Source of the DNA: a virus | Virus genome (UHGV): UHGV-0253013 | Direction: 5' to 3' (one strand) | DNA length: 45,926 nt | In this document: positions 1 to 45,926 of the stretch, one piece after another | Layout: each line of letters begins with the position of its first letter | Numbering within the stretch: the first letter of the stretch is position 1 | Notes under the pieces: model-generated | Database searches by the model: none | Seen by the model: only the letters and a program-made list of their open reading frames with translations | What the model was told of the DNA's origin: nothing | Position numbers and translations under genes: made by a program

Positions 1-1273
1 CGACCGTCGTCGTGGTTGCTTGCAGTACGGCGGGGCAAAACGCACTTTGCGGTGGGCGGGTAAAGGCTTCCAACCACAGAACCTGGCGCGCGGGTACTAT
101 CACGATGATGAACTGGATAAAGGCATTTCAGCGTTACTTAAAGGCCGGGCACACCGCCGTTTTGATGTAGCCAAGCTAACGGCATCGACGGTACGTAGCT
201 GCATCATACCGGAAGTGGGGCATAAGTTTGTTGTTGCCGATTACTCTAACGTTGAGGGTCGTGGGCTTGCGTGGTTGGCAGGCGAAGAAACCGCGCTTGA
301 TACTTTCCGCGCCGGGTTGGATATTTATTGCGTAACTGCAGGTAAGATGTTTGGCATGGACCCCGACGATATTAAGAAAAACTTTAAGGAAATCAGACAG
401 ATAGGCAAAGCATGCGAACTGGGCCTCGGCTACGAGGGAGGCGTCGGAGCATTCGTTACGTTCGCCAAAAACTTAGGCCTCGACCTTATTGAGATGGCTA
501 AAACAATGGACGGTACATTCCCGGACCACATCTGGTCAGCCACCGCGAGAGGATATGAATGGGCGCGCATCCAGGAAGCCAAGCGCCCCCCGCATCCAGG
601 TGAGAAGGATGACCGACCATCGTATATTCTGGACAAGAAAGTGTGGCGCACCTGCGACGCAATCAAGCGTATGTGGCGCGAGTCACACCCGGAAACAGTA
701 GCGTTCTGGCGCGACCTCAAAGACGGTATTTTAGCCGCTGTAAGAAATCCGGGTCGTGAATTTTGGGCGGGGGCGCATCTGCGCAAGAATGGCGAGCGCG
801 CTATCCGAATCTGGAGAACAGTAGAAACCGATTCATCCGGTAGGAAGGTTCCCGGTTGGTGGTTGTGTATGGAGTTGCCGTCGGGCCGTATCCTCTCGTA
901 TCCAGGAATCGGCGTTAGCGTGACAAAAGAAACAGACGAAGACGGACGGGTAAACACGAATGTGCGAATCAAGTACCAAGGTGAAAACCAGTTAACCCGC
1001 CAATGGACTACCCTGTACACACACGGCGGCAAAGCCTGCGAAAACATTGTTCAGGCGCTGTGCCGTGATTTACTCGCATATGCGATGATTAATGTTGAGG
1101 GTGGCGGGTATCCCATCGTGCTTTCGGTACACGATGAACTGGTATGTGAAACTCCAGATACGCCGGATTACACGGTGCCTGAGCTGGAAAAATTAATGTG
1201 CGCGTTGCCTGAGTGGGCAGAAGGCTTCCCTCTTGTCGCGGAAGGTAGCGAAATGTACAGATATGCTAAATGA
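1..1273 (+). CDS. DNA polymerase, family A (Pol I/T7-like), C-terminal polymerase domain; 5' end lies outside the window
   Basis: Frame is open from window position 2. Palm motifs visible: VVADYSNVEGR (motif A-like), RQIGKACELGLGYEGG (motif B-like), SVHDELV (motif C). Confidence 0.85.
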   Translation, partial: DRRRGCLQYGGAKRTLRWAGKGFQPQNLARGYYHDDELDKGISALLKGRAHRRFDVAKLTASTVRSCIIPEVGHKFVVADYSNVEGRGLAWLAGEETALDTFRAGLDIYCVTAGKMFGMDPDDIKKNFKEIRQIGKACELGLGYEGGVGAFVTFAKNLGLDLIEMAKTMDGTFPDHIWSATARGYEWARIQEAKRPPHPGEKDDRPSYILDKKVWRTCDAIKRMWRESHPETVAFWRDLKDGILAAVRNPGREFWAGAHLRKNGERAIRIWRTVETDSSGRKVPGWWLCMELPSGRILSYPGIGVSVTKETDEDGRVNTNVRIKYQGENQLTRQWTTLYTHGGKACENIVQALCRDLLAYAMINVEGGGYPIVLSVHDELVCETPDTPDYTVPELEKLMCALPEWAEGFPLVAEGSEMYRYAK

Positions 1274-1788
1274 TGATGATGGGGTGGTTTATGAGAGATT
1301 TAATTAATTGGCATGACCATTTCTACTACGAACCTGACACGGGGAAGATACGATGGAAGTATTCCCCGAGACACAGTATAAACGCCGGAGACGAAGCCGG
1401 TAGCCCGAGTAAGAGGGGCTACATCTGTATCGTCGTCATAGGGGTTAGTTACAGGGCTAATCGTATCGCGTGGGAGATGTATAACAATGACCGTTTAGGT
1501 CCTGATGATGAAGTAGACCATATAAATCACATCCTGGATGATAATCGTGCATGCAACCTTCGGAAAGTATCGCGTACTGATAACAACCGAAACGCATCTC
1601 GGAGAAAAGATAACAAGTCGGGTCTCACAGGTGTGCACTGGAACGCACGGGCAGCTAAATGGAAAGCATGTATATTTGTTGGCGGTAAACTTATATTCCT
1701 AGGCCATTATGGCAATATATTTGACGCTGCTTGTGCACGGAAATCCGCGATTGTTCGCTACGGCTTTCATGAGAATCACGGAGGTTAG
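1270..1788 (+). CDS. HNH homing endonuclease with C-terminal AP2-like DNA-binding domain (paralog 1 of 3)
   Basis: EVDHINHILDDNRACNLRKV HNH motif; C-terminal SGLTGVHW...KWKA...LG.Y...AA.AR AP2-like fold. Start codon uncertain (run of Met at 1270; MRDL at 1291). Confidence 0.75.
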   Translation: MMMMGWFMRDLINWHDHFYYEPDTGKIRWKYSPRHSINAGDEAGSPSKRGYICIVVIGVSYRANRIAWEMYNNDRLGPDDEVDHINHILDDNRACNLRKVSRTDNNRNASRRKDNKSGLTGVHWNARAAKWKACIFVGGKLIFLGHYGNIFDAACARKSAIVRYGFHENHGG

Positions 1789-1789
1789 A

Positions 1790-1921
1790 ATGCTAGGTAA
1801 ACTGATTATCGCAGTACTGGCGGGATTTGCCGCCGGTGTCTACTGTCACGAGGGTCAATACGGCATGATGGTCGCCGTATTGTGTATGTTAGTAGCAATT
1901 TATCTGTGGGTGTTGGAATGA
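1790..1921 (+). CDS. small hydrophobic (2-TM) protein
   Basis: Internal ATG at 1790 preceded by GGAGG; product MLGKLIIAVLAGFAAGV... is strongly hydrophobic. Upstream part of the track ORF overlaps the HNH gene. Confidence 0.4.
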   Translation: MLGKLIIAVLAGFAAGVYCHEGQYGMMVAVLCMLVAIYLWVLE

Positions 1922-2002
1922 AAATTTACTGGTTCTACGAAGAAGACTGCCGAATCTGTCCGCGCTGCGGGATTGAGCACACGAAACGAGAGGGGTGCGT
2001 AG

Positions 2003-2290
2003 ATGAGTACGCCTGAGGGGCGCATCCAGAAATACGCAAAAGAGAGATTTGAGGTCATGGGGGGCCTTGTACGCAAATTGTCGTACGAAAATAGAGTGGG
2101 AGCCCCTGACCTGCTGGTAATTCTCCCCGGCGGCATCGTCTGGTTCGTGGAGGTTAAGAAAGACGAAAACACGAAGCCTGACCCGCACCAGTTACGTGAG
2201 CATGAGCGGATGCGTAAACGCGGTGCAAATGTTTTTGTCGTTGGGTCGTTTAAACAGGTTGACGACCTAATAGCGAACTATTATAGTTAG
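2003..2290 (+). CDS. VRR-NUC domain nuclease
   Basis: GAPDLLVILPGGIVWFVEVKKDE...HQ pattern typical of VRR-NUC (PD-(D/E)xK) nucleases; sits in the replication cluster. Confidence 0.7.
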   Translation: MSTPEGRIQKYAKERFEVMGGLVRKLSYENRVGAPDLLVILPGGIVWFVEVKKDENTKPDPHQLREHERMRKRGANVFVVGSFKQVDDLIANYYS

Positions 2291-2320
2291 ACATACACCA
2301 ACAATATAAGGAATTGAGAA

Positions 2321-2512
2321 ATGAAACATGAATATGACCGCAAACCAGCACGCGACATCGTACCTGGCGATATGATTTTCAACGTCAAGACGCGCCAGCC
2401 TGTTGCCGTTGATACGGTGTTCGTAGAGTCGAACGGTAAACTGGTTATCGAAGACGTAACAGGAAACGTTACCGCGTTCGGGCGTAAAGAGCTGGTTCTG
2501 GTGGCCAAATGA
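2321..2512 (+). CDS. hypothetical protein
   Basis: ORF with AGGAATTGAG upstream; stop overlaps the helicase start (ATGA). Confidence 0.4.
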   Translation: MKHEYDRKPARDIVPGDMIFNVKTRQPVAVDTVFVESNGKLVIEDVTGNVTAFGRKELVLVAK

Positions 2513-4974
2513 ATAAATTCACTAGAAGGCCTTATCAAAAGCTCATGACCTCGTTCATGCTGCAACACCCGCGCTGTAATATCTGGGCCAGTATGGGCAG
2601 CGGCAAGTGCCTGAAACGCGGGACTGAAGTTATTATGTTTGACGGTACGACCAAGAAAGTAGAAGACGTCATCGTCGGTGACGTGCTTATGGGGCCGGAT
2701 TCAACGCCTAGAAATGTACTGTCTCTCGGTAGAGGCCGGGAGATGATGTACGAGGTTAAACCGCGAAAAGGAGAGTCGTATACGGTCAACGAAAGCCATA
2801 TATTATCCCTGCGAACTACTACAGGGATCGCAAAAGGTTCATGGCCAGATGATACCGTTTTCGACATAAGCGTCCGCGACTGGCTTAAGTTGCCGAAATA
2901 TGTAACCGGGCCTAATGGGTATCTTAAGGGTTGGCGGGTACCTGTCGATTTTACAAGGAAAGAGCAGGACGAGGCTTTATTGCCTCCGTACCTTATGGGG
3001 TTATGGCTGGGCGACGGTACTTCGTCGTCTGGGGCCATAACATCAGGAGAGAACGAAAAGGAAATAAGGGCGTATCTTGAGTCGTACGCAGCACGTAATG
3101 GGATGCAAATACGAAAAGAAGGACTTACATGGAGTATATCTTACGGCAACACAGGTCATAAGAAGCACGGGTTTACACACGCGCTGAAATCGGCGGGTGT
3201 CCTGAACAATAAGCATATACCGCATAATTACAAATGCGGCGACCGGCGACAGCGTTTAGAATTGCTGGCGGGGCTTCTGGATAGTGATGGTTACTGCGAT
3301 TTGTCTAAAGCAGGTTTTGACTGGATTTCGGTAAGCGAGCGACTCGCTGATGATTTTTGCTATCTATGCCGTTCTCTTGGTTTCGCCGCTTACAAGAAGA
3401 AAACTCGTAAGCGTTGCGCAAACACTGATGTTTGGGGTGACTACTTTAGCGTATCAGTATCGGGCGATTTTTCTGAGGTACCTTTCGTGCGCGGACGCCA
3501 CCAGAATTTACCGAAGCGTAATATTAATAAGAACGTGCTTAACGTTGGGATAGAATCCATAACCCCGGTCGGCGTAGATGACTATTTTGGCTTCACTATC
3601 GACGGTGACAGTCGGTTTTTATTGGGGGACTTCACTGTCACGCACAATACAAGCTCAACGTTGTGGGCTCTCAACAGACTGTTCCGTAATGGGCAACTTA
3701 ATGACGACGACCGAGTGTTAATTCTGGCTCCTTTACGTGTTGCGTCCGGCACGTGGCCCGCGGAACAGGCACGTTGGAACTTCCCGTGTTTGCATGTTGT
3801 AGACGCAACTGGTTCAGAGAAGCGCCGCATCGCGGCGCTGGAGTCAGATGCCAACGTGGTGTGCACGAACTACGAAGTTATTGAGTGGCTGATTGACTAC
3901 TACGGCAAAGACGACTGGCCTTTTACGGTTATCGTTGCCGATGAAAGCACGAAGCTCAAATCATTCCGTAGCCGTTCCGGCGGCAGCAAGCGTGCAAAGG
4001 CGCTTAGCAAAGTGGCGTTCGGTAAGGTTAAGCGTTTCATCAACCTTACCGGTACGCCGTCGCCGAACGGCCTCAAAGACTTGTGGGGGCAGAACTGGTT
4101 TATCGACGGCGGAGAGCGCCTGGGGTCATCGTACACCGCATTCACAGACCGCTGGTTTAACTCGGTACAGAAAGGCAAATCAGCGATGGCACGTGAATAT
4201 CACGCACGCCCGGGCGCAGATAACGAGATTCACCAGAAGATGAAGGACATTAGTCTCACGATTGACGCCGCCGAGTGGTTTGGGTGTGAAGCGCCGATTA
4301 TCGTACCGGTCGAAATCGACCTGCCGAAGAAAGCGCGGCAGGCGTACATCGATATGGAGGAGAAGCTATTCGCGGAACTGGAGAGCGGAGAAGTTGAAGC
4401 GGCTAACGCCGCGGCGAAGACCTCAAAGTGCTTGCAGATTGCTTCCGGTGCCGTATATGTATCGGGGCCGGACGGCGAAGCAACGAAAGACTGGGAGAAA
4501 GTGCACGACACGAAACTTGATGCGCTCGAGTCGATTGTTGAGGAGTTACAGGGTGCGCCGTTACTGGTAGCCTATCAGTTCAAGCATGAACTGGAGCGCA
4601 TCCTTAAGCGATTCCCGCAAGCACAGGCATTTGCCAAAGGTGCTAAGGGTAATAAGCAGATGGAAGCGTGGAACCGTAGGGAGATACCTATGCTCCTGAT
4701 ACACCCAGCCTCCGCAGGCCACGGACTGTCGCTACAACACGGCGGACACCACATGGCCTTTATGAGTCAGGGGTGGAACCTGGAACATTATCTGCAGGTT
4801 ATCGAGCGTATAGGCCCAGTAAGGCAGATGCAATCCGGATACAAACGGTCTGTATTCATTTATCAAATAATAGCACGAGATACTCTTGATGAAGTTGTCG
4901 CCTCTCGTACAGACGAGAAAAGGTCTGTACAGGACGAACTACTTAATTATATGAAGCGCAGAGGTAAGAAATGA
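2509..4974 (+). CDS. SNF2/DEAD-like helicase, intein-containing
   Basis: Walker A MGSGK|...|TSS is split by the insert; downstream VIVADEST (DExx-like) and INLTGTPSPNGL (motif III-like). Confidence 0.8.
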   Translation: MNKFTRRPYQKLMTSFMLQHPRCNIWASMGSGKCLKRGTEVIMFDGTTKKVEDVIVGDVLMGPDSTPRNVLSLGRGREMMYEVKPRKGESYTVNESHILSLRTTTGIAKGSWPDDTVFDISVRDWLKLPKYVTGPNGYLKGWRVPVDFTRKEQDEALLPPYLMGLWLGDGTSSSGAITSGENEKEIRAYLESYAARNGMQIRKEGLTWSISYGNTGHKKHGFTHALKSAGVLNNKHIPHNYKCGDRRQRLELLAGLLDSDGYCDLSKAGFDWISVSERLADDFCYLCRSLGFAAYKKKTRKRCANTDVWGDYFSVSVSGDFSEVPFVRGRHQNLPKRNINKNVLNVGIESITPVGVDDYFGFTIDGDSRFLLGDFTVTHNTSSTLWALNRLFRNGQLNDDDRVLILAPLRVASGTWPAEQARWNFPCLHVVDATGSEKRRIAALESDANVVCTNYEVIEWLIDYYGKDDWPFTVIVADESTKLKSFRSRSGGSKRAKALSKVAFGKVKRFINLTGTPSPNGLKDLWGQNWFIDGGERLGSSYTAFTDRWFNSVQKGKSAMAREYHARPGADNEIHQKMKDISLTIDAAEWFGCEAPIIVPVEIDLPKKARQAYIDMEEKLFAELESGEVEAANAAAKTSKCLQIASGAVYVSGPDGEATKDWEKVHDTKLDALESIVEELQGAPLLVAYQFKHELERILKRFPQAQAFAKGAKGNKQMEAWNRREIPMLLIHPASAGHGLSLQHGGHHMAFMSQGWNLEHYLQVIERIGPVRQMQSGYKRSVFIYQIIARDTLDEVVASRTDEKRSVQDELLNYMKRRGKK
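2608..3648 (+). mobile_element. intein (347 aa) with LAGLIDADG homing endonuclease domain, inserted in the helicase P-loop
   Basis: Starts with Cys directly after GSGK; ends ...VTHN followed by Thr (+1 nucleophile). Block B-like NESHILSL. Two LAGLIDADG motifs: LMGLWLGDG and LAGLLDSDG. Excision restores GSGKTSS. Confidence 0.8.
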
Positions 4975-5156
4975 AACTTAATGTTGGCGATGAAATATAC
5001 AGCGTACATTCATTCAATACTTTCACCATCGAGTACATATCAAAAGACGGCAACAGCTTTGTTTTGGTAAGCACGGACGGTAAATACGAAAAGTCGCGAT
5101 GCTACACGCTGCCGGATATAAAGCGCAGTTTCAAGAAAAGTGAAGGTAAGAAATGA
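4971..5156 (+). CDS. hypothetical protein
   Basis: ORF overlapping the helicase stop (ATGA); no recognisable motif. Confidence 0.4.
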   Translation: MKLNVGDEIYSVHSFNTFTIEYISKDGNSFVLVSTDGKYEKSRCYTLPDIKRSFKKSEGKK

Positions 5157-5290
5157 ACATCATAGCCCCGATTCCAGCATTGCAAAAACGTATCAAGGAA
5201 CTCGAAGAGGAGGTTCTACGACTACGTCAGCAGAGAGACGCCGCTAATGCGCAACTTGCTTTCATACTGGAGAAGCTATCAGAAGAGTAG
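5153..5290 (+). CDS. small coiled-coil protein (45 aa)
   Basis: ATG at 5153 overlapping the upstream stop; MNIIAPIPALQKRIKELEEEVLRLRQQRD...; below the ORF-track size cut-off. Confidence 0.3.
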   Translation: MNIIAPIPALQKRIKELEEEVLRLRQQRDAANAQLAFILEKLSEE

Positions 5291-5294
5291 AGAA

Positions 5295-5320
5295 AAGGCC
5301 CCGTTTGGGGCCTTGTTTAT
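5295..5320. terminator. bidirectional rho-independent terminator between convergent genes
   Basis: AAGGCCCC-GTTT-GGGGCCTT hairpin followed by TTGTTTATTT; sits between the rightward early genes and the leftward tailspike gene. Confidence 0.6.
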
Positions 5321-7657
5321 TTAACTGTTTGTCAGGGTAGCCACTAATGTCTCAAGCGCTATAATCCTTTTCTCTAACTGAGCTGCTTTACGTCGCTGTA
5401 ACGCAGCCTCTAATATCAATACCTCATCATAACGAATACCATACCGCTCCCCTGCCGCCGTAGCTTTTGTTAATACTTCCCCAGATTCCTCATCAATAAT
5501 TTCCGGAGACGCTTCCCACTTATCGTAGCACAGGAAACCGTACTTAGTCGCGTCCAACCCGTGCCGGGTAAACGCCTCAATTGCTCGTTGGGCTACTACT
5601 CCAAAGTGCCACCTAGCTGCATCCTCCCCCTTCTCTGCAACCCTATCCAGGTACTTATATTGAACTAAATTAACTTCAGCCCAAGCGTCTAACATAGCGT
5701 CAGTTAATTCCAGGGGTAGTGTCTTGGTTCTCTCGTCAGACGTAACCGTAAACGCTGTTTGAGTGAATCCGCCGGACAAAGCGCGACTTGCCGACCCGAT
5801 AGCGACGGTGTTTGCACTGGATGGTGTAATAGCCGTCGGGGCTATTTGAATATGCGCCGATGCGTCAGAGGCTAAGCGTAAATTACCCCCAACCAGAGAA
5901 ATAGTTCGAAAAGTACCATCAGATGTGAGTAATTTTATCTGAGAGGTCGTACCTCCACCAATAGCCAAAGATGTAGCCTCATCGGAAATTAGTCTGAATT
6001 TATCAGCTGACACAAAAGGCAATGCAGAAGTATCTATATACTTAGTGAACCACTCAAACCTACCGGACATGGACCCTATGTATTGTCCTATAGCGGGGGC
6101 GTGTACCACGTTACTGGTGGTAGTACCATCAATGCTAGAGGCCCCGGTTATAGTAGATAGTGAACTAAGAAGACTGTTCTTGGGTCCAGGGTGCTTTACT
6201 TCCACAAAGTTACGGGTAGTCCCTGTCTCTAGTGTAACAACCCCGGAAGCACTATACATAGGGAAAACCGATGCGTAGTTATTACTAGCTCCGTCTAAAA
6301 ACCTAATAGAAGTCGCGGTTTGCGTTTGCCCTAAACTATTAGTTCCGCTGCACCCAACCATTAGAATATTATCAGCGGCATTATAGTTGCCTTGTAATGT
6401 AACGCCGTGTGCTTGCGTGGCCTCGGAGGAGGAGTAATCAGCTAAAACATTTGTCACCAGATTACCTGAACCCTTGCCGGTGACCACAGCGGCATACTTA
6501 GCGTTATTAGCAACAACATTACTGATAATATTACTGCTAGGGGCATTGGTCGTCTTGGTGCCATTATAAACAACGTGCTGACAGCTTTGCCCAATGACGC
6601 CACTAACAACATTACATTTAGCATCTGTTTTCAACTCAACCGCCCCGAATTGGGGGTAGTTTCGGGCGATAACATCGTTGATTATAGTATTACTTGCGGA
6701 CTCAAACAGCACGCACCCCGCTGTTTTATTTGTAGCATACCCGGAGTAGTCGCCCCGTATGCCGCTTACAATGTATCCAGACGGACCCCCATCACTAGGG
6801 TATGCCATTAAACTAAATCCAGTTCCCTTTGCATTTTTAAAATCAATACCTTTAATAGTAACGTCCTGCCCACCGGCGAAGGAAACCTGCTGACCCTGTG
6901 TGGAGTCCGTTGCCTTATTTCCTACAATACTCAGGGTGCTAAGTAGCCCTCCTGCAGGTTTATCAAAGATTAAGTGGTTTCCAGAATCGTTTGATTGTTT
7001 TAAAACCCCACCCCCTGTTCCGAATAGAGAGCATGTCGGGTGGGAGAGTAGCGACGTACTATACTCCCCTTGCGGTACAAGCACCCCGTTACTAGCTGTA
7101 AGCGCTCGGTTAAGGGCGTTTGTGTAATCAGGGTCAGTACCTAAATAGAAGTCCAGAACGGAAACTACTTCTCTATTTTTATCGTGTTGCGTCCTGCCGA
7201 CAGCGTCGGTAAATGGTTGTCGGACGCCGACCATGGCATCACCTAATGTCGCATTGTCTGTGCTGGATAAATCATTGCGCAAATCCGGGTCAGTCTGCGG
7301 CTTCCAGTTAGCGCTACCAACCGGGTTAAACGATGCGGGGACAACAACCGGCAGAGTCCCGGTATACGAGTACCACGTCTTGCTTACAGGGTCATACACC
7401 ACTTTGTCGCGGTCATTAGCGGTTAACGTACCACCAGTGGAAAAGTCCCATGACACCGGAGAAAAACCAGCGTCACGCAACACGGCTGGTAACGTCTTTT
7501 GGGTCTGTCCAGTAACCTGATTTGTCGCGTAATCGATATCAGCGCCACCAGCAACACCGCCGGATTTGCCGGTGATAACCTCGGCTTCGAAAATCTGGTG
7601 TTTCTTGGCGGTCTGTAAATCCACCAGGCTTAAAACGTCACCGCATCCGCTTGACAT
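5321..7657 (-). CDS. tailspike / tail fibre with beta-helix body and C-terminal intramolecular chaperone (peptidase S74-like) domain
   Basis: 778 aa; Gly/Asn/Thr/Ser-rich repetitive middle; C-terminal region has an SDERTK (Ser...Lys dyad) motif and a terminal coiled coil; last gene of the tail module. Confidence 0.75.
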   Translation of the reverse strand: MSSGCGDVLSLVDLQTAKKHQIFEAEVITGKSGGVAGGADIDYATNQVTGQTQKTLPAVLRDAGFSPVSWDFSTGGTLTANDRDKVVYDPVSKTWYSYTGTLPVVVPASFNPVGSANWKPQTDPDLRNDLSSTDNATLGDAMVGVRQPFTDAVGRTQHDKNREVVSVLDFYLGTDPDYTNALNRALTASNGVLVPQGEYSTSLLSHPTCSLFGTGGGVLKQSNDSGNHLIFDKPAGGLLSTLSIVGNKATDSTQGQQVSFAGGQDVTIKGIDFKNAKGTGFSLMAYPSDGGPSGYIVSGIRGDYSGYATNKTAGCVLFESASNTIINDVIARNYPQFGAVELKTDAKCNVVSGVIGQSCQHVVYNGTKTTNAPSSNIISNVVANNAKYAAVVTGKGSGNLVTNVLADYSSSEATQAHGVTLQGNYNAADNILMVGCSGTNSLGQTQTATSIRFLDGASNNYASVFPMYSASGVVTLETGTTRNFVEVKHPGPKNSLLSSLSTITGASSIDGTTTSNVVHAPAIGQYIGSMSGRFEWFTKYIDTSALPFVSADKFRLISDEATSLAIGGGTTSQIKLLTSDGTFRTISLVGGNLRLASDASAHIQIAPTAITPSSANTVAIGSASRALSGGFTQTAFTVTSDERTKTLPLELTDAMLDAWAEVNLVQYKYLDRVAEKGEDAARWHFGVVAQRAIEAFTRHGLDATKYGFLCYDKWEASPEIIDEESGEVLTKATAAGERYGIRYDEVLILEAALQRRKAAQLEKRIIALETLVATLTNS

Positions 7658-7669
7658 ATAGAGTCCTCT

Positions 7670-10225
7670 TTAATTAAAACCATTGCTGAATCCGTCGGAG
7701 AAACCGCTGCCGTATGGCGCGACGCCGTCGTATTTATAGAATCCGTCGTCATAGTTGTAGCCAGTAATCTTGACCGTGCGGTCGTCGCCGGGGTCGATTG
7801 AAGAAACAACTATCTTCTGAGCATTATGCCTTGCTTCGTTGCCGAATGAAAACTCAGTTTTCAGCGCACTATTCCCTGTGTAGATTGCTTCCTCCGGCGC
7901 GGAGAGCATAATCACCTCGCGGTCGTGGCTTCCTTTGATGACAGAGATACTCTGCACCGAGCCGTCGCGCTTCTTGAGGATGATTGAGTGGTCGTCACCG
8001 GGGGTGAACGTAACCGGCTGCGACAGAGTTAGCGTAAGCCCATTAACGGCAACAACATAGCCGTCCTGTGGCGCGATACGTGAGCCTTTAACCACGCTGA
8101 TAACCCCGCCGGGGGTAGCGAGAGCACCTTCCTCGGTAGCTTCGAACTCAACGACAACTTTGCTTAACGCGTTGCGCTGGTAGCGACGCCATGCCAGCCA
8201 GTACGCCTGCTGATAATTGCGCACACCCTTAGATTCGTATTCCTCAGTGTTTGCGCCGAGTTCTTCCGGGATATAAATCGTTTCCGGTACGTTTGTATCT
8301 GGGTCAATGTACGAGAATGACAGGCTATCGTAGGTTGTAGAATCGTTGAACGTGCGTGTCCATTTCTCTGTACCGGTAGTTTTGCTGCGGTGGGTGAACA
8401 CCATTTCAGGCCCTGCAACCGGACGGTCGAAACGCAGCATAATGTCTGCACCTTTACGGTACGCAGTACAAAACACGGCTTCCGCTATGGTCTGAACGAT
8501 GTCCTGCATCGTGGTGTCGTAGTCGTCGAATGTGAAGCAGAACTGACCTGCTAATTCACTGCCGAAATATGACTCAATTTCATCCTGCACAGCGAGTAAC
8601 TTATCCATATTTGCCGTTGTCAGTTGCAGGTTACCTACTGCGGGGTCACGCGCCAGTCGGATTAGTGACTGCACAGCCTGAGTATTTGGCGACATTACTG
8701 TATCGAATACCCCATTTCCGAGGTATTTGTAACACATCTCAGTCGCAATCATGCGCAGTTCAGGGTTGTCAATACTAGCGGCCCGCGGTGTCTGTTTACG
8801 GGCACAATGTACGGTGGTTCTGTTGCCGTAATGTGGGGTAGTGTCCAGAGACTGCCCGTACAGGTTGATGAATGTTATCTCGTCGCTTACTGTGCCGTCG
8901 TAGTCCTTATCGAAATTCGTTACGCGGCGCATACGGGCGCGGAAACGGGACGCGGTCGGCAGTTGACCGTAGATAGACGTGCCGACGTAGTCCGTGTTGT
9001 TTCCTGTAATCGTCGCCCGTACCGTGTAAATATCGCTCAACGGGTTGCGCTGAGAGTCAATCATCTGGTACTGGAGTTCTACCGTTACGCTGGTGCGATT
9101 ATAGCCGCCGTCGTATTTGTAGAGGCCGTTCTGCCCCGCGACGTTAGCTAATACACGGTCAACTTCTCCGCGCACCATGTAATACCAGTCGGTCAGGGAT
9201 ACGTCATAGGTGTTGCTCGGGCCAATAAACGTATCTGAACGCTCCGTAAGTGCGTAAGTCTCTCCGTTATTAAGGTTGCCCCAGTTACCTATATTCCCGA
9301 CGTACAACCGAACCTCGAAGTCGTCGACATATAAAACCTCAAATGAGCCGTTCAGGTTAGTGACGTCCTTAACGTCAAAATTGCTCAGCACTGCGACGTC
9401 ACCAACACTAAGAAACTCAGAAAAAGCAGAGCCACCCGACGGGTCGTAGAGGTAGCCGGTGGTTGAAATACGTTTGGCGGTACCACCGGCGCTTGGGTTA
9501 GCCCCAATATCGTTTGGTGCTTTGAGTACAATACCGTCAACGTCGTCGTTGGAGTATGTTACATAGAGTTTCTGATCAATGACGTCGCCGATTTGTAGCT
9601 GCGGCGATGTGGTGTTGTTCGGTGACGTATACGGCGCATACACGGCAACAGAGGAGCCAGTGATGTCGCTTATCAGGGTGTCGCCCTCTGTTACGCCATC
9701 CGCCTCGATATGTAGATGCCCGCGCCCCGCGTCATAGTACGAATACTCCAGCAAAGCACCAGTGGAGTTGAACGCCTTATACGTCTGCATCAGGTCATTA
9801 GGGATTGTCTGCACAGTCCCGCAGATGTCATAGGAGCGCTCGTAAGGGCGTGGTTTGTTTGAGCGGTCTGTGAGGCTGTTATTTGGTGATGTTGTCTGGT
9901 TGTTAGTCGCCGTATAGTTGGCGTTTGCGGACATGTTCAGGCCAAACAACTTAGCGATTGGCTTAAGGATAAAACCAAATACCTTACTAACCGCACCGAG
10001 CGCCCCGCTACCCGCACTCTCAATAATGTGGTACACAGCGTCTTTGTCTTTAAGCGCGTCGAAGTCGTCCGTTACATCTGTATCGTCACCAATCTCGCCG
10101 AGGTAGACGCGTACAGGTGTGCCGTCAGGAATACGGTTAACGACAAACTCCATCGGCATCCCGACGTGTTTTGTACGGTCGAAAGCGCCCTCAGCGTTTC
10201 GCGTGTAGTGCAGGATTATCGCCAA
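7670..10225 (-). CDS. central tail fibre / tip attachment protein (lambda J-like)
   Basis: 851 aa ORF immediately downstream of a K-like gene in the distal tail module; call by size and synteny only. Confidence 0.55.
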   Translation of the reverse strand: MAIILHYTRNAEGAFDRTKHVGMPMEFVVNRIPDGTPVRVYLGEIGDDTDVTDDFDALKDKDAVYHIIESAGSGALGAVSKVFGFILKPIAKLFGLNMSANANYTATNNQTTSPNNSLTDRSNKPRPYERSYDICGTVQTIPNDLMQTYKAFNSTGALLEYSYYDAGRGHLHIEADGVTEGDTLISDITGSSVAVYAPYTSPNNTTSPQLQIGDVIDQKLYVTYSNDDVDGIVLKAPNDIGANPSAGGTAKRISTTGYLYDPSGGSAFSEFLSVGDVAVLSNFDVKDVTNLNGSFEVLYVDDFEVRLYVGNIGNWGNLNNGETYALTERSDTFIGPSNTYDVSLTDWYYMVRGEVDRVLANVAGQNGLYKYDGGYNRTSVTVELQYQMIDSQRNPLSDIYTVRATITGNNTDYVGTSIYGQLPTASRFRARMRRVTNFDKDYDGTVSDEITFINLYGQSLDTTPHYGNRTTVHCARKQTPRAASIDNPELRMIATEMCYKYLGNGVFDTVMSPNTQAVQSLIRLARDPAVGNLQLTTANMDKLLAVQDEIESYFGSELAGQFCFTFDDYDTTMQDIVQTIAEAVFCTAYRKGADIMLRFDRPVAGPEMVFTHRSKTTGTEKWTRTFNDSTTYDSLSFSYIDPDTNVPETIYIPEELGANTEEYESKGVRNYQQAYWLAWRRYQRNALSKVVVEFEATEEGALATPGGVISVVKGSRIAPQDGYVVAVNGLTLTLSQPVTFTPGDDHSIILKKRDGSVQSISVIKGSHDREVIMLSAPEEAIYTGNSALKTEFSFGNEARHNAQKIVVSSIDPGDDRTVKITGYNYDDGFYKYDGVAPYGSGFSDGFSNGFN

Positions 10226-10581
10226 AATTCAATCTCCGTGTACGTGTCTCTGAGGTCCGCCAGCCGGTCCAGACGTACTTGACGGGACGCAAGCTCGCAA
10301 TGACTCACCATCCCGTCGAAGTAGACTCCTGCGTGCCACACGATACGACCCCCACGGCGATACCCCATAAGCACCGCACAGAAGTTTTCAGGCTTATTAA
10401 TTTTCGTAAGCCCCTTCGTGTTGCGGTGGCCTTCGTCAAACGCTTCGTTAATTGCCGTTGGGCTTGTAACGTCGAACGCAGGGGTTTCTAACCCGGCATC
10501 CGCGCGGACAATGCGCACGTGATGCCAGCAATTGCGTTTTCGAAAGTCGTAAGGTATGCCCGTGTAGTCATTAATATTCAT
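10216..10581 (-). CDS. tail assembly protein (lambda K-like, NlpC/P60-type)
   Basis: 121 aa with Cys/His pattern (NCWHHVRIV...HAGVYFDG...SHCE); position between L-like and J-like genes. Confidence 0.5.
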   Translation of the reverse strand: MNINDYTGIPYDFRKRNCWHHVRIVRADAGLETPAFDVTSPTAINEAFDEGHRNTKGLTKINKPENFCAVLMGYRRGGRIVWHAGVYFDGMVSHCELASRQVRLDRLADLRDTYTEIEFWR

Positions 10582-11093
10582 GTGGTCAACAGGCCGCGTA
10601 ATAACGGTATCTCTTTAGGTGTCATCAGTATACCAGTGCTTCGTTGGTTAAGCATAGGTGTGCCGACATCCGCGGAAAACTCGCCTTTCTCCTGGTTGAT
10701 GGCCTGCAACTCATACACGACTGGGCCGTCAGCCGGATAAGACAGGTCGGTGCTGACGTAACGGCGGAAGACGAACTTAGGCAACTCAGTATTGCTCATC
10801 GGGATTTTATCCATCTCATCGTCCAGTTGATTGAGGATGTCCGGTAGAGTAAACGTTGTCGTCTGGTCCATATCACTATTGTTCGAAGCACCCGACGCTT
10901 CCATCGGTGTTGGCCCGAACGTGATTGTTTCGCCTGTCTCCAGTGTTGCCGTAAGTTCCTGTAGCCCGCGCACAAGATAATACGTCTTCGACAACAACGG
11001 ATGGCTGATTTGCAACGTGATGTAGTCCATCTCGCCGTCGGGATTTGAGGCCAGCTTACGGCGATAGGCTGCTTCTACAGATTCCTGGCTCAT
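10578..11093 (-). CDS. minor tail protein (L-like position)
   Basis: Synteny only. Start placed at the internal ATG giving an ATGA overlap with the upstream gene. Confidence 0.4.
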   Translation of the reverse strand: MSQESVEAAYRRKLASNPDGEMDYITLQISHPLLSKTYYLVRGLQELTATLETGETITFGPTPMEASGASNNSDMDQTTTFTLPDILNQLDDEMDKIPMSNTELPKFVFRRYVSTDLSYPADGPVVYELQAINQEKGEFSADVGTPMLNQRSTGILMTPKEIPLLRGLLTT

Positions 11094-11590
11094 TGCATCG
11101 GGTCCCAAATTCGTGGAAACGTAGTTTCGTAGTTCGCGTATATTTTCAGGAAACTATCCAGACAATCCCCGTAACAACCGTACAAATCTGGAAGATTGTT
11201 AATCAGGCACTGGTTCTCTTGGTCCTGGAACGGCGATTTCTCGGCGGTTGCCGTGAAGGTAATCGTCCAGTTAATGCCGTCTTCGGTGGACTCCGCGATG
11301 GTGGATGTAATTGTTACCTGGTAATCCTCAATACCCATGCCGAAGTCGTGCGCCATCCAGAAACTCGACGCACCACCGTCGACTTTCTCAAGGAACGACA
11401 GAAACGCCTGCCGACCCAGCGCCGATGTAATCAGGGTTACGCTTATCGGGAACACGTCGTAATACGTGTCACGGCCCTGACGCACCCCGCCACCGGCTAA
11501 ATCTACACTCCAGACGTTGTTACGTCTGGTCATTGAGTAGCCTTTTGATACCACCGGCTTTAAACTTGCTGGAAATTTCAAAGAAGACAT
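11090..11590 (-). CDS. minor/distal tail protein (M-like position)
   Basis: Synteny only: follows the tape measure gene on the same strand. Confidence 0.4.
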   Translation of the reverse strand: MSSLKFPASLKPVVSKGYSMTRRNNVWSVDLAGGGVRQGRDTYYDVFPISVTLITSALGRQAFLSFLEKVDGGASSFWMAHDFGMGIEDYQVTITSTIAESTEDGINWTITFTATAEKSPFQDQENQCLINNLPDLYGCYGDCLDSFLKIYANYETTFPRIWDPMQ

Positions 11591-11625
11591 GGCAAGATAC
11601 TCCTATTAGTTTAGGAGATACTAAC

Positions 11626-12276
11626 ATGATGCCAACCGAAAAAGTAGCCAAGAGCATGTGGCTGCGTGCGAATTATCCTGCGAACAAAAGCAGCAAAACT
11701 AAGCGTGCAACTATATGCGATTTTGGCATAAATGACGCCGATTATGTGGTTAGCCCCAAGATAAACGGCAAACGTGAGACGTGTCTGGCGTACGCTACAT
11801 GGAGAGGGATGATCCAACGTTGTGTGGACGCCGAGTATAAAAACAAAAGGCCTGCGTACAGGGATGTAACTGTGTGGCATGGGTGGCAAAGGTTTATGTC
11901 CTTCCGTGGATGGTGGATTTGTAATTATGTGGAGGGATGGGAGCTAGATAAGGACATATTCTCTGGTATTAATAAGGAATACAGCCCTACCACTTGCGTT
12001 TTCATCCCGAAGTGGTTGAATGTTTTCCTGCAGGAAAAGAAAAATAGTGGAACACCTACAGGTGTTTTTTATGAAGAATCTAGAGGTAAATTTAAAGCCT
12101 CAGTTAGCTATGGTAAAAAAACTATTAATCTAGGACGTTTTGAAACTCAGGAAGAAGCGCTAGATGCCTACATTGCTGAAAAGATAAGGGTGGCGGAATC
12201 AAGAAGATGTGAGATAGAGGCGATAAGGGAAGGTATGTTCGACCGCGTTATCGCCCTGATAAAAGAGGGACGTTAG
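11626..12276 (+). CDS. AP2-domain homing-endonuclease-like protein, opposite strand inside the tail module
   Basis: ATG ATG at 11626 preceded by AGGAG; C-terminal GVFYEESRGKFKASVSYGKKTINLGRFETQEEALDAYIAEK is AP2-like; N-terminal domain not assigned. Confidence 0.5.
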   Translation: MMPTEKVAKSMWLRANYPANKSSKTKRATICDFGINDADYVVSPKINGKRETCLAYATWRGMIQRCVDAEYKNKRPAYRDVTVWHGWQRFMSFRGWWICNYVEGWELDKDIFSGINKEYSPTTCVFIPKWLNVFLQEKKNSGTPTGVFYEESRGKFKASVSYGKKTINLGRFETQEEALDAYIAEKIRVAESRRCEIEAIREGMFDRVIALIKEGR

Positions 12277-12289
12277 CTCATAGGCTGGA

Positions 12290-12320
12290 AAAAAATAAAG
12301 GCCCCTCAGGGCCTTTCTGT
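12290..12320. terminator. bidirectional terminator
   Basis: A-run, GGCCCCTCAGGGCC hairpin, then TTTCTGTT; between the rightward AP2 gene stop (12276) and the leftward tape measure stop (12323). Confidence 0.55.
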
Positions 12321-12322
12321 TA

Positions 12323-14326
12323 TCACTTAAAACCAGGTGCGTTTCTTGTAGCTTTCCTCGCTTTCGAAATTCTGCTGTTGCTGTTCTGCAAAGAGGCAGC
12401 CACCTGCTCTTCTATGATGATGCGCAAACGGCCTTCGTCATCCTGTTCGGTGGATACATTGCCGATTTGCGCGCTGGTATTATTTATGATGCTGATATTA
12501 GCTGGGCCACTATTTCCGCTATTATTACCGTTTAACTGCTGCCGTGTTTGGCTTGCATTGGTCGCCCTGCCAGAACCCGCCATCTTGATAATCTCAGGGC
12601 CGCGTTCACCAACCAGGTAACTACCACCAGCGTTCATTTGTCCGCCTTGCTCACGCGCGCCGCTAATCTTGGCGATGTTCGCCACCCCTGCCGCGACAGC
12701 CAGACCTGCGGCAACTGGAGCGAGTGCCGGACCGACAATAGGAATGGCAGCAGTTGATTTATAGGCTTCGATAGCGGCCGTGTAAGTGGCAATAGTCGCT
12801 TGCGTTATGGCGAACGCTTTGTACGCAGCGGACGTCTCCCCTAGTGCGGATTTAGCATCTGCTGCCATGCTGCCGAATGCGTCGGCGGTGGCGTTGGCCT
12901 GTGCAATATTGCTCTGTTCGTTCAGGTTACGCACCGCATTAGCGTATTCTTCTTCACTGATTAGTTTCTGTTTAAGGAAATCGTCCAGTTGCTTAAGTTT
13001 GGCGTCATTCTGCCGTTGGATTTCCTCAAACTCTGTGCCACCCAGCGCCTGTAGTTTCTCCAGATATGCATCAGCATTGTTATACAGTGCATCTCGTTGC
13101 GCCTGAAACTCCGCCATGATGTCACTTTTCGACTTCTCGTAGTCAGCATCGCTTACAAGTTGCTTGTCGTGGAACTCCTGTAACTTAGCCAGTTTCTGTT
13201 TCTCTTTGGCGTCTATCCGTTCTAACTCCGTTCCGGTGTTTGTGTCAATTTGAGCTATAAACTGGTCTGCGGCTTTCTGTGCGCTTTGCTGCGCGCGGGC
13301 GTCGGCACGGGCTTGCGCATCTGCGCGTTTCTTAGCTGCGGTAGCAATACGATTCTGCCTGTCTATCTCCTTCTGTGCTCTATCAGCCTTATCCTTTTCA
13401 TATGTCTTCTCGGATTGCTCCACCCCTTTCCGCTCGGCTGCGCGGGTCTTTTCCTCCACACCAAGGTAGTTAAGTTCATTTCGCAGTTTATTTATTTCCA
13501 TCTGCGCTTCTGGCGTTTTGGCCTTTATGCTGTCTAGGTAGGCAACCAGCCCCTCTCTAGCACCAGGAACCCCAGCAGCGATTGCTTTCTGAGCAACTTC
13601 AATGCTGCGTAACTCTTTGGCGGTCAACCCCGCAGCTTCCGCAGCAGATTCGTACTGGAAAGCCACGGCCCCGGCAGCGTCCCCGCCTTGGGCTATTTGT
13701 GATGCGGCAAGGTTGGTAGTCAACTTCTGAAACAGAGACTGGGCTTTCGTTACCTTATCAATAGCTTCAACAATCTTATCCGCGGTGGAGTTAGCCTGTA
13801 CGGCGGTTGCTTCTAGTGCCTTATTAAGAAATGCCATCTTCTCTGCTGTTGTCGCCCCAACAGCGTCCAGTTTTTCCAGTGCGTCATTCATGTCATACAC
13901 ACCGGGTGTGGCCTCGTTGAGAGCGTCATCAAGGAACTTAGTCGCTTCCTCCAGCTGTTTAGCGGTATCTGTCGAGTTACTCAAAGACGCATACAGCGCT
14001 CCGCCGATTACTGTGGCGATAGTCAATACCGTTCCCGCAATTGGATTGAATGCGGACACCAACTGACTACCTTGTTGCGTGAAAGCCGTGAGGGCTGACT
14101 GCCCCCCTTGGATTTGCACGATAAAGTCCTGTACCTGATACCCGGCGTTACCTATGGACGCCCGCATCGCGTTCATCTTCGGCGTTGCCGCGGAGGTGGT
14201 ATCCGTTAGTTTCTTTGTACTAGAATCCGCTTTCCCGGCGGAACTACTAAGGTTATCTAACTGCTTTGCTGCTTGCTCCGCTCCAGTTGCCTGGACTCGT
14301 ACCATTAAACTCGCGGTGTCAGCCAT
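12323..14326 (-). CDS. tail tape measure protein
   Basis: 667 aa; long Ala/Gln/Lys/Glu-rich coiled-coil region, hydrophobic segments, Gly-rich C-terminus; follows the chaperone pair. Confidence 0.75.
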   Translation of the reverse strand: MADTASLMVRVQATGAEQAAKQLDNLSSSAGKADSSTKKLTDTTSAATPKMNAMRASIGNAGYQVQDFIVQIQGGQSALTAFTQQGSQLVSAFNPIAGTVLTIATVIGGALYASLSNSTDTAKQLEEATKFLDDALNEATPGVYDMNDALEKLDAVGATTAEKMAFLNKALEATAVQANSTADKIVEAIDKVTKAQSLFQKLTTNLAASQIAQGGDAAGAVAFQYESAAEAAGLTAKELRSIEVAQKAIAAGVPGAREGLVAYLDSIKAKTPEAQMEINKLRNELNYLGVEEKTRAAERKGVEQSEKTYEKDKADRAQKEIDRQNRIATAAKKRADAQARADARAQQSAQKAADQFIAQIDTNTGTELERIDAKEKQKLAKLQEFHDKQLVSDADYEKSKSDIMAEFQAQRDALYNNADAYLEKLQALGGTEFEEIQRQNDAKLKQLDDFLKQKLISEEEYANAVRNLNEQSNIAQANATADAFGSMAADAKSALGETSAAYKAFAITQATIATYTAAIEAYKSTAAIPIVGPALAPVAAGLAVAAGVANIAKISGAREQGGQMNAGGSYLVGERGPEIIKMAGSGRATNASQTRQQLNGNNSGNSGPANISIINNTSAQIGNVSTEQDDEGRLRIIIEEQVAASLQNSNSRISKARKATRNAPGFK

Positions 14327-14327
14327 T

Positions 14328-14588
14328 CTAATCGTCCTCGTTACGGCCTTCGAACAGTGCGTCGAGGCCCATTATTAAGTCTACCTCAAGCAACGAGAAC
14401 GGCTGTTTATGCAACTCTGCGTACGCTGTAAGGTGGTGATATTGGAGCATTTCCCTTGGTATTAGCACATTATTGCGACTTACAAACTTCAATGCGTAGT
14501 ATTTATCCATTATTTTCATCATATCACTCGGGCATTCCGGCGGGGTTTCCTCCGGCTCCTTCGGTACGGGCAACCCCATAGCCACCAT
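14328..14588 (-). CDS. tail assembly chaperone, T-like part (possible -1 frameshift extension of the upstream gene)
   Basis: By my hand translation this frame is open upstream to about 14705, overlaps the end of the 14678..15094 gene by about 28 nt and is offset by -1. Confidence 0.4.
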   Translation of the reverse strand: MVAMGLPVPKEPEETPPECPSDMMKIMDKYYALKFVSRNNVLIPREMLQYHHLTAYAELHKQPFSLLEVDLIMGLDALFEGRNEDD

Positions 14589-14677
14589 AGCAGCCTTGTG
14601 CCCGTCGGCGATGGAGTCGAACTCACGTCTCCTTTGCCGTATAACCCAGCGATACCTAGCATATTCGTAAAGCGCTT

Positions 14678-15094
14678 CTACTTTACAGATAAAGCTTTGC
14701 GGCTCTCAGCATGGTGTTGAGCGACGGCCCCTCCCAGCCCTTTATACTCCTTCAACAGCTTGACCAACGCTTTCTTAGTGAACTTCTCCTCGAAGGACCA
14801 CCCTACAACAACAACGGCAGCAAGTGCATCGTTAAGTTTAGCCAATTCACTGTTTAATTCCGTGTTATAGCGCGCCCAGTCTCCCTTCTCTCGGCACTCC
14901 GCGTCTAGGGGTTTCAGACGGTCAAGGATGTCGCGGTAAGCAGAGATAAAATCCTTAGCTGCTGCGATTGAGTCGTCGCAGTCTGGCCCCATCACCTGCA
15001 ACCACTCCCCGGAGTCACTGCCGTCAGGTAGCAGGATAGGCATCTTAGTTCCCGCAGCGTGGCGGGACGCGAAATAAAAATCAGAAAGTTTCAT
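14678..15094 (-). CDS. tail assembly chaperone (G-like)
   Basis: 138 aa acidic protein directly upstream of the tape measure gene; synteny-based. Confidence 0.5.
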   Translation of the reverse strand: MKLSDFYFASRHAAGTKMPILLPDGSDSGEWLQVMGPDCDDSIAAAKDFISAYRDILDRLKPLDAECREKGDWARYNTELNSELAKLNDALAAVVVVGWSFEEKFTKKALVKLLKEYKGLGGAVAQHHAESRKALSVK

Positions 15095-15202
15095 TCTTTA
15101 ATCCTTTGGTTAAGAGGTTGTTGGTTAAAGAGAAATGCACCAGGCGGTAACCAACCGCTTTTCGTGCGCGACACTAGGTGCAAAATTATTCTAACACACT
15201 AC

Positions 15203-15231
15203 TTGCACACCCCAATATAATAGGGTACTAT
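15203..15231 (+). promoter_or_regulatory. sigma70-like promoter, class A (TTGCAC-N17-TACTAT) with embedded AATAGGGTACTATT inverted repeat
   Basis: TTGCAC at 15203-15208, 17-nt spacer, TACTAT at 15226-15231; about 40 nt upstream of the ATG at 15272. Near-identical copies at 25976, 36521 (-) and 37566 (-). Confidence 0.5.
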
Positions 15232-15271
15232 TCACTTACACCAACGTTATTAACTTAAATAAGGAATTAAA

Positions 15272-15598
15272 ATGCGTAAATTAATCATAGCCCTGGGTCT
15301 TATTTCTTTTTGCGCGGTAGGGTCCCAGTGTGAGCAAGTATATAGCGAAACCCCTTTAGTAACTTCCGGGGCGCTTGATTCAGCGCCTCCTGCTGCCGTT
15401 AGTGCGTTTAAAACCGCTGCTATTCGCGAGTGTAATGCGGCCCTGCGGGCTGGCAGGTCTGGCCTGGGTCTTGAATTGATGACATCCCTTGTTGTTGAGT
15501 CTGTAGATGTTAGCAGCCCTGCTTTCAGCAGCCTACTGTTAGCCACTCGTTTGCAAATGGTTACAACCGGATGGGCAATAGGCGCAGAAAGTAAATAG
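15272..15598 (+). CDS. small secreted protein (signal peptide), moron-like
   Basis: N-terminal MRKLIIALGLISFCAVGSQC looks like a signal peptide; AAGGA RBS; own promoter; opposite strand to the flanking tail genes. Confidence 0.5.
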   Translation: MRKLIIALGLISFCAVGSQCEQVYSETPLVTSGALDSAPPAAVSAFKTAAIRECNAALRAGRSGLGLELMTSLVVESVDVSSPAFSSLLLATRLQMVTTGWAIGAESK

Positions 15599-15663
15599 TT
15601 GCCTTTATTTAAAGGAATGCACTGTGGTTAAATAAGACAAATCCTAAACACGAGGAAGTAAGC

Positions 15664-16794
15664 ATGGCCCAGAAGAAAATAACCGACGAACAGTTACAGG
15701 AAGAATTGAACGCCGGGATGAAGAATGTAGACATCGCCCGTAAATACGGCATCTCAGACCGCGTTATTCGTATCCGTAAAGCAAAACTAGCTAAGAAAGG
15801 CGTAGGCCACGGACGCGACGTTAGCCACCTCGTACCAGACGGCTACAAGATTAAGGGCACGTCGTCACTTGTGGACGAGTTCGGCAACACTAAGTTGCAA
15901 TGGGTTAAGACCGACACCGACGCCGAACGTCAGGTCGAGTTGATGAAAGCCGTAATAGAAGGTATGAAGTCAGAGATTACGCCGGTTGCGCCTGTTAAAG
16001 CGACTCGCGCCAAACGCAACGATAAACTACTCAATCTTTACACGGTATCTGATTTTCATCTCGGTATGCTGGCTTGGGCCGACGAGAGCGGCGACGACTG
16101 GGATATGAAGATTGCGGAAGACCTGTTCTCCCGTTGGTTCGATGCTGCATTTCAGAAAGCACCAGATGCAGCAACTGGGGTTATTAACCTGCTGGGTGAT
16201 TTCGCGCACTTCGATAGTCTGGTTGCCGTTACACCCGCAAGCGGTCACGCCCTTGACGCTGACACTCGCTATCAGAAACTGGTGCGCTACATGATTCGTA
16301 TGGTCCGCCGTGTGGTGGATATGGCTCTGGTTAAGCATAAAAATGTTCGCTTGCTTATCGTACAAGGGAACCACGACGAAAGCGGAATGATTTGGTTGGC
16401 GGAGATGTTCAGTACGCTGTACGACAACGAGCCGCGTGTGTTCGTAGATACGTCGCCGGATGTCTACAAGATGGTGCAACATGGCAAAACGACTCTGTTC
16501 TTTACACACGGGCATAAATGCCGGTTTGAGGTGGTCGAACCCATTATGATAGCTAAGTTCAGAAAAGCATTTGGCGAAAGCGAGTACAGTTACGCGCATG
16601 TAGGACATCTCCACCATCAAAAGATTGTAGAAAGTAGGAATATGGTAGTGGAACAGCATCGCACTCTCGCGGCGAAAGATGCATATGCTTCTCGCGGCGG
16701 GTGGATGTCTAAGAGGTCCGCTAATGTCATAACCTATAGTTCAGAGTTCGGGGAAGTAGGTAGGCTTTCAATCTCACCGGAGATGCTAAGATGA
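15664..16794 (+). CDS. HTH domain fused to a calcineurin-like metallophosphoesterase (SbcD/Mre11-like or class III phosphodiesterase-like)
   Basis: N-terminal DIARKYGISDRVIRIRKAKL HTH-like; MPE motifs SDFHLG, GDFAHFD, QGNHDE, FTHGH, HVGHLHH in canonical order. Confidence 0.65.
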   Translation: MAQKKITDEQLQEELNAGMKNVDIARKYGISDRVIRIRKAKLAKKGVGHGRDVSHLVPDGYKIKGTSSLVDEFGNTKLQWVKTDTDAERQVELMKAVIEGMKSEITPVAPVKATRAKRNDKLLNLYTVSDFHLGMLAWADESGDDWDMKIAEDLFSRWFDAAFQKAPDAATGVINLLGDFAHFDSLVAVTPASGHALDADTRYQKLVRYMIRMVRRVVDMALVKHKNVRLLIVQGNHDESGMIWLAEMFSTLYDNEPRVFVDTSPDVYKMVQHGKTTLFFTHGHKCRFEVVEPIMIAKFRKAFGESEYSYAHVGHLHHQKIVESRNMVVEQHRTLAAKDAYASRGGWMSKRSANVITYSSEFGEVGRLSISPEMLR

Positions 16795-17261
16795 AGTATC
16801 TTGATGTTTCAAAACAATTTAAATACTGCCCTGAGACGGGGCAGGTTACCAGGATATCTACTGGTGCTGAGGTTGGTACGGTTGGTGTAAGAGGTTATTT
16901 GTGCTGCGGTATGGGTGGTAAAACAGTGTATGTCCACCGCATAGCATGGTGTCTTTATAATAAATGCAACTTAGACAGGAAAACTCAAATAGACCACATA
17001 AACCATAACAGGCTAGACAATAGGATAGAAAATCTACGCGCCACCGACAATACAGGGAACAGTAAAAATAAAACTATGCGAAAGATAAATAAATCCGGGG
17101 CCACAGGTGTAAGTTTCCACAAAGCCGCGGGTAAGTGGCGCGCGTTTATAAAAGTTAACTACAAACAAGTACATTTAGGGCTTTACGACGATTTTGATGT
17201 AGCGGTTGCCGCGCGTAAAGCCGCTGAAAGTAAATACGGTTTCCATGAAAACCATGAGTAG
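16791..17261 (+). CDS. HNH homing endonuclease with AP2-like domain (paralog 2 of 3)
   Basis: QIDHINHNRLDNRIENLRAT HNH motif; C-terminal SGATGVSFHKAAGKWRAFIKV...YGFHENHE closely parallels the 1270..1788 and 41257..41757 products. Confidence 0.8.
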   Translation: MKYLDVSKQFKYCPETGQVTRISTGAEVGTVGVRGYLCCGMGGKTVYVHRIAWCLYNKCNLDRKTQIDHINHNRLDNRIENLRATDNTGNSKNKTMRKINKSGATGVSFHKAAGKWRAFIKVNYKQVHLGLYDDFDVAVAARKAAESKYGFHENHE

Positions 17262-17274
17262 GGGAAAGTGATTT

Positions 17275-17505
17275 ATGACTTCAAAATACAACCGCACAAT
17301 GACAAACGCTCACGGCAGCACTATGACAGTAGACGTTTATGATGTGCTACGTGCTTTCGACATCCGCGACCCTGCGTTACAGCACGCATTGAAGAAGCTA
17401 TTGTGTATGGGCCTTCGCGGACACAAGGACACCGGAACAGACTTAGCGGAAGCAATTGAAAGCCTGGAGAAGTTACGGGAGTATAGAAGCAATATCGACG
17501 AGTAA
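17275..17505 (+). CDS. hypothetical protein
   Basis: ORF after the HNH gene, followed by a terminator. Confidence 0.4.
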   Translation: MTSKYNRTMTNAHGSTMTVDVYDVLRAFDIRDPALQHALKKLLCMGLRGHKDTGTDLAEAIESLEKLREYRSNIDE

Positions 17506-17506
17506 G

Positions 17507-17530
17507 AAAAGGCCCCGAAAGGGGCCTTAG
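17507..17530. terminator. bidirectional rho-independent terminator
   Basis: AAAAGGCCCC-GAAA-GGGGCCTT hairpin then TTTTA; between the rightward island and the leftward major tail gene stop (17533). Confidence 0.6.
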
Positions 17531-17532
17531 TT

Positions 17533-18705
17533 TTATACGTAACTAATACGTTGAATTACGATAGACGACTGATACTGATTGCCTGTGGACTGTCCTTCTA
17601 TGCTCTGAGTGATTGACTCAGGCCCGCCAATCTCTGGCGTAACCGCCGTAAGTTCCGCACGTTTCAAACTGAAAGACATAGCCCCGTTTACCCCCGCCAG
17701 AATAGAGTTAATCTCTACCTGCTGTTCGTTGATAAACTTCTGAATCATCGCCATGTCGTACAGCTTGCCGGAGATGGAGAATGTGTTAGCTGCGCGGCCG
17801 CGTTCCACGAACGCGACGCTACTGTTGCCAAGTTCAAACTGCGCGGAAGCACCGTTGTCGTTGGTGATGGTCAGAGTATCGCAACGCAACGGCGTAGAAC
17901 CGTCGAACACAGACACATCTACGGATGAGAACGGCTCGTCACCAAACGTAACAGAGGAGAAGTCGGAACCAGACGGCGCCGCGGTAAGAATCTCCTGGCT
18001 GCGACCGATGAATGGGAAGCTGCCAGTTACCATCGCGTTAACAGCCTGTTCGATGGTAAAACCAGAAACTTCCACGCCTTTGGTTAACGTGTACGCGTTA
18101 GTACCGCCGCACTGGCCTTTGTACCAGGTAAGGATAGAGAACGTCTTACACGTGTTACCGGTTTCCAGCGTGTCGCCGGTTTTAGCCTTACTAGTTTTTG
18201 TCTCGGTGGTCAGGGTGTGTTGGATGCCTGCACCAGTAACAACCGTAGCCGTTACTGCAGTAACAATAAATGGTTTTGCGTTATCTCCTGTTAAATCGGT
18301 AAACGCAATCAGGTCGCCTACCTCAACTCCGTCAGTGATAAAACTGCCGGTAGCGCGTGTGAACGTCTTGCCCGCCGGTGCGACCGTAATCGACAGACTG
18401 GACAGGGAAACACCGGATTGCCACGTAGAGCCTAAAGCACCAGCCAGCCAGTCATCCTGGCTTTTCGAGCTAAGCTCGATCGCGTATTCACCGCTAACCT
18501 GTTTGTTACCGGTGCGGATGGATGTAGTTTCACGGCTGCCGTCCAGTTCGTTGGAGGTCAGCGTGTCGCGGGTGATAGCAGGAACACCGCCAGTGTTACG
18601 CAACGGTGACCAGACCGGGTTAGTCGGTGTTACGCCCGGGGTGACTTCCGCCACATAGAATTGCGCGGTATTCGCGCCCTTAAAAGGAGTTGTAGCCATA
18701 TTCAC
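17533..18705 (-). CDS. major tail protein
   Basis: 390 aa Thr/Ser/Gly-rich structural protein between the neck genes and the tail chaperones; synteny. Confidence 0.6.
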   Translation of the reverse strand: MNMATTPFKGANTAQFYVAEVTPGVTPTNPVWSPLRNTGGVPAITRDTLTSNELDGSRETTSIRTGNKQVSGEYAIELSSKSQDDWLAGALGSTWQSGVSLSSLSITVAPAGKTFTRATGSFITDGVEVGDLIAFTDLTGDNAKPFIVTAVTATVVTGAGIQHTLTTETKTSKAKTGDTLETGNTCKTFSILTWYKGQCGGTNAYTLTKGVEVSGFTIEQAVNAMVTGSFPFIGRSQEILTAAPSGSDFSSVTFGDEPFSSVDVSVFDGSTPLRCDTLTITNDNGASAQFELGNSSVAFVERGRAANTFSISGKLYDMAMIQKFINEQQVEINSILAGVNGAMSFSLKRAELTAVTPEIGGPESITQSIEGQSTGNQYQSSIVIQRISYV

Positions 18706-19118
18706 AGCCTCTTGGTGAATGCAATAAAGTTAATTGACAATGGCCGTTTGGCCCATCCGTTTTCTACAATCAGCGGCCCCAGGCTAACCGATTGAACCTC
18801 GGCGCAGATGTCGTTACGTGAAAATGACTTACCTGCTTTAAACGCCGTGTTAAGTAAGTCTGCCATTTTATTGATTTCCGCGCTACCTTTCGCCGATGCG
18901 TAGTTAATGTCTACCTGATAAATACCTGAGCGTTGTTCCGTGAAGAACAAATCCGCCTGTTCCGTATCAGCCAGCAACATGTAACTTGCCAGATACGGCG
19001 TATCGGTTGACGTCGGCGCGTCGATGTTTTCAAGTGCTACCTTGATGCCGTTGGTTGTTCCGAAGGCTACCAGCGGCACATCAAATGCTTTGGTTAAGTC
19101 CTCAAAGTAGCCCATCAT
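18702..19118 (-). CDS. neck / tail completion protein
   Basis: ATGA-overlapped small structural ORF between connector and major tail genes. Confidence 0.4.
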   Translation of the reverse strand: MMGYFEDLTKAFDVPLVAFGTTNGIKVALENIDAPTSTDTPYLASYMLLADTEQADLFFTEQRSGIYQVDINYASAKGSAEINKMADLLNTAFKAGKSFSRNDICAEVQSVSLGPLIVENGWAKRPLSINFIAFTKRL

Positions 19119-19510
19119 TTCACCTTGTTGGCTTCTTCGTTAATGAGTTGCTGGAAGCGGGACACATTCACCCGGACAAATCCTTGTGGCGCTTGCTGCG
19201 ACCAGCCATACTCCAGCCGTTGTGCATACGGCAGATTATTTGTCAGCGTGAACTCGTGCCAGTCTGCGGCTTTCAGCACGAAACTCGTAGCGTTTCCGGT
19301 TGCCGTGTTTCCTGATTTATCCGTAGCATCTGTAACCCTGGAAGCAGGAGTACCGCCAGATGCCATCCAGTTCATACGAAAGCGGCCTGTATCTACCGGA
19401 CTCGCCTTTATAATAGCGGAAAACAGCTTGATAGACACCTGACGCATTACCTTCTCGGGATTCTTCTTCGCCTTTTCCACAAACTTAGAGACATCAAGCG
19501 CGAAACTCAT
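19115..19510 (-). CDS. neck / tail terminator-like protein
   Basis: Translationally coupled small ORF in the head-tail joining block. Confidence 0.4.
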   Translation of the reverse strand: MSFALDVSKFVEKAKKNPEKVMRQVSIKLFSAIIKASPVDTGRFRMNWMASGGTPASRVTDATDKSGNTATGNATSFVLKAADWHEFTLTNNLPYAQRLEYGWSQQAPQGFVRVNVSRFQQLINEEANKVK

Positions 19511-19866
19511 TTTCTCACCTGAATAAAGTAGGCCACGACATCATCGTTAACCATCTTCTTCTCGATGGCTACAACAGACCATTGCTCGCCGCCGAATTGC
19601 ACCTTGTCTTCCATCTTCGGAACGACGCTGTAATCGGCTTTAACAATCATGTCACCCGCCTTAATCGTCGTACCGTTTACCAGTCCCGCGTTTACCGGAA
19701 CAGGAACGGCCTTCAACGGCAACACTTCATCCGCAGACCAGACATACTCACCGAGAACTTCATCCCACACTTTCGATCCAGCGCGAACAAGATATACCGT
19801 ACTACCGAATTTGGTTAGCAGGCGCGTACCCACGCCTTGCATACGTTTACTGAAAGCTGTGCCCAT
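19507..19866 (-). CDS. neck / head completion protein
   Basis: Start placed at the internal Met giving a 1-nt overlap with the upstream stop; synteny. Confidence 0.4.
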   Translation of the reverse strand: MGTAFSKRMQGVGTRLLTKFGSTVYLVRAGSKVWDEVLGEYVWSADEVLPLKAVPVPVNAGLVNGTTIKAGDMIVKADYSVVPKMEDKVQFGGEQWSVVAIEKKMVNDDVVAYFIQVRK

Positions 19867-20480
19867 TACGCGGCCTCCAGTCTCGAAATAACCAGTAGTG
19901 CTGACGGGGCGGTACCCCATGCGGTTACCGTAGCTGCTTGCGGGTATACGCCGCCGAAGTTAGTCCCGGCGCTATCCCGCATAATCTGAACGGAAAACGT
20001 CTGGCCTGCGGTTGCGTTAATAACGACGCGAGATTCAATCGGGATTGTAGTATCAGCATTTACCAGTTTAGTAGCTGCTGGCGAGCCGTACTGTGCGCCG
20101 TTAAGAAGAATGCGCGATAACAGGACGGACGTCCCGCTCGCTCCAGAGCGACCGGCCTGTAACTTGATGCGAACGGTGTAGTTGCCCGCAGTGTTGAACG
20201 TAACCAGACCCGCTGCATTAATCATTACCGGGTCAGATGCGCTACCATGCGCGGGACCGAAAGTTAACTGCAATGCTGTGTCCACTGCGGATGGTGCTTG
20301 TATTACAGCGGACGCGGCACGGAGAACTTCAACCTCTTTAACGCCAGGAGTGGCGTAAATAGGTGAGTCAGCCATCTGCGTAAGAACACCGCGCAGCTTG
20401 GCCGGGGTGATAAGCCCCGTCGTATTGTCGGGTAACTCCTGCCCTATAAGGGTAAATATCTCAGATTTAGTCTTCACCAT
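19866..20480 (-). CDS. structural protein of the head-tail joining region
   Basis: 204 aa ORF in the neck block; no motif recognised. Confidence 0.4.
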   Translation of the reverse strand: MVKTKSEIFTLIGQELPDNTTGLITPAKLRGVLTQMADSPIYATPGVKEVEVLRAASAVIQAPSAVDTALQLTFGPAHGSASDPVMINAAGLVTFNTAGNYTVRIKLQAGRSGASGTSVLLSRILLNGAQYGSPAATKLVNADTTIPIESRVVINATAGQTFSVQIMRDSAGTNFGGVYPQAATVTAWGTAPSALLVISRLEAA

Positions 20481-20482
20481 TT

Positions 20483-20995
20483 TTAACCCCGGTACACGTT
20501 AAACGAGAAGCCATTGTTAAGACCGCCACACAGTAACGGGCGTAAGGCGTCGTCGGCAGCGGTAATGGCAGTTGTAGCGCCACTGTTACCGTTGTTGAAG
20601 TATGTCACCGTCACCGCACCCTCCACACGCTCGGTCTGCACAGAGCGCCCATCGGAGTTAGCCCGCACTTCCGTACCTGCGCCATAAGTAGTGGCGGCGA
20701 TCACCTGCGCAAGAATCACCGGCTTCGGGATTACATTGTTCGATACAGGGAAACCATTCAACGTTACACCAGTGCGAGGATACGCTAGTGACTGTTCGGC
20801 GGATACACGACGTCCGCACATCTGCGATTCTGCAAGCCCAACATAAGTAACACCGTTGCGCAGAGCTACTTCCGCAGCGGTATCGTCTGCCGGTAGCTCA
20901 AGACCGTAATTAGCCGCTAACGCGCGGGCGTCAGCCAGGCTAACGTAACTGTCAGCATTCGGGACTATTTCCCCCGTTTCCACGATTAGCGGCAT
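20483..20995 (-). CDS. head-tail connector/adaptor protein (gp6-like)
   Basis: N-terminal LADARALAANYGLELPADD resembles the conserved start of gp6-type adaptors; position after the capsid block. Confidence 0.5.
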   Translation of the reverse strand: MPLIVETGEIVPNADSYVSLADARALAANYGLELPADDTAAEVALRNGVTYVGLAESQMCGRRVSAEQSLAYPRTGVTLNGFPVSNNVIPKPVILAQVIAATTYGAGTEVRANSDGRSVQTERVEGAVTVTYFNNGNSGATTAITAADDALRPLLCGGLNNGFSFNVYRG

Positions 20996-20998
20996 AAA

Positions 20999-21178
20999 TT
21001 ATTCCTCAGACTTACGGCGACGACGTTTAGTACCACCGCCGTTGTTGTGCGCTTCTTCATTGTCCGGTCGGGCCGCTACCAGTTCGCCATCTTCCACCAC
21101 ACCGCGAACAGGCATCACCTGACCGTCAACAATATCAACGTGGGTGTATTTTTCGCGGATTACATAATTATCTGCCAT
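20999..21178 (-). CDS. small basic protein (59 aa)
   Basis: ATG preceded by AAGGAAAGG; MADNYVIREK...GGGTKRRRRKSEE; below the ORF-track size cut-off. Confidence 0.35.
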   Translation of the reverse strand: MADNYVIREKYTHVDIVDGQVMPVRGVVEDGELVAARPDNEEAHNNGGGTKRRRRKSEE

Positions 21179-21214
21179 AACCTTTCCTTATTACGGCCCC
21201 GAAGGGCCGTTGTA

Positions 21215-21556
21215 TTAAGACACAGTTGCTACGGTGCTGCTGGAGATAATATTACCATACACATCGTGAACAACCACTTTATACGTACCGGAGTCGGTAG
21301 TAGCGAGTGAAGTTTTCTCGTAGGTGGCGGCGTTAGCGCCAGGGATAGCGTTGTTATCCTTGTACCACTGGTAAGAGTACGGCGCAAGGCCGCCAGTTAC
21401 AACTACGGTAAGGGTCATCGTCTGCCCGGTATACTGGGTAGTGGTGGCCGCAAGGGGGGTAGAGAAAGACGCTGGAGAGATATTTGCCATGTCGATTTTA
21501 GCACCCACGGTATCGACGGACACACCAGTAATACGACGTTTAATTACATCAACCAT
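21215..21556 (-). CDS. Ig-like domain protein (head decoration-like)
   Basis: LAPYSYQWYKDNNAIPGA...DSGTYKVVV is an Ig-like signature; immediately downstream of the capsid gene. Confidence 0.55.
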   Translation of the reverse strand: MVDVIKRRITGVSVDTVGAKIDMANISPASFSTPLAATTTQYTGQTMTLTVVVTGGLAPYSYQWYKDNNAIPGANAATYEKTSLATTDSGTYKVVVHDVYGNIISSSTVATVS

Positions 21557-21715
21557 TTTTAAGCTCCTCAGGATGCGATGATTTTAGCGGCACGAAGTTG
21601 TGCCGGTAAGGCGTTAAGTTGAGTGCCTACCGCGTTAACCGCAGTCTGTGCGGACGTAGCAACCGCGGCAAGCCTTTTCCGGTCTTAGACATAATTTACC
21701 TCTTAGTAAATGAAA

Positions 21716-21735
21716 AGAGGGACCGAAGTCCCTCT
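21716..21735 (-). terminator. terminator hairpin downstream of the capsid gene
   Basis: AGAGGGAC-CGAA-GTCCCTCT hairpin; on the minus strand it is followed by TTTCATTT; 17 nt below the capsid stop. Confidence 0.5.
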
Positions 21736-21751
21736 CGATTATAGCTTAACC

Positions 21752-22801
21752 TTAAGACCCGACACCAGTTACCAGGAAGGCGATCGGTACGTGCTTACGC
21801 TCAACCACACGGTTCCAGTTGGAGGCGTTCGCCAGGTCCTGCCAGGAAGCAGAGCGCGGGGTAGTCTCGGTGCCGTTGCCGGTGATTACTGCGCTGGTGA
21901 AGCTGTAGCCCAGTGGGTGCAGCAACCAGGTCTTACGGGTCCACAGGGTTTCTACGCCGCCGCCGTTACCACGGGACGCTTCGCGCTCGTATTCCAGCGG
22001 GTTGGACGGAGAACCTTCGCCATAACCGATAGCGCCGTTACCGAAGATAATGGAGATGAACTTACGGCTCGTGGCAGTGCCGACTACGGTCATGCTGTCG
22101 TCAACAATCACGCGGTAGCCCTGGTAGGTGGCAAACATGGTGTTGTTGTCAGCGTCTTTGATGAAGTCAATAAGCTGCTGCTTACGCGCCTGTGCATAAA
22201 CGAAGCTGTGCATGGCGATAGCGCCCAGCACTTCACCGCCGTTGCCCATCAATGCATCGCCCATAGTCTGGGTAGCGTCGATGAACGCACCTGCGTCGAA
22301 ACCAAGAGTAGCGGACACGTCGATTACCATGTCGTTCTGCTCGTGGTACGCGTCGGTAGCGGCTACGTTGTCATTGTACAGACCAAGCGCAGTAGCAATC
22401 AGACGGCGTTGTGCCTGACGCTGCCAGAAGTTATCCAGGCGAGAAGCCACGGATTGCAGCGGATTCTGACTGGTCAGTTCGACAGTCAAATCCGCCTGAC
22501 CAAAACCTTCGTTCAGGTACGCAACGCGCGCCATCATCTCACCAGTCTGAACGTTACGAGGGGTTGCGATGTCCTGGTACACGTCGTTCGAGTAGTTAGG
22601 CTCGATGGAGGTGTCAATCGCTTTCCAGAAAGGAATATTAGCGATGTTGGACGGACCACGAGCAATCTCAGCAGCGTATGGAGTCGGGGTCAGAATACCG
22701 GACTGGAAGAACGCGGTTTTTTCTACCGGGTCCTCTGTCATATAAGACGCCAGGACCGGGATGTTGCCAGTTACGATATCGCCGATAGTGGTAATTGCCA
22801 T
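21752..22801 (-). CDS. major capsid protein
   Basis: 349 aa; GAGGAAA RBS; follows the scaffold gene and precedes the decoration and connector genes; terminator directly downstream. Confidence 0.7.
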   Translation of the reverse strand: MAITTIGDIVTGNIPVLASYMTEDPVEKTAFFQSGILTPTPYAAEIARGPSNIANIPFWKAIDTSIEPNYSNDVYQDIATPRNVQTGEMMARVAYLNEGFGQADLTVELTSQNPLQSVASRLDNFWQRQAQRRLIATALGLYNDNVAATDAYHEQNDMVIDVSATLGFDAGAFIDATQTMGDALMGNGGEVLGAIAMHSFVYAQARKQQLIDFIKDADNNTMFATYQGYRVIVDDSMTVVGTATSRKFISIIFGNGAIGYGEGSPSNPLEYEREASRGNGGGVETLWTRKTWLLHPLGYSFTSAVITGNGTETTPRSASWQDLANASNWNRVVERKHVPIAFLVTGVGS

Positions 22802-22803
22802 TA

Positions 22804-23505
22804 TTATTTCCTCAGGGCTTTAAGTTGCCGTTCAAATTCGGCAGGGTTCGATTTATACAGGGCTAAACGCTCTGCTTCACTCATGTCTTTAAACGCTGGT
22901 GCGGCCCCGCCGCCTTTGCTACCGGAAGCCCCGCCGCCGGAAGCTGCATTTGCTTTAATCAAATGCGAAAACGCTTTGTGTTCGCGCAGGTATTTGCGGA
23001 ACTGTTCCGGGTCAGTCGTGATTACGTTACCGTCTGCGCCGACAAACTTAGTAACCACGTCATCGCCTTCGAACTCAGTCTTAACGAACGGCGCAAGAAT
23101 GTCCACTGCTTCCGGGGTAATAAAGTCACCTGCGAAAGAGCCTAACACCGCTTTACGTTCGCTGCCGAGGATGCGCTCTGCCATTCTGGAGATGCGACCA
23201 TCTTTCTCGGCCAGCACCGGGTCATACTGGCTACGAATCGTTTTTTCGAACTCGTCCATCTTACCGGCGGCTTTTAACGCCTCCTGGTGTGCGCGCTGCC
23301 GTTCTTCTTCGGCCTCTTTTGCTTTACGGGCGGCTTCTTTCTTCTCCGCCAGCAATGCTTCCTGATTGGCCTTAAGCCCGGCAACTTCTTTCGCAATCAG
23401 CGCCTGAACTTCTTCAGCGGTGAACATTTTTGGCGCATCACCGCCGCCAGATTTATCTTCTGCTCCAGCTTCTTCCTGGAACGGATAGCGTAAAAAACGA
23501 TTCAT
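22804..23505 (-). CDS. scaffolding protein
   Basis: Ala/Glu/Lys-rich helical protein (EEERQRAHQEALKAAGK) upstream of the capsid gene. Start uncertain: track start 23559 is TTG; internal ATGs at 23505 and 23427. Confidence 0.55.
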   Translation of the reverse strand: MNRFLRYPFQEEAGAEDKSGGGDAPKMFTAEEVQALIAKEVAGLKANQEALLAEKKEAARKAKEAEEERQRAHQEALKAAGKMDEFEKTIRSQYDPVLAEKDGRISRMAERILGSERKAVLGSFAGDFITPEAVDILAPFVKTEFEGDDVVTKFVGADGNVITTDPEQFRKYLREHKAFSHLIKANAASGGGASGSKGGGAAPAFKDMSEAERLALYKSNPAEFERQLKALRK

Positions 23506-23587
23506 AGTCAGTATGTCCCCTGGACGTTTGAATCCGGGCCACCCGGATTTACATGTCAAGAATAAATTATTCCAACATGCAAGGCAA

Positions 23588-23851
23588 CTATTCCAGAATA
23601 TTCCTCACGTAATCCTGCAACATGAACACTTTCAGTCTCAGTTGCCGTACACATTCGGCATTCTGAACGTCGATAGCTAAATCCTCGTCAGCGTCACTAC
23701 TTGGCGGTGCCAGTTTGCACGGAGGCTGCATCATCGTCGTATCCGGGGATGGAATTGGCGTTTGCGACGGCGCGGGACTTGAGCAGGACGCGAGCATCGT
23801 CGAAAGTGCACACGCTGCGACCAGGCGTTTTAATGTACTTAACGACTTCAC
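23588..23851 (-). CDS. o-spanin (outer-membrane lipoprotein, Rz1-like)
   Basis: Signal peptide with lipobox LASC, Pro-rich mature region; starts inside the i-spanin gene in another frame and extends past its stop. Confidence 0.55.
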   Translation of the reverse strand: MKSLSTLKRLVAACALSTMLASCSSPAPSQTPIPSPDTTMMQPPCKLAPPSSDADEDLAIDVQNAECVRQLRLKVFMLQDYVRNILE

Positions 23852-24083
23852 GGGTAATCACCTCTGATTTCGTCTTGCCTTCGTTGTCAGCGGCGGCGGC
23901 CTTCGATTCATCCTGCTGCTGCCGTTGTGTTTTCTTCACTAACTCAGCCTGTGCTTTCTGCTGTTGCTGCGAAACTAGATTCGCCCGGCCTTCGTTCCAG
24001 CCGCTGCGATACTGGTATATGCCGTGGGCGTAAGCCAGGATGGTGAAACATGCCCACGCTACGAAAGTTGCTTTAAGATTCAT
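23697..24083 (-). CDS. i-spanin (Rz-like)
   Basis: N-terminal TM segment ATFVAWACFTILAYAHGIY followed by a Gln/Lys-rich coiled coil. Confidence 0.6.
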   Translation of the reverse strand: MNLKATFVAWACFTILAYAHGIYQYRSGWNEGRANLVSQQQQKAQAELVKKTQRQQQDESKAAAADNEGKTKSEVITREVVKYIKTPGRSVCTFDDARVLLKSRAVANANSIPGYDDDAASVQTGTAK

Positions 24084-24307
24084 GTTTCCCCTTTCTCGAT
24101 AAGTAAAGCCCCGCCATAAAGCGGGGCGCTAGTCCTTATCATTTAAACATAGAAACGGCGTAATCTCAGTAAACCAGTTACTTTTTACACAAGCAATAGA
24201 CTATGGCCCTTCCGAACGCGTCAGCGTAACTACACTCAGGACTTACGTCCCGCTCCGTTACCTGCCCGCGCCGCGGTCGCTTGTTCATACTTCACAAGCT
24301 CAGGTGG

Positions 24308-24350
24308 AGCTTAGCACATTTTTAGTGAAAAGTCAACTATTCGAATAGTT
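24308..24350 (-). promoter_or_regulatory. candidate promoter (TTGACT-N17-TAAGCT, minus strand) with a perfect 16-bp palindrome over the -35
   Basis: Plus-strand AACTATTCGAATAGTT (24335-24350) is a perfect palindrome of GAATAGTT half-sites; reverse complement gives TTGACT, 17 nt, TAAGCT. Confidence 0.35.
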
Positions 24351-24398
24351 TATTCCAACATTTACAATTGAGCGGAATAACTGGAATAATCACAGACA

Positions 24399-24424
24399 TT
24401 AAAAAAGCCCCTTTCGGGGCCTCT
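24399..24424 (-). terminator. rho-independent terminator after the Ig-like gene
   Basis: Minus-strand GCCCCGAAAGGGGC hairpin followed by TTTTTT; just below the stop at 24427. Confidence 0.6.
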
Positions 24425-24426
24425 TA

Positions 24427-24888
24427 TCATTCTGGCTTAGTGACCTTCGCCGCTTTACTCACAGCCTCCACTCCACCGGCATCGGTGACTTTAACAAAGT
24501 ATTCACCTACCGCATTATCCATCAGAGACAAAGCCTCTTCGGGTGCGTTTACTACTTCCTTCCCGTCTTTGTACCAGGTCAGCGTATATGGTGCTTTACC
24601 AGCCTTAACTTCGACAGTGATAGTTGCGCTGCCGTCAGTGAGTTCAGTGTCTTTCGGTTGCACAGAGAAATACACATCGCCTGCGTCCGCCAGATACGGA
24701 ATTTCATAAAGCATGCCCGCCACCGGTAGCGCAATACCGGTTTTATCTGCAAACGGCATATCGTCTACTGGTGTACCGAGTACACTCTCATCTTCAATAA
24801 ACACCACGTTCTCGCCAGAGCCAGACACGCGGGCGTACTGGACTACGCGACGCGACGGTACATCAGTAACTTTGAAAAAGCCCATCAT
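24427..24888 (-). CDS. Ig-like domain protein (paralog of 21215..21556)
   Basis: C-terminal KAPYTLTWYKDGKEVVNA...GEYFVKV shares the APY..WYKD Ig-like signature. Confidence 0.5.
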   Translation of the reverse strand: MMGFFKVTDVPSRRVVQYARVSGSGENVVFIEDESVLGTPVDDMPFADKTGIALPVAGMLYEIPYLADAGDVYFSVQPKDTELTDGSATITVEVKAGKAPYTLTWYKDGKEVVNAPEEALSLMDNAVGEYFVKVTDAGGVEAVSKAAKVTKPE

Positions 24889-25931
24889 TATTCCCCTTTC
24901 AGATAATCAGCAACACGTTTATCGAGTTCCGCCATCTGCTTAAGCGTGAGCGGATTCCCGAAACCATCTACAGATATTACGCGAAACTCTTCCGGTGATA
25001 TACCGCTGTTACGGAAAATCTTACCGCGAACAGGGCCGAGCGCCTGGTCCTGGAACCACGCCGGTTGTTGTTTCAGGAACTCGTAATAAGTGGTGTCAGC
25101 GCTTACCTGAGTACCGCCGTCCGCACCTTTAGCCGCTCGTTTTGCGCCCTTATCGAGGAAGTCGAACTCCGAACTGATTACAGGCGCAGTGGTGCTTCTG
25201 CACCCAAAATGGGCCGGTGGCATCGGCCCCTTACCGATTTCCCACGTCATTCCATCTCGGGCCCTGCAAATCGTGCTCGTACGGCTGTCCAGCGTCGACA
25301 CCCACTCGTACTTCTCGATGATGTCGTCGTTCTGGCGGTATGTCTCGTTGCGTGCTTCGTTGGATACGTGGGACAGCGCGGTGCGGATTACCGTCGCAGC
25401 GTTACGCTCAGAGATGTCCGCCAGCCCACCAGCGCCTACGACATTCTTAACAATCTGCCGTGTTGTCTGGCCTTGTACAAAACCCATCTTAACGCCGGTT
25501 ACAAGGCGCGATACTTCTGTTTCACCCCAACCTGACATCAGTTTAGTGAAGTCAACGGGCTTGTCACTTGGCGATAAGGGTTGAAACTCGGCTGCAGCCC
25601 ACACCTGTTCGGCGGTAGGCGTAACAAATTCCGCGTTAACGTTAGCGGTCAGTGTCTTTACGTTCCACTCGGCCTCATACGCCGCCAGTTCCTTAAGGTC
25701 TTCTGTCAGCTTTGTTTGCCAGTCACCTGTAAGCCCTGTCAATGCTTCTTCCAGGTCACGTAACAGTTTATTCAGCCGCGCAGTGCTGCGGCCGTCGTCG
25801 CCGAACAACAGCACCCGCCGTTTGATTTCGTCCCGCATCTCCTGAATGAACGGCATGAGGTCTTTCACTTCGCCGGATGCGGCGCGTTGCAACCATATCT
25901 GGTGGCTGATTAGTGATGTCAGTAAGCTCAT
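24888..25931 (-). CDS. head morphogenesis protein (SPP1 gp7 / Mu F-like)
   Basis: Position directly after the portal region. Start moved to the ATG at 25931 preceded by AGGAGGA (track start 25991). Confidence 0.6.
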   Translation of the reverse strand: MSLLTSLISHQIWLQRAASGEVKDLMPFIQEMRDEIKRRVLLFGDDGRSTARLNKLLRDLEEALTGLTGDWQTKLTEDLKELAAYEAEWNVKTLTANVNAEFVTPTAEQVWAAAEFQPLSPSDKPVDFTKLMSGWGETEVSRLVTGVKMGFVQGQTTRQIVKNVVGAGGLADISERNAATVIRTALSHVSNEARNETYRQNDDIIEKYEWVSTLDSRTSTICRARDGMTWEIGKGPMPPAHFGCRSTTAPVISSEFDFLDKGAKRAAKGADGGTQVSADTTYYEFLKQQPAWFQDQALGPVRGKIFRNSGISPEEFRVISVDGFGNPLTLKQMAELDKRVADYLKGE

Positions 25932-25975
25932 AAGTCCTCCTGTAGTATCGCCAGTGTACCGCATAAAAATAATAT

Positions 25976-26004
25976 TTGCAGACACCAACATAATAGGGTA
26001 CTAT
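25976..26004 (+). promoter_or_regulatory. sigma70-like promoter, class A (TTGCAG-N17-TACTAT)
   Basis: TTGCAG at 25976-25981, 17-nt spacer containing ATAATAGGG, TACTAT at 25999-26004; upstream of the ATG at 26032. Confidence 0.5.
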
Positions 26005-26031
26005 TCAGTTAACTTAAACAGGAGACGAAAG

Positions 26032-26193
26032 ATGAAATTAGTAAAAAGAATTACCGTAAACATTAACACAAGTTCGAAAAACGGAGACAAACGTAAGTTC
26101 CGCCGTAAAATGCGCCAAATCGCTAAACTCGACTACATCTTCGGGGAAACGATTGCACTCGCAGTAGGCGCCGCACGCAACTGGAGGCGTTAA
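26032..26193 (+). CDS. small basic protein (53 aa)
   Basis: ATG at 26032 preceded by GGAG; first gene of the rightward insert upstream of the YhhQ-like gene. Confidence 0.4.
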   Translation: MKLVKRITVNINTSSKNGDKRKFRRKMRQIAKLDYIFGETIALAVGAARNWRR

Positions 26194-26194
26194 T

Positions 26195-26659
26195 ATGATG
26201 TACTTTGTGTACATAGGCGCGATATGCGCCGCCAACTTTTCGGTATCCGTTTTCGGTCCGTGGGCAACTCCTATAAACGCTTTTGTTCTTATCGGTCTTG
26301 ATTTTGTGATAAGAGATAAGTTGCATGAAAGAATCGGTGTGCGAAAAATATTTATACTCATAGTTGTTGCGGGGGTAATAAGTTACGCCATTAACCCTGC
26401 AACGGGTAAGATTGCCTCTGCAAGTGTGGTGGCATTCGCATTTGCTGCGTTGGTAGACGCGATTGTGTACCAGTTGCTTATTAACCAAAAGTGGCTAGTA
26501 AAGTCTAACGTCAGTAACACAGCGGCATCCGCTGTTGATTCGTTTATTTTTCCTTTAATCGCCTTTGGGGCTTTCATGCCGCTTGTAGTTCTCGGGCAAT
26601 TCGCCGCTAAAGTTATCGGGGGCGCTACCTGGTCACTCCTGTTGAGGAAAGTTAAATGA
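26195..26659 (+). CDS. yhhQ: YhhQ-like membrane protein (7-deazaguanine precursor transporter family), short form
   Basis: Multi-TM protein; segments KSNVSNTAASAVDSFIFPLIAFG and ASVVAFAFAALVDAIVYQLL resemble remembered E. coli YhhQ motifs (no alignment run); adjacent to a DpdA-like gene. Confidence 0.55.
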   Translation: MMYFVYIGAICAANFSVSVFGPWATPINAFVLIGLDFVIRDKLHERIGVRKIFILIVVAGVISYAINPATGKIASASVVAFAFAALVDAIVYQLLINQKWLVKSNVSNTAASAVDSFIFPLIAFGAFMPLVVLGQFAAKVIGGATWSLLLRKVK

Positions 26660-27390
26660 CAGTACACTACCACGGCGGCCCTATTTGGGGTGGGGGTGAA
26701 CTTATAAAAGCGTTGTACAGAGGGGGAGGTGCTCTGGTGTCCTATGCGCGTCCAGACCAGATACGAAAGATAGCCGCCATGAGATGTAAATTAGTACTGG
26801 ATAACGGTGCTTTTTCAACGTGGAAGAAAGCCCCGGAAAACATAGACTGGAGTGCACACTGGGCAGGATATTATGATTTTGTTGGTGAGTGGTTCAGCCG
26901 TATTGAGTGGTTCATAATACCTGACGTTATCGAAGGTTCCGAGGAGGAAAACGACGCGTTAATAGAAACTGTGCCGGATTGGTTAATGCCCAAGGCTGTC
27001 CCGGTGTGGCATAGTGACGAGAGTATAAGAAGACTGATAAAACTATGCAGGAAGTTCCCTCGAGTTGCTATAGGCTGCTGCGGCCCACACAGGGCTATAC
27101 GTTCTAAGTCGTGGGAAAAAAGAATGGATCAGGCGTTTAATGCGGTTTACAGAAACCGGAAACTAGATGTAAAACTACACGGACTTAGAATGCTGGATGG
27201 AAGGGCGTTAAGCCGCTACCCTTTTGATAGCGCAGACAGCACAAACGTAGCTATAAATGTACCAAAAACGAAGGCAAGACTGCCTAACATAACCGATAAA
27301 CTACACCGCACAGCTATAATGCGGCACACGATAGAAATGGTGAAACCACCCTCGGTTGGTGAATGGTTATTTAAAACTAAGGCCCCATAA
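26656..27390 (+). CDS. dpdA: DpdA-like transglycosylase (candidate 7-deazaguanine DNA-modifying enzyme)
   Basis: 244 aa, translationally coupled to the YhhQ-like gene. Call rests on a remembered resemblance to short phage DpdA/TGT-like proteins (YHGGPIWGG, LVLDNGAFS, FIIPDVIEGSEEEND) and on context. Confidence 0.5.
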   Translation: MTVHYHGGPIWGGGELIKALYRGGGALVSYARPDQIRKIAAMRCKLVLDNGAFSTWKKAPENIDWSAHWAGYYDFVGEWFSRIEWFIIPDVIEGSEEENDALIETVPDWLMPKAVPVWHSDESIRRLIKLCRKFPRVAIGCCGPHRAIRSKSWEKRMDQAFNAVYRNRKLDVKLHGLRMLDGRALSRYPFDSADSTNVAINVPKTKARLPNITDKLHRTAIMRHTIEMVKPPSVGEWLFKTKAP

Positions 27391-27406
27391 CGGGGCCTTT
27401 TTCTTT
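27379..27406. terminator. bidirectional terminator between the DpdA-like and portal genes
   Basis: AAGGCCCC-ATAA-CGGGGCCTT hairpin followed by TTTCTTT; both convergent stops lie in or beside it. Confidence 0.55.
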
Positions 27407-28874
27407 ACTCCTGCTGTTGTGCCGACTGCGGAATCTCCCCCTCAACCTGAGTAACAGCACCTAACGGCATCGGCGCGTCTTCGATAGCGTTCTGAATGTC
27501 CTCGTCAGTCCAGTCAATTACACCTGCCTTGCGCAACGCAGCATAATAAGCGGTCGCTGGCAGCAGACCGGCGTTAATATCTGCCATCCACTGAGCACGG
27601 TCCTGCGCTGTCATCGGTTGCAGGAAGAACTCCATATTCAGCTTGAACTCAATCTCTGTGTCTCCACGCAATCCTAGCATCGCCGCTACCCAGCGCAACG
27701 CATCAGTATACGCCATGCTTACGTTACGTGCGATTGTCGCCATAACGGATGTATCAGCACCGCGTTGCAGACGGGCTGATTCGGCGGTGATTTGCTGCGT
27801 CGGGGTGATAAGCTGAGCGCCAATCTGAATGGCCTGATTCTCTTTATCCAGCATGTTCTGTTTGGCGAGGTTATTTTCTCCCGCCTGAACCAGAAACGCA
27901 TTGCCGCCGTAGCCAATGTTATGGCCTGAGCGCGACCCCATGCGCACGCCGTGAGGGTTGGCTTCTTTCCACTGTTCCATGCTCATGTTCTCGCCGGGGG
28001 CTATGAACAGAGTGGGCTGGCCTACAACGAAGCTGGACTCCTCATTGTCTGCGCTGTTGCGGAAATGCCCAATATTAAGCTCAGCCAACGGCAGCAAAGG
28101 TGCATCGTCAATGGTTGCATCGTTGTTGCTTGCACCAATGAACGTGAACGGGATTTTGCCGCGTAACTGTTCGCCAAGTTCCGGGAATATTTCGATTACT
28201 TCACCCTGAGCGCAACCTTCAGCGTCGAAGCGGTAAATGCGCTGGCGGTAGCGCCCGTCAATCAAATCTAGAACGCGGTATTGCTCACCGAACTTTGTTT
28301 CGAACTCTGCACCCGGTTCTGAGTATTCCCATACCTCACGCAACACAACCATAGTCACGCGGTTAACTGAACCGACGCGAGTCAGTCGCCAGTTGATGAT
28401 GTTCTCTGCGGTATAGAATACGATGACCGGGTTTAATAATCCCGCGTTCTGTTCGGCTGCCGTTGCTGCGGCGGTCTCTGGCGCATCAACCAGCAATCCA
28501 CCACGACCAACCGAGTCAATCTCCATTAGCGTATCCTGCGCGTGCTGCCACAGCCCGACACCGGAACCGTCCGTATTGCGCAACAGGTATTCCAGTTCAG
28601 GAGGGATAATCTGTTCAGGGTCTTTGCGCATCACTGACCCCACCACCCCCGCCAGGGTACGTTTAGTGAAGTTGTAGCAGATAGCACCATTCTCGTATTC
28701 TTCCTGTCGCTGTGCTGCGTAGGTCGGGTCAGGCTCGTTCTTCCCGACGTTGCGCAGGTAGCGAATAAGGTCGCCCTCCAGCGAGTGGCGTACCTTCTGC
28801 CATTTATCGAAGTGGTGCAGCCATTCCCGGTGTTTTGTCTTAACACCCTGATTCTGACCGTTCATAGTTAACAT
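27405..28874 (-). CDS. portal protein
   Basis: 489 aa ORF on the structural strand directly after the terminase region; size and synteny. Confidence 0.65.
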   Translation of the reverse strand: MLTMNGQNQGVKTKHREWLHHFDKWQKVRHSLEGDLIRYLRNVGKNEPDPTYAAQRQEEYENGAICYNFTKRTLAGVVGSVMRKDPEQIIPPELEYLLRNTDGSGVGLWQHAQDTLMEIDSVGRGGLLVDAPETAAATAAEQNAGLLNPVIVFYTAENIINWRLTRVGSVNRVTMVVLREVWEYSEPGAEFETKFGEQYRVLDLIDGRYRQRIYRFDAEGCAQGEVIEIFPELGEQLRGKIPFTFIGASNNDATIDDAPLLPLAELNIGHFRNSADNEESSFVVGQPTLFIAPGENMSMEQWKEANPHGVRMGSRSGHNIGYGGNAFLVQAGENNLAKQNMLDKENQAIQIGAQLITPTQQITAESARLQRGADTSVMATIARNVSMAYTDALRWVAAMLGLRGDTEIEFKLNMEFFLQPMTAQDRAQWMADINAGLLPATAYYAALRKAGVIDWTDEDIQNAIEDAPMPLGAVTQVEGEIPQSAQQQE

Positions 28875-29029
28875 AGATATAGACCCTCGGGTATGGGTGT
28901 CAAAAGCCTAATAAAAATTAGGTTGCAAGTCACCAGAAACTCGCTACTGCGAGTTTTACTTGCACCGGGCTGGCGGTCAATATATCTTATCATTAAGCAG
29001 ATAAAAATGAATTGTTGGAGGGGATACGT

Positions 29030-30409
29030 ATGGGCAGAAGAATAACTGAAGAAGAAATCAAAAACCGGTTAGCTATGTTTGGGTTTAAATTGGTTGAATA
29101 TGGCGGGTCGCAAGTAGCAAAATCCGTTATAAAATGCCCCAATGGACACGAGGAATTGAAGTCGCTTAACACCTTCACGGCTAATGGTGTGCGCTGTAAA
29201 TCTTGCGCTGCTGCTGAAAGGAGTCTGGCGTACAGCACCGACGAGACCGAAGCGAGAAGGATAGTCGAGGACATGGGGTATTCGCTGATAAAATACGGCG
29301 GCAATTTGTACCGCAAAAAATCTACCGTCCAATGTGCAAACGGTCATGTGCGCGAAGTTCGCATAGGAAATATGGTTAAGGGTCATCGCTGCAAAAAGTG
29401 CGTGGCGGAAGCAATGTGTTTGGCGGAAGACGTGGTTAACACCAGACTACCAGATGGGGTCAAGATGGATTTTTACTGCGGCAACACGCGGGGGCTTAGT
29501 CTATTTTCTTGCGAAAAAGGGCACTCGTGGTCCGCATCCGTGAATAACGTAGTGTCTCAACAAACGAAATGTCCTAAATGCTCTAATAACGTAAGTGGTA
29601 TGGAAAAAGAAGTTCTGTCGTTTATCCGCGGAGTATACCCAGGTGTTGTCAATACGTCCGTACGGTCGCTTATCTCGCCGTTTGAGCTGGACATAGTATT
29701 GCCGGAGATTAAGGTGGCCATAGAATTTAACGGCATCTATTGGCATTCCGAGGCGAATGGTAAACACCGTAACTACCACATAAATAAGAGATTAGCGTGT
29801 GAGAAACTTGGGTACAGGCTGATAAGCGTACGAAGCGACCTTTGGTTAGAGAAGCGAGAGCATGTTGAGCGCATTTTGAAGAACGCGGTAGGGGTACGTA
29901 CTGTGTCTATTTTTGCCAGAAAATGTCGTGTGGTAGAGATAGCCAACAAAGACGCATTCCAGTTCTGTGAGGACAATCACATCCAGGGTGGGACAAAGGC
30001 TACAAAAGCGTATGCATTACTTCACGCTGGTGAGGTGGTTGCGGTAATGACTTTGGTACATTGGCGCCGCAAGGACTCATGGGAACTGGTGCGATATTGC
30101 ACCAGTACGTCCGTGCCCGGTGGCCTAAGTAAGCTGTGGAAACATGTGACGCAAGAAAACAACATTAAGCAAGCGTTCACTTATACCGACCGTGACCTTT
30201 TCACCGGTGCATCTTACGCAGAAGCTGGGTTTATATTTGATAGCTGCTCCGTAGGGTTTCGCGTTGTCGTAGGAACTCGTACAGAATCCCGCCAGAAATG
30301 GGGCAAAGCTCCCGAGGGTCTTACCCAAACAGAGTGGTACGAACGAGAAAAAGTGTCGCGCATATGGGATAGCGGTCAGGATAAGTGGGAATGGGTTAAA
30401 GGGGCATAA
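29030..30409 (+). CDS. putative homing endonuclease: three Zn-ribbon-like repeats plus DUF559/Vsr-like nuclease domain
   Basis: ATG at 29030 after GGAGGGG. Repeats CPNGHEELKS...CKSC, CANGHVREV...CKKC, CEKGHSWS...CPKC; then ELDIVLPEIKVAIEFNGIYWHSE; opposite strand between portal and terminase. Confidence 0.5.
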   Translation: MGRRITEEEIKNRLAMFGFKLVEYGGSQVAKSVIKCPNGHEELKSLNTFTANGVRCKSCAAAERSLAYSTDETEARRIVEDMGYSLIKYGGNLYRKKSTVQCANGHVREVRIGNMVKGHRCKKCVAEAMCLAEDVVNTRLPDGVKMDFYCGNTRGLSLFSCEKGHSWSASVNNVVSQQTKCPKCSNNVSGMEKEVLSFIRGVYPGVVNTSVRSLISPFELDIVLPEIKVAIEFNGIYWHSEANGKHRNYHINKRLACEKLGYRLISVRSDLWLEKREHVERILKNAVGVRTVSIFARKCRVVEIANKDAFQFCEDNHIQGGTKATKAYALLHAGEVVAVMTLVHWRRKDSWELVRYCTSTSVPGGLSKLWKHVTQENNIKQAFTYTDRDLFTGASYAEAGFIFDSCSVGFRVVVGTRTESRQKWGKAPEGLTQTEWYEREKVSRIWDSGQDKWEWVKGA

Positions 30410-30420
30410 GCCCCTTTTTA
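30399..30420. terminator. bidirectional terminator
   Basis: AAAGGGGC-ATAA-GCCCCTTT hairpin then TTTACTT; between the rightward gene stop (30409) and the large terminase stop (30422). Confidence 0.55.
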
Positions 30421-30421
30421 C

Positions 30422-31672
30422 TTAAAGTGCGAAAGTCACCGGGATGTTGATTACTGGTTTAACCACCGGCATCTCGTAAACTACAGGATAGCCGAGAGCA
30501 TCCGCCATATGGTCAATGATGCCATCTTTAGCGGGCTCCCCGTTATCGTCGTATGCCTGCTGCTCCAGCGTCTTGGCTATCTCAGGACATAAGTGGTCGT
30601 TAACCCACAGCTTACCTTTTTCCAGCGCGGTATTCACTGCTAAAACACGGTCTTTAACCGGGGGGTTGGCGGATTTAGCGCGAACATCGAACCCGGCCTG
30701 CTGGAGTAAGGCGATGTCAGAGATTGACGCCGAGTTGGTTTTGCGGTTCTTGCCGCTGGCGTCCGGGTAAACGACGATGCGGTGGCCTTGCGACTTCCAC
30801 TTCTCAGTAATTACGCGCACGGTATCCGGCGTATCGAACAAGCCTTTCAGTTCTGCTACCGCGTGCCAGCCGTCTTTACGCTGCACATACACAGCGCTGG
30901 CGTTCTTCGTAACGTTGAAGTCCTGCCCGATGTACAGTGTGTCGCCTGGCTGGATTGTCTCTTTGCTGCGGTGCTTGTGGCGGTCGTAGGCGTAATACAC
31001 GCTGCCGGAGGTCAGGTTGACGAACTCACCGTTAAGGTACGCGTTAATCAGTTGCGCCGGGTAAGTCTCAGTCAGCGAGCTAATGTAATCCGGCGGCAGG
31101 AATCGCGCGTTCTCGTGTGTGGAGGCCTGCACCATCGAGTAACTCGGTGTCGGGTTCTCTTTGAACTTGGCGTAGACGAACTTGAACCCTTCAGGTGTCG
31201 TGGTGACGGAGATGTGGTTGGTTACTCCGGGGATAACCAGACGCATACGGGCGACGATTTTGTTCCATGCCAGTTCAGCTTTTTCTCGGCTCAGTACGTC
31301 CAGTTCATCCACGACCGCGGCGGCGATTTTGAAACCCACAATCGAACCGGGGTTATCCATAGAACGACAGATAACCGTTCCGAGCACCGTCTTACCGCGA
31401 GTAACCACGACCTCTTTGTCTCCGGATTTAACCAGCACATCGAGGCCGAGGAGGTTAGCCGCCTCTTCGAATGTCGGGTAGAAGATGTCGCGGATAGCTG
31501 GGTATGTCGGGCCGAAGTAGCCGAGGCGCGTACCGGGGTGCTTGAGCATAAACGTAAGCAGGTCCAGACAGCCGACAAATGTCTTGCCGCTGCCGAAACC
31601 GCCGACATAGGCTTTGTATTTGTTATCGCAATTCAGAAACAATGCCTGAGGGGCCGATAGCTGAATACTCAT
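30422..31672 (-). CDS. terminase large subunit
   Basis: Walker A GGFGSGKT near the N-terminus, 416 aa, directly downstream of the small-subunit gene. Confidence 0.8.
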   Translation of the reverse strand: MSIQLSAPQALFLNCDNKYKAYVGGFGSGKTFVGCLDLLTFMLKHPGTRLGYFGPTYPAIRDIFYPTFEEAANLLGLDVLVKSGDKEVVVTRGKTVLGTVICRSMDNPGSIVGFKIAAAVVDELDVLSREKAELAWNKIVARMRLVIPGVTNHISVTTTPEGFKFVYAKFKENPTPSYSMVQASTHENARFLPPDYISSLTETYPAQLINAYLNGEFVNLTSGSVYYAYDRHKHRSKETIQPGDTLYIGQDFNVTKNASAVYVQRKDGWHAVAELKGLFDTPDTVRVITEKWKSQGHRIVVYPDASGKNRKTNSASISDIALLQQAGFDVRAKSANPPVKDRVLAVNTALEKGKLWVNDHLCPEIAKTLEQQAYDDNGEPAKDGIIDHMADALGYPVVYEMPVVKPVINIPVTFAL

Positions 31673-32214
31673 TCCTCTACCTCGCCCATGTTCGTTGTTA
31701 CGATTTTACCTACAGGCTCCGCAACACTGAAAACAATCTCGGTCGGTGCTATTTCTTCGGTGGATTCAACCGGTTTCTCTTTGCTAAGGCCAAGCTTAGC
31801 TGCGGCAAACGTAGCAGAGATACCCGCAGCCCCTGTCTCTGTGAAGTACGCCTCTTCCAGCGCCTGCGCCGTTTCATAGGCTTCTGCAAATGCGGGAATC
31901 TCGCGCAGCCACAGCTTAATAATTGGGATAGTGACGCCGATGTGTAAGGCGAAGCGGGCCAGTGACGGCGGTTTATCCTGAATCAGCGGGCGTTCGTCAC
32001 CCTTGGATGTAGGCACGAGTTCCCACGACGAGCGGTCGAAGAAGCGAATCAGTTCGTCGCAATAGTCCGGGTCCCACAACGCGGCGGAATTACGGGATGA
32101 TTGATAAAGGCTCTGTTTACCGCGCGGTCGTTTACGGCGACGGTTTGCGCTAACAGCTTCTTCATGTGCAGCTTGCACCACCTCTGGCGATGGCTGCTTG
32201 AGTTTCAGCTTCAT
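31669..32214 (-). CDS. terminase small subunit
   Basis: Basic N-terminal region; ATGA-coupled to the large subunit. Start moved to the ATG at 32214 preceded by AAGGGGA. Confidence 0.5.
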   Translation of the reverse strand: MKLKLKQPSPEVVQAAHEEAVSANRRRKRPRGKQSLYQSSRNSAALWDPDYCDELIRFFDRSSWELVPTSKGDERPLIQDKPPSLARFALHIGVTIPIIKLWLREIPAFAEAYETAQALEEAYFTETGAAGISATFAAAKLGLSKEKPVESTEEIAPTEIVFSVAEPVGKIVTTNMGEVEE

Positions 32215-32386
32215 AGAATCCCCTTGCATATGCGTCTGACCATCAGAGCGCACCAGACGCGCCCTACGCGTCTAAAGGGATTATATAAGGGGATTGGGCG
32301 GGATGTACAGAAAAGCCCTCAGTAGAGGGCTTGTATCAGTTATATAGGCCGTGTCGTGGTGCTCTTTTACCGTCTCCGCCGTAATG

Positions 32387-32402
32387 GCCGTTAGCTAACG
32401 GC
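32387..32402. repeat. perfect 16-bp palindrome GCCGTTAGCTAACGGC upstream of the terminase genes
   Basis: Exact self-complementary 16-mer in the 275-nt non-coding stretch between the early genes and the small terminase gene. Confidence 0.6.
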
Positions 32403-32528
32403 AATAGCCCGGGCGTACATGAAATGATAAAGTTTCATAGTTATAATACTGCCTGTATAGTTTTAAGAAGGCCGTAGGAGTGCAAAATTACCGCTGTCAT
32501 AAACCCGAATGCAGCGCCCCACATAAAT

Positions 32529-32792
32529 TTATTCATCCCCGCTCCCCTCTTTAGCAATGCGTTGCTCAGTTTTAGTGATACCACGGCGCGTGAATAACAC
32601 CGGGCTTGTCTTAACGTGCGTCATGAGACGATTGTTATAAATTACGTGGCGCTCGCAGTTCACGTCTTTGCTGTACTTCGCAATCGTCATTTCGTTGATG
32701 CCGGTTTGTCGGCACGTCTCCGCCATCGTGCCAAATTCTTTAATCAGGTTCGGAATGCTGGTAATCATCCTAAGAAATTCCTCGTTGTCCAC
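32529..32792 (-). CDS. small HTH-like protein
   Basis: 87 aa; ETCRQTGINEMTIAKYSK resembles a helix-turn-helix. Confidence 0.35.
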   Translation of the reverse strand: MDNEEFLRMITSIPNLIKEFGTMAETCRQTGINEMTIAKYSKDVNCERHVIYNNRLMTHVKTSPVLFTRRGITKTEQRIAKEGSGDE

Positions 32793-32937
32793 ATCGCATT
32801 CGTATATTTGTTATCGCGGTCCTGCACTACGGCAATCATGTTACCGCGTTGCACGAGGCAGAAGTGCCGTTGTTGCTCGCCGTTGTAACGACGCCAGATT
32901 GCTTCTTCGATTGCCGCGTTAATGTCACTGAACATAA

Positions 32938-33129
32938 TCACCCCACCATCTCATCACCAAGCCGCGCCGTCTCACGTATATCGTCGACCACACAGGCGGC
33001 GTGCTCGCGGCTAATTGCAAAAATGTAGAAGCTAAACTTCTTCCCGTCGGCGTCGATGTGGTTAACCGAGTATGGTTTCCACAGGACGCCGTCAATAACT
33101 ACTGGTTCAGGCGCTTTCATCGTCAACAC
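32938..33129 (-). CDS. hypothetical small protein
   Basis: One of a chain of overlapping small leftward ORFs downstream of the promoter at 33824-33852. Confidence 0.35.
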   Translation of the reverse strand: MLTMKAPEPVVIDGVLWKPYSVNHIDADGKKFSFYIFAISREHAACVVDDIRETARLGDEMVG

Positions 33130-33319
33130 CGTAATCGAACTCAGGGGAAAGGAGTAGCTTCTGTTCTTCTTCCTTCAACTTATTGAGCAACAACTTAAAT
33201 GCCTCCAGTTGAAACTCACCGTTAATTGACAGTTGCCCGCCTAGCGTCTGTTTCTCTGACTCAAGCACCATAATACGGCGCTCGAGCGATGCGATTGTGA
33301 TTTTAGGCATTGGTATCAC
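33107..33319 (-). CDS. hypothetical small coiled-coil protein
   Basis: Small ORF in the early gene chain. Confidence 0.35.
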   Translation of the reverse strand: MIPMPKITIASLERRIMVLESEKQTLGGQLSINGEFQLEAFKLLLNKLKEEEQKLLLSPEFDYGVDDESA

Positions 33320-33488
33320 CTTTGTTCAGGTTGAAGCGGTTAATCAGTTCACGGCGAGTCTCGTAAAGCGACTCTACCATTTGCTCCGCTACTGCGATTT
33401 TAGTATTCAGGACGTGCATCACGTGGCTTATGTCTACGCCGCCGTTAACGGCCTCTACCATCATCTTTTCGTATTCACGGTCAGTCAT
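33303..33488 (-). CDS. hypothetical small protein
   Basis: Small ORF in the early gene chain. Confidence 0.35.
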   Translation of the reverse strand: MTDREYEKMMVEAVNGGVDISHVMHVLNTKIAVAEQMVESLYETRRELINRFNLNKGDTNA

Positions 33489-33643
33489 TCTTTACGCTCT
33501 CCCCACATGCGATTGAGATACTTGTTCTTGTCCGGCCCCGGGAAACTGTTACGTTTCATCAGCTCCTCGCATGTCGGGAACGGGGTGTGACTGACTTTAC
33601 GGCCTACTCGTAACGGTTGGCTTACTTGACCTTGTTCGCTCAT
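33485..33643 (-). CDS. hypothetical small protein (52 aa)
   Basis: ATGA-coupled ORF (MSEQGQVSQPLRVGRK...) below the track size cut-off. Confidence 0.3.
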   Translation of the reverse strand: MSEQGQVSQPLRVGRKVSHTPFPTCEELMKRNSFPGPDKNKYLNRMWGERKE

Positions 33644-33789
33644 TTCTTCTCTCCCGCATAAGCTGCTTTCAGTGTCTGCATCGCGGCGAACCAGAACGCG
33701 TCCGCTGGAATACTGCTGCTCAGGTTACTAACGGCGATACGTGCCATCAGTTGTGCGTCTTTGAATGCTTCGATATCTGTGATTTTCAT
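33640..33789 (-). CDS. hypothetical small protein (49 aa)
   Basis: First ORF after the promoter (MKITDIEAFKDAQLMARIAV...). Confidence 0.3.
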   Translation of the reverse strand: MKITDIEAFKDAQLMARIAVSNLSSSIPADAFWFAAMQTLKAAYAGEKK

Positions 33790-33823
33790 TTCTCTCTACT
33801 CCGTTCTCGTTGTCGATGGAGTA

Positions 33824-33852
33824 AATATAATAGGGTCGATGGTAATAGTCAA
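33824..33852 (-). promoter_or_regulatory. sigma70-like promoter (TTGACT-N17-TATATT, minus strand)
   Basis: Minus-strand read GTTGACT, 17 nt, TATATT; about 35 nt upstream of the ATG at 33789. Confidence 0.5.
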
Positions 33853-34059
33853 CTAGTCATCGCAGAAAATAGATAAAAAAAATCCCGGCTGGGTCAGGGC
33901 CGGGATAAAACTGGAGAGCAGAGGGATGGAACAGGAGGTGATTTAAGTATCGTCGGATTGGTCTTAGGTGTCAACCTTTTCGACTCCCGCCAATCATACC
34001 CCAAATCACGCCAACTACCGCACCAGCTCCAATAGCCAGGAAAATGAAGTCAAACTCTG

Positions 34060-34545
34060 TCATTTAACAGCCCTCCCGATAGCCTCAGCCTCTTGCCACG
34101 GTTTACCGTCGAACAGCGCCAGACGCCCGGCGGTCCGGCGACGCAGACCAAGTAATGGTTTGCCGTTCTGGTTGATGAACAGCGCCAGCTTAGCCCGCAG
34201 TGTCGCGATATCACCAGAACGCAGCGCCTTACCGGTGCCTGTAGTAGCTGCAATCACACCAGAACCCGCGTTATAGACCAGGTCGCAAACAGCGTCGAAC
34301 TGCGCCTGTGTCAGTGAATGGTGAGCTGCTGCGTCAACCGCAGCTACGGCTTTAGCCATATCGCGATTCAGTAACAGGAGGCCCTGCCCCGGGGTGATGG
34401 TCTGGCCCGCCTTAACGTGCGGACCATAGCTCCCGTAGCCGATGGTCAGATACTTCTCGTTCGGCGTAGCACGATACGCAGTACCACGGAATCCCTCGAA
34501 CGCAGCGGTAAAATGCAACCCATTATCTGAAATGTTTCGAGACAC
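34060..34545 (-). CDS. endolysin, lysozyme-type (GH24-like)
   Basis: ISDNGLHFTAAFEGFRGTAYRA...TIGYG matches the T4/lambda-R lysozyme N-terminal signature. Start placed at GTG (34545) with GGAGGA 8 nt upstream; the track's TTG start at 34596 has no RBS. Confidence 0.7.
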   Translation of the reverse strand: MSRNISDNGLHFTAAFEGFRGTAYRATPNEKYLTIGYGSYGPHVKAGQTITPGQGLLLLNRDMAKAVAAVDAAAHHSLTQAQFDAVCDLVYNAGSGVIAATTGTGKALRSGDIATLRAKLALFINQNGKPLLGLRRRTAGRLALFDGKPWQEAEAIGRAVK

Positions 34546-34795
34546 GCTTATGTCCTCCGTATGACAGCCACGCCTGACGAATCTGGCGCAGCGCAACTAA
34601 TGTGATTAATGTCCCAGGCAGCGTTGGCGACATACTGCCCTGTAACAGGTGGATGCATCCGGCAGCGCAAACGATAGCAGTCAGGATGTAGAGCACCCGA
34701 CCAAATAACCCATCGTCAACACTGGGGTGGTATACATTAAACAGCGATGTGCCACCGATTGCCAGCATACCGCCGAACCAGAATAACTCATTCAT
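34523..34795 (-). CDS. second lysis membrane protein (holin/antiholin-like, 2 TM)
   Basis: Start at the internal Met (MNELFWFGGMLAIGG...); two hydrophobic segments; overlaps both neighbours. Confidence 0.4.
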   Translation of the reverse strand: MNELFWFGGMLAIGGTSLFNVYHPSVDDGLFGRVLYILTAIVCAAGCIHLLQGSMSPTLPGTLITLVALRQIRQAWLSYGGHKRVSKHFR

Positions 34796-35096
34796 CCGGG
34801 CCTCCTCGACGTGCGATGTATTCTCCGGCGACGATACCGGAGAGGCGGGAATAGATAGGCATCCAGAGAATAGCGATAATGAAGCCCAGGCCAGATATCT
34901 CGCGTTCGCCGGTAATACCAAACCATTGGGCCGCGAGAGGCGCACCAAATACGGCGCAGGTGAAGCCGGTAGCGATAAAGCAGAAGCCATCAATAGGGCC
35001 AGAAATAACGGACTTATGTTGCCGTAGGCCGATTATCCCTCCGGCTAGTGCGGCAGCGAGAAGCCACCCCGTCACTGTTTCAGTAAATTTATCCAA
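34788..35096 (-). CDS. holin-like membrane protein
   Basis: 102 aa with hydrophobic helices (WLLAAALAGGIIGL, FCFIATGFTCAVFGAPLA, GLGFIIAILWMPIY) and charged C-terminus; immediately upstream of the endolysin. Confidence 0.5.
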   Translation of the reverse strand: MDKFTETVTGWLLAAALAGGIIGLRQHKSVISGPIDGFCFIATGFTCAVFGAPLAAQWFGITGEREISGLGFIIAILWMPIYSRLSGIVAGEYIARRGGPDE

Positions 35097-35171
35097 GATG
35101 AATCCTCCAGGTGCGTATTAAGTATGCAGTAACTGGAGGATACCACGGGTAGGAATTATCCTAATAACGGT

Positions 35172-35465
35172 TTATTTATGTCTCCAGATGTATTGTCGTC
35201 TCTGAGGTTTCGTCGGAATATCATCGTATCCCAGCGATTTCCAGTAATTAAATAGCCGATTAGCGATAGCCGCGCGTTCCTTTGTCTTGAACTCACCGAG
35301 ATTCACTGCCTTCCCGTTCTGGAATCCGCAGGCGCGGACAGCTTTACGTCTGGCCTGAATCTCCTGGTACAGCGCATTACGGCGGCGCTTGTATATTCGT
35401 GTGTTCGCTCTCGGTGACAGCGGCGCAAGGCCGCTTCGTTTCAGGATGTCAGTTGCTAACGACAT
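35172..35465 (-). CDS. hypothetical basic protein
   Basis: Start at the internal ATG coupled (ATGA) to the upstream gene. Confidence 0.35.
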   Translation of the reverse strand: MSLATDILKRSGLAPLSPRANTRIYKRRRNALYQEIQARRKAVRACGFQNGKAVNLGEFKTKERAAIANRLFNYWKSLGYDDIPTKPQRRQYIWRHK

Positions 35466-35662
35466 CACTCCACCCCTTCCACATGTGTAAATGACCCACA
35501 GTTCGCGCACTCAACGTAATCCGGGAACTGGTCCTTGTATTTCTGTAACTCAGCTTCGAGTTCCTTGTAGTCTTCGTAACGGACCACCTCGACCCAATCC
35601 TCGTAGAACGCATCCCCGCCTAATTCAGTCCCTCGAACCTCATATTTACGAACCATAATCAC
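35465..35662 (-). CDS. hypothetical protein
   Basis: Small acidic ORF in the early leftward operon. Confidence 0.35.
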   Translation of the reverse strand: MIMVRKYEVRGTELGGDAFYEDWVEVVRYEDYKELEAELQKYKDQFPDYVECANCGSFTHVEGVE

Positions 35663-35880
35663 TTCTCCTGTTTACCAAGTCGCTTAGGTGAGCAGATAGC
35701 GCGTACCCCTGAATCGTTGGGCTTGTCGCCCTGAAACAGGAAGTGAGCGTTCTCTGCGGCGCGTGCCGCTGACTGGCACGCCTCCATCGAATAGAACGTT
35801 TCTGATGCCGCCAGGTGCATCTGGCCTGCGGACAATACCCATATAAATAAGATGCTGGTCATTCGTTTATTGCCCCGCAT
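35659..35880 (-). CDS. small secreted protein (signal peptide)
   Basis: Hydrophobic N-terminus MTSILFIWVLSAGQMHLAAS then a short soluble region with Cys residues. Confidence 0.4.
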   Translation of the reverse strand: MRGNKRMTSILFIWVLSAGQMHLAASETFYSMEACQSAARAAENAHFLFQGDKPNDSGVRAICSPKRLGKQEK

Positions 35881-36359
35881 TTAGCGCAACACCTAACCTC
35901 TTCACCGTTAGGGTAATAATATTCCCACTCATGTTTGCATTCCTGATTATCAGCTTTCGGTTTATACCCATCGTCGTCCCACTCACGGGCGCCGCATTCG
36001 CAGCAAAACCTACTACCCGGCACATTGCCCTTGTGGCCTTCAGCAATAAACAATCCGGGAGCGATAATCCAATTGTGGTCACACTCCTGAGTATCTTCCT
36101 TACGGCAACCAGATTGCTCAGTAACATCGATGTACTCCTGAGCGTTACCGGTAGACTTAGCTATCTCTTTACGTAAACGAACGACGGTGTTATTGGTTGT
36201 ATCAAGTTCCTTCTGCAACTCCTTAATCTGCGCCGAAGCATCACGTAACTGGTTCTTAAGTGACAACACCCCATGCGCCAGGTCTTCGCACTGGTTGTTA
36301 TTTACCTGCTGCCGTAGTTGGTCAATCAGGTACTCGAATACTTCGTTTTTGTTACTCAT
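35859..36359 (-). CDS. coiled-coil protein with duplicated Cys-rich Zn-ribbon-like module
   Basis: Start at ATG 36359 after AAGGGG; N-terminal coiled coil; repeats CDHNW...CCECGA and CKHEWEY...CCAKCGA. Confidence 0.45.
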   Translation of the reverse strand: MSNKNEVFEYLIDQLRQQVNNNQCEDLAHGVLSLKNQLRDASAQIKELQKELDTTNNTVVRLRKEIAKSTGNAQEYIDVTEQSGCRKEDTQECDHNWIIAPGLFIAEGHKGNVPGSRFCCECGAREWDDDGYKPKADNQECKHEWEYYYPNGEEVRCCAKCGAINE

Positions 36360-36520
36360 CAGCTTCACCCCTTTTCCCATCCACCCCGACTAGCAGCGAT
36401 TTAGTGTCGCCGTCGCACACCGAAGTGCTACCCATTATTTCGTAAGCGTCTACCAGTTCGCCTAAAGTCCAGCTACCGTACCAGCCCATCTTCTGTCTCT
36501 CCTCTCGTTTGTGTAAATGA

Positions 36521-36549
36521 ATAGTAGCCTATTCTATCTTAGTGTGCAA
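36521..36549 (-). promoter_or_regulatory. sigma70-like promoter, class A (TTGCAC-N17-TACTAT, minus strand)
   Basis: Minus-strand read CTTGCACACTAAGATAGAATAGGCTACTATTCA; the -10 overlaps an AATAGGCTACTATT inverted repeat. Confidence 0.5.
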
Positions 36550-36706
36550 GTAAATTTTATTGGTGTTTGTATTGTTGCATCTCCTGTAATAGTCGCTTCT
36601 ATTGTTGCGTTTGGTGGAAGTGTCGCTTTTTGACGACACTAATCTAAAGTTGTACGCTGCTACACAGCAGCGTAAGTCACTCAGTAAAATCTCAAACTAT
36701 TGAACA

Positions 36707-36892
36707 TCACACCTCCGGCGGCTCAGGTAACGGCATCCAGTGCGTTATATCACCGTGATATAAACTCTTTGCAGGCCCCCAGTAGCCATCTGAATTAACA
36801 CGCATAACCTCACAGCCAACAAAACAATCAGTTACAAGAACGTATTCATAAGGCTCCGGCATCCGCTCACTACACTTAATCCACTCACCCAT
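36707..36892 (-). CDS. DUF551-like protein
   Basis: C-terminal HWMPLPEPP and N-terminal WIKCSERMPE match the DUF551 small phage protein pattern. Confidence 0.5.
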   Translation of the reverse strand: MGEWIKCSERMPEPYEYVLVTDCFVGCEVMRVNSDGYWGPAKSLYHGDITHWMPLPEPPEV

Positions 36893-37042
36893 AAATCACC
36901 TCTGATTAGCGATAAACAACACACCAGCTTTCCACGCCCGCCACGCGAGACGCGTCTTAACGTTCAGGTACTCTTTCTTTGAACCCTTGTAAACCGGCAG
37001 ACCCTCGACGACGGCCCAACGTTCGAATGCTTCTCTCATAAC

Positions 37043-37309
37043 TTAGTCCTCATCATCTTCTAAGTCAGGGTACACTATGAAATCCCCAAGCCTTTGCAAC
37101 TCAGCACCCGCCATAAAGTAACCAAGTGCCTCGGCTCTTTCGGAATCTGTTTTAAACTCAGATAAAGGATATCTTTCATAGAACTTGTTAATTAACTTAG
37201 TCAAATCGTAATTATTCACGGCAACCTCCCTCAGAGTCGTCGGCACGAACATCACGATTCGATGCCGTTGTGTATCTCCCTGTCTTATTACAGGAATCCA
37301 GTACATCAC
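37043..37309 (-). CDS. hypothetical protein
   Basis: ORF in the early leftward operon with acidic C-terminus. Confidence 0.4.
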   Translation of the reverse strand: MMYWIPVIRQGDTQRHRIVMFVPTTLREVAVNNYDLTKLINKFYERYPLSEFKTDSERAEALGYFMAGAELQRLGDFIVYPDLEDDED

Positions 37310-37342
37310 CGATATTATCGTTAGCTGTAATTAGGATTGGCA

Positions 37343-37540
37343 TCAATTTGCTCCTTTGAATTTAAAATTGTTGCCGATGAGTTTTAACCCATTAGCTTCG
37401 TAATAAACCGAAGAATTTAATCCGCCCCGCCTGATATAACGGATGATATAGGACCCTGGGTATGCGACAGACTCTTTTACGACAACACCAAAGCCATATG
37501 CTGTTTTCACCAACTGACCCTTCTTAAACATAACCCTCAC
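37343..37540 (-). CDS. hypothetical protein
   Basis: First ORF downstream of the class A promoter at 37566-37594. Confidence 0.4.
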   Translation of the reverse strand: MRVMFKKGQLVKTAYGFGVVVKESVAYPGSYIIRYIRRGGLNSSVYYEANGLKLIGNNFKFKGAN

Positions 37541-37565
37541 TCCTCTGTCTCATTTCGATAAGTGA

Positions 37566-37594
37566 ATAGTACCCTATTATATTGGGGTGTGCAA
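37566..37594 (-). promoter_or_regulatory. sigma70-like promoter, class A (TTGCAC-N17-TACTAT, minus strand)
   Basis: Minus-strand read CTTGCACACCCCAATATAATAGGGTACTATTCACTTA, matching the 15203 copy over about 35 nt. Confidence 0.55.
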
Positions 37595-37821
37595 GAGAAT
37601 AGTTACGTTGCCGTTGTGATTCTTCGGGGAAGGTTGTGCCTTTATTCTTATTACTTGGTAACTAAAGGGCAGGCCTTAAGCCTGCCCAATAATCGTTACA
37701 TTTTTACGGTTGCGAATCTACGGCACATTAAGAAACAGTAGATATTTCAGCGGGTTACTTCTTTAAATGAGATTTAGATACACTTATCCTTAAACCCCAA
37801 GGCAAGCATCTCAGCTGTCTG

Positions 37822-37862
37822 GGAGGGGTTGACGAATCCCTCGGGGAGGGTTCGTCAACTCC
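37822..37862. repeat. imperfect inverted repeat centred on TTGACGAA / TTCGTCAA in the divergent control region
   Basis: GGAGGGGTTGACGAATCCCTC followed directly by GGGGAGGGTTCGTCAACTCC; arms pair over about 17 bp with small bulges. Confidence 0.5.
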
Positions 37863-37952
37863 GTAATATATACAAGTCCCAAAACCATTATACAAACATG
37901 TGTCAAGAACTTTCAATAACATTTTTGTAAAGATTAAATATTACAGAGATTG

Positions 37953-37981
37953 GTTGCTTTTACATTCCCGCTATCCTATAC
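37953..37981 (+). promoter_or_regulatory. sigma70-like promoter for the rightward replication genes (TTGCTT-N17-TATACT)
   Basis: TTGCTT at 37953-37958, 17-nt spacer, TATACT at 37976-37981; about 30 nt upstream of the ATG at 38014. Confidence 0.45.
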
Positions 37982-38013
37982 TCGGTTTCGCTAAACAAAC
38001 AGGAGATATAAAA

Positions 38014-38196
38014 ATGTCGCATTATATGACGCAGAATGAAGTAGCTGAACGTATCGGGGTGACACGTCAGACAATTAATAACTGGTTGCGCAGCGGCAAA
38101 TTCCCTGACTGCTGTATTAAGGTTATGGGCCGCCGTTTACCGGGAACATTTGACCGTAATAAAGTCGAAGCATGGATTAAGGAGAACGTGAAATGA
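38014..38196 (+). CDS. small HTH DNA-binding protein (AlpA/excisionase-like fold)
   Basis: ATG at 38014 after AGGAG; MSHYMTQNEVAERIGVTRQTINNWLRSGKFP is a typical small phage HTH regulator sequence. Confidence 0.55.
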   Translation: MSHYMTQNEVAERIGVTRQTINNWLRSGKFPDCCIKVMGRRLPGTFDRNKVEAWIKENVK

Positions 38197-38483
38197 AAGG
38201 CGTAATTTTCCACAATAAAGCAGAAAACGAAGTGTATATGGTTCACTCCGTGGCCGGAGAGTTCGCTTTATGCTTCAATATCTCTTGCCATCTTGATACC
38301 TACCGGCCTTTCTGCGTAGAAACAGAAATGAAGCTAATTAGCTTACGCCAACTAAGCACCATGTCGGCATCGCTTAACGTAAGAGATAATCTCGAGTATA
38401 TCGACTTCTATTTCGGCGATGATTTGGTCGAGGAATATTTTGAAGAGTATAAAAATTTGCTGGAAGGGTTGGCTAAACGGTAA
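38193..38483 (+). CDS. hypothetical protein
   Basis: ATGA-coupled ORF after the HTH gene. Confidence 0.4.
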   Translation: MKGVIFHNKAENEVYMVHSVAGEFALCFNISCHLDTYRPFCVETEMKLISLRQLSTMSASLNVRDNLEYIDFYFGDDLVEEYFEEYKNLLEGLAKR

Positions 38484-38552
38484 AAAGAAACCCCAACGCA
38501 AGAACGTCGGGGCCAAAGCACAAATCATCAAAGTAAGCACAAGGATTATACA

Positions 38553-38681
38553 ATGACGAAGTTAATAGTTCCACAGCTGCGCCGACAGAAACACGGCGCC
38601 GATTTCTTCGCGCCGGTAAAGATGAACCGCGCAATGCGCCGTATGCAGGAAGCCTTAGAACGTGCGGAGAAAAAGAAATGA
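38553..38681 (+). CDS. small basic protein (42 aa)
   Basis: ATG after AAGGA; stop overlaps the start of the primase/helicase gene; below the track size cut-off. Confidence 0.3.
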   Translation: MTKLIVPQLRRQKHGADFFAPVKMNRAMRRMQEALERAEKKK

Positions 38682-40900
38682 ATATTGTTTTTGCAACGCT
38701 GCGTAACACATTCGATAAAAACCCTGTAGCGCGTGAAATGCCGCTGGAGCAGTTTGTCGAGTATGTCTGCGATACATCGAAGCGTTTATCCGTGGACCCG
38801 TCATGGACTAAGGAAGAGTACGACGCTGCCAAGATTAAACAGAAAGCTATTGCGCCTGTTGGTGGTCGCCGTAAAAACGCTATCCTGGAAGACAGTGTGG
38901 TTAAGTTCGATTTCGACCATCTCAACCGTACTCAGTACCGCGACCTGACACGCAAATTCAAGAACGCGCCGTTCTTCAATATTCTGCACACAACGGCATC
39001 GCATCAGCACGCATGTAAAAACGGATATTACGCTTTCCGCGTTCTGGTTCCAGCTCGCACGCCGTTTAACTCTAACGACGCGTGGATGGTGCAACGTGCT
39101 ATTTGTGCAGAGTTAGAAATAGACGAAGCGTTGCGCGACCACTGCACAGAAGACGGCAACCGCCTTATCTACCTGCCGCATAAAGAGTCGAAGATAACGG
39201 TCACAGAAGGGCGCGTTATCCGCGCCGAGCGGTACATCAAGAAAGCCGAAGAGATGGGGTTGCGTAAGCGTGAGGCTAAAACACTTGCCGCTGATGAGCA
39301 TGGGCTTAACGCGGATATAGCACACTTCTGCGAAGCCGAGCTTGGCCTTGACGCTTTATCTTCCGGGCGCGGGTACGAAGTGCCATGCCCTAACGAACAT
39401 CTGCATACAGGCAAGGGCTCCACCAGCATAATGCTCGACGGTAAAGAAGTGCGCTTTGTCTGCCAGCATACAAACAACGGCGCTTGCACCGAGCTTAACC
39501 GTAGGCAGCATTTGGCCCTGCGTATGTGTGGCCTACCCGACGAGCTTAACGTAGATAAGCAACCTATCAGCATTAACAGCATTCGTGCGGCTCTGCCTGA
39601 TTTACCGGAAGAAGAGATTGAAGAACTACACCGCACAGAGAACGAGGACCCAGTAACTTGCAGCCTCGACGACCTGGAAGACGATGCGGAATCAGAGGAG
39701 GACGAGTTACCAGAACCGGTAAAGGCTGATTTCGTCGTTGAAGGGTACATGCCGTCGGATTGCATCTGGGATATCGTCGGGGAGTCGGGCACATACAAAT
39801 CGTTCTATACGCTGGGGATGATGTATCTTAGCGCCGCCGGATACCGGTTCGCCGGGGCGGACACCCAGCGTTGCCATCACTTCTATATTGATGGTGAAGG
39901 TGGTGCGGCTACACGTACACGTATCGATGCACTCGCGGCTAAATACGGCGAGGAAGGTAAAGATTATGTACATGTCATCGACATGGGTGAAGTCGGCAAA
40001 CTGAAAAACCTGATTAAGTTGATGCGTGAAACTGCTGGCGACGAGCCAATTGGGATGGTCGCGTTCGACACCCTTAACCAGACCCTGGCTCTGACGATTG
40101 ATAAGTTCGATGAGAACAGTTCATCGACGGCAATCGGCATGGGTAAAGTTATCGCCATCCTGAAAGAAGTACGCGACGCAACTAAAGCCGCGGTAGGCGT
40201 CGTCCACCATACCCCGAAGGGTGGAAAGAAAGCCCGTGGCAGTGGCGCGCTGTACGCAGGCGTCGATGTGGAACTGACAATTGAACGCGCAACCGACCGT
40301 CAGATAAATGTATACCACTCTAAATTTAAGCACGGGCCTCAACAGAAGACGGTTGGTATGGTGCTGGAGTCGGTACAGTTCCGTGAAGCCCCGCCGCCGA
40401 AAGAGTACCGTGCGGTTGAGTTCCTGGGTAGCACAGAGGAATACGGCACAATCGTAAACCTGGACCTTCCTGAGCCGCACAAGGCACTTGTGCTGATGCC
40501 GTGGGGATTCGAGCCGTTCAAGACCGACGAAGAGAAAGAGCGGGAAGAAGGGTTGACTAACGAAGGTAAGCAAAAAGTAAAGGAAGAAGTTAAACGCGGC
40601 AGGGATGAAGTAAGGAAGGAGTCAATACTTTCGGCACTGGAAGACCTGCAACAGTCAGATGACACAGGTCGCGGTTTTACTCAGCAGCAGATAGTTGCCC
40701 GTTCCGGTGACTTTTCTGTGACTAACACCCATCTTGATAAAATGCTGAAAGATGGCGAACTAATGCTAGGCTGTGACGTTAACGGCGAAGTAGTGCCGAG
40801 AACGTATCGTATACCTGAAAGAATAGGGGATAGACTAAGGCCGAAGACAATATACGAACCGAATGAAATGCTGGTGGTGACAGAGGAGGATTTGGAGTAG
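38678..40900 (+). CDS. primase/helicase-like replication protein with RecA-type ATPase domain
   Basis: 740 aa; Walker A GESGTYKS, Walker B-like GMVAFDTL, VGVVHHTPKGG; N-terminal domain with Cys/His cluster; acidic linker. Confidence 0.65.
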   Translation: MNIVFATLRNTFDKNPVAREMPLEQFVEYVCDTSKRLSVDPSWTKEEYDAAKIKQKAIAPVGGRRKNAILEDSVVKFDFDHLNRTQYRDLTRKFKNAPFFNILHTTASHQHACKNGYYAFRVLVPARTPFNSNDAWMVQRAICAELEIDEALRDHCTEDGNRLIYLPHKESKITVTEGRVIRAERYIKKAEEMGLRKREAKTLAADEHGLNADIAHFCEAELGLDALSSGRGYEVPCPNEHLHTGKGSTSIMLDGKEVRFVCQHTNNGACTELNRRQHLALRMCGLPDELNVDKQPISINSIRAALPDLPEEEIEELHRTENEDPVTCSLDDLEDDAESEEDELPEPVKADFVVEGYMPSDCIWDIVGESGTYKSFYTLGMMYLSAAGYRFAGADTQRCHHFYIDGEGGAATRTRIDALAAKYGEEGKDYVHVIDMGEVGKLKNLIKLMRETAGDEPIGMVAFDTLNQTLALTIDKFDENSSSTAIGMGKVIAILKEVRDATKAAVGVVHHTPKGGKKARGSGALYAGVDVELTIERATDRQINVYHSKFKHGPQQKTVGMVLESVQFREAPPPKEYRAVEFLGSTEEYGTIVNLDLPEPHKALVLMPWGFEPFKTDEEKEREEGLTNEGKQKVKEEVKRGRDEVRKESILSALEDLQQSDDTGRGFTQQQIVARSGDFSVTNTHLDKMLKDGELMLGCDVNGEVVPRTYRIPERIGDRLRPKTIYEPNEMLVVTEEDLE

Positions 40901-40909
40901 GTAAAAAGA

Positions 40910-40927
40910 AAGGGGCATTAAGCCCCT
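40910..40927. terminator. bidirectional terminator between convergent genes
   Basis: AAGGGGC-ATTA-GCCCCTT hairpin between the primase/helicase stop (40900) and the leftward XRE gene stop (40918). Confidence 0.5.
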
Positions 40928-41133
40928 TCACCTAGCGCCAGCCACTTGGCGTCTACCTCCAGCACTTCCGCCAGTTTAAACAGCGTTGCCGGGCGGACGT
41001 CCTGGGTTACCCCAAGTGCCAGCTGGTTAATTGCGCCCTGGGAAACCCCGGTCAGCACCGCCAGACGGCGCTGGGAAATACCGAGTTCTTTACGGCGCTG
41101 TTCTACACGGATGCCTAGTTCAGATGGTTGCAT
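40918..41133 (-). CDS. XRE-family HTH transcriptional regulator (Cro/CI-like)
   Basis: RRKELGISQRRLAVLTGVSQGAINQLALG is a canonical XRE helix-turn-helix; the only leftward gene in the rightward replication block. Confidence 0.7.
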   Translation of the reverse strand: MQPSELGIRVEQRRKELGISQRRLAVLTGVSQGAINQLALGVTQDVRPATLFKLAEVLEVDAKWLALGEGA

Positions 41134-41197
41134 GTCAATTACTCCTTAGTCAGTTGATATGTGAATAGTACCATATTAATTATTTTAGAAAAGCCCG

Positions 41198-41226
41198 TTG
41201 ACAAGTGAATAGTTCGCTATTATAGT
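41198..41226 (+). promoter_or_regulatory. sigma70-like promoter, class B (TTGACA-N17-TATAGT) with embedded operator-like inverted repeat
   Basis: TTGACA at 41198-41203, spacer AGTGAATAGTTCGCTAT, TATAGT at 41221-41226; a related GTGAATAGTACCATATTAAT element lies at 41161-41180. Confidence 0.55.
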
Positions 41227-41256
41227 TAGCCCATACCAAACGAGAGGGTACGCGAC

Positions 41257-41757
41257 ATGGATACCAAATACATTAAAACGTCTATGTTCAGTTATGAACC
41301 AGAAACTGGAGTACTTCGATGGGCTGTAAAGAGGGGCAAGGTTAAACCAGGAGACGAGGCCGGATGTTTGGCCAAAACATGCGGGTATAGAATGGTTAGA
41401 CTAGACGGTGTGTTAACCCCGGTACACAGGATAGTATGGGATATGCTTAATCCTACGGATAAACTACAAGAAGGTGACGAAATAGACCATATAGACCACG
41501 ATAAACTTAATAACCGAGCTTCTAATCTTAGAAAAGTTTGCCACCTATCAAATATGCACAACAGGTCAAAGCACAAGAACAACACATCAGGTGTAACCGG
41601 CGTGTCTTGGGTGGGGAAGCAAAATAAGTGGTATGCGTACATATACAAAAAAGGTACAAATTACAACTTAGGATACTTTTCAAAATTTGAAGATGCTGTT
41701 TTCGCAAGAAAAGAAGCAGAAATAAAACTCAACTTCCATAAAAATCACGGAGAATGA
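41257..41757 (+). CDS. HNH homing endonuclease with AP2-like domain (paralog 3 of 3)
   Basis: EIDHIDHDKLNNRASNLRKV HNH motif; C-terminal SGVTGVSW...YFSKFEDAVFARKEAE...NFHKNHGE parallels the other two paralogs. Confidence 0.8.
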   Translation: MDTKYIKTSMFSYEPETGVLRWAVKRGKVKPGDEAGCLAKTCGYRMVRLDGVLTPVHRIVWDMLNPTDKLQEGDEIDHIDHDKLNNRASNLRKVCHLSNMHNRSKHKNNTSGVTGVSWVGKQNKWYAYIYKKGTNYNLGYFSKFEDAVFARKEAEIKLNFHKNHGE

Positions 41758-41760
41758 ACC

Positions 41761-42243
41761 ATGTTAGAACAATTTATTAAATTACTGGAACGTTTCGTAG
41801 TCGCCCATGAACTGATTGCTGCGAATAGTGCGAAACAAGTTAATGTTGCAAAAACTGCATTAGTCGCAGAGGTCGTTGAACAAACCGCAACAATCGAGAC
41901 AGCAAAAGAAAGCCCGGTTGAAGGTGAAGACATCGTCGACACTAAACCGGCAGAAGAAGAGAAGCCAAAACGTAAGCCGCGTAAAGCTAAAGTAGAGGAG
42001 TCGACGCCAGAACCAGAAGAAGAGAAAGAAGAGGTCGATTACCAGTCTCTTCGTGACCAGATTCAGGCTATCGACGATGCAATTAACGAAGGTCCGAGTG
42101 ATGCCGCGTGCGACGATTCTGATGAACTGCTGGAAGAGTTTACCGGTAAGAAAATGAAGATTGCTGCGATTAAAGACGAAGACCTGGCTGAATACCTGGA
42201 ACGTCTGACGGCAATCAAGAACAAGTATTTCGAAGAAGAATAA
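41761..42243 (+). CDS. highly acidic protein
   Basis: 160 aa with long Glu/Asp-rich stretches (EPEEEKEEVDYQ, DDSDELLEEF). Confidence 0.45.
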   Translation: MLEQFIKLLERFVVAHELIAANSAKQVNVAKTALVAEVVEQTATIETAKESPVEGEDIVDTKPAEEEKPKRKPRKAKVEESTPEPEEEKEEVDYQSLRDQIQAIDDAINEGPSDAACDDSDELLEEFTGKKMKIAAIKDEDLAEYLERLTAIKNKYFEEE

Positions 42244-42286
42244 TTATCTCGCGGCCTTCGGGCCGCTTTAACTGAGGGTCGGAATA

Positions 42287-42502
42287 ATGAGTAACGTATA
42301 CAAAGTAATAAACGAACAAATAGTTGTAGAAATAAGTGACTCATATGTGGGTTGTCAGCGATTCTTTGTTTTGAATGGTGCGTGGCGCGGGACTCTTGAC
42401 TATGCCGCTGGCGAATATTGGGCGGACATGTACCCAACCGATAAAACGGCGGTACATACAATTCGTCCCGCCGTTAAAGGTGAATTTGCGCCGTACTACT
42501 GA
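42287..42502 (+). CDS. hypothetical protein
   Basis: ORF preceded by the conserved leader ACTGAGGGTCGGAATAATGA. Confidence 0.4.
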   Translation: MSNVYKVINEQIVVEISDSYVGCQRFFVLNGAWRGTLDYAAGEYWADMYPTDKTAVHTIRPAVKGEFAPYY

Positions 42503-42513
42503 GGGTCGGAATT

Positions 42514-42717
42514 ATGACTATTTTAGCTAAGAAAAGTGGTCTTATGATTTCTGGCAGTGTTGTCGCTGAAAATGATTTGGTTTACGTATTTCAGGCGGTA
42601 GACAACAAACACCCTACGACGGTCAAGAAGGCCAGCAAAGTTGAGAAGGTTTTCGACGGCGATTTTTCTATTGACGATGTTTTCACGTGGATTAATTCTG
42701 CGAGGGTAAGGAAATGA
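42514..42717 (+). CDS. hypothetical protein
   Basis: ORF preceded by a second copy of the conserved leader (ACTGAGGGTCGGAATTATGA). Confidence 0.4.
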   Translation: MTILAKKSGLMISGSVVAENDLVYVFQAVDNKHPTTVKKASKVEKVFDGDFSIDDVFTWINSARVRK

Positions 42718-42986
42718 TTTACCAACTCTACCGCGCCGTCGACAGGCGGGACAACACAGAGGCACTATGGCTGTTGCGTGCGCCGTCCGGAGCGCACCAG
42801 ATGGAAGAGATGGCTTACTTAGGCAAAGTACCGCGGCCTAAAGATATAGGCCGTCACGTGTCACAGATTAAGCGCACGACTTTCGCCAAACCTGACTTTT
42901 ATGTCTTCGAGTCTATGTATGGGTGGGCTATGCTTTGTGATCATAAGACACGACATTTAATCGACCAGTGGGAGAACAGGGTATGA
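42714..42986 (+). CDS. hypothetical protein
   Basis: ATGA-coupled ORF upstream of the DUF2800-like gene. Confidence 0.4.
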   Translation: MIYQLYRAVDRRDNTEALWLLRAPSGAHQMEEMAYLGKVPRPKDIGRHVSQIKRTTFAKPDFYVFESMYGWAMLCDHKTRHLIDQWENRV

Positions 42987-44224
42987 TTTTAAAAGAACGC
43001 GGTGGTAATAACGATGTGCACGCCCTGCTGTCGCCGTCTGGTGCTAAAAAGTGGCTGAGTTGTGCCGCGTCACTGGCCTGTGAAAAAGGTATTCCTAACA
43101 CATCCGGTAAATCCGCCGTTACAGGAACCGCGTGCCACACTATAGCTGAGGTCCATCTTAACCAGTACATCAAAGGCACTGCGTTGCCGTTAGAGCGTGA
43201 AGTCGGCGCTTACGTGCTGGATGAGGGCAGAGGCCAGATTAAGGCACTAATCGGTCCGATGAAAGGCGCGGTACTTATTACGGCGGACATGATTGAACAG
43301 GTGCGCAAGTACACCGACTACTGCAAAGCGATTATAGATGTAGCGACTTACGCTAAGCTGGAAATGCGCGTCAATCTTACTGAGGTATTGCATCCGGGGT
43401 ATGAAGGCGTTGAGACGTTCGGGACTGCTGACCTTGTTGCCGTACAGGAACTGGCTAACACAGACGAACATATTCTCATTATCGGCGACCTGAAAACAGG
43501 ACGGCATCGTGTCGAAGCGAAAGAAAACAAGCAGCTTATGCTTTACGCTCTCGGTGTTTATCGCCGACTCAAGAGGCGTTATAACATCACCGTGGTTCGT
43601 CTGGTAATTTTCCAGCCGTGCGCTGGTGGTGCGTCGGAGTGGGACATCTCGGTTGAAGGCCTTGAACTGTTCGCTAAGTTTGCACAAAAACGAGCACTGT
43701 TAGCGCTCGATGCCTATTCCCGCGGCAAGAAGAACCTGAAAGCGTCTGACTTTAAGCCGTCGGTCGATGGTTGTCAGTGGTGTCGGTTCTCTGAACAATG
43801 CGCCGCGCGTACAAAAACCGTTAACGCTGTACTGGCGGAAGAACTGGAGGACGACTTTGCGCTGGAACTGACGCCGGAGCAACTTGTAGCTGAGTATGAG
43901 AAGTTGCCGTTGTTGCGCCAGCACATCGACAAGGTTGAGAAAGCTATGGCTGCCGCGCTGCATTCCGGTAAGAAAGTGCCGGGGTACAAACTGGTAGAAG
44001 GACGCCCAGGTAATCGTGCGTGGAAAGACGCGGAGAAAGTTGCTGGCAAGTATGGCATAGCGCTAATGAAGCAAGTGCTCATGACGCCAACCGAAGCTGT
44101 TAAAGTCATACCGGAAGATGAACTGAAAGACTTCATTACCCGTAAGCCAGGAGCGCCATGTGTCGCAACGGCAAACGACAAACGTCCTGAGTGGAATCGG
44201 GTTAGTGAAGAAGATTTAGAATAA
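42968..44224 (+). CDS. PD-(D/E)xK nuclease, DUF2800/Cas4-like
   Basis: N-terminal HALLSPSGAKKWLSC is the DUF2800 signature; C-terminal Cys cluster CQWCRFSEQC; sits upstream of the DUF2815-like and polymerase genes. Confidence 0.65.
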   Translation: MGEQGMILKERGGNNDVHALLSPSGAKKWLSCAASLACEKGIPNTSGKSAVTGTACHTIAEVHLNQYIKGTALPLEREVGAYVLDEGRGQIKALIGPMKGAVLITADMIEQVRKYTDYCKAIIDVATYAKLEMRVNLTEVLHPGYEGVETFGTADLVAVQELANTDEHILIIGDLKTGRHRVEAKENKQLMLYALGVYRRLKRRYNITVVRLVIFQPCAGGASEWDISVEGLELFAKFAQKRALLALDAYSRGKKNLKASDFKPSVDGCQWCRFSEQCAARTKTVNAVLAEELEDDFALELTPEQLVAEYEKLPLLRQHIDKVEKAMAAALHSGKKVPGYKLVEGRPGNRAWKDAEKVAGKYGIALMKQVLMTPTEAVKVIPEDELKDFITRKPGAPCVATANDKRPEWNRVSEEDLE

Positions 44225-44228
44225 AGTG

Positions 44229-44257
44229 TTGACACCTGAATAGTTAGCTATTATAGT
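44229..44257 (+). promoter_or_regulatory. sigma70-like promoter, class B (TTGACA-N17-TATAGT) with embedded operator-like inverted repeat
   Basis: TTGACA at 44229-44234, spacer CCTGAATAGTTAGCTAT, TATAGT at 44252-44257; same architecture as the 41198 copy. Confidence 0.55.
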
Positions 44258-44311
44258 TCTAATCACTGGCCTGGCAGCTTCCAGGAGTAAACTGAAAAGC
44301 GAGAAATTAAG

Positions 44312-44938
44312 ATGGGAATTAAACTGAATCTGCGTAAAGTAAACACTGCATGGGTTAACGTATTCGAACGCGAAAAAGACCGTGAAAACGATGATGGCTC
44401 CATCACTAAAGGCCAGTATAGCGCGACTATCATCCTGCCGCCTGACCACGCTCAAATCGATGCACTCTACGACACTGTTTACGCTGTAGTTGAAGAAGCG
44501 TTAGGCGCAGCTGCTGCCGAGAAATGGATGAAGTCCAACTACGGCGAAGGTAAGCACATGGATAAATGCGCGATTAAAGACATTGCTGAGCGTGATAACC
44601 CGTTTGAAGACTTCCCAGAAGGCTTCTACTTCAAAGCGAAGGCGCAGAAGCAGCCGCTGATTGTAACCTCTAAAAAAGGTGAGACTCAGGTGGAGCAGGA
44701 CTTCAACGTAGACGGCGAACAGATTGAAGGCGAACAGGTTTACAGTGGCTGTGTCGCTAACGTAAGCGTCGAAATCTGGTTCAGCCAGAAATATAAAGTT
44801 CTCGGGGTTAACCTGCTGGCGATTAAGTACGTCGGTGAAGGTAAAGCGTTCGGCGGTTCTAAAGTCGCCGCAAGCGTCGACGACCTGGAAGACGACGAAG
44901 AAGATGAAGCACCGCGCCGCGAACGTCGCCGCCGTTAA
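44312..44938 (+). CDS. DUF2815-like protein (putative ssDNA-binding protein)
   Basis: 208 aa with acidic C-terminal tail (DDLEDDEEDEAPRRERRRR); placed between the DUF2800-like nuclease and the polymerase. Confidence 0.55.
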   Translation: MGIKLNLRKVNTAWVNVFEREKDRENDDGSITKGQYSATIILPPDHAQIDALYDTVYAVVEEALGAAAAEKWMKSNYGEGKHMDKCAIKDIAERDNPFEDFPEGFYFKAKAQKQPLIVTSKKGETQVEQDFNVDGEQIEGEQVYSGCVANVSVEIWFSQKYKVLGVNLLAIKYVGEGKAFGGSKVAASVDDLEDDEEDEAPRRERRRR

Positions 44939-44957
44939 TATCTGAATAAATTTAACT

Positions 44958-44981
44958 AAGGCCCTTCATTGGGCCTTTTTA
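44958..44981 (+). terminator. rho-independent terminator / attenuator
   Basis: AAGGCCC-TTCATT-GGGCCTT hairpin followed by TTTT; between the DUF2815-like and polymerase genes. Confidence 0.5.
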
Positions 44982-44997
44982 CTAAGGGTTGAAAATA

Positions 44998-45926
44998 ATG
45001 AGTTACCTGTTCTTAGACTTTGAAACATTCTCCGAAGCCGATTTAAAGAAAGTCGGCTCCTACGCTTACGCCGAACACCCGACTACCGAAGTGCTTATCT
45101 GCACATATGCTTTTGACGACGAGCCTGTGCGGGTATGGGATTGCACCGACGGCAGCGACATGCCGGGTGATTTGCACCGCGCACTGCGCCGCCTGGTTAA
45201 GCCGAACAGTCGTATTAAGATGGTGTGGCACAACGGCTCAATGTTCGACAGGCTCATCATGAAACACTGCTGGGGCTTTGATATTCCCGTAAGCAACACC
45301 ATTGATACGATGATTTGGGCGTTTCGTCACGCGCTGCCGGGTTCACTTGATGCGCTGTGTGAAGTGCTTGGCGTGTCTGCTGACAATGCAAAAGATAAAC
45401 GCGGCAAGGCGCTGATTCAGCGTTTCTCTAAACCGACACCGAAGAATTACAAAATCCGCCGCTACACCGCAGAAACACACCCGGACGAGTGGGCGCTGTT
45501 CATCAAGTACGCCGTGAGCGACATCACTGCGATGCGTGAAGTCTTCCATAAGCTGCCGCGTTGGGGTAACTCTGAGTTCGAAGACCGTGTACTGGAACTG
45601 GACCAGTTAATCAACGACCGCGGGTTTAAGGTTGACGTTGCACTGGCGGAAGCCGCTATTGAAGCCGTGGAGAAACACAAAGCGCAGTTACAGGAGGAAG
45701 CCCAACGCAAATACGGCGGCTCGCTTACTGGTAAGGACTTTCTGCCGATTCTTCGTGAACTCGCCCCTGCACACCGCATACACAACGCACAGAAGTCGAC
45801 GCTTAACGACCTGCTGGCGGACGATGATTTACCGGACGACGCACGCACAATTATCGAAATGCGCCTGGGGGCAGCGTCCACTGCATCAACGAAATATAAC
45901 CCGCTGCTGTTAGGTCGCTCTTCGGA
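44998..45926 (+). CDS. DNA polymerase, family A, N-terminal 3'-5' exonuclease domain; 3' end lies outside the window
   Basis: ATG at 44998 after the leader ACTAAGGGTTGAAAATAATGA; LFLDFETFSEADL is an Exo I-like motif; frame still open at the last base. Confidence 0.8.
   Translation, partial: MSYLFLDFETFSEADLKKVGSYAYAEHPTTEVLICTYAFDDEPVRVWDCTDGSDMPGDLHRALRRLVKPNSRIKMVWHNGSMFDRLIMKHCWGFDIPVSNTIDTMIWAFRHALPGSLDALCEVLGVSADNAKDKRGKALIQRFSKPTPKNYKIRRYTAETHPDEWALFIKYAVSDITAMREVFHKLPRWGNSEFEDRVLELDQLINDRGFKVDVALAEAAIEAVEKHKAQLQEEAQRKYGGSLTGKDFLPILRELAPAHRIHNAQKSTLNDLLADDDLPDDARTIIEMRLGAASTASTKYNPLLLGRSS

Follow-up and report, generated by a model that had tools for sequence, protein, structure and literature searches.

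The 343-base gap at 24084-24426 of a Kagunavirus (Guernseyvirinae) genome is, as judged by comparison with its relatives, a conserved promoter followed by a folded RNA of about 200 nt. The lysis, capsid and tail genes that follow are probably under the control of this RNA, which is best read as a new cis-acting leader with its own promoter, and possibly as a put-like antitermination element. The whole stretch of DNA analysed, 45,926 nucleotides long, is called here the window. The gap is bordered on one side by an Ig-like/Hoc-like head decoration gene (24427-24888, minus strand) and on the other by the i-spanin gene (23697-24083, minus strand), the o-spanin gene lying at 23588-23851. Along the minus strand it presents, in this order, a terminator, TATTCC/GGAATA repeats, the promoter, the ~200-nt RNA and the i-spanin ribosome-binding site. 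Every sequence feature listed in a preliminary description of this region was found where it had been placed; the structured RNA itself and its second copy in relatives had been overlooked there.

The Guernseyvirinae (Kagunavirus, Jerseyvirus) are among the most often isolated siphoviruses of E. coli and Salmonella, with uses in phage therapy and biocontrol and as small chassis in synthetic biology. To our knowledge, no Q or N protein is known from them, and they lack a polymerase of their own. So far, the gap either carries no annotation or is wrongly listed as a hypothetical protein of 36 aa. A promoter together with a covariation-supported RNA gives a concrete, testable handle on late-gene control, and for genome engineers it means that the gap is not a neutral insertion site.

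Conservation of the gap and the folded RNA

In 179 of 181 phage records, the identity of the gap is 95% or more. The DNA identity of the flanking genes is 80-95%, and the identity of the spanin protein drops to about 61% in distant relatives. By mean pairwise identity, the gap reaches 0.94-0.99, the spanin gene 0.81-0.96 and the scaffold gene 0.69-0.96, with most values at 0.7-0.9. The gap is the best-conserved stretch of the head-gene neighbourhood, and this conservation is the feature that goes beyond chance. It is also the most conserved part of a mosaic block common to Salmonella phage LSPA1, and the very high identity across genera is to be read as partly due to recent mosaic exchange, selection not being its sole source.

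The 5' part of the RNA, on the minus strand, consists of two hairpins. The 5'-terminal one, P1 (24279..24299), pairs GCUUGU with ACAAGC around a 9-nt loop, and is replaced by ACGCU-UUC-AGCGU in the type-C alleles and lengthened to 8 bp in the allele L026. The second, P2 (24212..24276), is long and irregular, with about 24 pairs stacked in three segments, conserved internal loops (GGA / GUA type) and a variable apical loop. Over 36 distinct sequences, 97.7% of the cells of P1 and P2 are paired compared to 28-39% when the partners are slid, the percentage paired being inflated since the alignment used for the counts was fitted to the covariance model. Helix 1 (P1) is paired in 99.5% of cells with 4 of its 6 pairs changed on both sides, and helices 2 and 3 (P2) in 96.9% and 98.0%, with 11 pairs changed on both sides. 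In all, 15 of the 30 pairs are changed on both sides, a number matched by none of 500 shuffles, and the same covariation recurs in metagenome-derived sequences.

The compensations can be read directly in the raw sequence (GGGAC/GUCC, GUGC/GCAC, GGGCGU/ACGCCC), and an alignment made with MAFFT only, without the model, already contains CG to UA to AU swaps in P2. On plain MAFFT alignments RNAalifold recovered the outer helices only; the model-based alignment was needed because indels misalign the inner ones. Conserved G-U pairs assign the fold to the minus-strand transcript, divergent alleles at about 60-70% identity adopt the same fold, and the unpaired and internal-loop nucleotides are strongly conserved. 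Considering these comparisons, we are highly confident that the gap holds a real structured RNA. The preliminary description had named a small RNA locus as one reading of the gap, which the covariation of P1 and P2 and the lack of a conserved reading frame bear out; structure prediction, proposed there as a check, gave a folded RNA with P1, P2 and a 3' hairpin.

The reading frame in question (24178-24288, minus strand) would encode 36 amino acids and is annotated as a hypothetical protein in several GenBank records, including that of phage Sciku (CPT_Sciku_007). Among 57 distinct alleles it is kept in 24, loses its ATG in 13 and is frameshifted or of another length in the rest, single-base indels giving products of 9 to more than 48 aa. 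It has no convincing Shine-Dalgarno sequence, and the substitutions in the gap track base-pairing and not codon position. That the gap codes for this protein is, therefore, extremely improbable, and the coding reading was dropped as the frame is not conserved among homologues.

Downstream of P2 lies an A/U-rich segment (24131..24211, minus strand) without predicted structure, for which no consensus pairs were obtained, and which carries conserved sequence blocks. The block GGAAGGGCC (24213-24205) closes P2 with its first two bases, and CUAUUG (24199-24194), GAGAUUACGCCGU (24167-24155) and AUGUUUA follow within the segment. These blocks are invariant between type A and type C, with a mean pairwise identity of 0.97-0.98.

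The 3' hairpin (24098..24127, minus strand, fold energy −17.9 kcal/mol) has a stem of 8 bp, 7 of them G-C, at 24108-24127, followed by the tail UUUACUUAUC. The hairpin noted earlier at 24106-24130 is, then, a real one, with this GC-rich stem at its core. Two of its pairs are changed on both sides across alleles. In the allele of this window it is picked up by a terminator scan (8 pairs, tail TTTACTTATC), whereas the U-tract is gone in type C (CUUAGCGUAUAAAG; tail CUUAGCG) and after both kinds of the second copy, so that the RNA would continue there into the downstream genes. The hairpin ends 25 nt upstream of the i-spanin start codon, and the i-spanin ribosome-binding site (GAGAAAGGGGAAAC) with its ATG (24081..24097, minus strand) lies at a conserved distance from it.

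Promoter, repeats and accessory-gene slot

The minus-strand TTGACT-N17-TAAGCT of the preliminary description is present as described and is, in addition, preceded by TGc (24316-24314), which gives a predicted sigma-70 extended −10 promoter at 24308..24336: TTGACT (24336-24331), a 17-nt spacer, TG (24316-24315) and TAAGCT (24313-24308). It has a −35-like hexamer, a spacer of ~17 nt, a TGn and a −10 element with A2 and T6. All of 76 distinct upstream sequences present T(T/A/C)GA(C/T)T-N17 with TGnTA(A/C)GCT; the n position takes any of the four bases, and parts of the spacer also vary. This conservation of the −35, the 17-nt spacer and the −10 gives comparative support to the earlier suggestion of an internal promoter. 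A generic promoter scan omitted the site, as its −10 matches the consensus at 3 of 6 positions only. In relatives with a duplicated unit, the duplication starts exactly at the −35 hexamer. Transcription is predicted to start near 24300-24301, and we hold it to be likely, with good confidence, that the structured RNA is transcribed from this promoter.

The element that had been ranked first in the preliminary description is the perfect 16-bp palindrome AACTATTCGAATAGTT at 24335..24350, which is indeed perfect and centred at about −42.5, with a 2-nt overlap with the −35 hexamer: on the minus strand, its final two bases are the first two of TTGACT. The window contains 3 perfect 16-bp palindromes compared to 0.62 ± 0.85 expected, and a single one is unremarkable by itself. 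The palindrome is intact only in type-A alleles, degenerate in the L026-type allele (TATTCTAATGG) and missing from the Jerseyvirus type-C alleles (TTATTCAAAAAG) as well as from the paralogous second copy. Conserved in one allele lineage only, it is not the conserved unit and loses its place as the key element.

The deeper-conserved motif is GGAATA-N3-TATTC together with two TTATTCC direct repeats. The direct repeats (24374..24389, minus strand, at 24389-24383 and 24380-24374) are kept in type A, the L026-type and Jerseyvirus type-C alleles. The inverted repeat GGAATA-AAC-TATTC (24343..24356, minus strand) has its centre about 49.5 nt before the predicted start, takes the form TGAATA-CTT-TATTCA in type C and is a putative operator-like box conserved across the subfamily. 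These TATTCC/GGAATA repeats probably bind a regulator.

Exact matches to GGAATA-N3-TATTC occur only twice in the window, at 24343-24356 and at 23560-23573. In agreement with the related motif reported earlier near 23570, TTATTCCAACAT is present exactly twice, at 23567 and 24350. The repeated 12-mer alone is unremarkable; the blocks common to the two sites extend past it, with 17 of 19 and 12 of 13 matches. The site at 23567 belongs to a second conserved non-coding block, R2 (23530..23617, minus strand), which runs from the o-spanin stop to the scaffold gene start, has an identity of 0.94-0.97 and contains GGAATA repeats and the exact box GGAATA-ATT-TATTC (23560-23573). A hairpin in R2 (23531-23549) is preserved by compensatory changes (AUCCGGG/CCCGGAU versus CACCGGG/CCCGGUG).

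On the other side of the repeats is a strong predicted intrinsic terminator (24401..24424, minus strand), a GCCCC-GAAA-GGGGC stem followed by U6, at a site homologous to an annotated terminator in phage Sciku. The minus-strand hairpin has a fold energy of −16.0 kcal/mol; read on the plus strand it is weaker, at −10.1 kcal/mol. It is assigned as the end of the terminase-portal-head morphogenesis-Hoc-like operon. The hairpin described before at 24399-24424 is thus real but, as a terminator, belongs to the upstream operon and is outside the RNA. Since that operon is closed by a U6 terminator, the downstream genes would need a restart of transcription.

Just upstream of the TTATTCC repeats, at ~24389, starts a slot for accessory genes, which in relatives holds opposite-strand genes in inserts of about 200-820 nt, mobile endonuclease genes among them, and which is empty in this window. 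A promoter-like site on the plus strand, TTTACA-N18-(TGg)AATAAT (24361..24390, 10 of 12 matches, TG present), faces this slot. It is probably not a conserved promoter, because in cassette-carrying relatives the last bases of the −10 are replaced (junction variants AATACG, AATAGG and AATATA).

The repeats and the slot bear on the idea that the gap functions at the DNA level, the RNA fold being incidental: it would be an operator-regulated promoter, a transcript-primed origin or a recombination or module boundary, and it would owe its high identity to recent horizontal spread or co-conversion beside mobile genes. In line with this, conserved TATTC repeats and boxes stand on both sides of the RNA-spanin module, a slot for mobile genes including endonuclease genes adjoins the gap, the RNA allele moves together with the adjacent head genes as part of a mosaic block, and an A/T-rich stretch comes after the G+C-rich transcribed part, an order also seen in transcript-primed origins. 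However, the identity of the gap is equally high with and without a cassette, and its conservation is steady with distance from the insertion point and ends at the spanin start codon. A double-stranded DNA site would not be expected to undergo helix-keeping compensatory changes, with G-U pairs valid on a single strand, and alleles at about 60-70% identity keep the same fold. We, therefore, consider a purely DNA-level function improbable.

Distribution, second copy and the possibility of an independent RNA

The P1-P2 covariance model matched every allele in Guernseyvirinae contigs and none of the unrelated controls. No homologue was found beyond Guernseyvirinae-like contigs (~41-45 kb) in viral, genome and metagenome collections, the scans consisting of degenerate patterns and then the model, so that they are pattern-limited and distant relatives may escape them. 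Two genome-bin matches were on short contigs of 6.2 kb and 0.7 kb, which are taken to be phage-derived, and the other pattern matches were chance ones in G+C-rich bacteria. At gathering thresholds, Rfam 15 gave no match in the window or in six loci with divergent alleles and the second copy, and at E up to 10 it gave only sub-threshold, chance-level ones (wcaG at 17.5 bits for a threshold of 42, STnc430 at 16.7 for a threshold of 47). A tRNA/tmRNA scan found none, and we did not find the element described in the literature on Kagunavirus, Jerseyvirus or Guernseyvirinae transcription or non-coding RNA.

Comparison with relatives also revealed a paralogous second copy of the promoter with P1-P2 (copy 2) in some of them, where it heads a rightward unit of small genes, holin/endolysin and terminase; BLAST and the covariance model found no second copy in this window. 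In the two-copy relatives, copy 1 is placed after an internal terminator, and copy 2 is separated from its first gene by another promoter-like motif. The early locus always holds a promoter-to-hairpin unit of ~200 nt, whose 5' module is either copy 2 or an unrelated hairpin, and it looks like a slot for interchangeable RNAs. A Jerseyvirus with the type-A RNA compared with one with the type-C RNA displayed general mosaicism only, with the RNA linked to the neighbouring genes, and no partner gene emerged from these two genomes, which are too few.

These data are also relevant to a stand-alone, moron-like gene for a trans-acting non-coding RNA, made of promoter, ~200-nt RNA and terminator, whose targets would be in the host or the phage, or which would lure away a host protein or a defence system as a decoy, the spanins being expressed through leaky read-through. 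The unit of this window does have a promoter as well as a tailed terminator-like hairpin, the conserved unpaired blocks of its A/U-rich 3' half could serve as a seed or a protein-binding site, and the constant size of the early unit with its interchangeable 5' module and the further promoter-like motif between copy 2 and the genes point the same way. Nevertheless, the hairpins of type C and copy 2 are without U-tract, which leaves no conserved defined 3' end, and the tails (that of this allele and CUUAGCG) are unlike the long U-run of Hfq-type sRNAs. A search of 5,426 E. coli genomes gave no host homologue, and the window held no convincing complementary target, so that neither the long U-tail nor the seed with targets of an Hfq-type sRNA was seen where targets were sought. 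Moreover, this reading offers no explanation for why the distance to the spanin ribosome-binding site is conserved. We rate such an independent RNA as rather unlikely, at about one chance in four. As to the leader reading, two of these observations count against it: the terminator-like 3' hairpin of this allele fits a stand-alone 200-nt RNA equally well, and the motif after copy 2 and the interchangeable early slot suit an independent RNA gene.

Proposed mode of action and known systems

We propose that transcription of the upstream head-gene operon halts at the terminator 24401-24424 and that host RNA polymerase with sigma-70 would restart at the extended −10 promoter 24336-24308. Within its first ~200 nt (about 24300-24100, minus strand), the transcript begun there would fold into P1, P2, the single-stranded blocks and the 3' hairpin, and the RNA would work in cis as a leader for the mRNA of the spanin, scaffold, capsid and tail genes. 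That the hairpin keeps its spacing from the ribosome-binding site is counted in favour of a cis role. That the gap is such a compact transcription-restart and leader module has, in our estimation, an even chance of being right, and the action of the RNA in cis as a leader is slightly favoured. The likeliest mechanism would be that the polymerase is made to read through the following hairpin or terminator and further downstream terminators, as with the put RNA of phage HK022; a loading site for a factor or stabilisation of the mRNA 5' end are the other cis options. Antitermination as the specific function is put forward tentatively and by analogy. More doubtful still is the wider proposal that P1-P2 may represent a new class of promoter-proximal processive antitermination RNA, by which the E. 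coli/Salmonella polymerase would be made terminator-resistant, alone or with a small phage protein.

If antitermination holds true, the RNA would be the main switch for the long multi-terminator structural operon of the Guernseyvirinae. It is a candidate family for the very short list of RNA elements possibly acting directly on the transcribing polymerase; a merely mRNA-stabilising leader would still be a new RNA family, of modest general interest. Downstream in the window, strong terminator-like hairpins occur on the same strand at 21736-21715, 17528-17509 and 12316-12297, and no strong sigma-70 promoter-like site was found between these three. By eye, neither a boxA-like motif nor a conserved −10-like pause element is present in the early transcribed region.

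The put element (putL, putR) of the lambdoid phage HK022 consists of two bulged stem-loops of ~70 nt after an early promoter, in two related copies in two operons, putL beginning at transcript nucleotide 3 (PMC9378689). Put works in cis and protein-free through the beta-prime zinc-binding domain of RNA polymerase, and suppresses terminators kilobases away. The gap RNA resembles it in having two bulged stem-loops directly after a predicted sigma-70 promoter, with P1 within a few nt of the predicted start, in heading two operons as two related copies in many relatives (this window having one copy), and in its placement upstream of terminators that would block distal genes. In contrast to the ~70 nt of put, P1-P2 takes up ~90 nt and is followed by conserved downstream blocks. 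The put sites in the PL and PR leaders of HK022 gave no match to the gap RNA model and present no similarity in sequence or structure to it; with the filters off, the best hit in the whole HK022 genome was 12.7 bits (E = 0.11) at 36886-36965, downstream of gene Q.

The layout of promoter, structured leader, terminator-like hairpin and ribosome-binding site is also the classical one of an attenuator that senses a ligand or protein, P1-P2 being the aptamer and the 3' hairpin the terminator platform that would time spanin and capsid expression. The strong conservation of the unpaired and internal-loop nucleotides would be in keeping with an aptamer, whereas aptamers rarely take the form of one long hairpin, and no Rfam family matches any allele. 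No conserved antiterminator pairing with the 3' hairpin was found, the one candidate being present in allele L039 only. Furthermore, this hairpin is not kept as a terminator in other alleles, and the same 5' domain heads unrelated genes in copy 2. An attenuator is, in consequence, a poor candidate, given little weight beside the cis-acting leader.

Promoter-proximal antitermination RNAs also occur in other operons and mobile elements. For this leader, a multi-terminator context is shared with the Gram-positive conjugative elements, in which a bipartite system is reported to act in processive antitermination past multiple terminators of a long operon (PMC8191782). That system differs in being bipartite and in its Gram-positive setting.

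In the late control of phage lambda, the promoter PR' gives rise to the ~194-nt 6S transcript ending at tR', and Q is the antiterminator. The arrangement of the gap is similar, with a good predicted sigma-70 promoter, ~200 nt of untranslated RNA and a terminator-like hairpin, then lysis genes (here the spanins) and head/tail genes. Unlike in lambda, the spanins here lie apart from the holin and endolysin, and the lambda leader is not known for a covariation-supported structure. No antiterminator (Q-like) gene is present among the annotations of Sciku, LSPA1 and EnJE1.

RNase III processing hairpins, as in phage T7 and the lambda N leader, lie between genes and have no promoter of their own. 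The gap RNA differs from them by its own promoter and by the conserved single-stranded blocks after P2. Nevertheless, P2, as an irregular stem of ~24 bp with internal loops in a polycistronic transcript, is of a size and shape recognised by RNase III, and a further likeness is that such processing sites are paralogous within one genome.

Conservation and fold of the gap

The window comes from Kagunavirus (Guernseyvirinae), a K1G-like siphovirus of E. coli, and 232 phage records match a 1.45-kb query around the finding, mostly at 90-95% identity. On the minus strand, which carries the structural genes, an Ig-like/Hoc-like head decoration gene (24427-24888) lies on one side of the gap (24084-24426) and the i-spanin gene (23697-24083), overlapped by the o-spanin gene (23588-23851), on the other; the scaffold and major capsid genes come after the spanin genes. 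Of the 181 phage records holding the 343-nt gap, Salmonella phages included, 179 have it at an identity of at least 95%. Mean pairwise identity is 0.94-0.99 for the gap, compared with 0.81-0.96 for the spanin gene and mostly 0.7-0.9 for the scaffold gene, and in some Salmonella phages a gap 95-97% identical adjoins a spanin gene at 73-79%. Mosaic exchange accounts for some of this cross-genus identity: the RNA allele moves with neighbouring head genes, yet the RNA is the best-conserved part of that mosaic block. The perfect palindrome AACTATTCGAATAGTT at 24335-24350, reported in the preliminary description, is present, but the window holds 3 perfect 16-bp palindromes where 0.62 are expected, so that it is explicable by chance alone. 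Unlike the palindrome, the conservation of the gap is beyond chance.

A 36-aa ORF (24178-24288), annotated in some GenBank records, is intact in only 24 of the 57 distinct alleles, and the gap was therefore rejected as a protein gene. No Rfam family reached threshold on the window or the divergent alleles, no tRNA or tmRNA was found, complete E. coli genomes yielded no DNA similar to the element, and literature searches returned nothing on it. The RNA is neither coding nor a member of a known family.

From about 24300 on the minus strand, a G+C-rich sequence folds into a hairpin, P1 (24299-24279), and then a long hairpin, P2 (24276-24212). An A/U-rich stretch with the conserved blocks GGAAGGGCC, CUAUUG, GAGAUUACGCCGU and AUGUUUA follows P2, and the 3' hairpin (24127-24108, -17.9 kcal/mol), with its tail UUUACUUAUC, stands next before the spanin ribosome-binding site and ATG. 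The divergent Jerseyvirus alleles (type C) give a BLAST match of only 61 nt to the window's gap, and L026, a Kagunavirus-like contig, is 84% identical at this locus; divergent alleles retain the same helices through paired changes. The P2 tip reads GGGAC-GUAA-GUCC in the window, GUGC-GUAA-GCAC in L026, and GGGCGU-CACA-ACGCCC or GGGCGC-CACA-GCGCCC in type C. P1 and a three-segment P2 were obtained in single-sequence folds of 10/10 alleles. The covariance model of both hairpins, R1, built from 16 sequences (122 positions, 30 pairs), matches all alleles in the loci of 57 relatives, with one match in the window and none in seven unrelated G+C-rich control loci. Among 36 distinct sequences, in alignments that lean towards R1 because they were fitted to it, 97.7% of cells are paired (28-39% with partners slid by 1-3 columns), both sides have changed in 15 of the 30 pairs, and the observed pairing and covariation values were reached by 0/500 shuffles. 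A plain MAFFT alignment already displays CG/UA/AU exchange at the P2 base, and a second, metagenome-derived sequence set, likewise fitted to R1, gave the same pairing picture. On this comparative evidence, the RNA structure is real. Considering that several conserved G-U pairs would be C-A mismatches on the opposite strand, the fold belongs to the minus-strand transcript, with which the direction of the predicted promoter agrees; a function exerted by the DNA itself is very unlikely.

Predicted terminator and promoter, and flanking repeats

After the stop codon of the Hoc-like gene, the minus strand reads GCCCC-GAAA-GGGGC with a run of six U (24401-24424, -16 kcal/mol), predicted to be a textbook terminator for the upstream operon. 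This hairpin and the 3' hairpin had both been noted earlier and are real. The candidate promoter described after the palindrome, minus-strand TTGACT (24336-24331), a 17-nt spacer and TAAGCT (24313-24308), is likewise present. Across 76 distinct upstream sequences of relatives, the -35 is TTGACT, apart from TAGACT or TAGATT in Jerseyvirus alleles and a single TCGACT; in all of them the spacer is 17 nt and the -10 region is TGnTA(A/C)GCT, where n can be C, A, G or T. A variable n flanked by a constant TG and a constant hexamer is expected of an extended -10 promoter, and the pattern seen here fits. The proposal of a regulated internal promoter thus keeps its promoter elements, whereas the palindrome, with its centre near -42.5, is kept in nearly all alleles of the window's lineage (type A) but not in other lineages or copy 2, the paralogous unit of relatives. 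Between the -10 and the predicted start, a C-rich CCACCTG (24301-24307, minus) is nearly invariant in type-A alleles and copy 2, and is similar to the G+C-rich discriminator found in rRNA promoters under stringent control; if the likeness is meaningful, the promoter would, speculatively, be tied to the host growth state.

Upstream, two direct TTATTCC repeats (24389-24374, minus) lie 17 nt before an inverted repeat GGAATA-AAC-TATTC (24356-24343, minus), whose right half is overlapped by the palindrome. Exact GGAATA-N3-TATTC occurs at two sites only in the window, 24343-24356 and 23560-23573, both within conserved non-coding blocks on either side of the RNA-spanin module. The reported recurrence of TTATTCCAACAT holds, with exact occurrences at 23567 and 24350, both within longer shared blocks. 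R2 (23530-23617, minus), the conserved non-coding block separating the o-spanin stop from the start of the scaffold gene, carries two GGAATA repeats reaching into the last spanin codons, an exact box GGAATA-ATT-TATTC, and a hairpin maintained by compensatory changes and devoid of a U-tract. Its TTGACA is not kept in Jerseyvirus, and no promoter-like site was found in R2, which may serve as a regulator site, RNA element or module boundary. The repeats are arranged as if to be bound by a dimeric protein, or to mark a module boundary.

Second copy and possible role of the RNA

Copy 2 was detected in many Kagunavirus genomes by a pattern scan, such wide scans using exact degenerate patterns that are blind to distant relatives. 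The first bases of the duplicated unit are exactly those of the -35 hexamer, and it runs through P1, P2, GGAAGGGCC and CUAUUG; past that point copy 2 is divergent and closes with a different hairpin. Neither the TATTCC repeats nor the palindrome belongs to the duplicated unit. On one side of copy 2 are the helix-turn-helix and primase-helicase genes, transcribed divergently, and on the other a rightward series of small genes, which in the annotated phage Sciku, where there are exactly two copies, leads into holins, endolysin and terminase. In relative L003 (2276-2399), copy 1 (the unit in the gap) bears a P2 sequence typical of copy 2 (as in L077), which suggests gene conversion between paralogous copies within a genome.

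The window has no copy 2 at this early locus. In its place is a different ORF-free promoter-to-terminator unit of ~210 nt (37916 to 37667, minus), with a promoter TTGAAA-N18-TATAAT (11/12 matches) and a terminator GGGCAGGC-TTA-GCCTGCCC then TTTAG. The 3' half of this unit shares homology with the 3' portion of copy 2 from phage RP180 and is conserved in 335 phage records, while the 5' half is found in only 21; the early locus resembles a slot for RNAs whose 5' module can be exchanged.

With transcription start, transcript ends and timing all deduced from sequence, transcription of the upstream operon would end at the strong terminator 24401-24424, so that ~19 kb of downstream structural genes would need a new start, which the conserved predicted promoter would supply. 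The small RNA locus proposed earlier is borne out as a structured RNA with paired changes. A stand-alone, trans-acting RNA is rather unlikely: a usable U-tract follows the RNA's hairpin in the type-A allele only, neither type C nor either kind of copy 2 having one, and the spacing from hairpin to ribosome-binding site is conserved, which together favour a leader joined to the spanin mRNA rather than an independent small RNA. Considering that one 5' domain stands at the head of two different operons, with any start codon more than 100 nt away, it would affect transcription elongation or transcript stability and not gene-specific translation. Besides the stand-alone RNA, the main alternatives comprise an RNase III or stability element, a sensing attenuator and a DNA-level function, the last two very unlikely.

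Downstream, same-strand terminator-like hairpins occur at 21736-21715, 17528-17509 and 12316-12297, and no strong sigma-70 site was found between them. The closest functional analogue would be HK022 put, two bulged stem-loops directly after the promoter, in two related copies and acting independently of protein (PMC9378689). In the same way, the RNA in the gap has two stem-loops right after its predicted promoter and a second related copy, in relatives; however, R1 finds nothing at the HK022 put sites, and put is therefore an analogue only. From the U-tract, the spacing, the two operons, the downstream hairpins and the put analogy, we adopt, with about an even chance of its being correct, a cis-acting leader with its own predicted promoter, most likely promoting read-through.

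Accessory genes and other observations

Most relatives carry ~200-820 nt inserted at ~24389, where the insert separates the Hoc-gene terminator from the repeats (e.g. L002 2461-2903, L025, L004 and L036); this slot is empty in the window and K1G. Each insert into this hot spot for accessory genes holds a single opposite-strand gene of varied kind: an N6/N4 DNA methyltransferase of 242 aa, a protein of 173 aa with matches to clamp-related and RusA-labelled PHROGs, an endonuclease VII-like protein of 179 aa, or small membrane proteins and small proteins with no assigned function. A plus-strand promoter-like site from the scan (24361-24390) is doubted as a real promoter, since the end of its -10 is lost in cassette-carrying phages.

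Upstream of early small genes, at ~37565-37600 (minus), the motif TTGCA(C/G)-N7-(T/C)ATAAT-AGG(G/A)TAC is found, which also occurs at the start of accessory cassettes in relatives (e.g. L014, L033 upstream of position 2196). With only 7 nt between its halves, the motif is not compatible with a sigma-70 -35/-10 pair, and it may represent a factor-dependent phage promoter class.

Additionally, at 26195-27390 (+) the head-morphogenesis and portal genes are separated by an insert of two opposite-strand genes, encoding a Vut_1/YhhQ-type transporter (Pfam, 5.8e-09) and a queuine tRNA-ribosyltransferase-like (DpdA-like) protein (PHROG 887, 9.5e-84), and a bidirectional terminator (27379-27399) closes the insert. 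This gene content suggests 7-deazaguanine-related DNA or tRNA modification in the window's phage. In Sciku, the equivalent slot is occupied by a gene for a sliding clamp.

Follow-up and report, generated by a model that had tools for sequence, protein, structure and literature searches.

Can a phage that encodes no genes for making a 7-deazaguanine modify its DNA with one taken from its surroundings? This question is raised by a three-gene cassette in the UHGV virus genome UHGV-0253013, the whole 45,926 nt of which constitute the window analyzed here. A previous sequence-only reading of the window proposed that the cassette, which encodes a small basic protein, a short membrane protein resembling YhhQ and a 244-aa protein resembling phage DpdA, is a modification system that salvages its precursor. 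Here, both profile tests and the absence of precursor-synthesis genes support this proposal, while activity and the base itself are predicted. We consider DNA modification by salvage the probable function of the cassette, with a probability of about 0.6.

A tightly coupled operon in a complete Kagunavirus genome

The cassette, its boundaries and its surroundings consist of the following features.

24389-24415 (no strand): collapsed slot A, between the spanin-like and Hoc-like decoration genes, based on the comparison with contig L005
24888-25931, - strand: head-morphogenesis (Mu F-like) gene, left flank of slot B (phrog_241, 2.2e-154; Pfam Phage_Mu_F)
25966-26011, + strand: promoter-like 46-nt repeat, left boundary of the slot, from repeat analysis
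26032-26193, + strand: small basic ORF, 53 aa, first gene of the operon
26195-26659, + strand: VUT/YhhQ-family gene, 154 aa, putative 7-deazapurine importer
26656-27390, + strand: DpdA-like transglycosylase gene, 244 aa, predicted TIM-barrel, singleton gamma-proteobacterial phage clade
27379-27399, both strands: bidirectional intrinsic terminator, right boundary of the slot (AAGGCCCC-loop-GGGGCCTT)
27405-28874, - strand: portal gene, right flank of slot B (phrog_145, 2.7e-146; DUF4055)

All three ORFs are present on the + strand where the sequence-only reading had placed them, and the genes on either side are the leftward head-morphogenesis and portal genes that it had named, as identified by phrog_241/Phage_Mu_F and phrog_145, respectively. 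The three genes form a tightly coupled rightward operon. The TAA of the 53-aa ORF ends 1 nt before the ATG of the VUT gene at 26195, the ATG of the DpdA gene at 26656 overlaps the VUT stop codon as ATGA, and ribosome-binding sites (AGGAG/GGAGG/GAGGA) are located ahead of all three starts. The G+C content is 45.6% in the cassette, 50.1% in the genome and 54% in the cassette flanks.

The cassette had also been proposed to have its own promoter, and this holds in part. A sigma-70 consensus scan identified no promoter above threshold upstream of the cassette. However, the 46-nt repeat at 25966-26011, with a candidate -35 element (TTTGCA/TTGCAG at 25975-25981) and a candidate -10 element (TACTAT at 25999-26004), is present in three copies in the window (15209+, 25982+ and 37561-) compared with 0 expected by chance, and the same motif is found before cargo genes in relatives. 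In phage fBC-Eco01, it precedes rightward cargo at both slots, and one of these copies carries the annotation of a PHIRE phage promoter. For the head-morphogenesis gene, the most likely start is 25931 rather than an upstream ATG at 25991, because the former gives a protein of 347 aa as in relatives and has a GGAGG site; consequently, the gene does not overlap the repeat. Homology at this flank ends at 25932. The terminator suggested to follow the cassette is there as a motif: the scan matched, on both strands, a stem-loop at 27379-27399 whose stem of 8-9 bp includes 6 G-C pairs and which is accompanied by T-runs on each strand, and the genome contains a family of terminator repeats (D2/D5) to which this element belongs.

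The window matches Escherichia coli Kagunavirus (Guernseyvirinae) phages at about 90% nucleotide identity. Because it aligns collinearly with the circular Bas75 genome over the full length of the latter, we conclude that it represents a complete, circularly permuted 45.9-kb Kagunavirus genome. The window-specific segments are all accounted for and comprise the cassette, four HNH homing endonucleases, a helicase intein and divergent tail genes. Of 224 related GenBank records, not one extends over the cassette, which was found only in uncultured relatives; in searches of GenBank phages and E. coli genomes for the cassette or an identical prophage, the best matches reached 67% identity at the protein level and about 67-69% at the DNA level. 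The proteins of the window are exactly present in public assemblies, and the 90% cluster has 107 members, none of which is from NCBI; the long contigs listed for this cluster are mostly 42-45 kb.

In these relatives, the cassette is located in one of two slots. Slot B, between the head-morphogenesis and portal genes, holds it in the window and in contigs L015 and L018, with 95-97% identity within the group. Slot A, between the spanin and decoration protein genes, holds it in contigs L005, L006 and L019-L023, with 92-94.5% identity within the group. Copies from slot A are 81-84% identical to copies from slot B. In L005, positions 4426-5306 correspond to window 23508-24388 and positions 6737-8253 to window 24416-25932, with the cassette lying between them, and L019-L023 are arranged in the same way. 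The homology between the two cassettes starts at the promoter repeat and stops at the terminator. In cassette-free relatives, the slots are empty or contain unrelated small genes, and slot B of Bas75 is empty.

The 1359-nt cassette block is free of indels in seven copies, and the cassette is under strong purifying selection. Measured across about 18% nucleotide divergence, dN/dS ranges from 0.026 to 0.18; relative to L005, it is 0.026 for the DpdA gene, 0.046 for the VUT gene and 0.18 for the 53-aa gene. We suggest that the cassette is a self-contained, probably horizontally acquired accessory operon in a variable Kagunavirus slot.

A DpdA-family protein linked to a VUT-family protein

The 244-aa protein belongs to the TGT/DpdA family, as the profile test proposed for it demonstrates. 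It matches phrog_887 ("queuine tRNA-ribosyltransferase") at 9.5e-84, and hhalign aligns its profile to that of the CAjan DpdA family with 93.8% probability (E 1.7e-7). CAjan DpdA has been validated experimentally in that deletion of dpdA abolishes dPreQ0 (PMC7544227). Based on its identity to proteins of PEAT2 (67%), HK106 (65%) and Salmonella phage 7-11 (DpdA, 59.8% over 94% of the query), the 244-aa protein falls into the gamma-proteobacterial "singleton DpdA" cluster of Hutinet et al., which these authors flagged as a possibly diverged clade (PMC6884629). An AF2 model has a pLDDT of 91.3 and a pTM of 0.89, and the BFVD structure library gave 31 matches at E<=1e-3, which mostly carry phage TGT/DpdA "queuine tRNA-ribosyltransferase" annotations and include a protein of Vibrio phage nt-1.

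The two catalytic aspartates are present. D49 (LDNGAF) aligns with the general base D63 of CAjan DpdA and D194 (DSADS) with its nucleophile D206, the catalytic roles being taken from published work (PMC7544227, PMC10164549). In the pocket, F53, H119, G140 and L177 correspond to CAjan F67, H132, G153 and F189. D49, D194 and these four residues are invariant in 31 homologues and, in the AF2 model, are located at the C-terminal ends of consecutive strands. Two features of the protein are atypical. In the hhalign alignment, the column of the base-binding Asp (D105 in CAjan, D130 in bDpdA) is occupied by E93, and by E, G or A across the family; D90, which is located 3 residues before E93 and just after strand 4, is invariant. 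Moreover, the structural Zn site CXCX2CX22H, which is conserved in TGT and bacterial DpdA (PMC10164549), is absent from the 244-aa protein, in which the only Cys residues are C44, C131, C141 and C142 and about 50 residues follow the nucleophile D194. Because the Zn site is absent and the third active-site Asp is not cleanly conserved, we treat enzymatic activity and the identity of the base as predictions.

The 244-aa protein has no match in Pfam (including PF01702), NCBIfam or PADLOC, and neither phmmer nor a 31-sequence profile matched it to PDB sequences including 7UI4. The missing matches to curated models are uninformative, because the validated CAjan DpdA also matches nothing; the 7-11 DpdA, like that of CAjan, matches no Pfam or NCBIfam family. 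As to the hallmarks of Dpd systems, PADLOC gave nothing for this protein and the cassette contains no DpdB-type ATPase. In our weighing of the salvage model, the loss of the Zn site, the E/G/A base-binding column and the lack of a curated-model match for the 244-aa protein were counted against it.

The 154-aa protein is a member of the VUT/COG1738 family and a no more than putative functional equivalent of the queuosine-precursor transporter. In the profile test against the YhhQ family, it scored 36.9 bits with Pfam Vut_1 (PF02592; cut-off 27.2), and it matches phrog_4899 at 2.5e-37; it falls below the NCBIfam equivalog cut-offs (TIGR00697, 25.9 vs 50.95; NF008406, 20.3 vs 252). Hydropathy analysis and the AF2 model (pLDDT 88) both give six helices. 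E. coli YhhQ (COG1738; PMC5372724) is in the same Pfam family, also has six helices and shares polar residues: N14, P26, R40, A76, S77, D115, F119 and K139 are invariant in the alignment of the phage copies and E. coli YhhQ. Identity by BLASTP is 25% over the core (E 1e-5), the VUT protein aligns with E. coli YhhQ end to end, and the shortfall of 67 residues (154 vs 221 aa) is attributable to trimmed termini and loops. The sequence-only reading regarded the two proteins as short variants; however, neither is anomalous in size. The 120 closest VUT homologues all have 153-173 aa and all carry PF02592, the CAjan YhhQ-like protein, annotated as a preQ0 transporter, has 159 aa and the 7-11 DpdA 234 aa. 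Thus, 154 aa is the normal phage form of the VUT family.

The linkage between the two genes extends beyond Kagunaviruses. The VUT gene is directly upstream of the DpdA gene in copies in which DpdA is 94, 79, 67 and 42% identical to that of the window, and in an Acinetobacter phage copy (DpdA 33% identical), the order is reversed. These pairs are located in unrelated phage backbones and several adjoin primase or replication genes; in PEAT2-like phages, the pair is located downstream of the primase gene. DpdA occurs without a VUT partner in phage 7-11 and in lambdoid prophages. In phage mEp021, a VUT-like gene is followed by a gene with a cytosine methyltransferase annotation; this second gene was considered as a cryptic DpdA and rejected (hhalign probability 0.1%, no Pfam match).

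The first gene of the operon, with an AGGAG site 7 nt upstream of its start, encodes a protein that is indeed small and basic (53 aa, pI 11.8, 15 K/R), with a hydrophobic C-terminal half and a weak match to phrog_34194 (6e-4). It is conserved (85% at the aa level) only in the Kagunavirus-type cassette copies, and the gene is absent at the PEAT2-like, 7-11 and prophage loci. Any role that the protein may have in the proposed modification is conjectural.

Proposed salvage of a host-derived base and competing explanations

In agreement with the sequence-only reading, no folE, queC, queD or queE was found. Using the CAjan proteins as queries, phmmer detected none of FolE, QueD, QueE and QueC among 808 six-frame ORFs at E<=10, while the DpdA and YhhQ-like proteins of CAjan, also used as queries in this search, did recover both cassette genes. 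Because the genome is complete, the synthesis genes are absent genome-wide. A homologue of CAjan gp40 at 17275-17505 was examined as a second deazaguanine gene and rejected, as it is a backbone gene that is also present in the cassette-free Bas75.

Based on these observations, we propose the following model. The 244-aa protein would be a minimal DpdA-type guanine transglycosylase that uses the TGT/DpdA double-displacement mechanism (PMC10164549, PMC7544227), from which we infer a post-replicative base exchange. After replication, a guanine would be flipped out of the double-stranded phage DNA, and D194 would attack C1', releasing the guanine. D49 would then deprotonate the incoming 7-deazaguanine, most likely preQ0, which would be joined to the sugar. 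Since the phage has no FolE, QueD, QueE or QueC, this base would have to come from the pool of the host, i.e. from its queuosine pathway, and the co-transcribed VUT protein most likely supplements this pool with preQ0-type bases that it imports from the medium. We expect that G would be replaced in part and in a manner that depends on sequence context, which may blunt restriction and cleavage by Cas9.

Published experiments speak to several of these steps. The DpdA of phage 9g alone, when expressed in E. coli, inserts preQ0 from the host pool into plasmid DNA as dPreQ0 (PMC6884629, PMC7544227), and in CAjan folE/queC mutants, the residual signal has been attributed to an about 12-fold lower incorporation of host-derived preQ0 (PMC7544227). 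The only close relative for which modification has been measured is phage 7-11, which has 60% identity and no VUT gene; its DNA contains 50 dADG per 10^6 nt, corresponding to 0.02% of G, and no dPreQ0 (PMC6884629). Based on this measurement, modification by the window phage may be marginal, or the base may be a different one. Deletion of the YhhQ homologue of CAjan leaves modification unaffected (PMC7544227) and the specificity of COG1738 proteins is heterogeneous (PMC5372724), both of which count against a strong effect. E. coli already has a YhhQ of its own, which also counts against the salvage model.

One alternative, which we regard as unlikely, keeps the enzyme and its DNA target but has a base different from preQ0 imported and inserted, for example preQ1, queuine, CDG/ADG or some other purine analogue. 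According to it, the altered base pocket of the VUT-coupled singleton clade reflects a change in specificity. The E/G/A occupancy of the base-binding column, the lack of the Zn subdomain, the finding of dADG rather than dPreQ0 in 7-11 DNA (PMC6884629), the prediction that COG1738 subfamilies differ in their use of preQ0, preQ1 and queuine (PMC5372724) and the score of the window VUT protein under the NCBIfam preQ0/preQ1-transporter equivalog cut-offs are all in line with it. However, the invariant D90 could stand in for the base-binding Asp from a shifted position, the deazaguanine pocket retains H119, F53 and L177, and the cassette contains no extra tailoring enzyme. We find it improbable that the target would instead be RNA, i.e. 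that the enzyme acts on host or phage tRNA with a base provided by the transporter and thereby changes translation and queuosine-family modification in the course of infection. We give slightly less credence still to the possibility that the cassette is a moron for conflicts with other phages or with host defenses, acting either by superinfection exclusion via the membrane protein or by a Cap10-like attachment of a deazaguanine to protein: none of the three proteins has a PADLOC match, a QueC-like Cap9 partner is missing, and the fact that VUT and DpdA genes remain coupled across lytic phages favors a pair that supplies and inserts a base. Lastly, the lost Zn site, the small size of the proteins and the barely modified DNA of 7-11 (PMC6884629) might suggest that the genes are decaying or inactive passengers; however, the dN/dS values of 0.026-0.18, the seven indel-free copies of the 1359-nt block and the retention of all catalytic and family-invariant residues make this very improbable.

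We tentatively speculate, as a possibility that is rather doubtful, that the VUT-singleton DpdA pair is purely salvage-driven, with a Zn-free enzyme, a pocket remodelled around the E/G column and D90, and a base that is set by the importer, and that it is swapped between slots as a cartridge. If so, the phage would have an epigenetic shield set by precursors in the gut or medium and not by phage metabolism, and a promoter-to-terminator unit would be exchanged through recombination at the promoter and terminator repeats that the two slots have in common.

Relation to known systems

The salvage arrangement is already known from other phages and is the published reading for the DpdA-only class. 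Hutinet et al. described 76 DpdA-only phages in 2019, for which they suggested the use of host preQ0 or uptake and some of which carry YhhQ homologues (PMC6884629). Among these, 7-11 (gp032) and the "group 3" phages are a close parallel, with a DpdA of the same clade (60% identity over 94% of the length, 234 vs 244 aa), no genes for preQ0/G+ synthesis in the phage and a host with a full queuosine pathway. They differ in that 7-11 is a 90-kb podovirus-type phage without an adjacent VUT gene, whereas the window is a 46-kb Kagunavirus with the operon of DpdA, VUT and 53-aa genes, and in that position 93 is E in the window protein and G in 7-11.

The CAjan cluster (PMC7544227) shares with the window an E. 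coli host, a compact 159-aa YhhQ-like protein and a DpdA in which D63/D206, F67, H132 and G153 are matched. In contrast to the window phage, CAjan encodes FolE, QueD, QueE and QueC, makes its own preQ0 and replaces about 25-32% of G (PMC7544227), and its 306-aa DpdA (DpdA1) belongs to a different sequence cluster than the 244-aa protein. In Pectobacterium phage PEAT2 and its uncultured relatives, the VUT and DpdA genes overlap in the same order, with 67-79% identity for DpdA and 69% for VUT; however, the module is located in the replication region and lacks the 53-aa first gene, while that of the window occupies a slot in the head module. The bacterial DpdA (Salmonella Montevideo, PDB 7UI4; PMC10164549) is more distant, with 13% identity and 413 aa compared with 244 aa, and the window protein has neither its Ins8/Zn subdomain nor a DpdB ATPase partner nor a PADLOC match.

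New here are the phage genus in which the module resides (Kagunavirus), the recurrence of a VUT-DpdA operon that includes an additional 53-aa gene, the two alternative promoter-terminator slots and the combination of an atypical base-pocket column with a missing Zn site. Kagunaviruses are E. coli phages of small size that are amenable to genetics, and the cassette is valuable as a test case and not as a surprise: it offers a clean system for the question from 2019 of whether DNA modification takes place in DpdA-only phages and, if so, which base is used and where it comes from. Since cassette-free isolates (e.g. Bas75) as well as host mutants in the queuosine pathway and yhhQ exist, gain- and loss-of-function experiments are straightforward. 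A high sensitivity to restriction-modification systems has been reported for Kagunaviruses (PMC11990801). Because partial 7-deazaguanine substitution alters the behavior of DNA toward restriction, Cas9 and nanopores, the cassette is relevant to phage therapy and sequencing; such substitution also exposes a phage to modification-dependent defenses such as GrwAB and Dag glycosylases.

Two cargo slots and their promoter-like repeat

Kagunavirus genomes contain two cargo slots, each with a promoter repeat as one boundary and a terminator as the other, that flank the decoration and head-morphogenesis genes, one on either side. The repeat analysis of the window gave three copies of a promoter-like repeat of 28-46 nt with the core ATAATAGGGTACTATTCA, compared with 0 expected by chance.

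24389-24415: cargo slot A, collapsed in the window
25932-27404: cargo slot B, bounded by promoter repeat and terminator
15193-15238, + strand: promoter-like repeat, copy 1
25966-26011, + strand: promoter-like repeat, copy 2 (slot B cassette)
37561-37588, - strand: promoter-like repeat, copy 3

The repeat stands at the head of rightward cassettes inside leftward late operons and likewise heads the presumed early region; it is conserved in the equivalent slots of the relative fBC-Eco01 and of the metagenomic contigs. The position of the transporter-transglycosylase cassette differs by lineage, being slot A in contigs L005 and L019-L023 and slot B in L015 and L018. A slot lacking the cassette is either empty or holds unrelated small genes, e.g., one whose product belongs to PF27050 or one of 173 aa that carries the annotation "sliding clamp." The longest open reading frame of the head-morphogenesis gene (24888-25991, - strand) starts at 25991. 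The true start is most likely the ATG at 25931, judging by homology, by the length of 347 aa that relatives show and by a GGAGG site.

The DpdA-like enzyme and related modules

Within the singleton DpdA family, which includes the product of 26656-27390, the column matching the canonical base-binding Asp is occupied by E (window phage), G (7-11 type) or A, while P89-D90 and G94 are invariant. Based on this pattern at residues 90-94, the base pocket of the family may be shifted or altered.

DpdA homologues were found in 79 of 5,426 complete E. coli genomes by a DNA search. In the lambdoid E. coli prophages L008 and L009, the homologues are 65% identical and stand alone, without VUT, in the accessory region, with a DUF551 gene on one side and the integrase gene on the other. 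A distant VUT-like locus is present in phage mEp021.

2968-4235 of mEp021 (L011): VUT-like six-TM gene (about 30% identity) and overlapping downstream gene

This downstream gene, annotated as a cytosine methyltransferase, encodes a 252-aa product that gave no match in a Pfam search and is not DpdA-like. An adenine methyltransferase is encoded upstream, and the locus may represent another transporter-linked DNA-modification module.

17275-17505, + strand: 76-aa protein, homologue of part of CAjan gp40 (E 8.8e-13)

The gp40 gene is uncharacterised and lies within the 7-deazaguanine cluster of phage CAjan. The gene at 17275-17505 belongs to the backbone and is also found in the cassette-free isolate Bas75, and a tie of its product to DNA modification is therefore doubtful.

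Homing endonucleases and intein

1270-1788, + strand: free-standing HNH homing-endonuclease gene
16791-17261, + strand: free-standing HNH homing-endonuclease gene
29012-30409, + strand: free-standing HNH homing-endonuclease gene
41257-41757, + strand: free-standing HNH homing-endonuclease gene
2509-4974, + strand: SNF2-type helicase gene with intein (Hom_end-associated Hint, 2.4e-21, and LAGLIDADG domain)

For a genome of 46 kb, four homing-endonuclease genes are unusually many. Three of the four proteins have AP2-like domains; one gene separates the portal gene from that of the large terminase, and another sits within the exonuclease cassette. Bas75 lacks all four. Because of the intein, the helicase is 821 aa long in the window compared with 474 aa in Bas75. 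The head-morphogenesis gene of contig L015 is comparably enlarged (645 aa).

Follow-up and report, generated by a model that had tools for sequence, protein, structure and literature searches.

What is a gene on the plus strand doing between the portal and large terminase genes of a phage, both of which lie on the minus strand, and what does the long C-terminal part of its product contribute? The gene in question belongs to the viral genome UHGV-0253013, of which the whole stretch of 45,926 nt (the window) was analysed here. Its ORF ends at 30409 on the plus strand and could start either at TTG 29012 or at ATG 29030; we take the product to be the 459 aa encoded, with a stop codon, by 29030..30409, because a Shine–Dalgarno sequence, GGAGG (29017..29021, plus strand), lies 8 nt before the ATG and no comparable sequence was found upstream of the TTG. 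The left neighbour is the portal gene (27405..28874, minus strand; DUF4055/phrog_145), the last ~85 bp of which, beside the junction, are 95–99 % conserved, and the right neighbour is the large terminase gene, terL (30422..31672, minus strand; Terminase_6N/6C); both are probable homing target regions. A preliminary description of this DNA had seen in the ORF three zinc-ribbon modules, a nuclease core and a C-terminal stretch, an observation that our analysis confirms. We interpret the gene, with a probability of roughly 0.78, as a free-standing Hef-type homing endonuclease gene, the Hef type being a clade of Vsr-like 'EDxHD' homing endonucleases, and as residing in a 1.55 kb cassette that supplies both a ribosome-binding site and a terminator.

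The boundaries of the cassette were established by aligning the junction with those of Kagunavirus phages that have no homing endonuclease gene at this site. The insert comprises 1,547 bp (28875..30421) and exactly fills the interval from the terL stop codon to the portal start codon, with the gene on the strand opposite to its neighbours. Comparison with relatives without the insert, proposed as a check in the preliminary description, shows a 12-bp terL/portal spacer, TGAATAATCCTC, where the cassette stands; in cassette-less Kagunavirus phages (e.g. fBC-Eco01) the empty junction consists of CATAGTTAACAT, the spacer and TTAAAGTGCG in succession, and the spacer is kept in 27 of 30 empty sites. 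The left end of the cassette, AGATATAGACCCTC (28875..28888), carries the Shine–Dalgarno sequence of the portal gene, GAGGG, on the minus strand and, to judge from its letters, resembles a divergent form of the 12-bp spacer. Upstream of the gene, RNA folding predicts a hairpin with a 9-bp stem and then UUUU (28936..28957, plus strand; −19.2 kcal/mol and z = −4.7 for 28935–28985). A second, terminator-like hairpin, whose loop contains the stop codon on an 8-bp stem and which is followed by a U5 run, forms the right end (30398..30419, plus strand); direct folding gave −16.2 kcal/mol and z = −2.9 for this structure, which the promoter/terminator scan had overlooked. The same scan found nothing above chance that might serve as a promoter for the gene (two sites against 2.5 expected). 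The 278-bp terL/portal spacer of L010, the closest relative with DpdA/VUT cargo in common, was considered as a remnant of the cassette and rejected; it contains an unrelated small sense-strand ORF.

Distribution of the cassette is sporadic, its DNA being present in three distinct phages (five records), compared with 257 records in which the flanks are matched, and in none of 70 IMG/VR relatives. A search of the window for a second copy of the element, with HMMs of the nuclease and GNAT domains and a regular expression for the zinc module in all six frames, found none. Between the window and phage Jersey the cassette is 92.6 % identical, compared with 77 % for the portal gene and 86 % for terL/terS; at the sequence level, a cassette more alike between genera than the genes that flank it bears the signature of lateral transfer. 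The site between portal and terminase had been described beforehand as one that homing endonucleases often use, and this is borne out by relatives, in which other nuclease genes occupy it: the terL/portal slot holds unrelated HNH genes, and paralogs of the gene studied here (60 and 44 % identity) are found in the adjacent MuF/portal slot of related phages. Proximity to terL also fits an accessory nuclease that has been domesticated for packaging and cooperates with the terminase, like the HNH protein of HK97, and HNH nucleases encoded beside the terminase can assist cos cleavage (PMC10448857). However, the gene is absent from ~98 % of close relatives with the same terminase and portal genes, lies on the opposite strand with a terminator of its own and has paralogs in other slots; because nearly all relatives do without it, we consider a packaging role highly improbable and reject it.

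Homing endonuclease genes frequently decay once they are fixed, and the gene might also be a degenerating or inactive relic that has been retained by chance and is no longer mobile. We consider this very unlikely, since all four carriers have an uninterrupted ORF of 459 aa, dN/dS is 0.08–0.16 overall and 0.07–0.18 for each domain (three diverged comparisons), all the family-invariant catalytic residues are present, and the cassette, far from being fixed, is rare. All of the domains are under purifying selection, and from the intact ORF and these ratios we take the gene to be functional.

Membership of the Hef-like homing endonucleases follows from several searches. The protein matches PHROG 559 over its full length (E 5.9e-106) and PHROG 3339, 'homing endonuclease', over aa 174–456 (E 6.9e-73), and near-identical genes bear the annotation 'Hef-like homing endonuclease' in phages Jersey and demigod and 'homing endonuclease' in vB_VIPECOMC04. 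The core formed by the nuclease and C-terminal domains was found in 14,941 cluster representatives at E≤1e-10. Homology to Hef was measured via PHROGs and via the protein in the hef slot of Tequatrovirus LH2, between nrdA and nrdB; the LH2 protein is a BLASTP homolog with E 6e-27. It was in this nrdA/nrdB slot that hef was defined. Annotated Hef or Hef-like genes gave tblastn matches with E from 1e-21 to 7e-25, and Campylobacter phages contained 11–13 matching places per genome; such multiplicity is typical of homing endonuclease genes. The NCBIfam search gave no match to the 459-aa protein, and among the anti-phage defence models of PADLOC the single match, PDLC03678 'HEase', was weak (E 8.2e-4 over aa 217–271). 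None of the profile searches assigned the whole protein to a non-nuclease family, an assignment that the preliminary description would have regarded as fatal to its reading; its further view that the domain combination was unusual and unrecognised has to be given up. There is nothing out of the ordinary about the gene, whose family is very large and annotated already, as is the site itself in phage Jersey.

The nearest known relatives are Hef of the T4-related phage U5 (Sandegren et al., 2005) and the Hef-like enzymes, among them F-LimIII/VII/VIII/X of phage LIMEstone and the Hef of Campylobacter phages. Secondary accounts report that nrdB is cleaved by Hef (PMC2988022) and assign Hef-type enzymes to the EDxHD family (PMC3239194). 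The protein described here has the nuclease plus GNAT-like core in common with the Hef-like enzymes, and its gene, like theirs, is free-standing beside conserved essential genes; genes of this kind are often multicopy within a genome. Differences lie in the N-terminal targeting region, consisting of three CapR/DUF4379 zinc ribbons here and of an unrelated N-terminus in the T-even protein, and in the host and slot, terL/portal of a siphovirus (Guernseyvirinae) as against nrdA/nrdB in the T-even phages.

The N-terminal region contains three modules of the form C-x-[NK]-G-H...C-x2-C, at aa 36–59 (CPNGH...CKSC), 102–124 (CANGH...CKKC) and 161–184 (CEKGH...CPKC), within three units of ~60 aa that can be aligned to one another; no such module arose by chance in 20,000 shuffles of the protein. 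Module 1 (aa 6–60; 29045..29209, plus strand; ligands C36, H40, C56 and C59) is supported by a PHROG 681 match over aa 8–125, module 2 (aa 71–125; 29240..29404, plus strand; C102, H106, C121 and C124) by a weak match to the CapR homology domain, and module 3 (aa 131–186; 29420..29587, plus strand; C161, H165, C181 and C184) by the Pfam DUF4379 treble-clef family, with E 2.7e-7 and 31.1 bits, above the gathering score of 24.5. The tandem zinc-ribbon repeats claimed from the first inspection are thus corroborated by Pfam DUF4379/CapR. In the literature searched, nothing was found on CapR zinc ribbons in phage. The same triple DUF4379/CapR array, recognized by tblastn over aa 1–185 and by Pfam, is fused in a T5-like phage to a T5orf172 nuclease, the GIY-YIG-like homing endonuclease gp095 of Salmonella phage SP3. 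The SP3 gene is likewise free-standing and adjoins an essential gene, nrdD, as the window gene adjoins essential genes, whereas SP3-type T5orf172 enzymes have another catalytic domain (T5orf172/MUG113) and no GNAT domain. Because the array is also joined to this other nuclease beside nrdD, it can be viewed as a portable targeting module.

A Vsr-like nuclease domain of the EDxHD type follows at aa 189–291 (29594..29902, plus strand), with the core motif ELDIVLPEIKVAIEFNGIYWHSE at aa 219–241. Both profile and predicted-structure matches uphold the earlier proposal of a PD-(D/E)xK core of the DUF559/Vsr type. The best match on both counts is I-Bth0305I (PDB 3r3p), the prototype of the EDxHD or Vsr-like homing endonucleases, with profile E values of 1.7e-7 to 2.9e-7; Foldseek with the model of the domain (pLDDT 87) also ranked 3r3p first (E 1.2e-4, TM 0.63/0.69), followed by Vsr (TMq 0.70–0.74). 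A Pfam Vsr match was obtained in 4 of 76 homologs. As modelled, the fold is that of a Vsr/DUF559-type, PD-(D/E)xK-derived nuclease. The key residues S189, E192, E219, D221, E232, N234, H239, H250 and K253 are invariant or nearly so in 122 homologs, and the EDxHD active-site set of I-Bth0305I (E170, D196, N208, H213 and D222) was checked against them. Residues N208, H213 and K225 of I-Bth0305I align with N234, H239 and K253, and the equivalent of D196 is probably D221, judging from the common ELD/IEx(N)G..WH pattern; E192 and D221, both invariant or nearly so in the family, stand at the expected spacing, that part of 3r3p lying outside the reported alignment. The fifth residue, D222, aligns with an invariant His, H250. 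Unlike the window protein, I-Bth0305I is intron-encoded, binds DNA through elements of the NUMOD/HTH type and lacks a GNAT domain. Escherichia coli Vsr (1vsr/1cw0) has the same nuclease fold but is a mismatch-specific repair nickase that is not mobile and has an intrinsic zinc site and intercalating Trp residues.

Of particular interest is the C-terminal domain (aa 292–459, 168 aa; 29903..30406, plus strand), the last ~170 aa in which the preliminary description could place no motif. Foldseek, hhalign and Pfam matches of homologs now allow this stretch to be assigned to the GNAT fold of the Mom family, and the models indicate that it is a relative of the Mom protein of phage Mu. Foldseek returned GNATs together with Mom (8bv8_A, E 1.3e-5), and an hhalign comparison of the C-terminal alignment with 112 Mom orthologs gave a probability of 92.9 % (E 3.6e-7, 128 columns). 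The window protein itself had no match to Pfam Mom (PF25680) at E<0.1 and did not reach the gathering score; 18 of 76 homologs matched at E≤1e-3, with P0034 (33.6 bits), P0043 (33.5) and P0045 (28.0) exceeding the cut-off of 27.1. Mu Mom (PDB 8bv8) is a Gly-tRNA-dependent adenine N6-carbamoylmethyl transferase, for which H58, Y59, R111, S124, D149, R151 and Y159 are essential for momylation, as is W48 for the dimer, and W181 (PMC13219725). The key residues of the window domain are H317, R355, G364, S367, D387 and Y396. Four of these, H317, R355, D387 and Y396, correspond to H58, R111, D149 and Y159 of Mom; H317, R355 and Y396 are each present in 122 of 122 homologs, and D387 in 117. S124 aligns with S367 in one alignment and is shifted in another, the position being S or T in 98 of the 122. 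Y59 is not conserved among these homologs (I, V or L here), nor are W48 and W181, and R151 is replaced by D389 in the window protein, with R388 adjacent and R present in 42/122 homologs. In Mom as in the window domain, the fold is that of a GNAT and contains an insertion between its final strands, yet Mom is a stand-alone dimer of 241 aa whereas the window domain is fused to a nuclease, and the β4–α3 loop is shorter in the window domain and carries a canonical GNAT-like motif (V-x-G-G-x-S-K-L). A conserved GNAT domain with Mom-like pocket residues is unexpected in a plain homing endonuclease.

An apparently identical architecture has been described in comparative genomics as 'Mom fused to an REase' (PMC7824862), and such fusions in jumbo phages have been proposed to act in restriction–modification (Iyer et al., 2021, PMC7824862, section 3.4.7). 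On this model the protein would be a single-chain conflict system in which the GNAT domain modifies the phage's own adenines and the nuclease attacks unmodified host or competitor DNA, a reading partly compatible with homing. Membership of the Mom family, the conserved equivalents of H58, R111, D149 and Y159, the S or T that 98 of 122 homologs have at the position matched to S124 and purifying selection on the GNAT domain would all suit it, the 'putative homing endonuclease' of PA5oct matches our model at E 3.7e-28, and the lack of protective substitutions in the carrier flanks makes some other form of self-protection conceivable. Nevertheless, we think restriction–modification unlikely: the many diverged copies with different N-terminal DNA-binding arrays, as in Campylobacter phages, suit homing and not general modification, the insertion is precise and beside conserved essential genes, Y59, R151, W48 and W181 of Mom are not conserved in the window protein, and the PADLOC match is weak and to an 'HEase'. 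In addition, PMC2988022 reports homing for Hef itself.

Our current working model of the gene as a Hef-type homing endonuclease is that the three zinc-ribbon modules would bind specific DNA at or near the conserved terL/portal junction of cassette-less relatives and that the Vsr-like domain would cut there; as in Vsr and I-Bth0305I, D221 would serve to hold Mg2+ and H239 would be the general base. During co-infection, recombinational repair against cassette-bearing genomes would then copy the cassette in. The Mom-like domain, with its Mom-type pocket residues kept, is a constant partner of the nuclease in the Hef clade. Its most likely role is to engage DNA, whether by binding an adenine or flipping it out, by dimerizing for a double-strand cut, or by both; actual transfer of an acyl or aminoacyl group to DNA is a less likely role. 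Target immunity or co-conversion might show itself in substitutions specific to carriers, but in the ±300 bp on either side none was common to all four carriers; if the target lay wholly in one flank and not across the spacer, self-immunity would be left without an explanation.

It is tempting to speculate that Hef-type enzymes are bifunctional, the GNAT domain being a working DNA-adenine acyl/aminoacyl transferase or an adenine-flipping reader which the zinc-ribbon array directs to its own target, marking or protecting the carrier genome. We regard this as doubtful. Were it true, the element would be a one-polypeptide homing system that cuts the rival and modifies itself, the unaltered flanks of carrier genomes would be explained, and the 'Hef homing endonuclease' and 'Mom–REase restriction–modification' literatures would be reconciled. 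The homing-endonuclease literature treats Hef as an EDxHD-class nuclease; the papers on these enzymes that we checked make no mention of a second enzymatic fold in Hef, and in the literature searched no paper brings 'Hef-like' and 'Mom' together. The chemistry and essential residues of Mom are now known, and four of the latter are invariant or nearly so in the Hef core, so the role of the domain is directly testable. Finally, the cassette marks the terL/portal and MuF/portal sites as hot spots of recombination and insertion in the Guernseyvirinae.

The ORF under study runs on the + strand from either a TTG at 29012 or an ATG at 29030 to 30409. It is flanked by the portal gene (27405-28874, - strand) and the large terminase gene (terL; 30422-31672, - strand), with the small terminase gene (terS) beyond, in a Kagunavirus/Jerseyvirus-like siphophage of the Guernseyvirinae. 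The ATG has a GGAGG 8 nt before it, whereas the TTG has no comparable signal, so the product is of 459 aa, which is also the length of annotated orthologs. The protein is covered in full by PHROG 559 (E 5.9e-106) and over aa 174-456 by PHROG 3339, 'homing endonuclease' (E 6.9e-73). A tblastn search with the protein returned 488 phage records, including Escherichia phage vB_VIPECOMC04, where the same gene, with 98% aa identity, bears the annotation 'homing endonuclease', and Salmonella phages Jersey and demigod, where the ortholog is labelled 'putative Hef-like homing endonuclease'. Weaker matches named Hef, Hef-like or homing endonuclease were found in Campylobacter, Dickeya, Acinetobacter, Proteus, Bacillus and jumbo phages, often in multiple copies (at 11-13 places per genome in Campylobacter phages). 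The preliminary description of a nuclease in this slot therefore holds in essentials, but the Hef-like family to which the gene belongs is known, abundant and already annotated. Nor is its architecture unusual, as had been claimed: the core (Vsr-like nuclease plus C-terminal domain, aa 186-459) matches 19,708 cluster representatives at E<=1e-3, 14,941 at E<=1e-10 and 2,846 at E<=1e-30, nearly always as the C-terminal 270 residues of proteins of 450-700 aa, and such an architecture is common.

One homolog of 522 aa (E 6e-27) is encoded in the nrdA-nrdB interval of the Tequatrovirus Escherichia phage LH2 (L005:2209-3777). In phage U5 this slot is the one described for hef ('homing endonuclease-like function'), whose product is reported to cleave nrdB (PMC2988022, citing Sandegren et al. 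2005). The N-terminus of the LH2 protein is unrelated and its record, 'hypothetical protein', is under-annotated; a further 'homing endonuclease' gene splits nrdB in LH2.

The Vsr-like domain contains the segment ELDIVLPEIKVAIEFNGIYWHSE (aa 219-241). Bacteriophage Hef-type homing endonucleases have already been assigned to the Vsr-like 'EDxHD' family (Taylor et al., PMC3239194), and the family profile matches I-Bth0305I (3r3p) in the PDB with E 1.7e-7 to 2.9e-7. An AlphaFold model of aa 185-293 (pLDDT 87) likewise has 3r3p as its best match (TM 0.63/0.69, rmsd 3.1 A), with E. coli Vsr next (TMq 0.70-0.74); nuclease-type Pfam matches among 76 homologs were MTES_1575 (43), Vsr (4) and DUF559 (2). 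N208, H213 and K225 of I-Bth0305I pair with N234, H239 and K253 of the window protein, whereas D222, the last Asp of 'EDxHD', pairs with H250 (codon 29777-29779), a position that is His in 122/122 homologs. From this alignment, the Hef clade would effectively be 'EDxHH'. Among the 122, S189, E219, D221, E232, G235, H239, H250 and K253 show no or almost no variation.

The three N-terminal Zn-ribbon repeats noted previously were confirmed as C-x-[NK]-G-H...C-x2-C modules at aa 36-59, 102-124 and 161-184; not one of 20,000 shuffled versions of the protein contained even a single module. They belong to three mutually alignable units of ~60 aa, each comprising a helix, a beta-hairpin and a Zn knuckle. 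Module 3 passes the gathering score of Pfam DUF4379 (treble clef), and module 2 falls just short of that of the CapR homology domain; DUF4379, CapR and DUF723 are matched by 60, 27 and 22 of the 76 homologs, respectively. The number of modules ranges from about 1 to 5 among homologs while the core is constant. The same triple DUF4379/CapR array is joined to a T5orf172/MUG113 nuclease in gp095 of the T5-like Salmonella phage SP3 (L082:1501-2361), adjoining nrdD, which indicates a portable module common to different homing-endonuclease families. We infer that the array is the sequence-specific DNA-binding part.

The C-terminal domain, previously left unassigned, can now be placed in the Mom/GNAT family. 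In a Foldseek search of the PDB, the full-length model (mean pLDDT 93) matched GNAT acetyltransferases, with the DNA-modifying enzyme Mom of phage Mu (8bv8) ranking fourth and fifth (E 1.3e-5). The window protein itself did not match Pfam PF25680, 'Mom protein family'; some homologs did so above the gathering score, and 18/76 matched at E<=1e-3 (best 8.7e-11). Comparison of the C-terminal alignment with 112 Mom orthologs by hhalign gave a probability of 92.9% (E 3.6e-7, 128 columns). Residues reported as essential or important in Mom are H58, Y59, R111, S124, D149, R151 and Y159 (PMC13219725). H58, R111, D149 and Y159 pair with H317, R355, D387 and Y396, conserved in 122, 122, 117 and 122 of 122 homologs, respectively; S124 pairs with S367 in one alignment and is shifted in the other, the position being S/T in 98/122. 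The window protein does not keep Y59, R151, W181 or W48, the last a dimer residue. On these fold and profile matches and residues, the domain is a GNAT of the Mom family whose pocket is largely preserved, though it need not be a momylase. The invariance of the Mom-type pocket shows that the domain has a role independent of the target sequence; it may catalyse a reaction, bind or flip an adenine, or serve as an obligatory partner or dimerisation unit for the nuclease. The gene is of modest interest, chiefly because the function of such a Mom-like domain within a homing endonuclease can now be tested.

Such proteins have also been read as restriction-modification-like Mom-REase fusions by Iyer et al. 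2021 (PMC7824862), who counted five of them in PA5oct. The window-family model is matched by a 'putative homing endonuclease' of that phage (E 3.7e-28), so the two literatures seem to cover one family; none of the papers searched contains both 'Hef-like' and 'Mom', and the homing-endonuclease reviews examined do not mention a GNAT domain. Multi-copy proliferation, variable targeting arrays, precise insertion adjoining essential genes and the reported homing of Hef all argue against restriction-modification as the primary biology and favour homing; we regard a pure restriction-modification role as improbable, and a bifunctional element that both cuts and marks itself as doubtful.

The distribution of the gene is that of a mobile cassette. 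In empty relatives, terL stop and portal start are separated by 12 bp (TGAATAATCCTC at 27/30 loci), in place of which the window has 1,547 bp (28875-30421). The left end, AGATATAGACCCTC, resembles a diverged spacer and still supplies a Shine-Dalgarno sequence to the portal gene. At the right end, a strong hairpin holds the stop codon of the ORF in its loop and is followed by U5. Within the cassette, 5' of the hef start, a strong hairpin with a 9-bp stem followed by UUUU (28936-28957; fold z = -4.7) could shield hef against antisense or readthrough transcription; no hef promoter was found in the window. Of the 50,697 records in the phage collection, 257 match the flanks, whereas only five, from three distinct phages, contain cassette DNA. 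It was found at 0/70 IMG/VR loci around portal homologs, and this rarity makes a role in packaging unlikely. That the gene is a dead relic is also unlikely, the ORF being intact in 4/4 carriers with dN/dS of 0.08-0.16 overall (0.07-0.18 per domain) in three diverged comparisons. Between the window and Jersey the cassette is 92.6% identical, compared with 77% for the portal gene and 86% for terL/terS, which indicates that it has moved between lineages. These features fit the general clustering of phage homing endonuclease genes beside terminase and other essential genes (PMC10448857).

Homing is the best-supported reading. By analogy with Hef and I-Bth0305I, the Zn-ribbon array would recognize the terL-portal junction region, where some 100 bp to either side are 95-99% conserved. 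The Vsr-like domain would then cut, and recombinational repair in mixed infection would copy the cassette. Within ±300 bp, no substitution is common to the four carriers yet absent from 22 close non-carriers, and the spacer is the sole consistent allelic difference. Either the target spans the spacer, and insertion destroys it, or the target is intact in carriers and they guard it in some other way.

This family occupies the slots on both sides of the portal gene, since paralogs (60% and 44% aa identity) lie between the MuF-like head morphogenesis and portal genes of related siphophage contigs (L006:4001-5374 and L009:4001-5350). More distant relatives carry unrelated HNH genes in the terL-portal slot, namely an HNH_3 gene (L006:7010-7675) and, upstream of portal in L063 and L069, an opposite-strand HNH ORF of 208 aa; different nuclease families have entered this slot independently. 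In the window, the slot between the MuF-like head gene and the portal gene holds two opposite-strand cargo genes (26195-27390, + strand), encoding a VUT/YhhQ-like transporter (154 aa; Pfam Vut_1) and a DpdA-like 'queuine tRNA-ribosyltransferase' (244 aa; PHROG 887, E 9.5e-84). This cargo was found in one of 70 IMG/VR relatives, the closest relative so equipped (L010), whose 278-bp terL-portal spacer (L010:4223-4500) is unrelated to the hef cassette and contains a small sense-strand membrane-like ORF. The best phage-collection match, Pectobacterium phage PEAT2 (67% identical), also has the DpdA and VUT pair, followed by HK106 and Salmonella phage 7-11. This cargo may point to 7-deazaguanine DNA modification in the window phage.

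Follow-up and report, generated by a model that had tools for sequence, protein, structure and literature searches.

The window analyzed here, a stretch of 45,926 nucleotides (UHGV virus genome UHGV-0253013), is a Kagunavirus-like (Guernseyvirinae) siphophage. It matches Kagunavirus phages (subfamily Guernseyvirinae: K1G, K1H, BUCT789, BASEL Bas70-76, and others) at 92-96% DNA identity, and the Salmonella Jerseyvirus phages show about 75% DNA identity to it. No match to the window was found in the complete E. coli genomes, and it is thus not a prophage region. Around the interval under study, the genes are all encoded on the minus strand. The interval is preceded by a NinH-like gene (32529..32792), the last of appreciable size before it, which matched phrog_268 (E = 5.5e-31) and the Pfam family Phage_NinH (E = 1.8e-4, below the Pfam curated cutoff), and relatives carry an annotated NinH protein at the equivalent position. 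Downstream lie terS, encoding the small terminase (31669..32214, 181 aa; phrog_3064 "terminase", E = 4.8e-73), and terL, encoding the large terminase (30422..31672, 416 aa; Pfam Terminase_6N, E = 3.8e-21, and Terminase_6C, E = 5.7e-11).

The region upstream of terS was aligned among 39 distinct relatives from IMG/VR, to which GenBank phages were added afterwards; a second IMG/VR scan, with a terS alignment as the query, returned the same loci as the first. Three zones emerged from the alignment, at positions 32417-32524, 32336-32416 (where the coding sequence continues to an ATG at 32438), and 32332-32215. The zone closest to terS was present in all aligned relatives, and its 5' edge coincides exactly with a mosaic breakpoint, which directly precedes the stem of the terminator described below.

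The preliminary description presented the 275 nt upstream of the terminase genes as non-coding, but about 70% of this stretch proved to be coding or pseudo-coding, being taken up by the body of a 31-aa open reading frame (ORF; 32528..32441) and by a frameshifted 33-aa gene (32438..32336). The 31-aa ORF (32441..32536, minus strand) encodes the hydrophobic peptide MNKFMWGAAFGFMTAVILHSYGLLKTIQAVL, is preceded by a GGAG-type ribosome-binding site, and has an ATG that overlaps the ninH stop codon (ATGAATAA). This arrangement would be that of a membrane-type micro-gene translationally coupled to ninH. At the DNA level, positions 32417-32524 had no match among 50,697 phage records, and an exact-pattern scan of IMG/VR for the segment unique to the window found nothing. 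At the protein level, 32 Kagunavirus records contain a full-length homologue (68% identical), flanked there by the neck and head-tail connector genes. Only one copy of the ORF exists in the window, none being present at the window's own neck/connector position, and the Salmonella phage SenTO17 carries a homologue directly after ninH, as in the window. Judged by this distribution, with homologues between the neck and connector genes in Kagunavirus and after ninH in SenTO17, the 31-aa ORF is a genuine micro-gene, mobile between loci.

The second ORF (32336..32438, minus strand) represents phrog_32259, a conserved 33-aa gene, in a frameshifted form. As sequenced, it reads MKLYHFMYARAIAVS*, and its frame (ATG AAA CTT TAT CAT TTC ATG TAC GCC CGG GCT ATT GCC GTT AGC TAA) stops after 15 codons, leaving no intact ORF. 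Removal of a single T restores a 33-aa product, MKLYHFMYARAIAVANGHYGGDGKRAPRHGLYN, and only in this form is the phrog_32259 profile matched over its full length (1-33/33, E = 3.4e-10). About 25 of the 39 relatives carry the 33-aa ORF, which reads MRLLIIPNAWAIAVANDHYGGDGKRAPRHGLYN there and is annotated as a CDS in BUCT789, Bas73, and phiEc4. Relatives yielded 27 distinct alleles, each of them intact, and their variable sites at the first, second, and third codon positions number 14, 13, and 27 of 33, respectively, which is a coding signature. Many relatives have no phrog_32259 segment adjoining terS, and the gene is thus dispensable.

The first seven codons of this gene (ATG AAA CTT TAT CAT TTC ATG) account for the inverted repeat ATGAAA-N8-TTTCAT, which is present at 32419-32438 (minus strand) as described previously. 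Folded as RNA, this repeat is weak (-3.3 kcal/mol), and it is not conserved: the matches of relatives end at 32416, and 32417-32438 belongs to the stretch for which no phage match was found. The repeat thus sits at the junction between the conserved small-gene segment and a stretch unique to the window phage. Two promoter-like hits were also returned by the scanner on the plus strand, at 32419-32447 and 32434-32461. They fall in the non-conserved, AT-rich junction and are antisense to all genes, and were treated as chance matches.

The perfect 16-bp palindrome GCCGTTAGCTAACGGC is likewise present at 32387-32402, 173 nt upstream of the terS ATG. It spans codons 13-17 (A V A N G) of the 33-aa gene together with the inserted T. 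In all cases, the relatives carrying the segment read GCCG-TAGCTAACGAC, an imperfect palindrome: their codons GCC GTA GCT AAC GAC (A-V-A-N-D) form a quasi-palindrome, and the window reads GCC GTT AGC TAA CGG C. The perfect symmetry comes from an extra T (32397/32398) and an A>G change at 32388, neither of which was found in any allele among the relatives. No other copy of the palindromic allele was recovered by exact-pattern scans of IMG/VR and the JGI metagenomes, and no second copy was found in the window when up to 3 mismatches were allowed. Because the allele is absent from the relatives, IMG/VR, and the JGI metagenomes, the palindrome is, on comparative grounds, a private and derived feature of the window sequence, located inside a gene whose frame it breaks. 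Its size is not beyond chance at the scale of the window. The 46-kb window contains three perfect 16-bp palindromes vs. 0.7-0.85 expected, and at least one was present in 61% of Markov-simulated windows. As RNA, the palindrome folds into a hairpin of -7.7 kcal/mol (z = -1.4).

The palindrome had been put forward as the site of a dimeric protein, either the small terminase at a packaging (pac) site or a transcription regulator. Its perfect symmetry and its position 173 nt from the terS start would fit such a role, for which the pac elements of phage SPP1 near terS offer a precedent. However, once conservation across related phages was examined, the palindrome turned out to be imperfect, or its segment absent, in all relatives. 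Phages with 91-98% identical terS read GCCG-TAGCTAACGAC instead, many relatives lack the whole segment next to terS, and the site lies within a gene bearing a clear coding signature. Together with the lack of a second copy, the absence of the allele elsewhere, and the chance expectation for a palindrome of this size, these comparative data largely refute a binding or packaging site, which we regard as highly improbable; as pac in particular, the palindrome would be excluded on conservation grounds. It would rather be a by-product of coding GCC GTA GCT AAC GAC than a functional site, and it does not seem worth pursuing as a packaging site or an operator.

How the palindrome was perfected is a separate matter. 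The extra T and the A>G change are the only changes shared with no relative in an 81-nt stretch, and both raise the symmetry. If they were independent, their coincidence would have a chance of about 1% by our own rough estimate, which suggests a templated quasi-palindrome "correction" mutation. Template-switch events of this kind have reportedly been described in T4 and yeast (Ripley) and in thyA of E. coli (Lovett and colleagues). As in these systems, an imperfect repeat in the window has been perfected by clustered changes that include a +1 frameshift. Unlike a simple correction, however, the two changes lie on opposite arms, and a single one-directional template switch cannot explain both. 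The palindrome may thus have arisen by such a mutation, or from a sequencing indel together with one substitution, and a sequencing error combined with coincidence is possible at this site.

It is indeed conceivable, if on the whole somewhat doubtful, that the extra T stems from an indel error in sequencing or assembly and that the phage itself carries the 33-aa gene intact, with only a 15-nt quasi-palindrome. Deleting this one base yields a full-length phrog_32259 protein of exactly the family length, the insertion is absent from the aligned relatives and from every other sequence in IMG/VR and the JGI metagenomes, and all 27 distinct alleles of the relatives are intact. However, a change from T to TT does not create a long homopolymer and is thus not a typical error site. 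Moreover, the A>G at 32388, the only other private change in the 81 nt, likewise completes the symmetry, which fits a templated mutation better, and the absence of the gene next to terS in many relatives shows it to be dispensable.

Among the three motifs flagged previously, only the hairpin at 32315-32330 is clearly non-random. Its position and the T-run that follows it on the minus strand (32314..32311) are as originally reported, and it reads GCCCTC-AGTA-GAGGGC. It corresponds to a predicted intrinsic (rho-independent) terminator (32309..32332, minus strand), in which the stem at 32330..32315 (GCCCUC-UACU-GAGGGC) is extended by two A-U pairs and followed by UUUUCUGU; the RNA thus reads AAGCCCUC-UACU-GAGGGCUU, then UUCUGU. 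The hairpin has a folding energy of -14.1 kcal/mol (z = -4.9), and no shuffled sequence folded as well. Seven variants from three clades were folded, and all had energies of -12.4 to -15.4 kcal/mol. The fifth pair of the stem changes in a compensatory manner from U-A to G-C in 5 of the 21 aligned sequences and to G-U in one, and the loop varies freely (UACU, UACG, UACC, UAUG, UUCU, UUCC, AUAU, and others). The element thus combines a stable GC-rich stem-loop and a U-rich tract with pairing that is maintained while the loop varies. The GenBank record of the Salmonella phage PVP-SE2 (MF431252) lists a rho-independent terminator at the homologous site. The terminator scanner called the homologue in SenTO17 and made no call in the window itself, probably because the A-U extension of the stem uses part of the T-tract. 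In the cell, this terminator would stop or attenuate transcription arriving from the upstream genes.

A sigma-70-type promoter-like site (32280..32309, minus strand) abuts the T-run of the terminator. It consists of a -35 hexamer TGTACA (32309..32304), matching the consensus at 4 of 6 positions, an 18-nt spacer, and a -10 hexamer TATAAT (32285..32280), for a total of 10/12 consensus positions, and the predicted transcription start is at about 32273. At the homologous position, a Jerseyvirus has TGTACA-18-TACAAT (9/12), and SenTO17 has TTGCCT-17-TATAAT (10/12). Divergence between Kagunavirus and Jerseyvirus is 0.11 and 0.15 in the hexamers vs. 0.52 in the spacer and 0.47 at terS third codon positions, while the spacer length is kept. 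Hexamers spaced by 16-18 nt and constrained in sequence, separated by a spacer that is free in sequence and fixed in length, form the pattern expected of a promoter on evolutionary grounds. A host sigma-70-type promoter placed directly at the T-tract of the terminator would start the terminase/morphogenesis unit.

This organization resembles that of an intrinsic terminator and a sigma-70 promoter at an operon boundary: a stop codon is closely followed by a GC-rich stem of 6-8 bp, capped by a 4-nt loop and trailed by a U-tract, and a -35/-10 pair at 17-18-nt spacing comes directly downstream. It differs from a typical boundary of this kind in the short U-tract (UUUUCUGU) and in the weak match of the -35 hexamer (TGTACA). 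In phage demigod, one 6-nt deletion has removed the T-tract and half of the -35 hexamer, which are contiguous, and the rest of the region is kept. Given this natural variant, the terminator and -35 signals do not appear to be indispensable.

The extent of the leader that follows the promoter depends on where terS starts. The longest terS ORF opens at a GTG at 32253, the point at which the interval of the preliminary description ended. This longer start was rejected: it has no ribosome-binding site, indels between clades occur upstream of the ATG at 32214, and relatives annotate a terS of 546 nt. The 39 nt upstream of this ATG show inter-clade indels and RNA-type covariation; the indels rule out coding at 32215-32253. 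Since the ATG is also preceded by the Shine-Dalgarno (SD) sequence AAGGGGA and gives the 546-nt terS annotated in relatives, terS is, on these sequence features, taken to start at 32214 and not at 32253, and the leader thus reaches 32215.

The terS 5' leader (32215..32274, minus strand) contains two hairpins, HP1 (32274..32254) and HP2 (32253..32230), and the SD region AAGGGGAUU (32225..32217). Both hairpins are part of the RNAalifold consensus structure. In an alignment of 21 sequences that includes two Cornellvirus-like phages, 98.2% of the cells of the leader were paired (98.9% for HP1 and 99.5% for HP2), vs. 27-52% when the partners were slid. Changes on both sides were found at four pairs, although these stem from about three clades and thus represent few independent events, and many one-sided changes keep a G-U pair on the sense strand only. 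The 141-nt region that also includes the terminator has a minimum free energy (MFE) of -50.7 kcal/mol (z = -3.8). Judged from its diversity within Kagunavirus, which is 0.035, similar to that of first and second codon positions, vs. 0.235 at terS third positions, the leader is under strong purifying selection. Rfam 15 gave no hit in the window at the gathering threshold, the best local hits in a permissive Rfam search had E-values of 3.9-10, far below the threshold, and scans for tRNA and tmRNA found nothing.

Hairpins at the 5' end, such as that of the E. coli ompA mRNA, can protect mRNAs in other systems. In the leader of about 60 nt described here, HP1 would be 5'-terminal on the predicted mRNA, which it would most likely stabilize, and HP2 would precede an exposed SD sequence followed by the terS ATG at 32214. 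The leader resembles the ompA-type stabilizers in that a stable hairpin begins 0-2 nt from the predicted start, with another hairpin and then an accessible SD sequence downstream of it. It differs from them in that its transcription start is a predicted one, in a possible anti-SD pairing in read-through transcripts, and in having no Rfam match.

We thus consider it likely that one transcription unit ends within the interval and the terminase/morphogenesis unit begins there, the interval containing a pair of micro-genes (one of which is broken), a terminator, a promoter, and a leader, and that the palindrome is non-functional. The earlier proposal of a packaging or regulatory interval is only partly supported. 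It holds loosely, in that conserved signals that may regulate the terminase operon (the terminator, the promoter-like site, and the leader) are carried by the interval, and it does not extend to the palindrome. The local annotation can be corrected accordingly, with terS starting at 32214, two micro-genes upstream (one broken), and the terminator, promoter, and leader opening the morphogenesis operon. Such a correction may be useful to those who engineer Kagunavirus genomes; phage CM001 is cited in the BASEL paper as a synthetic-biology chassis (PMC11990801). The boundary itself is an ordinary one, conserved family-wide, and the double change that perfects the palindrome and the survival of the leader module across terS replacement, to which we turn below, are minor curiosities.

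A further pairing may link the promoter and the leader. The sequence AAUCCCU (32276..32282, minus strand), which overlaps the -10 hexamer, is complementary to the SD region GGGGAUU (32223..32217), and the two form a 7-bp long-range helix in the consensus fold. Because of this overlap, only read-through transcripts would contain the sequence. In the alignment, 95.2% of the cells of this helix are paired, a C-G pair is replaced by U-A in five sequences, and pairing is broken in four to seven cells. The anti-SD pairing is nevertheless a weak lead, because constraints on the -10 hexamer and on the SD sequence explain most of its conservation.

Taken further, this pairing could mean that there is no promoter at all and that terS is expressed by read-through of a leaky terminator, with the TATAAT-CCC sequence acting as an anti-SD and, together with HP1 and HP2, forming a three-way junction that gates terS translation. 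The pairing of AAUCCCU (32282..32276) with the SD sequence in the consensus fold and its C-G to U-A replacement in five sequences fit this model; moreover, SenTO17 keeps the pairing with one mismatch, the MFE structure of the window sequesters the SD sequence in a 9-bp helix, and phage demigod keeps the remainder of the region despite its missing T-tract and -35. However, TGTACA is invariant in Kagunavirus and Jerseyvirus, and a neutral spacer of fixed length fits a promoter and not an RNA pairing. The anti-SD pairing is also broken in the recombinant L103, among the four to seven such cells, and the conservation of both of its strands is largely due to the -10 and SD constraints. Expression of terS by RNA gating without a promoter thus appears unlikely, although an RNA gate and a promoter are not mutually exclusive.

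The two could be combined if the terminator, promoter, and leader formed a self-contained expression module, exchanged horizontally among the Guernseyvirinae, in which terS would be translated only from transcripts of its own promoter, the read-through RNA burying the ribosome-binding site in a three-way junction. This is a speculative extension to which we give little credence. If true, it would represent an undescribed RNA gate that times terminase synthesis and is conserved even where terS has been replaced. The module is about 75% identical in SenTO17 and in the Cornellvirus SP-031, where the terS that follows it shares only 28% identity with that of the window and has an unalignable N-terminus. 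A leader that outlasts the replacement of terS is, in any case, a modest and testable candidate for post-transcriptional control of the terminase.

The same observation bears on the location of the packaging site. Jerseyvirus phages package by a headful, P1-like mechanism according to PhageTerm, the position of pac not being given (PMC10783031); PhageTerm gave no termini for the Kagunavirus fBC-Eco01 (PMC9825357), and Se_F1, a phage of about 42 kb, has redundant and permuted ends at random positions (PMC9409062). In the accessible Jerseyvirus and Kagunavirus literature, we found no mapped pac site, only the descriptions "headful, P1-like" or "no termini". Near the region, GenBank records tend to begin or end at positions corresponding to 32253/32254, where the longest terS ORF has its GTG, at the ATG of terS, or at scattered points of the leader. 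These end points were rejected as physical termini, as they fall at annotation landmarks and were judged to be conventions.

In SPP1, pac elements (pacL-pacC-pacR) lie upstream of and within terS, around its start, whereas the 22-bp pac of P22 lies inside gene 3 (terS) and that of P1 inside pacA. The interval resembles these sites in its closeness to the terS start and in belonging to a group of headful phages (PMC10783031). Its palindrome differs from them in not being conserved, and its leader in not co-varying with the type of terS.

By comparison with pacL/pacR of SPP1, the leader (32215-32274), with its AGACGC/GCGTCT repeats, could be recognized as pac in the DNA itself. This non-coding DNA adjoining terS is strongly conserved (diversity of 0.035 vs. 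0.235 at synonymous-like sites), it is conserved among phages sharing the same terS, it holds both inverted and direct copies of AGACGC, and the group packages by the headful mechanism, probably with initiation at pac (PMC10783031). However, no repeated boxes like those of SPP1 or P1 were found apart from three AGACGC-like hexamers, which are explained by the RNA hairpins. Where only one partner of a pair is substituted, moreover, a G-U pair is preferentially retained on the sense strand, a signature of RNA and not of a DNA site. The leader is also retained at about 75% DNA identity ahead of the 28%-identical terS of SenTO17 and SP-031. Because a site recognized by TerS would be expected to change with terS, the conserved leader is unlikely to be pac, and we regard a DNA-level packaging role for it as improbable. 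By analogy with P22 and P1, where pac is found inside the terS gene, the pac site of the window phage perhaps lies within terS itself.

The predicted module made up of the intrinsic terminator, the sigma-70-like promoter and the two-hairpin leader of terS (32215-32332, minus strand) was found with approximately 75% DNA identity in SenTO17 (L106 449-584) and in the Cornellvirus SP-031 (L109 600-734). The terS of these two phages was only 28% identical despite the retention of the module, with the mosaic junction at the terS start codon. The module is itself mosaic on a fine scale in two Salmonella phages: in ST521_1H4 (L103), a promoter of the Kagunavirus type lies between a hairpin and a leader that are both of the Jersey type, and PHZ055 (L104) carries a small gene and hairpin of the Kagunavirus type followed by a promoter and leader of the Jersey type.

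Upstream of the module, the slot between ninH and phrog_32259, a conserved family of 33-aa genes, is a site of variable cassettes, occupied by a 31-aa ORF in the window (32441-32528), by a 90-aa ORF in phiEc4 (L112 338-610) and, in BUCT789 (L001 1381-1677), by a 98-aa "zinc finger protein". In several relatives, the terminator is adjoined instead by unrelated small genes. The order in which ninH is followed by the 31-aa hydrophobic micro-gene (32441-32536, minus strand) is common to the window phage and SenTO17 (L106 350-448), and another homologue lies at L108 901-999. In 32 other Kagunavirus records, a 68%-identical homologue separates the neck gene from the head-tail connector gene, but no copy was present at this junction in the window, where the neck gene ends at 19869 and the connector gene starts at 19866. 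The 31-aa ORF is thus a micro-gene whose locus differs between members of the family.

Within the 81-nt phrog_32259 segment, only two changes were private to the window, an additional T (32397/32398), which causes the frameshift of the gene, and an A>G substitution (32388), both given in the minus-strand sense. Both turn a quasi-palindrome into the perfect palindrome at 32387-32402, and could have arisen by a template-switch "correction" mutation, or could reflect a sequencing indel plus coincidence. Perfect 16-bp palindromes were also found at 12023-12038 (TTTTCCTGCAGGAAAA) and at 24335-24350 (AACTATTCGAATAGTT), the latter having no other copy when up to three mismatches were allowed. The excess of such palindromes in the window is marginal (three observed versus approximately 0.8 expected; our Poisson estimate, approximately 0.05).

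The minus strand of the promoter region carries AATCCC(C)TT(T)A twice in direct orientation: one copy lies within the spacer (32286-32295), the other overlaps the −10 element (32273-32282), and the Shine-Dalgarno region of terS is complementary to both. In the window, the copy in the spacer is perfectly complementary to this region over 9 nt, but it is freely variable among Kagunavirus sequences.

In Salmonella phage demigod (L110, approximately 500-530), the T-tract of the terminator is largely lost, together with half of the −35 element, through the deletion of TTCTGT (6 nt), and GCCCGC is duplicated in the terminator stem. Either the phage is a natural variant devoid of terminator or promoter, or the hairpin was wrongly assembled. 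In the record of Salmonella phage vB_SenS_TUMS_E6 (L107, approximately 596-620), the leader runs, at the expected position of the terS ATG, into the 3' end of a gene in antisense orientation that adjoins a tail-fibre gene; a mis-joined or re-oriented record seems more likely here than a biological arrangement.

Directly downstream of terL, and in the opposite direction, the window also contains a 465-aa ORF with a TTG start (29012-30409, plus strand), in which CxxC pairs are abundant.

Follow-up and report, generated by a model that had tools for sequence, protein, structure and literature searches.

Phages commonly have early regions in which divergent promoters are combined with terminators. 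In phage lambda, the strong promoter P_R' gives rise to the 6S RNA, an untranslated RNA of about 200 nt that ends at the intrinsic terminator t_R', beyond which lies an operon with the lysis genes. The primary origin of T7 and the origins oriF and oriG of T4 are activated by transcription. Kagunavirus and Jerseyvirus phages, such as BASEL Bas70-76 and CM001, are widely used in therapy and engineering.

We analyzed a stretch of viral DNA of 45,926 nt (UHGV virus genome UHGV-0253013; hereafter the window), with a focus on the gap that separates its leftward from its rightward operon. Upon searching with a 2-kb query around this gap, we obtained matches in 282 phage records, the best of which, at 95-99% identity, were E. 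coli Kagunavirus phages (Guernseyvirinae) such as XY2, ORH_001 and the BASEL isolates Bas70-76; Bas70, 71 and 74-76 have the region in exactly this form. Judging from these matches, the window is the genome of a lytic, virulent E. coli Kagunavirus of the Guernseyvirinae. Phage fBC-Eco01 (OM272052) carries a homologous gap with 95.6% identity, and its record lists a "phage promoter" found by PHIRE, a minus-strand terminator and a "host promoter" at the equivalents of positions 37563-82, 37655-98 and 37887-916, respectively. These annotations are software predictions, and the rightward promoter, the inverted repeat and the cassette polymorphism that we describe below are not annotated there. The accompanying paper attributed the promoter motif to a phage RNA polymerase (Arch Virol 2023, PMC9825357). 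An RNA-seq paper on the near-identical phage K1B4 (PMC12645636), in which the gap has 95.9% identity to that of the window, provides gene-level values only, and a literature search returned no origin study or transcript map for this subfamily.

We propose that the gap is a modular, non-coding region for early transcriptional control and insulation that would make a leftward untranslated RNA of about 220 nt, a reading in which we place roughly half of our confidence. The modularity itself was observed directly: the modules in the gap are exchangeable, and one of them, a 135-nt cassette, is dispensable.

Divergent layout and predicted promoters

The initial annotation had described a divergent control region between an early leftward operon and a rightward replication operon, and both the gene context on the two sides and the promoter-like elements facing in both directions bear this out. 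All of the sequence features that it had listed in the gap are real, with small corrections to the coordinates. It had set the gap at 37595-38013; a gap is indeed present there, but the start codons on its two sides define wider limits, from 37532 or 37541 to 38013, which corresponds to 473-482 nt. The elements of the region and its neighborhood are as follows.

Left arm, minus strand: run of small genes of unknown function (one with DUF551), followed by a holin and an endolysin
37531 (ATG) or 37540 (GTG), minus strand: start of the left gene
37563-37595, minus strand: predicted class A promoter, with -35 TTGCAC at 37595-37590, a 17-nt spacer and -10 TACTAT at 37572-37567
37563-37582: class A motif TGAATAGTACCCTATTATAT, with the near-palindromic core AATAGTAcccTATT
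37601-37735: type A cassette, 135 nt, non-coding, containing the GC hairpin/terminator-like element
37687-37657, minus strand: terminator-like hairpin GGGCAGGC-UUAAG-GCCUGCCC (37687-37667), followed by UUUAGUUACC (37666-37657)
37736-37824: lineage-specific spacer; other clades have unrelated sequence in its place
37796-37802: hypervariable patch of 6-7 nt, with the variants CCCCAAGG, CCCTAAAA, CCACAAGG and CCGTTGGG
37825-37862: inverted-repeat hairpin, 38 nt, 17 pairs (12 + 5), one bulge and a 3-nt loop, built on TTGACGAA/TTCGTCAA
37863-37953: AT-rich core, with back-to-back predicted promoters in the lowest-GC stretch of the window
37916-37887, minus strand: predicted promoter P_L', TTGAAA-18-TATAAT
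37954-37982, plus strand: predicted promoter P_R, ahead of the HTH/helicase-primase operon; Shine-Dalgarno GGAG near 38002
38014-38196, plus strand: HTH_17/excisionase-like protein, 60 aa, ATG at 38014, first gene of the right arm
Right arm: two small ORFs, listed between the HTH gene and the helicase-primase
Right arm: replicative helicase-primase, 740 aa, AAA_25 domain, PHROG 3228; a sequence search against solved structures gave no match
40918-41133: Cro-like protein

As to coding potential, some GenBank records call ORFs within the gap, at 37562-37741 and 37829-37930. Since these are broken in relatives by indels of 1 nt and 10 nt and by replacement of the whole cassette, the claim that the gap is non-coding is supported. 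A small ORF or leader peptide in the block was likewise rejected, as neither a start codon nor a reading frame is conserved.

We compared the region across about 140 related loci from GenBank phages, IMG/VR and metagenomes. In all Guernseyvirinae examined, the region is bounded by a class A promoter on the left and by the AT-rich promoter core on the right. The DNA between these two edges is exchangeable, forming a mosaic across the loci.

Sigma-70-like matches are no more numerous in the region than chance would give (3 found, 2.5 expected); support for the promoters comes from recurrence and conservation, not from their number. P_L', P_R and the class A promoter each have a -35 and a -10 hexamer separated by 16-18 nt. 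The class A promoter is present and leftward, as had been claimed, although most of it lies outside the interval 37595-38013 to which it had been assigned. Its motif occurs in seven copies in the window, compared with 0.04 expected from shuffling, and a 37-nt repeat that contains it recurs at 15202-15238 and 25976-26011. The copies at 15.2, 26.0 and 37.6 kb all sit 35-45 nt 5' of a start codon in matching orientation, and because those at 15.2 and 26.0 kb precede plus-strand start codons, the direction of the element is fixed. It is the same motif that PHIRE had predicted in fBC-Eco01, and it reads as a predicted promoter or operator-like motif of the leftward operon.

The rightward promoter TTGCTT-N17-TATACT of the initial annotation was recovered with TTGCTT at 37954-37959 and TATACT at 37977-37982. 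With 8 of 12 positions matching the sigma-70 consensus it is weak, which is why our promoter scan left it unlisted; TTG(C/A)TT-17-TATACT is found at the equivalent place in other clades. Back-to-back with it lies P_L', a second leftward promoter of the sigma-70 type that had previously been overlooked and that matches the consensus at 11 of 12 positions. In 47 of 49 unique relatives, the best leftward promoter occupies the place of P_L', with TTGAC(A/T) or TTGAAA, a spacer of 16-18 nt and TA(A/T)nnT, and these equivalents span five promoter sequence variants. The two back-to-back promoters lie in a stretch of 80 nt (37881-37960) with a GC content of 25%, the minimum of the 45.9-kb window. In nearly all of the 49 relatives, the AT-rich minimum falls within about 80-150 nt ahead of the HTH start codon.

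Exchangeable hairpin modules between the promoters

Searches with nhmmer showed that the cassette 37601-37735 is either nearly unchanged in relatives or missing altogether. Where it is replaced, we found two other forms, and the three types A, B and C share the left flank AGTTACGTTGCCGTTGTGATTCTT and the right end TACGGCA around interiors that are unrelated to each other. Among GenBank records, type A is present in about 388 (phages of E. coli and Salmonella), type B in 32 and type C in 20, always as one copy per genome and always at this locus. No fourth type was found in a metagenome scan. Three Jerseyvirus loci lack the cassette through a clean deletion, the junction of which lies between the imperfect 7-bp repeats CAGTTAC and CAGATAC, and type C contains a length-variable (GAGT)n tract. 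We considered a mobile, MITE-like element and rejected it, given the single copy, the single locus, the absence of the cassette from E. coli genomes and the distribution of an 18-mer from it in GTDB species-representative genomes, where 18 hits in unrelated taxa amount to about the chance number for a collection of that size. A cos or pac site or genome terminus was set aside as well: several GenBank records open near the gap, but PhageTerm detected no termini in the near-identical fBC-Eco01.

The cassette type assorts independently of its neighbors. Both major clusters of the helicase-primase N-domain occur with types A, B and C, as does the main C-domain cluster, and the HTH variant of the window is found with all three types and also next to right-hand regions without the inverted repeat. 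Together with the clean deletion, this independent assortment fits an autonomous cis-acting element that is read by host machinery.

Within the type A cassette, the GC hairpin at 37667-37687 is present as had been annotated, with 8 perfect pairs and a 5-nt loop. Viewed as an intrinsic terminator stem, it comprises 8-9 pairs, 7 of them G-C, with a loop of 3-5 nt, and its folding z-score is -4.3 on the plus strand and -5.2 on the minus strand. The hairpin is followed on the minus strand by a T-run that the initial annotation did not mention, and the resulting U-tract UUUAGUUA, with 5 U in 8 nt and on this strand only, is above the scan threshold though short. A terminator scan matched the minus strand only, in the window and in its type A relatives from E. 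coli and Salmonella; type C was likewise flagged on the minus strand only, and in type B neither strand carries a terminator-like tail. At the loop-closing pair 37674/37680, 4 of 22 unique type A sequences carry a compensatory change from C-G to U-A. The elements exist, recur and are conserved, the stem of the terminator shows one compensatory change, and the segment 37687-37657 reads as a predicted leftward intrinsic terminator.

The inverted repeat, which had been placed at 37822-37862, is also present, with the full hairpin extending from 37825 to 37862. Its TTGACGAA-N14-TTCGTCAA arrangement at 37829-37858 occurs once in the window, and 2 of 100 shuffled sequences reached one match; the z-score of the hairpin is -4.35 on the plus strand and -5.9 on the minus strand. 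As neither a U-run nor a T-run follows it on either strand, any role of this hairpin in a transcript would be a guess. The repeat was found in 10 of 140 fetched loci, all of a single sub-lineage, and the module around it (37745-37905) in 21 GenBank records, all from E. coli Kagunavirus, at 96.9-100% identity. Only two substitutions fall within the repeat, G37843A in the loop and T37860C, which turns a G.T into a G-C pair, so that the stem is spared or improved. Other lineages have hairpins of at least five unrelated sequences at the same place, and in K1ind1-type phages the hairpin there is followed by a T-run on the plus strand.

A perfect pair of 8-bp half-sites that is unique in the genome, with two small HTH proteins encoded nearby, could suggest that the inverted repeat is an operator at which a dimeric protein, either the HTH protein at 38014 or the Cro-like protein at 40918-41133, binds TTGACGAA/TTCGTCAA and controls P_L' or P_R. 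We consider this highly improbable. The half-sites are 22 bp apart from center to center, and the spacer between them is itself palindromic, which makes the whole 38 nt one continuous hairpin-type palindrome. Moreover, 25-90 bp separate the repeat from the promoter hexamers, with no overlap, and a 98%-identical HTH protein is encoded in many relatives that do not have the repeat, so that the site and this regulator fail to co-occur.

The swapping and deletion of modules among viable phages, the deletion junction between imperfect direct repeats and the length-variable tract of type C could also indicate that the hairpin modules have no function, that is, that they are hitch-hiking palindromes and scars left by recombination in a gap that is prone to it and in which only the promoters matter. 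This we regard as decidedly unlikely, because hairpins are retained at the same place with unrelated sequences, the terminator stem carries a compensatory change, and conservation is higher in the type A core than in the adjacent gene. Between Kagunavirus and Jerseyvirus, that is, between phages of E. coli and of Salmonella, the type A core is 91-96% identical, compared with 76% nucleotide identity for the HTH gene next to it. In 30-nt sliding windows, identity ranges from 0.86 to 0.98 over the cassette plus the adjoining 45 nt on its right side, versus 0.77-0.89 in the coding region.

This conservation reaches well beyond the hairpin: the roughly 100 nt on both sides of it are 91-98% conserved between the E. 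coli and the Salmonella phages, and equally so on each side. As a terminator needs about 40 nt, a bare terminator leaves the conservation of the cassette core unexplained. Either the cassette spread between the genera recently, or nearly every base is constrained by some further function. The cassettes A, B and C may accordingly be read as an undescribed family of early-expressed structured ncRNAs or of strand-specific DNA structures with an accessory function such as counter-defense or host takeover, which would explain why the type A core stays nearly invariant while the neighboring gene drifts; we hold this to be unlikely.

The folding data bear on this point in both directions. The z-scores on the two strands are -3.0 and -3.8 for type A, -5.6 and -5.1 for type B, and -1.3 and -1.2 for type C; hence, types A and B fold better than their shuffles, whereas type C does not. 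The type A cassette has self-complementary segments near its ends (TGCCGT at 37609-37614 with ACGGCA at 37720-37725, and GATTC at 37618-37622 with GAATC at 37714-37718), and the pairing TTGCCGT/ACGGCAA can close all three types. A long nested hairpin with this closure was nonetheless rejected as a conserved RNA structure, because covariation in type A is limited to the apical hairpin and because type C is no more stable than shuffled sequence. For type A, RNAalifold proposed a competing long-range pairing with a negligible covariation term. Across folding energies, z-scores, G-U counts and covariation or alignment folds, neither strand was clearly favored. Neither the window nor the type B, type C, Jersey and K1ind1 loci yielded an Rfam match at the gathering threshold; under permissive settings, the best E-value in the gap was 0.38, and the weak, non-significant matches were all to 3' ends of sRNAs on the minus strand. 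A likeness between CRISPR repeats of types I-F and I-E and the hairpins with their flanks was dropped, as no CRISPR-DR model matched.

The RNA form of this idea can be stated more narrowly: cassette A, and equally B and C, would be a gene for a trans-acting structured ncRNA, an early accessory RNA for host takeover or counter-defense, of which the terminator-like hairpin is one part. In addition to the exceptional conservation of the core and the folding of types A and B, the position of the cassette downstream of a strong predicted early promoter speaks for such a gene, as does the occurrence of three forms and a deletion at one locus independently of the neighbors, a pattern that is typical of accessory functions. 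Several results speak against it, namely the lack of a match to an Rfam family, covariation that is confined to the apical hairpin, a type C that is no more structured than its shuffles, the lack of a clearly favored strand, and the search of the rest of the phage genome for an antisense target, which gave no complementarity of at least 11 nt beyond chance. Furthermore, conservation on both sides of the terminator is unlike that of a simple sRNA that ends there. On balance, we think a trans-acting RNA improbable.

Is there a lysogeny switch or a replication origin?

The initial annotation had expected a switch region or a replication origin at this position. A lysogeny switch does not fit, as this Kagunavirus is virulent and its gap is not flanked by a repressor/Cro pair. 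For an origin, the picture is more mixed. The sequence offers a single plausible candidate, the AT-rich promoter core: its 25% GC at 37881-37960 is of the kind expected of an unwinding element, it lies directly 5' of the replication operon, and its position is conserved across clades. At the T7 primary origin and at oriF and oriG of T4, promoters likewise stand beside an AT-rich stretch near a helicase-primase gene, although the promoters here are of the host sigma-70 type and the likeness is one of composition and position only. By analogy, the core 37863-37953 and its divergent promoters would serve as a site of transcription-activated unwinding onto which the adjacent helicase-primase loads, with the hairpins as accessories.

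We judge an origin of this kind unlikely. At 37-38 kb, cumulative GC skew reaches its lowest value in the whole window, in line with an origin, but gene orientation also switches here; the two are confounded, and the skew therefore does not count as independent evidence. AT-richness, in turn, is expected at any promoter cluster. The gap has no direct-repeat family that could act as iterons, only two-copy direct repeats at chance level, and no recurring k-mers, AGTTAC being enriched only in Jersey- and K1ind1-type regions. It contains no perfect DnaA box (two with one mismatch) and no IHF consensus, and DnaA, IHF and Fis-like patterns in the gap did not rise above background. An origin element that is recognized by its initiator should co-vary with it, and the cassette type is linked to neither the N- nor the C-domain of the helicase-primase. 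As the inverted repeat is restricted to one lineage and the cassette is swapped or deleted without a corresponding change in the helicase-primase, the hairpins cannot be initiator-specific origin elements.

A proposed leftward RNA and insulator

We return to the control and insulator region as our preferred reading, which assigns the elements to host transcription as follows. Host RNA polymerase would initiate at two promoter clusters about 300 bp apart. In the right cluster (37887-37982), P_R would drive the HTH/helicase-primase operon and P_L' would fire leftward, and in the left cluster, the class A promoter (37595-37563) would independently drive the leftward operon of small genes and lysis genes. 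Transcription from P_L' would begin near 37880, and the 38-nt inverted repeat would form its hairpin about 18 nt into the transcript. Most transcripts would then stop around 37660, at the GC hairpin and U-run, as an untranslated RNA of about 220 nt. The terminator would thereby keep read-through from P_L' away from the class A promoter, and the hairpin modules would act as an insulator or attenuator between the two clusters. Under this proposal, the modules could be swapped or lost because they work with host machinery. Promoter firing, termination, the length of the RNA and any role for it are what we infer from the arrangement of these elements.

In its order of promoter, untranslated RNA and terminator upstream of an operon with lysis genes, the proposed unit resembles lambda P_R'-6S RNA-t_R'. 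It differs in that we identified neither a Q-like antiterminator nor a Q-binding site, that the class A promoter follows the terminator, and that many small early-type genes precede the lysis genes. A similar resemblance exists to bidirectional or insulating terminators of bacteria, in which GC-rich hairpins with T-runs stop transcripts between promoter clusters, as would be the case here; the second hairpin, formed by the inverted repeat, has no T-run, however, and about 100 nt of unusually conserved sequence surround the terminator.

The control region is supported by the seven copies of the class A motif and their orientation to genes, the conserved P_L' and AT-rich core, the minus-strand terminator-like hairpin with its compensatory change, the weak Rfam matches to sRNA 3' ends on that strand, the retention of hairpins of unrelated sequence at the same place and the in silico features at homologous sites of fBC-Eco01. 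On the other side stand the chance-level number of sigma-70 matches, the short U-tract, the tail-less type B and the lack of a clearly favored strand, as well as the conservation of the cassette core, for which the model does not account. Taken together, these points leave the control-region model evenly poised in our assessment. The three leftward-reading elements had already been predicted in fBC-Eco01. What might lead further is limited to the cassette polymorphism and the unusually high conservation of the type A core.

Overall, the analysis provides a testable map of early control for these phages, with three predicted promoters, a terminator and dispensable modules, and the map indicates which sites in the region are safe and which are unsafe for engineering. 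If the type A cassette core turns out to be a functional RNA, it would represent a new family of phage ncRNAs, with natural allelic variants available for comparison.

Alternative forms of the cassette

We found that the non-coding 135-nt cassette at 37601-37735 occupies a single fixed locus and occurs with three unrelated interiors (types A, B and C), while its flanks are common to all. The forms other than type A, carried by the window, were found in these related phage loci:

Type B cassette: L027, L048
Type C cassette: L029, L030
Deleted form: L058, L060, L061

The deleted form has a clean junction, with CAGTTAC and CAGATAC at its two sides. Cassette forms and neighbouring genes assort independently, and, between genera, the adjacent HTH gene is less conserved than the type A core. 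In type C loci (e.g. L033, about 2530-2560), the cassette includes a (GAGT)n tract whose length varies and which faces a (CGAAA)n-like tract, forming a small microsatellite within the element.

Variation around the cassette

We observed a hypervariable patch of 6-7 nt at 37796-37802 (variants CCCCAAGG, CCCTAAAA, CCACAAGG and CCGTTGGG). Apart from this patch, the module in which it lies shows 97-100% identity among 21 phages. In many Jerseyvirus phages, an additional ~110 nt separates the class A promoter from the cassette (590-700 in L004, phage Ent1). This segment contains a further hairpin, GCGCTTGCC-GTGA-GGCAAGTGC, in which the cassette flank's heptamer, TTGCCGT, is used again. In K1ind1-type loci (e.g. 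L002, 1002-1045), a different hairpin replaces the window's inverted repeat and is followed by TTTT on the + strand. This hairpin would stop rightward transcripts just short of the core with the predicted back-to-back promoters P_L' and P_R, and would mirror the terminator-like - strand hairpin of the cassette.

Copies of the class A motif

The class A promoter motif occurs seven times in the window:

15215-15234
25988-26007
36518-36537
37563-37582, pointing left
41162-41181
41206-41225
44237-44256

Because its core is near-palindromic (AATAGTA-ccc-TATT), the motif could fire bidirectionally or play an additional operator role. Two of the copies are arranged in tandem just upstream of a gene for a Cro-like HTH protein (40918-41133, - strand), and this placement suggests that the gene is autoregulated. 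An HNH homing-endonuclease gene (41257-41757, replication arm) adjoins the Cro-like gene and the tandem motifs.

Restriction-site content

The window as a whole is almost free of GATC (9 sites versus 179 expected) and has no GAATTC or GGATCC sites (~11 expected each), and CTAG stands at 0.23 of expectation. This depletion looks like restriction or Dam-site avoidance.

Follow-up and report, generated by a model that had tools for sequence, protein, structure and literature searches.

A lone leftward 434 Cro-like gene and a dispersed family of promoter-embedded palindromes in a Kagunavirus-type phage genome

A single XRE-family regulator gene that faces leftward among the rightward replication genes of a phage raises the question of what it regulates, and whether it belongs to a lysogeny switch or to the lytic programme. 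The window analysed here, a stretch of DNA of 45,926 nucleotides (UHGV virus genome UHGV-0253013), comes from a virulent Kagunavirus-type siphophage (Guernseyvirinae) of E. coli; its 38000-45000 block shares 96% identity with Escherichia phage JSSK01 and has matches in 448 records of Kagunavirus and Jerseyvirus. ORF lengths suggest that the 45.9-kb window is a complete genome, circularly permuted and cut within the DNA polymerase gene. Guernseyvirinae are regarded as strictly virulent and serve as therapy agents and engineering chassis, with members of Jerseyvirus and Kagunavirus (e.g. CM001, Bas70-76) being used in therapy, biocontrol, and synthetic biology.

The first-pass annotation had described the XRE gene as the only leftward gene of the replication block, and the ORF order bears this out, the gene being the sole one on the minus strand from the HTH_17 gene (38014) to the window end. 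Its plus-strand neighbours are the HTH_17 gene, a 96-aa gene, a helicase-primase, an HNH endonuclease, p160, a DUF2800 exonuclease, and an Enc34-type SSB. The features of the locus are as follows.

38014-38196, plus strand: HTH_17 (excisionase/MerR-like) gene, assigned by Pfam and PHROG
38678-40900, plus strand: replicative helicase-primase, converging on XRE (in outgroups co-directional with and downstream of XRE)
40909-40929, minus strand: intrinsic terminator of the XRE transcript (terminator scan, folds of both strands)
40918-41133, minus strand: XRE / 434-Cro-like HTH repressor gene, 71 aa (ORF, Pfam HTH_3, phmmer, AF2/Foldseek, pN/pS)
41142-41146, minus strand: Shine-Dalgarno AGGAG, 8 nt 5' of the XRE ATG
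41164-41177, minus strand: proximal operator O-prox, AATAGTACCATATT, one mismatch to the palindrome, reading AATATGGTACTATT on the XRE strand
41198-41226, plus strand: rightward sigma70-type promoter TTGACA-N17-TATAGT (11/12), for the HNH, p160, exonuclease operon
41208-41221, unstranded: distal operator O-dist, AATAGTTCGCTATT, its palindrome core free of mismatches, within the spacer of the facing promoter
41257-41757, plus strand: HNH_3 homing endonuclease (Pfam and PHROG), inserted after the promoter/5'UTR and ahead of the p160 gene

The earlier assignment of the gene to the XRE/Cro-type HTH proteins is confirmed. The protein scores 47.2 bits against PF01381 (HTH_3; E=2.3e-12), above the curated cut-off of 23, and its best phmmer matches among solved structures are 434 Cro (E=7.9e-6) and the 434 repressor N-terminal domain (E ~1e-5), with P22 c2 also among the nearest solved relatives. 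An AF2 model, built from one sequence only and of supportive weight only, predicts a compact five-helix fold (pLDDT 85.2; helices 5-17, 21-28, 32-39, 48-57, and 62-66). With Foldseek this model matches 434 Cro (2cro) at a TM of 0.77-0.83, and the matches as a whole (2cro, 3cro, 1adr, P22 c2, SinR, C.AhdI) span a TM of 0.73-0.83. The recognition helix is S31-Q32-G33-A34-I35-N36-Q37-L38. At 71 aa the protein is an HTH domain alone, without an oligomerisation or protease domain, and a pN/pS of 0.06 across 35 DNA alleles indicates strong purifying selection. The XRE locus is real and conserved, and its product is a member of the known HTH_3 / 434 Cro fold family. GenBank records already annotate the gene as 'transcriptional repressor'; our literature search on the gene and on the repeat described below returned annotation only, and in the library searched we found no paper that links the repeat to XRE or puts either to experiment.

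A hairpin overlapping the stop codon, with a U-tract behind it, terminates the XRE transcript, and for this reason we read the gene as monocistronic. The terminator is also found in Jerseyvirus SP-101, where stem and loop differ. The U-tract is present on the minus strand only, so helicase-operon transcripts, which meet no such tract on their own sense strand, probably continue antisense across XRE.

On the 5' side, conservation was followed in a footprint set of 36 Kagunavirus loci from IMG/VR plus 10 Jerseyvirus loci (46 in all), throughout which the Shine-Dalgarno AGGAG is invariant. The XRE strand over 41150-41200 reads cgggcTTTTCTaaaataattAATATGGTACTATTcac, followed by AGGAG and then ATG. 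The string quoted in the first-pass annotation lies in this 5' region at 41161-41180, with GTGAATAGTACCATATT at 41161-41177. O-prox contains a -10 element, TACTAT (41165-41170), and a preceding TG (41172-41173) makes this an extended -10; it is the single mismatch of O-prox (AATAG to AATAT on the XRE strand) that yields TGnTACTAT, and there is no good -35 at this position. From this arrangement, O-prox is most likely XRE's own promoter combined with a putative autoregulatory site. An operator copy overlaps this putative core promoter of the gene in a position that is kept in all 46 loci, and the own-promoter copy is imperfect in 46/46 (36 Kagunavirus, 10 Jerseyvirus). O-prox and its flanks are nearly invariant across the 36 Kagunavirus loci, and the orthologous Jerseyvirus promoter has a full TTGCAC-N17-TACTAT in which the operator carries two mismatches. 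Alternatively, XRE may be transcribed from a weaker promoter, TTCACT-16-TAAAAT (41209-41182).

The rightward promoter that faces XRE (41198-41226) holds GTGAATAGTTCGCTATT embedded in its spacer and keeps its place in relatives from Kagunavirus as far out as Scapp. Centre to centre, O-dist and O-prox are separated by 44 bp in Kagunavirus and by 55 bp in Jerseyvirus. The earlier description of an operator-like element next to the rightward promoter needs to be divided between the two copies, since the distal one sits inside that promoter and the proximal one overlaps the -10 of XRE itself. Behind this promoter and its 5'UTR, the HNH gene is a mobile insertion that stands outside the regulatory circuit; it is missing from the equivalent site in JSSK01, Bas76, and most loci, is present in some Jerseyviruses, and has its place taken by many different first genes in relatives.

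Two related operator-like elements had been reported 5' of XRE, and both are indeed there, as members of one family, AATAG-N4-CTATT. They are part of a set of ~10 promoter-embedded operators distributed over the whole genome rather than an OR-type cluster. Exact AATAG-N4-CTATT occurs 7 times in the window against 0.02 expected (at most 1 in 300 shuffles), and allowing up to one mismatch gives 11 matches against 1.2 expected; the longer form GTGAATAGN4CTATT with up to two mismatches gives 10 matches against 1.05 expected. The motif ranks first among over-represented 5-N-5 inverted repeats both in this genome and in Jerseyvirus SP-101. Three of the one-mismatch copies are promoter-associated (O-prox, 24328, and 33844), and the eleventh match (38838), inside the helicase gene, is probably due to chance. 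Besides O-prox and O-dist, the promoter-associated copies are the following.

2269-2282, unstranded: operator in the spacer of promoter 2259-2287 (plus strand), TTGACG-N17-TATAGT, for a 63-aa gene and an SNF2 helicase
15219-15232, unstranded: operator over the -10 of promoter 15203-15231 (plus strand), TTGCAC-N17-TACTAT, for a rightward island within the tail operon
24328-24341, unstranded: one-mismatch operator overlapping a putative leftward -35, TTGACT (24331-24336), upstream of spanin, scaffold, and capsid genes
25992-26005, unstranded: operator over the -10 of promoter 25976-26004 (plus strand), TTGCAG-N17-TACTAT, for a rightward island
33844-33857, unstranded: one-mismatch operator overlapping the -35 TTGACT of promoter 33824-33852 (minus strand), upstream of packaging genes
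36520-36533, unstranded: operator over the -10 of promoter 36521-36549 (minus strand), TTGCAC-N17-TACTAT, for small early genes
37565-37578, unstranded: operator over the -10 of promoter 37566-37594 (minus strand), of the TTGCAC-N17-TACTAT class, for early leftward genes
44239-44252, unstranded: operator in the spacer of promoter 44229-44257 (plus strand), TTGACA-N17-TATAGT, for SSB and DNA polymerase

The operators stand in three registers relative to the promoter hexamers, namely in the spacer abutting the -10 (2269, 41208, 44239), over the -10 (15219, 25992, 36520, 37565), and over the -35 (24328, 33844). Spacer-register sites belong to promoters of the TTGACA-N17-TATAGT class on replication operons, and -10-register sites to promoters of the TTGCAC-N17-TACTAT class on the early leftward genes and the two rightward islands. 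The operator at 37565-37578 additionally falls in the spacer of a weaker rightward promoter, TCGATA-17-TATATT, at 37555-37583. The copy at 33844-33857 is invariant in relatives, the site orthologous to 2269-2282 is found in SP-101 and in the cultured phage ST20, and the copy at 24328-24341, which lies beside the inverse arrangement CTATTC-GAATAG, is conserved in the same two phages, with its assignment to a promoter being a presumptive one.

The orthologous promoters retain the operator in every locus that we examined. At O-dist the half-sites GAATAG and CTATT are unchanged in 36/36 Kagunavirus loci, and the 4-bp centre takes at least six forms (TTCG, TTCA, TTAG, CTAG, TTTG, CTCG); over all sites at least 12 centre forms occur. 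The linker from the -35 to O-dist varies among loci in both sequence and length. Outside the core, the flanking base is G in Kagunaviruses and T in Jerseyviruses, where the site becomes TAATAG-N4-CTATTA, and flanks beyond the palindrome, such as GTG and ATAGT, are partly conserved.

This pattern bears on the idea that the repeat is no more than promoter sequence that has been conserved and multiplied by duplication, or that it serves a phage RNA polymerase as its promoter, with XRE having an unrelated target. The latter is how the repeat has been read in the literature, as a PHIRE analysis of fBC-Eco01 found tgAATAGTa-ccTATTat-T seven times and its authors interpreted the occurrences as phage-RNAP promoters (PMC9825357). 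That consensus is the same as the repeat described here, and the partial conservation of flanks such as GTG and ATAGT fits promoter sequence as well. Against this, two-fold symmetry together with half-sites that never vary and a centre that is free to change marks a site for a dimeric protein and not an RNA polymerase contact, and the occurrence of the palindrome at three registers relative to the -35/-10 hexamers argues that it is not itself a core promoter element. We consider this explanation highly improbable. Its phage-RNAP version we reject outright: neither the large ORFs of the window nor annotated relatives yielded a match to an RNA polymerase or sigma factor, and the palindrome shifts its position with respect to the sigma70 hexamers.

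If the palindrome is a protein site, the genome offers two recognisable DNA-binding regulators that could occupy it, XRE and the 60-aa HTH_17 protein; Pfam and PHROG assignments for ~35 window proteins gave no further DNA-binding domains, and scans of the window with Rfam and for tRNA gave no matches. HTH_17 has points in its favour. It is 82% identical between Kagunavirus and Jerseyvirus, compared with 48% for XRE, it is absent from the motif-less phage PSDA-2, and across 80 loci the motif went hand in hand with HTH_17 and an inverted helicase block. We nevertheless reject it as the binder, since ST20 and the metagenomic loci L014 and L028 are without HTH_17 yet keep all operators. In the complete genome of ST20, HTH_17 is found nowhere, XRE is 96% identical, and 6 exact plus 3 one-mismatch operators are present at the same promoters. 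In these three and in another cultured phage, GZMU_E2010, HTH_17 and the 96-aa gene are swapped for unrelated genes, encoding a 47-aa zinc-ribbon protein and a 149-aa protein, and the helicase N-terminus is different as well. The retention of operators in HTH_17-free phages makes HTH_17 likelier to belong to a replication-initiation module, and HTH_17, the 96-aa gene, and the helicase N-terminus together probably form such a swappable module.

More distant relatives point towards XRE. Outgroups without HTH_17 keep XRE together with related dyads in its two flanking promoters, such as GAATAG-TTTA-GTATTA in locus L054 and GATTAG-TTTA-GTATTA in PSDA-2. In L061 the dyads are TAATAC-CGAC-GTATTA, which is perfect, and, in the XRE promoter, AATAC-TACG-GTATA, with the inner base altered on both halves of both; L061 is the sole clean outgroup case. 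In the few lineages concerned, these dyads are suggestive of XRE as the binder. We observe no over-represented palindromes in PSDA-2, Tsm2, or Scapp, where the dyads are local and lineage-specific.

A different binder, either an unrecognised small phage protein or a host transcription factor shared by E. coli and Salmonella, with XRE acting locally through another site, is an alternative that we regard as unlikely. It draws on the observation that the 10-bp core is identical in the two genera even though their XREs share only 48% identity, with differences at 4/8 recognition-helix positions (SQGAINQL in Kagunavirus, SQSLITHL in Jerseyvirus), which is uncomfortable for XRE as the determinant of specificity. 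Within the 36 Kagunavirus loci the helix is invariant save for one G33S variant, which comes without an operator change. Multi-copy dispersal of the motif is, moreover, confined to the Kaguna/Jersey clade and XRE homologues occur well beyond it, and the motif-bearing genomes share small conserved proteins of no annotated function that are absent from PSDA-2, including a beta-rich-looking 63-aa protein (2321-2512) with 98% identity from one genus to the other. None of these clade-specific small proteins, the 63-aa one included, carries a DNA-binding signature, HTH_17 is dispensable, and the outgroups that lack HTH_17 have related dyads at both XRE-flanking promoters. As for a host factor, PSDA-2 infects Salmonella too and the motif is absent from it, a point against the repeat being a host-factor site on which these phages depend. 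We know of no E. coli regulator with an AATAG-N4-CTATT consensus.

The assignment of the palindrome to XRE is also consistent with what its closest relatives do. 434 Cro, 434 repressor, and P22 c2 bind 14-18 bp inverted repeats as dimers, and the 434 operator is a 14-bp site with conserved outer bases and a variable centre. 434 Cro, the best sequence and structure match, is likewise a 71-aa protein of the five-helix HTH_3 fold, and in the 434 alignment XRE keeps Gln at the first recognition-helix contact and Gln at the position of repressor Q33. The operators here are also of 14 bp with conserved outer bases and a variable centre, overlap promoters, and include a copy on the regulator's own promoter; their geometry, as we take it, further resembles that of the P22 and TrpR operators. 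Unlike 434, the phage is virulent, with no lysogeny module found, and has neither a partner CI nor a tripartite OR, but two local sites 44 bp apart and ~8 dispersed ones, with AATAG as the half-site in place of the ACAA of 434.

Dispersed operators as such have precedents in the repressors of temperate phages, namely P1 C1, L5 gp71 with its 'stoperators', and phiC31 c with its CIR sites. In these, as proposed for XRE, one small repressor serves many scattered promoter-linked sites, but the P1 and L5 sites are asymmetric, or the phages that carry such sites are temperate and maintain prophages, whereas the XRE sites are symmetric, lie inside core promoters, and belong to a phage with no known prophage state. 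The controller proteins of restriction-modification systems (C.AhdI, C.BclI, C.Esp1396I) are XRE-fold dimers of ~70-80 aa, and they too rank at the top of the structural matches. C proteins autoregulate from graded-affinity sites on their own promoter and thereby time neighbouring genes. They act on one or two adjacent promoters, first activating and then repressing, in contrast to the genome-wide sites seen here, and XRE has no flanking R-M genes.

From the gene and its fold class, the motif statistics, the positions of the sites relative to the hexamers, their conservation pattern, and the dispensability of HTH_17, we infer, with slightly more confidence than doubt, that XRE is the protein that binds these sites and acts as an autoregulated Cro-like global repressor during lytic growth. 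An XRE dimer would bind the 14-bp inverted repeat AATAG-N4-CTATT and, once bound, would exclude RNA polymerase from the -10 or the spacer. Perfect sites, on the replication, early leftward, and island promoters, would fill first, and the weak site on the XRE promoter would confer negative autoregulation, capping the XRE level at about the point where the one-mismatch sites (its own and those on structural promoters) start to fill. The outcome may be a self-limiting, genome-wide damping or shut-off of early and replication transcription by host RNAP as infection proceeds. A published RNA-seq study of K1B4 places the XRE orthologue in the 'middle' class and HTH_17 in the 'early' class, in coarse classes over 5-120 min. 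Separately, we note that a simple 'early shut-off' model has no need of the one-mismatch operators on structural-gene promoters.

How far does this arrangement resemble a lysogeny switch? The first-pass annotation had likened the layout to an autoregulated Cro/CI-type switch. The autoregulatory part of this comparison is upheld by the operator on XRE's own promoter, and the switch part is not, as a partner repressor is absent and it is HNH and replication genes that diverge from XRE. A CI/Cro bistable switch is rejected on these grounds, p160 having no DNA-binding match; HTH_17, the only other HTH gene, lies 2.7 kb from XRE, in the same orientation as the helicase. The locus likewise offers no CI-type repressor bearing an oligomerisation domain or an S24 autocleavage domain at its C-terminus, as XRE is 71 aa and HTH only, and CI-length homologues (208-235 aa) are found solely in unrelated contigs (e.g. 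L043, L057-L060). We agree with the earlier statement that no integrase is present, none being annotated in five complete relatives, and with its preference for a lytic regulatory role over classical lysogeny, lytic timing itself being what the mechanism above would provide.

A more far-reaching possibility is that a small repressor with operators on essentially every promoter silences the whole genome, so that the phage persists as a non-integrated quiet episome (carrier state or pseudolysogeny) with homo-immunity to superinfection. The operators do occur on early, replication, and structural promoters alike, and two reports are in keeping with such a state. The paper on Jerseyvirus SGP-C describes turbid plaques and thrice-purified colonies that release phage, are PCR-positive, and are immune to SGP-C, for which an episome was proposed; this evidence is weak, as it also fits resistant mutants contaminated with phage. 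The second is CP088689.1, a 44,086-bp circular 'plasmid' (pC16EC0033-2) from the complete assembly of an E. coli blood isolate, which is a full Kagunavirus with the XRE locus. It is the single match among 72,556 plasmid records, which contain no Jerseyvirus, and 5,426 complete E. coli genomes give zero matches and hence no chromosomal prophage copy. The five complete relatives have no annotated partition or plasmid-maintenance genes either, descriptions of most isolates speak of lytic phages with clear plaques, and the 71-aa XRE is without the C-terminal domain that gives CI its cooperative, stable repression. On balance we think silencing of this kind quite improbable.

The lone orientation that raised the question has its counterpart in the outgroups. 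In PSDA-2, Tsm2, Scapp (which is of a different genus), and ~24 metagenomic loci, XRE heads the helicase-primase operon and is divergent from an operon of p160, DUF2800 exonuclease, DUF2815 SSB, and PolA, the same operon that faces XRE in this window. The orthologous XREs of PSDA-2, Tsm2, Scapp, and related uncultured siphophages are 38-49% identical and share the divergent promoter pair, with related dyads in the promoter spacers, but there XRE shares a transcript with the helicase-primase and the sites are confined to its own neighbourhood, whereas here it is monocistronic and ~8 further promoters carry the motif. Gene order across these genomes indicates that the lone leftward layout is a derived state in Kaguna/Jerseyviruses, where XRE would have come to stand alone because the helicase block was inverted and gained an upstream module of its own.

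What is new here is the connection of the XRE gene, whose fold family was already known, to a genome-wide operator set, which is unusual for a virulent phage; the published phage-RNAP promoter reading of the repeat is corrected at the same time. In practical terms, it matters for these phages whether an annotated 'transcriptional repressor' represents lytic housekeeping or supports a carrier state, and the operator may offer a means of tuning payload expression. Should the carrier-state reading be true, it would account for the SGP-C 'lysogens' and for a Kagunavirus assembled as a clinical E. coli plasmid. For a phage group without an RNA polymerase, sigma factor, or known activator, XRE and its ~10 operators would provide a hypothesis for how the order of gene expression is set.

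In phage fBC-Eco01, the operator repeat (tgAATAGTa-ccTATTat-T, seven copies) has been presented as the promoters of a "phage-encoded RNA polymerase" (PMC9825357). No phage RNA polymerase gene was found in the window genome or its annotated relatives, and this label therefore appears artefactual, apparently as a product of the terminology of the PHIRE tool. In two distant relatives, L073 and L078, a 23-bp palindrome (TAAAGTGCT-N5-AGCACTTTA) upstream of the homologue of the XRE-family regulator gene encloses the -35 region, conserved as AAAGTGCTTGCA, of the XRE-facing promoter; this is putatively a different operator solution at the same promoter.

In the window, one operator-bearing promoter has as its first downstream gene one encoding a 63-aa protein (2321-2512, +; PHROG 4879, function unassigned). 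The Kagunavirus and Jerseyvirus versions of this protein are 98% identical, well beyond the average for the genome. The protein looks beta-rich and showed no match to any family.

Two regions upstream of the HTH_17 gene stand out. At 37555-37594, a leftward promoter (TTGCAC-N17-TACTAT) fully overlaps a weaker rightward match (TCGATA-17-TATATT), with one operator, at 37565, common to both; these may be a mutually exclusive divergent pair that supplies the HTH_17-helicase operon and, on the other side, the early leftward genes. The adjoining stretch of about 420 nt (37595-38013) is non-coding, may be an origin or immediate-early control region, and contains the following features.

Features within 37595-38013
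37825-37839 and 37848-37862: arms of a 15-bp inverted repeat, TTGACGAA...TTCGTCAA
37916-37887, minus strand: strong sigma70-like promoter, TTGAAA-18-TATAAT (11/12), without operator

Downstream of the XRE-facing promoter, we observe an insertion hot spot (41227-41256) directly 3' of its conserved 5'UTR (TAGCCCATACCAAACGAGAGG). The same position is used in the relatives' loci L007-L053, with at least six different first genes among Kagunaviruses, and the HNH gene of the hot spot is also found in some Jerseyviruses. The window as a whole carries unusually many homing-endonuclease-type genes, with five ORFs, all on the plus strand, identified by domain matches.

Homing-endonuclease-type ORFs in the window
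1270-1788, plus strand: HNH_3 and AP2 domains
11533-12276, plus strand: AP2-containing, inside the tail operon and on the strand opposite to it
16791-17261, plus strand: HNH_3 and AP2 domains
29012-30409, plus strand: 465 aa, located between the genes for portal and TerL; REase_MTES_1575 domain and a treble-clef zinc finger
41257-41757, plus strand: HNH_3 and AP2 domains

Domain matches also place an intein, with Hom_end-associated Hint and LAGLIDADG domains, at residues ~34-303 of the SNF2-family helicase (821 aa; 2509-4974, +); in Bas76, ST20 and similar relatives the helicase is 475 aa long and has no intein. This intein and the homing-endonuclease-type genes may account for the extra 2-4 kb or so that the window genome has over its relatives.

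A complete Kagunavirus genome is recorded in PLSDB as "plasmid pC16EC0033-2" (CP088689.1; 44,086 bp, circular) from an E. coli blood isolate, with the locus laid out as in the window: HTH_17, helicase, leftward XRE, exonuclease, SSB and PolA. The record points to a carrier state or, alternatively, to contamination of the culture.

In some Kagunaviruses, HTH_17 and the adjacent 96-aa protein give way to a zinc-ribbon protein of 47 aa and a protein of 149 aa (function unassigned).

Exchanged regions
38014-38681 of the window: HTH_17 and 96-aa genes
6954-7539 of L089 (phage ST20): replacement
12559-13144 of L028 (metagenomic): replacement
3624-4209 of L014 (metagenomic): replacement

Where the pair is replaced, the N-terminus of the helicase-primase is also different; this joint swap, as read from the sequences, suggests that HTH_17, the 96-aa protein and the helicase N-terminus form a co-adapted, exchangeable replication-initiation cassette.
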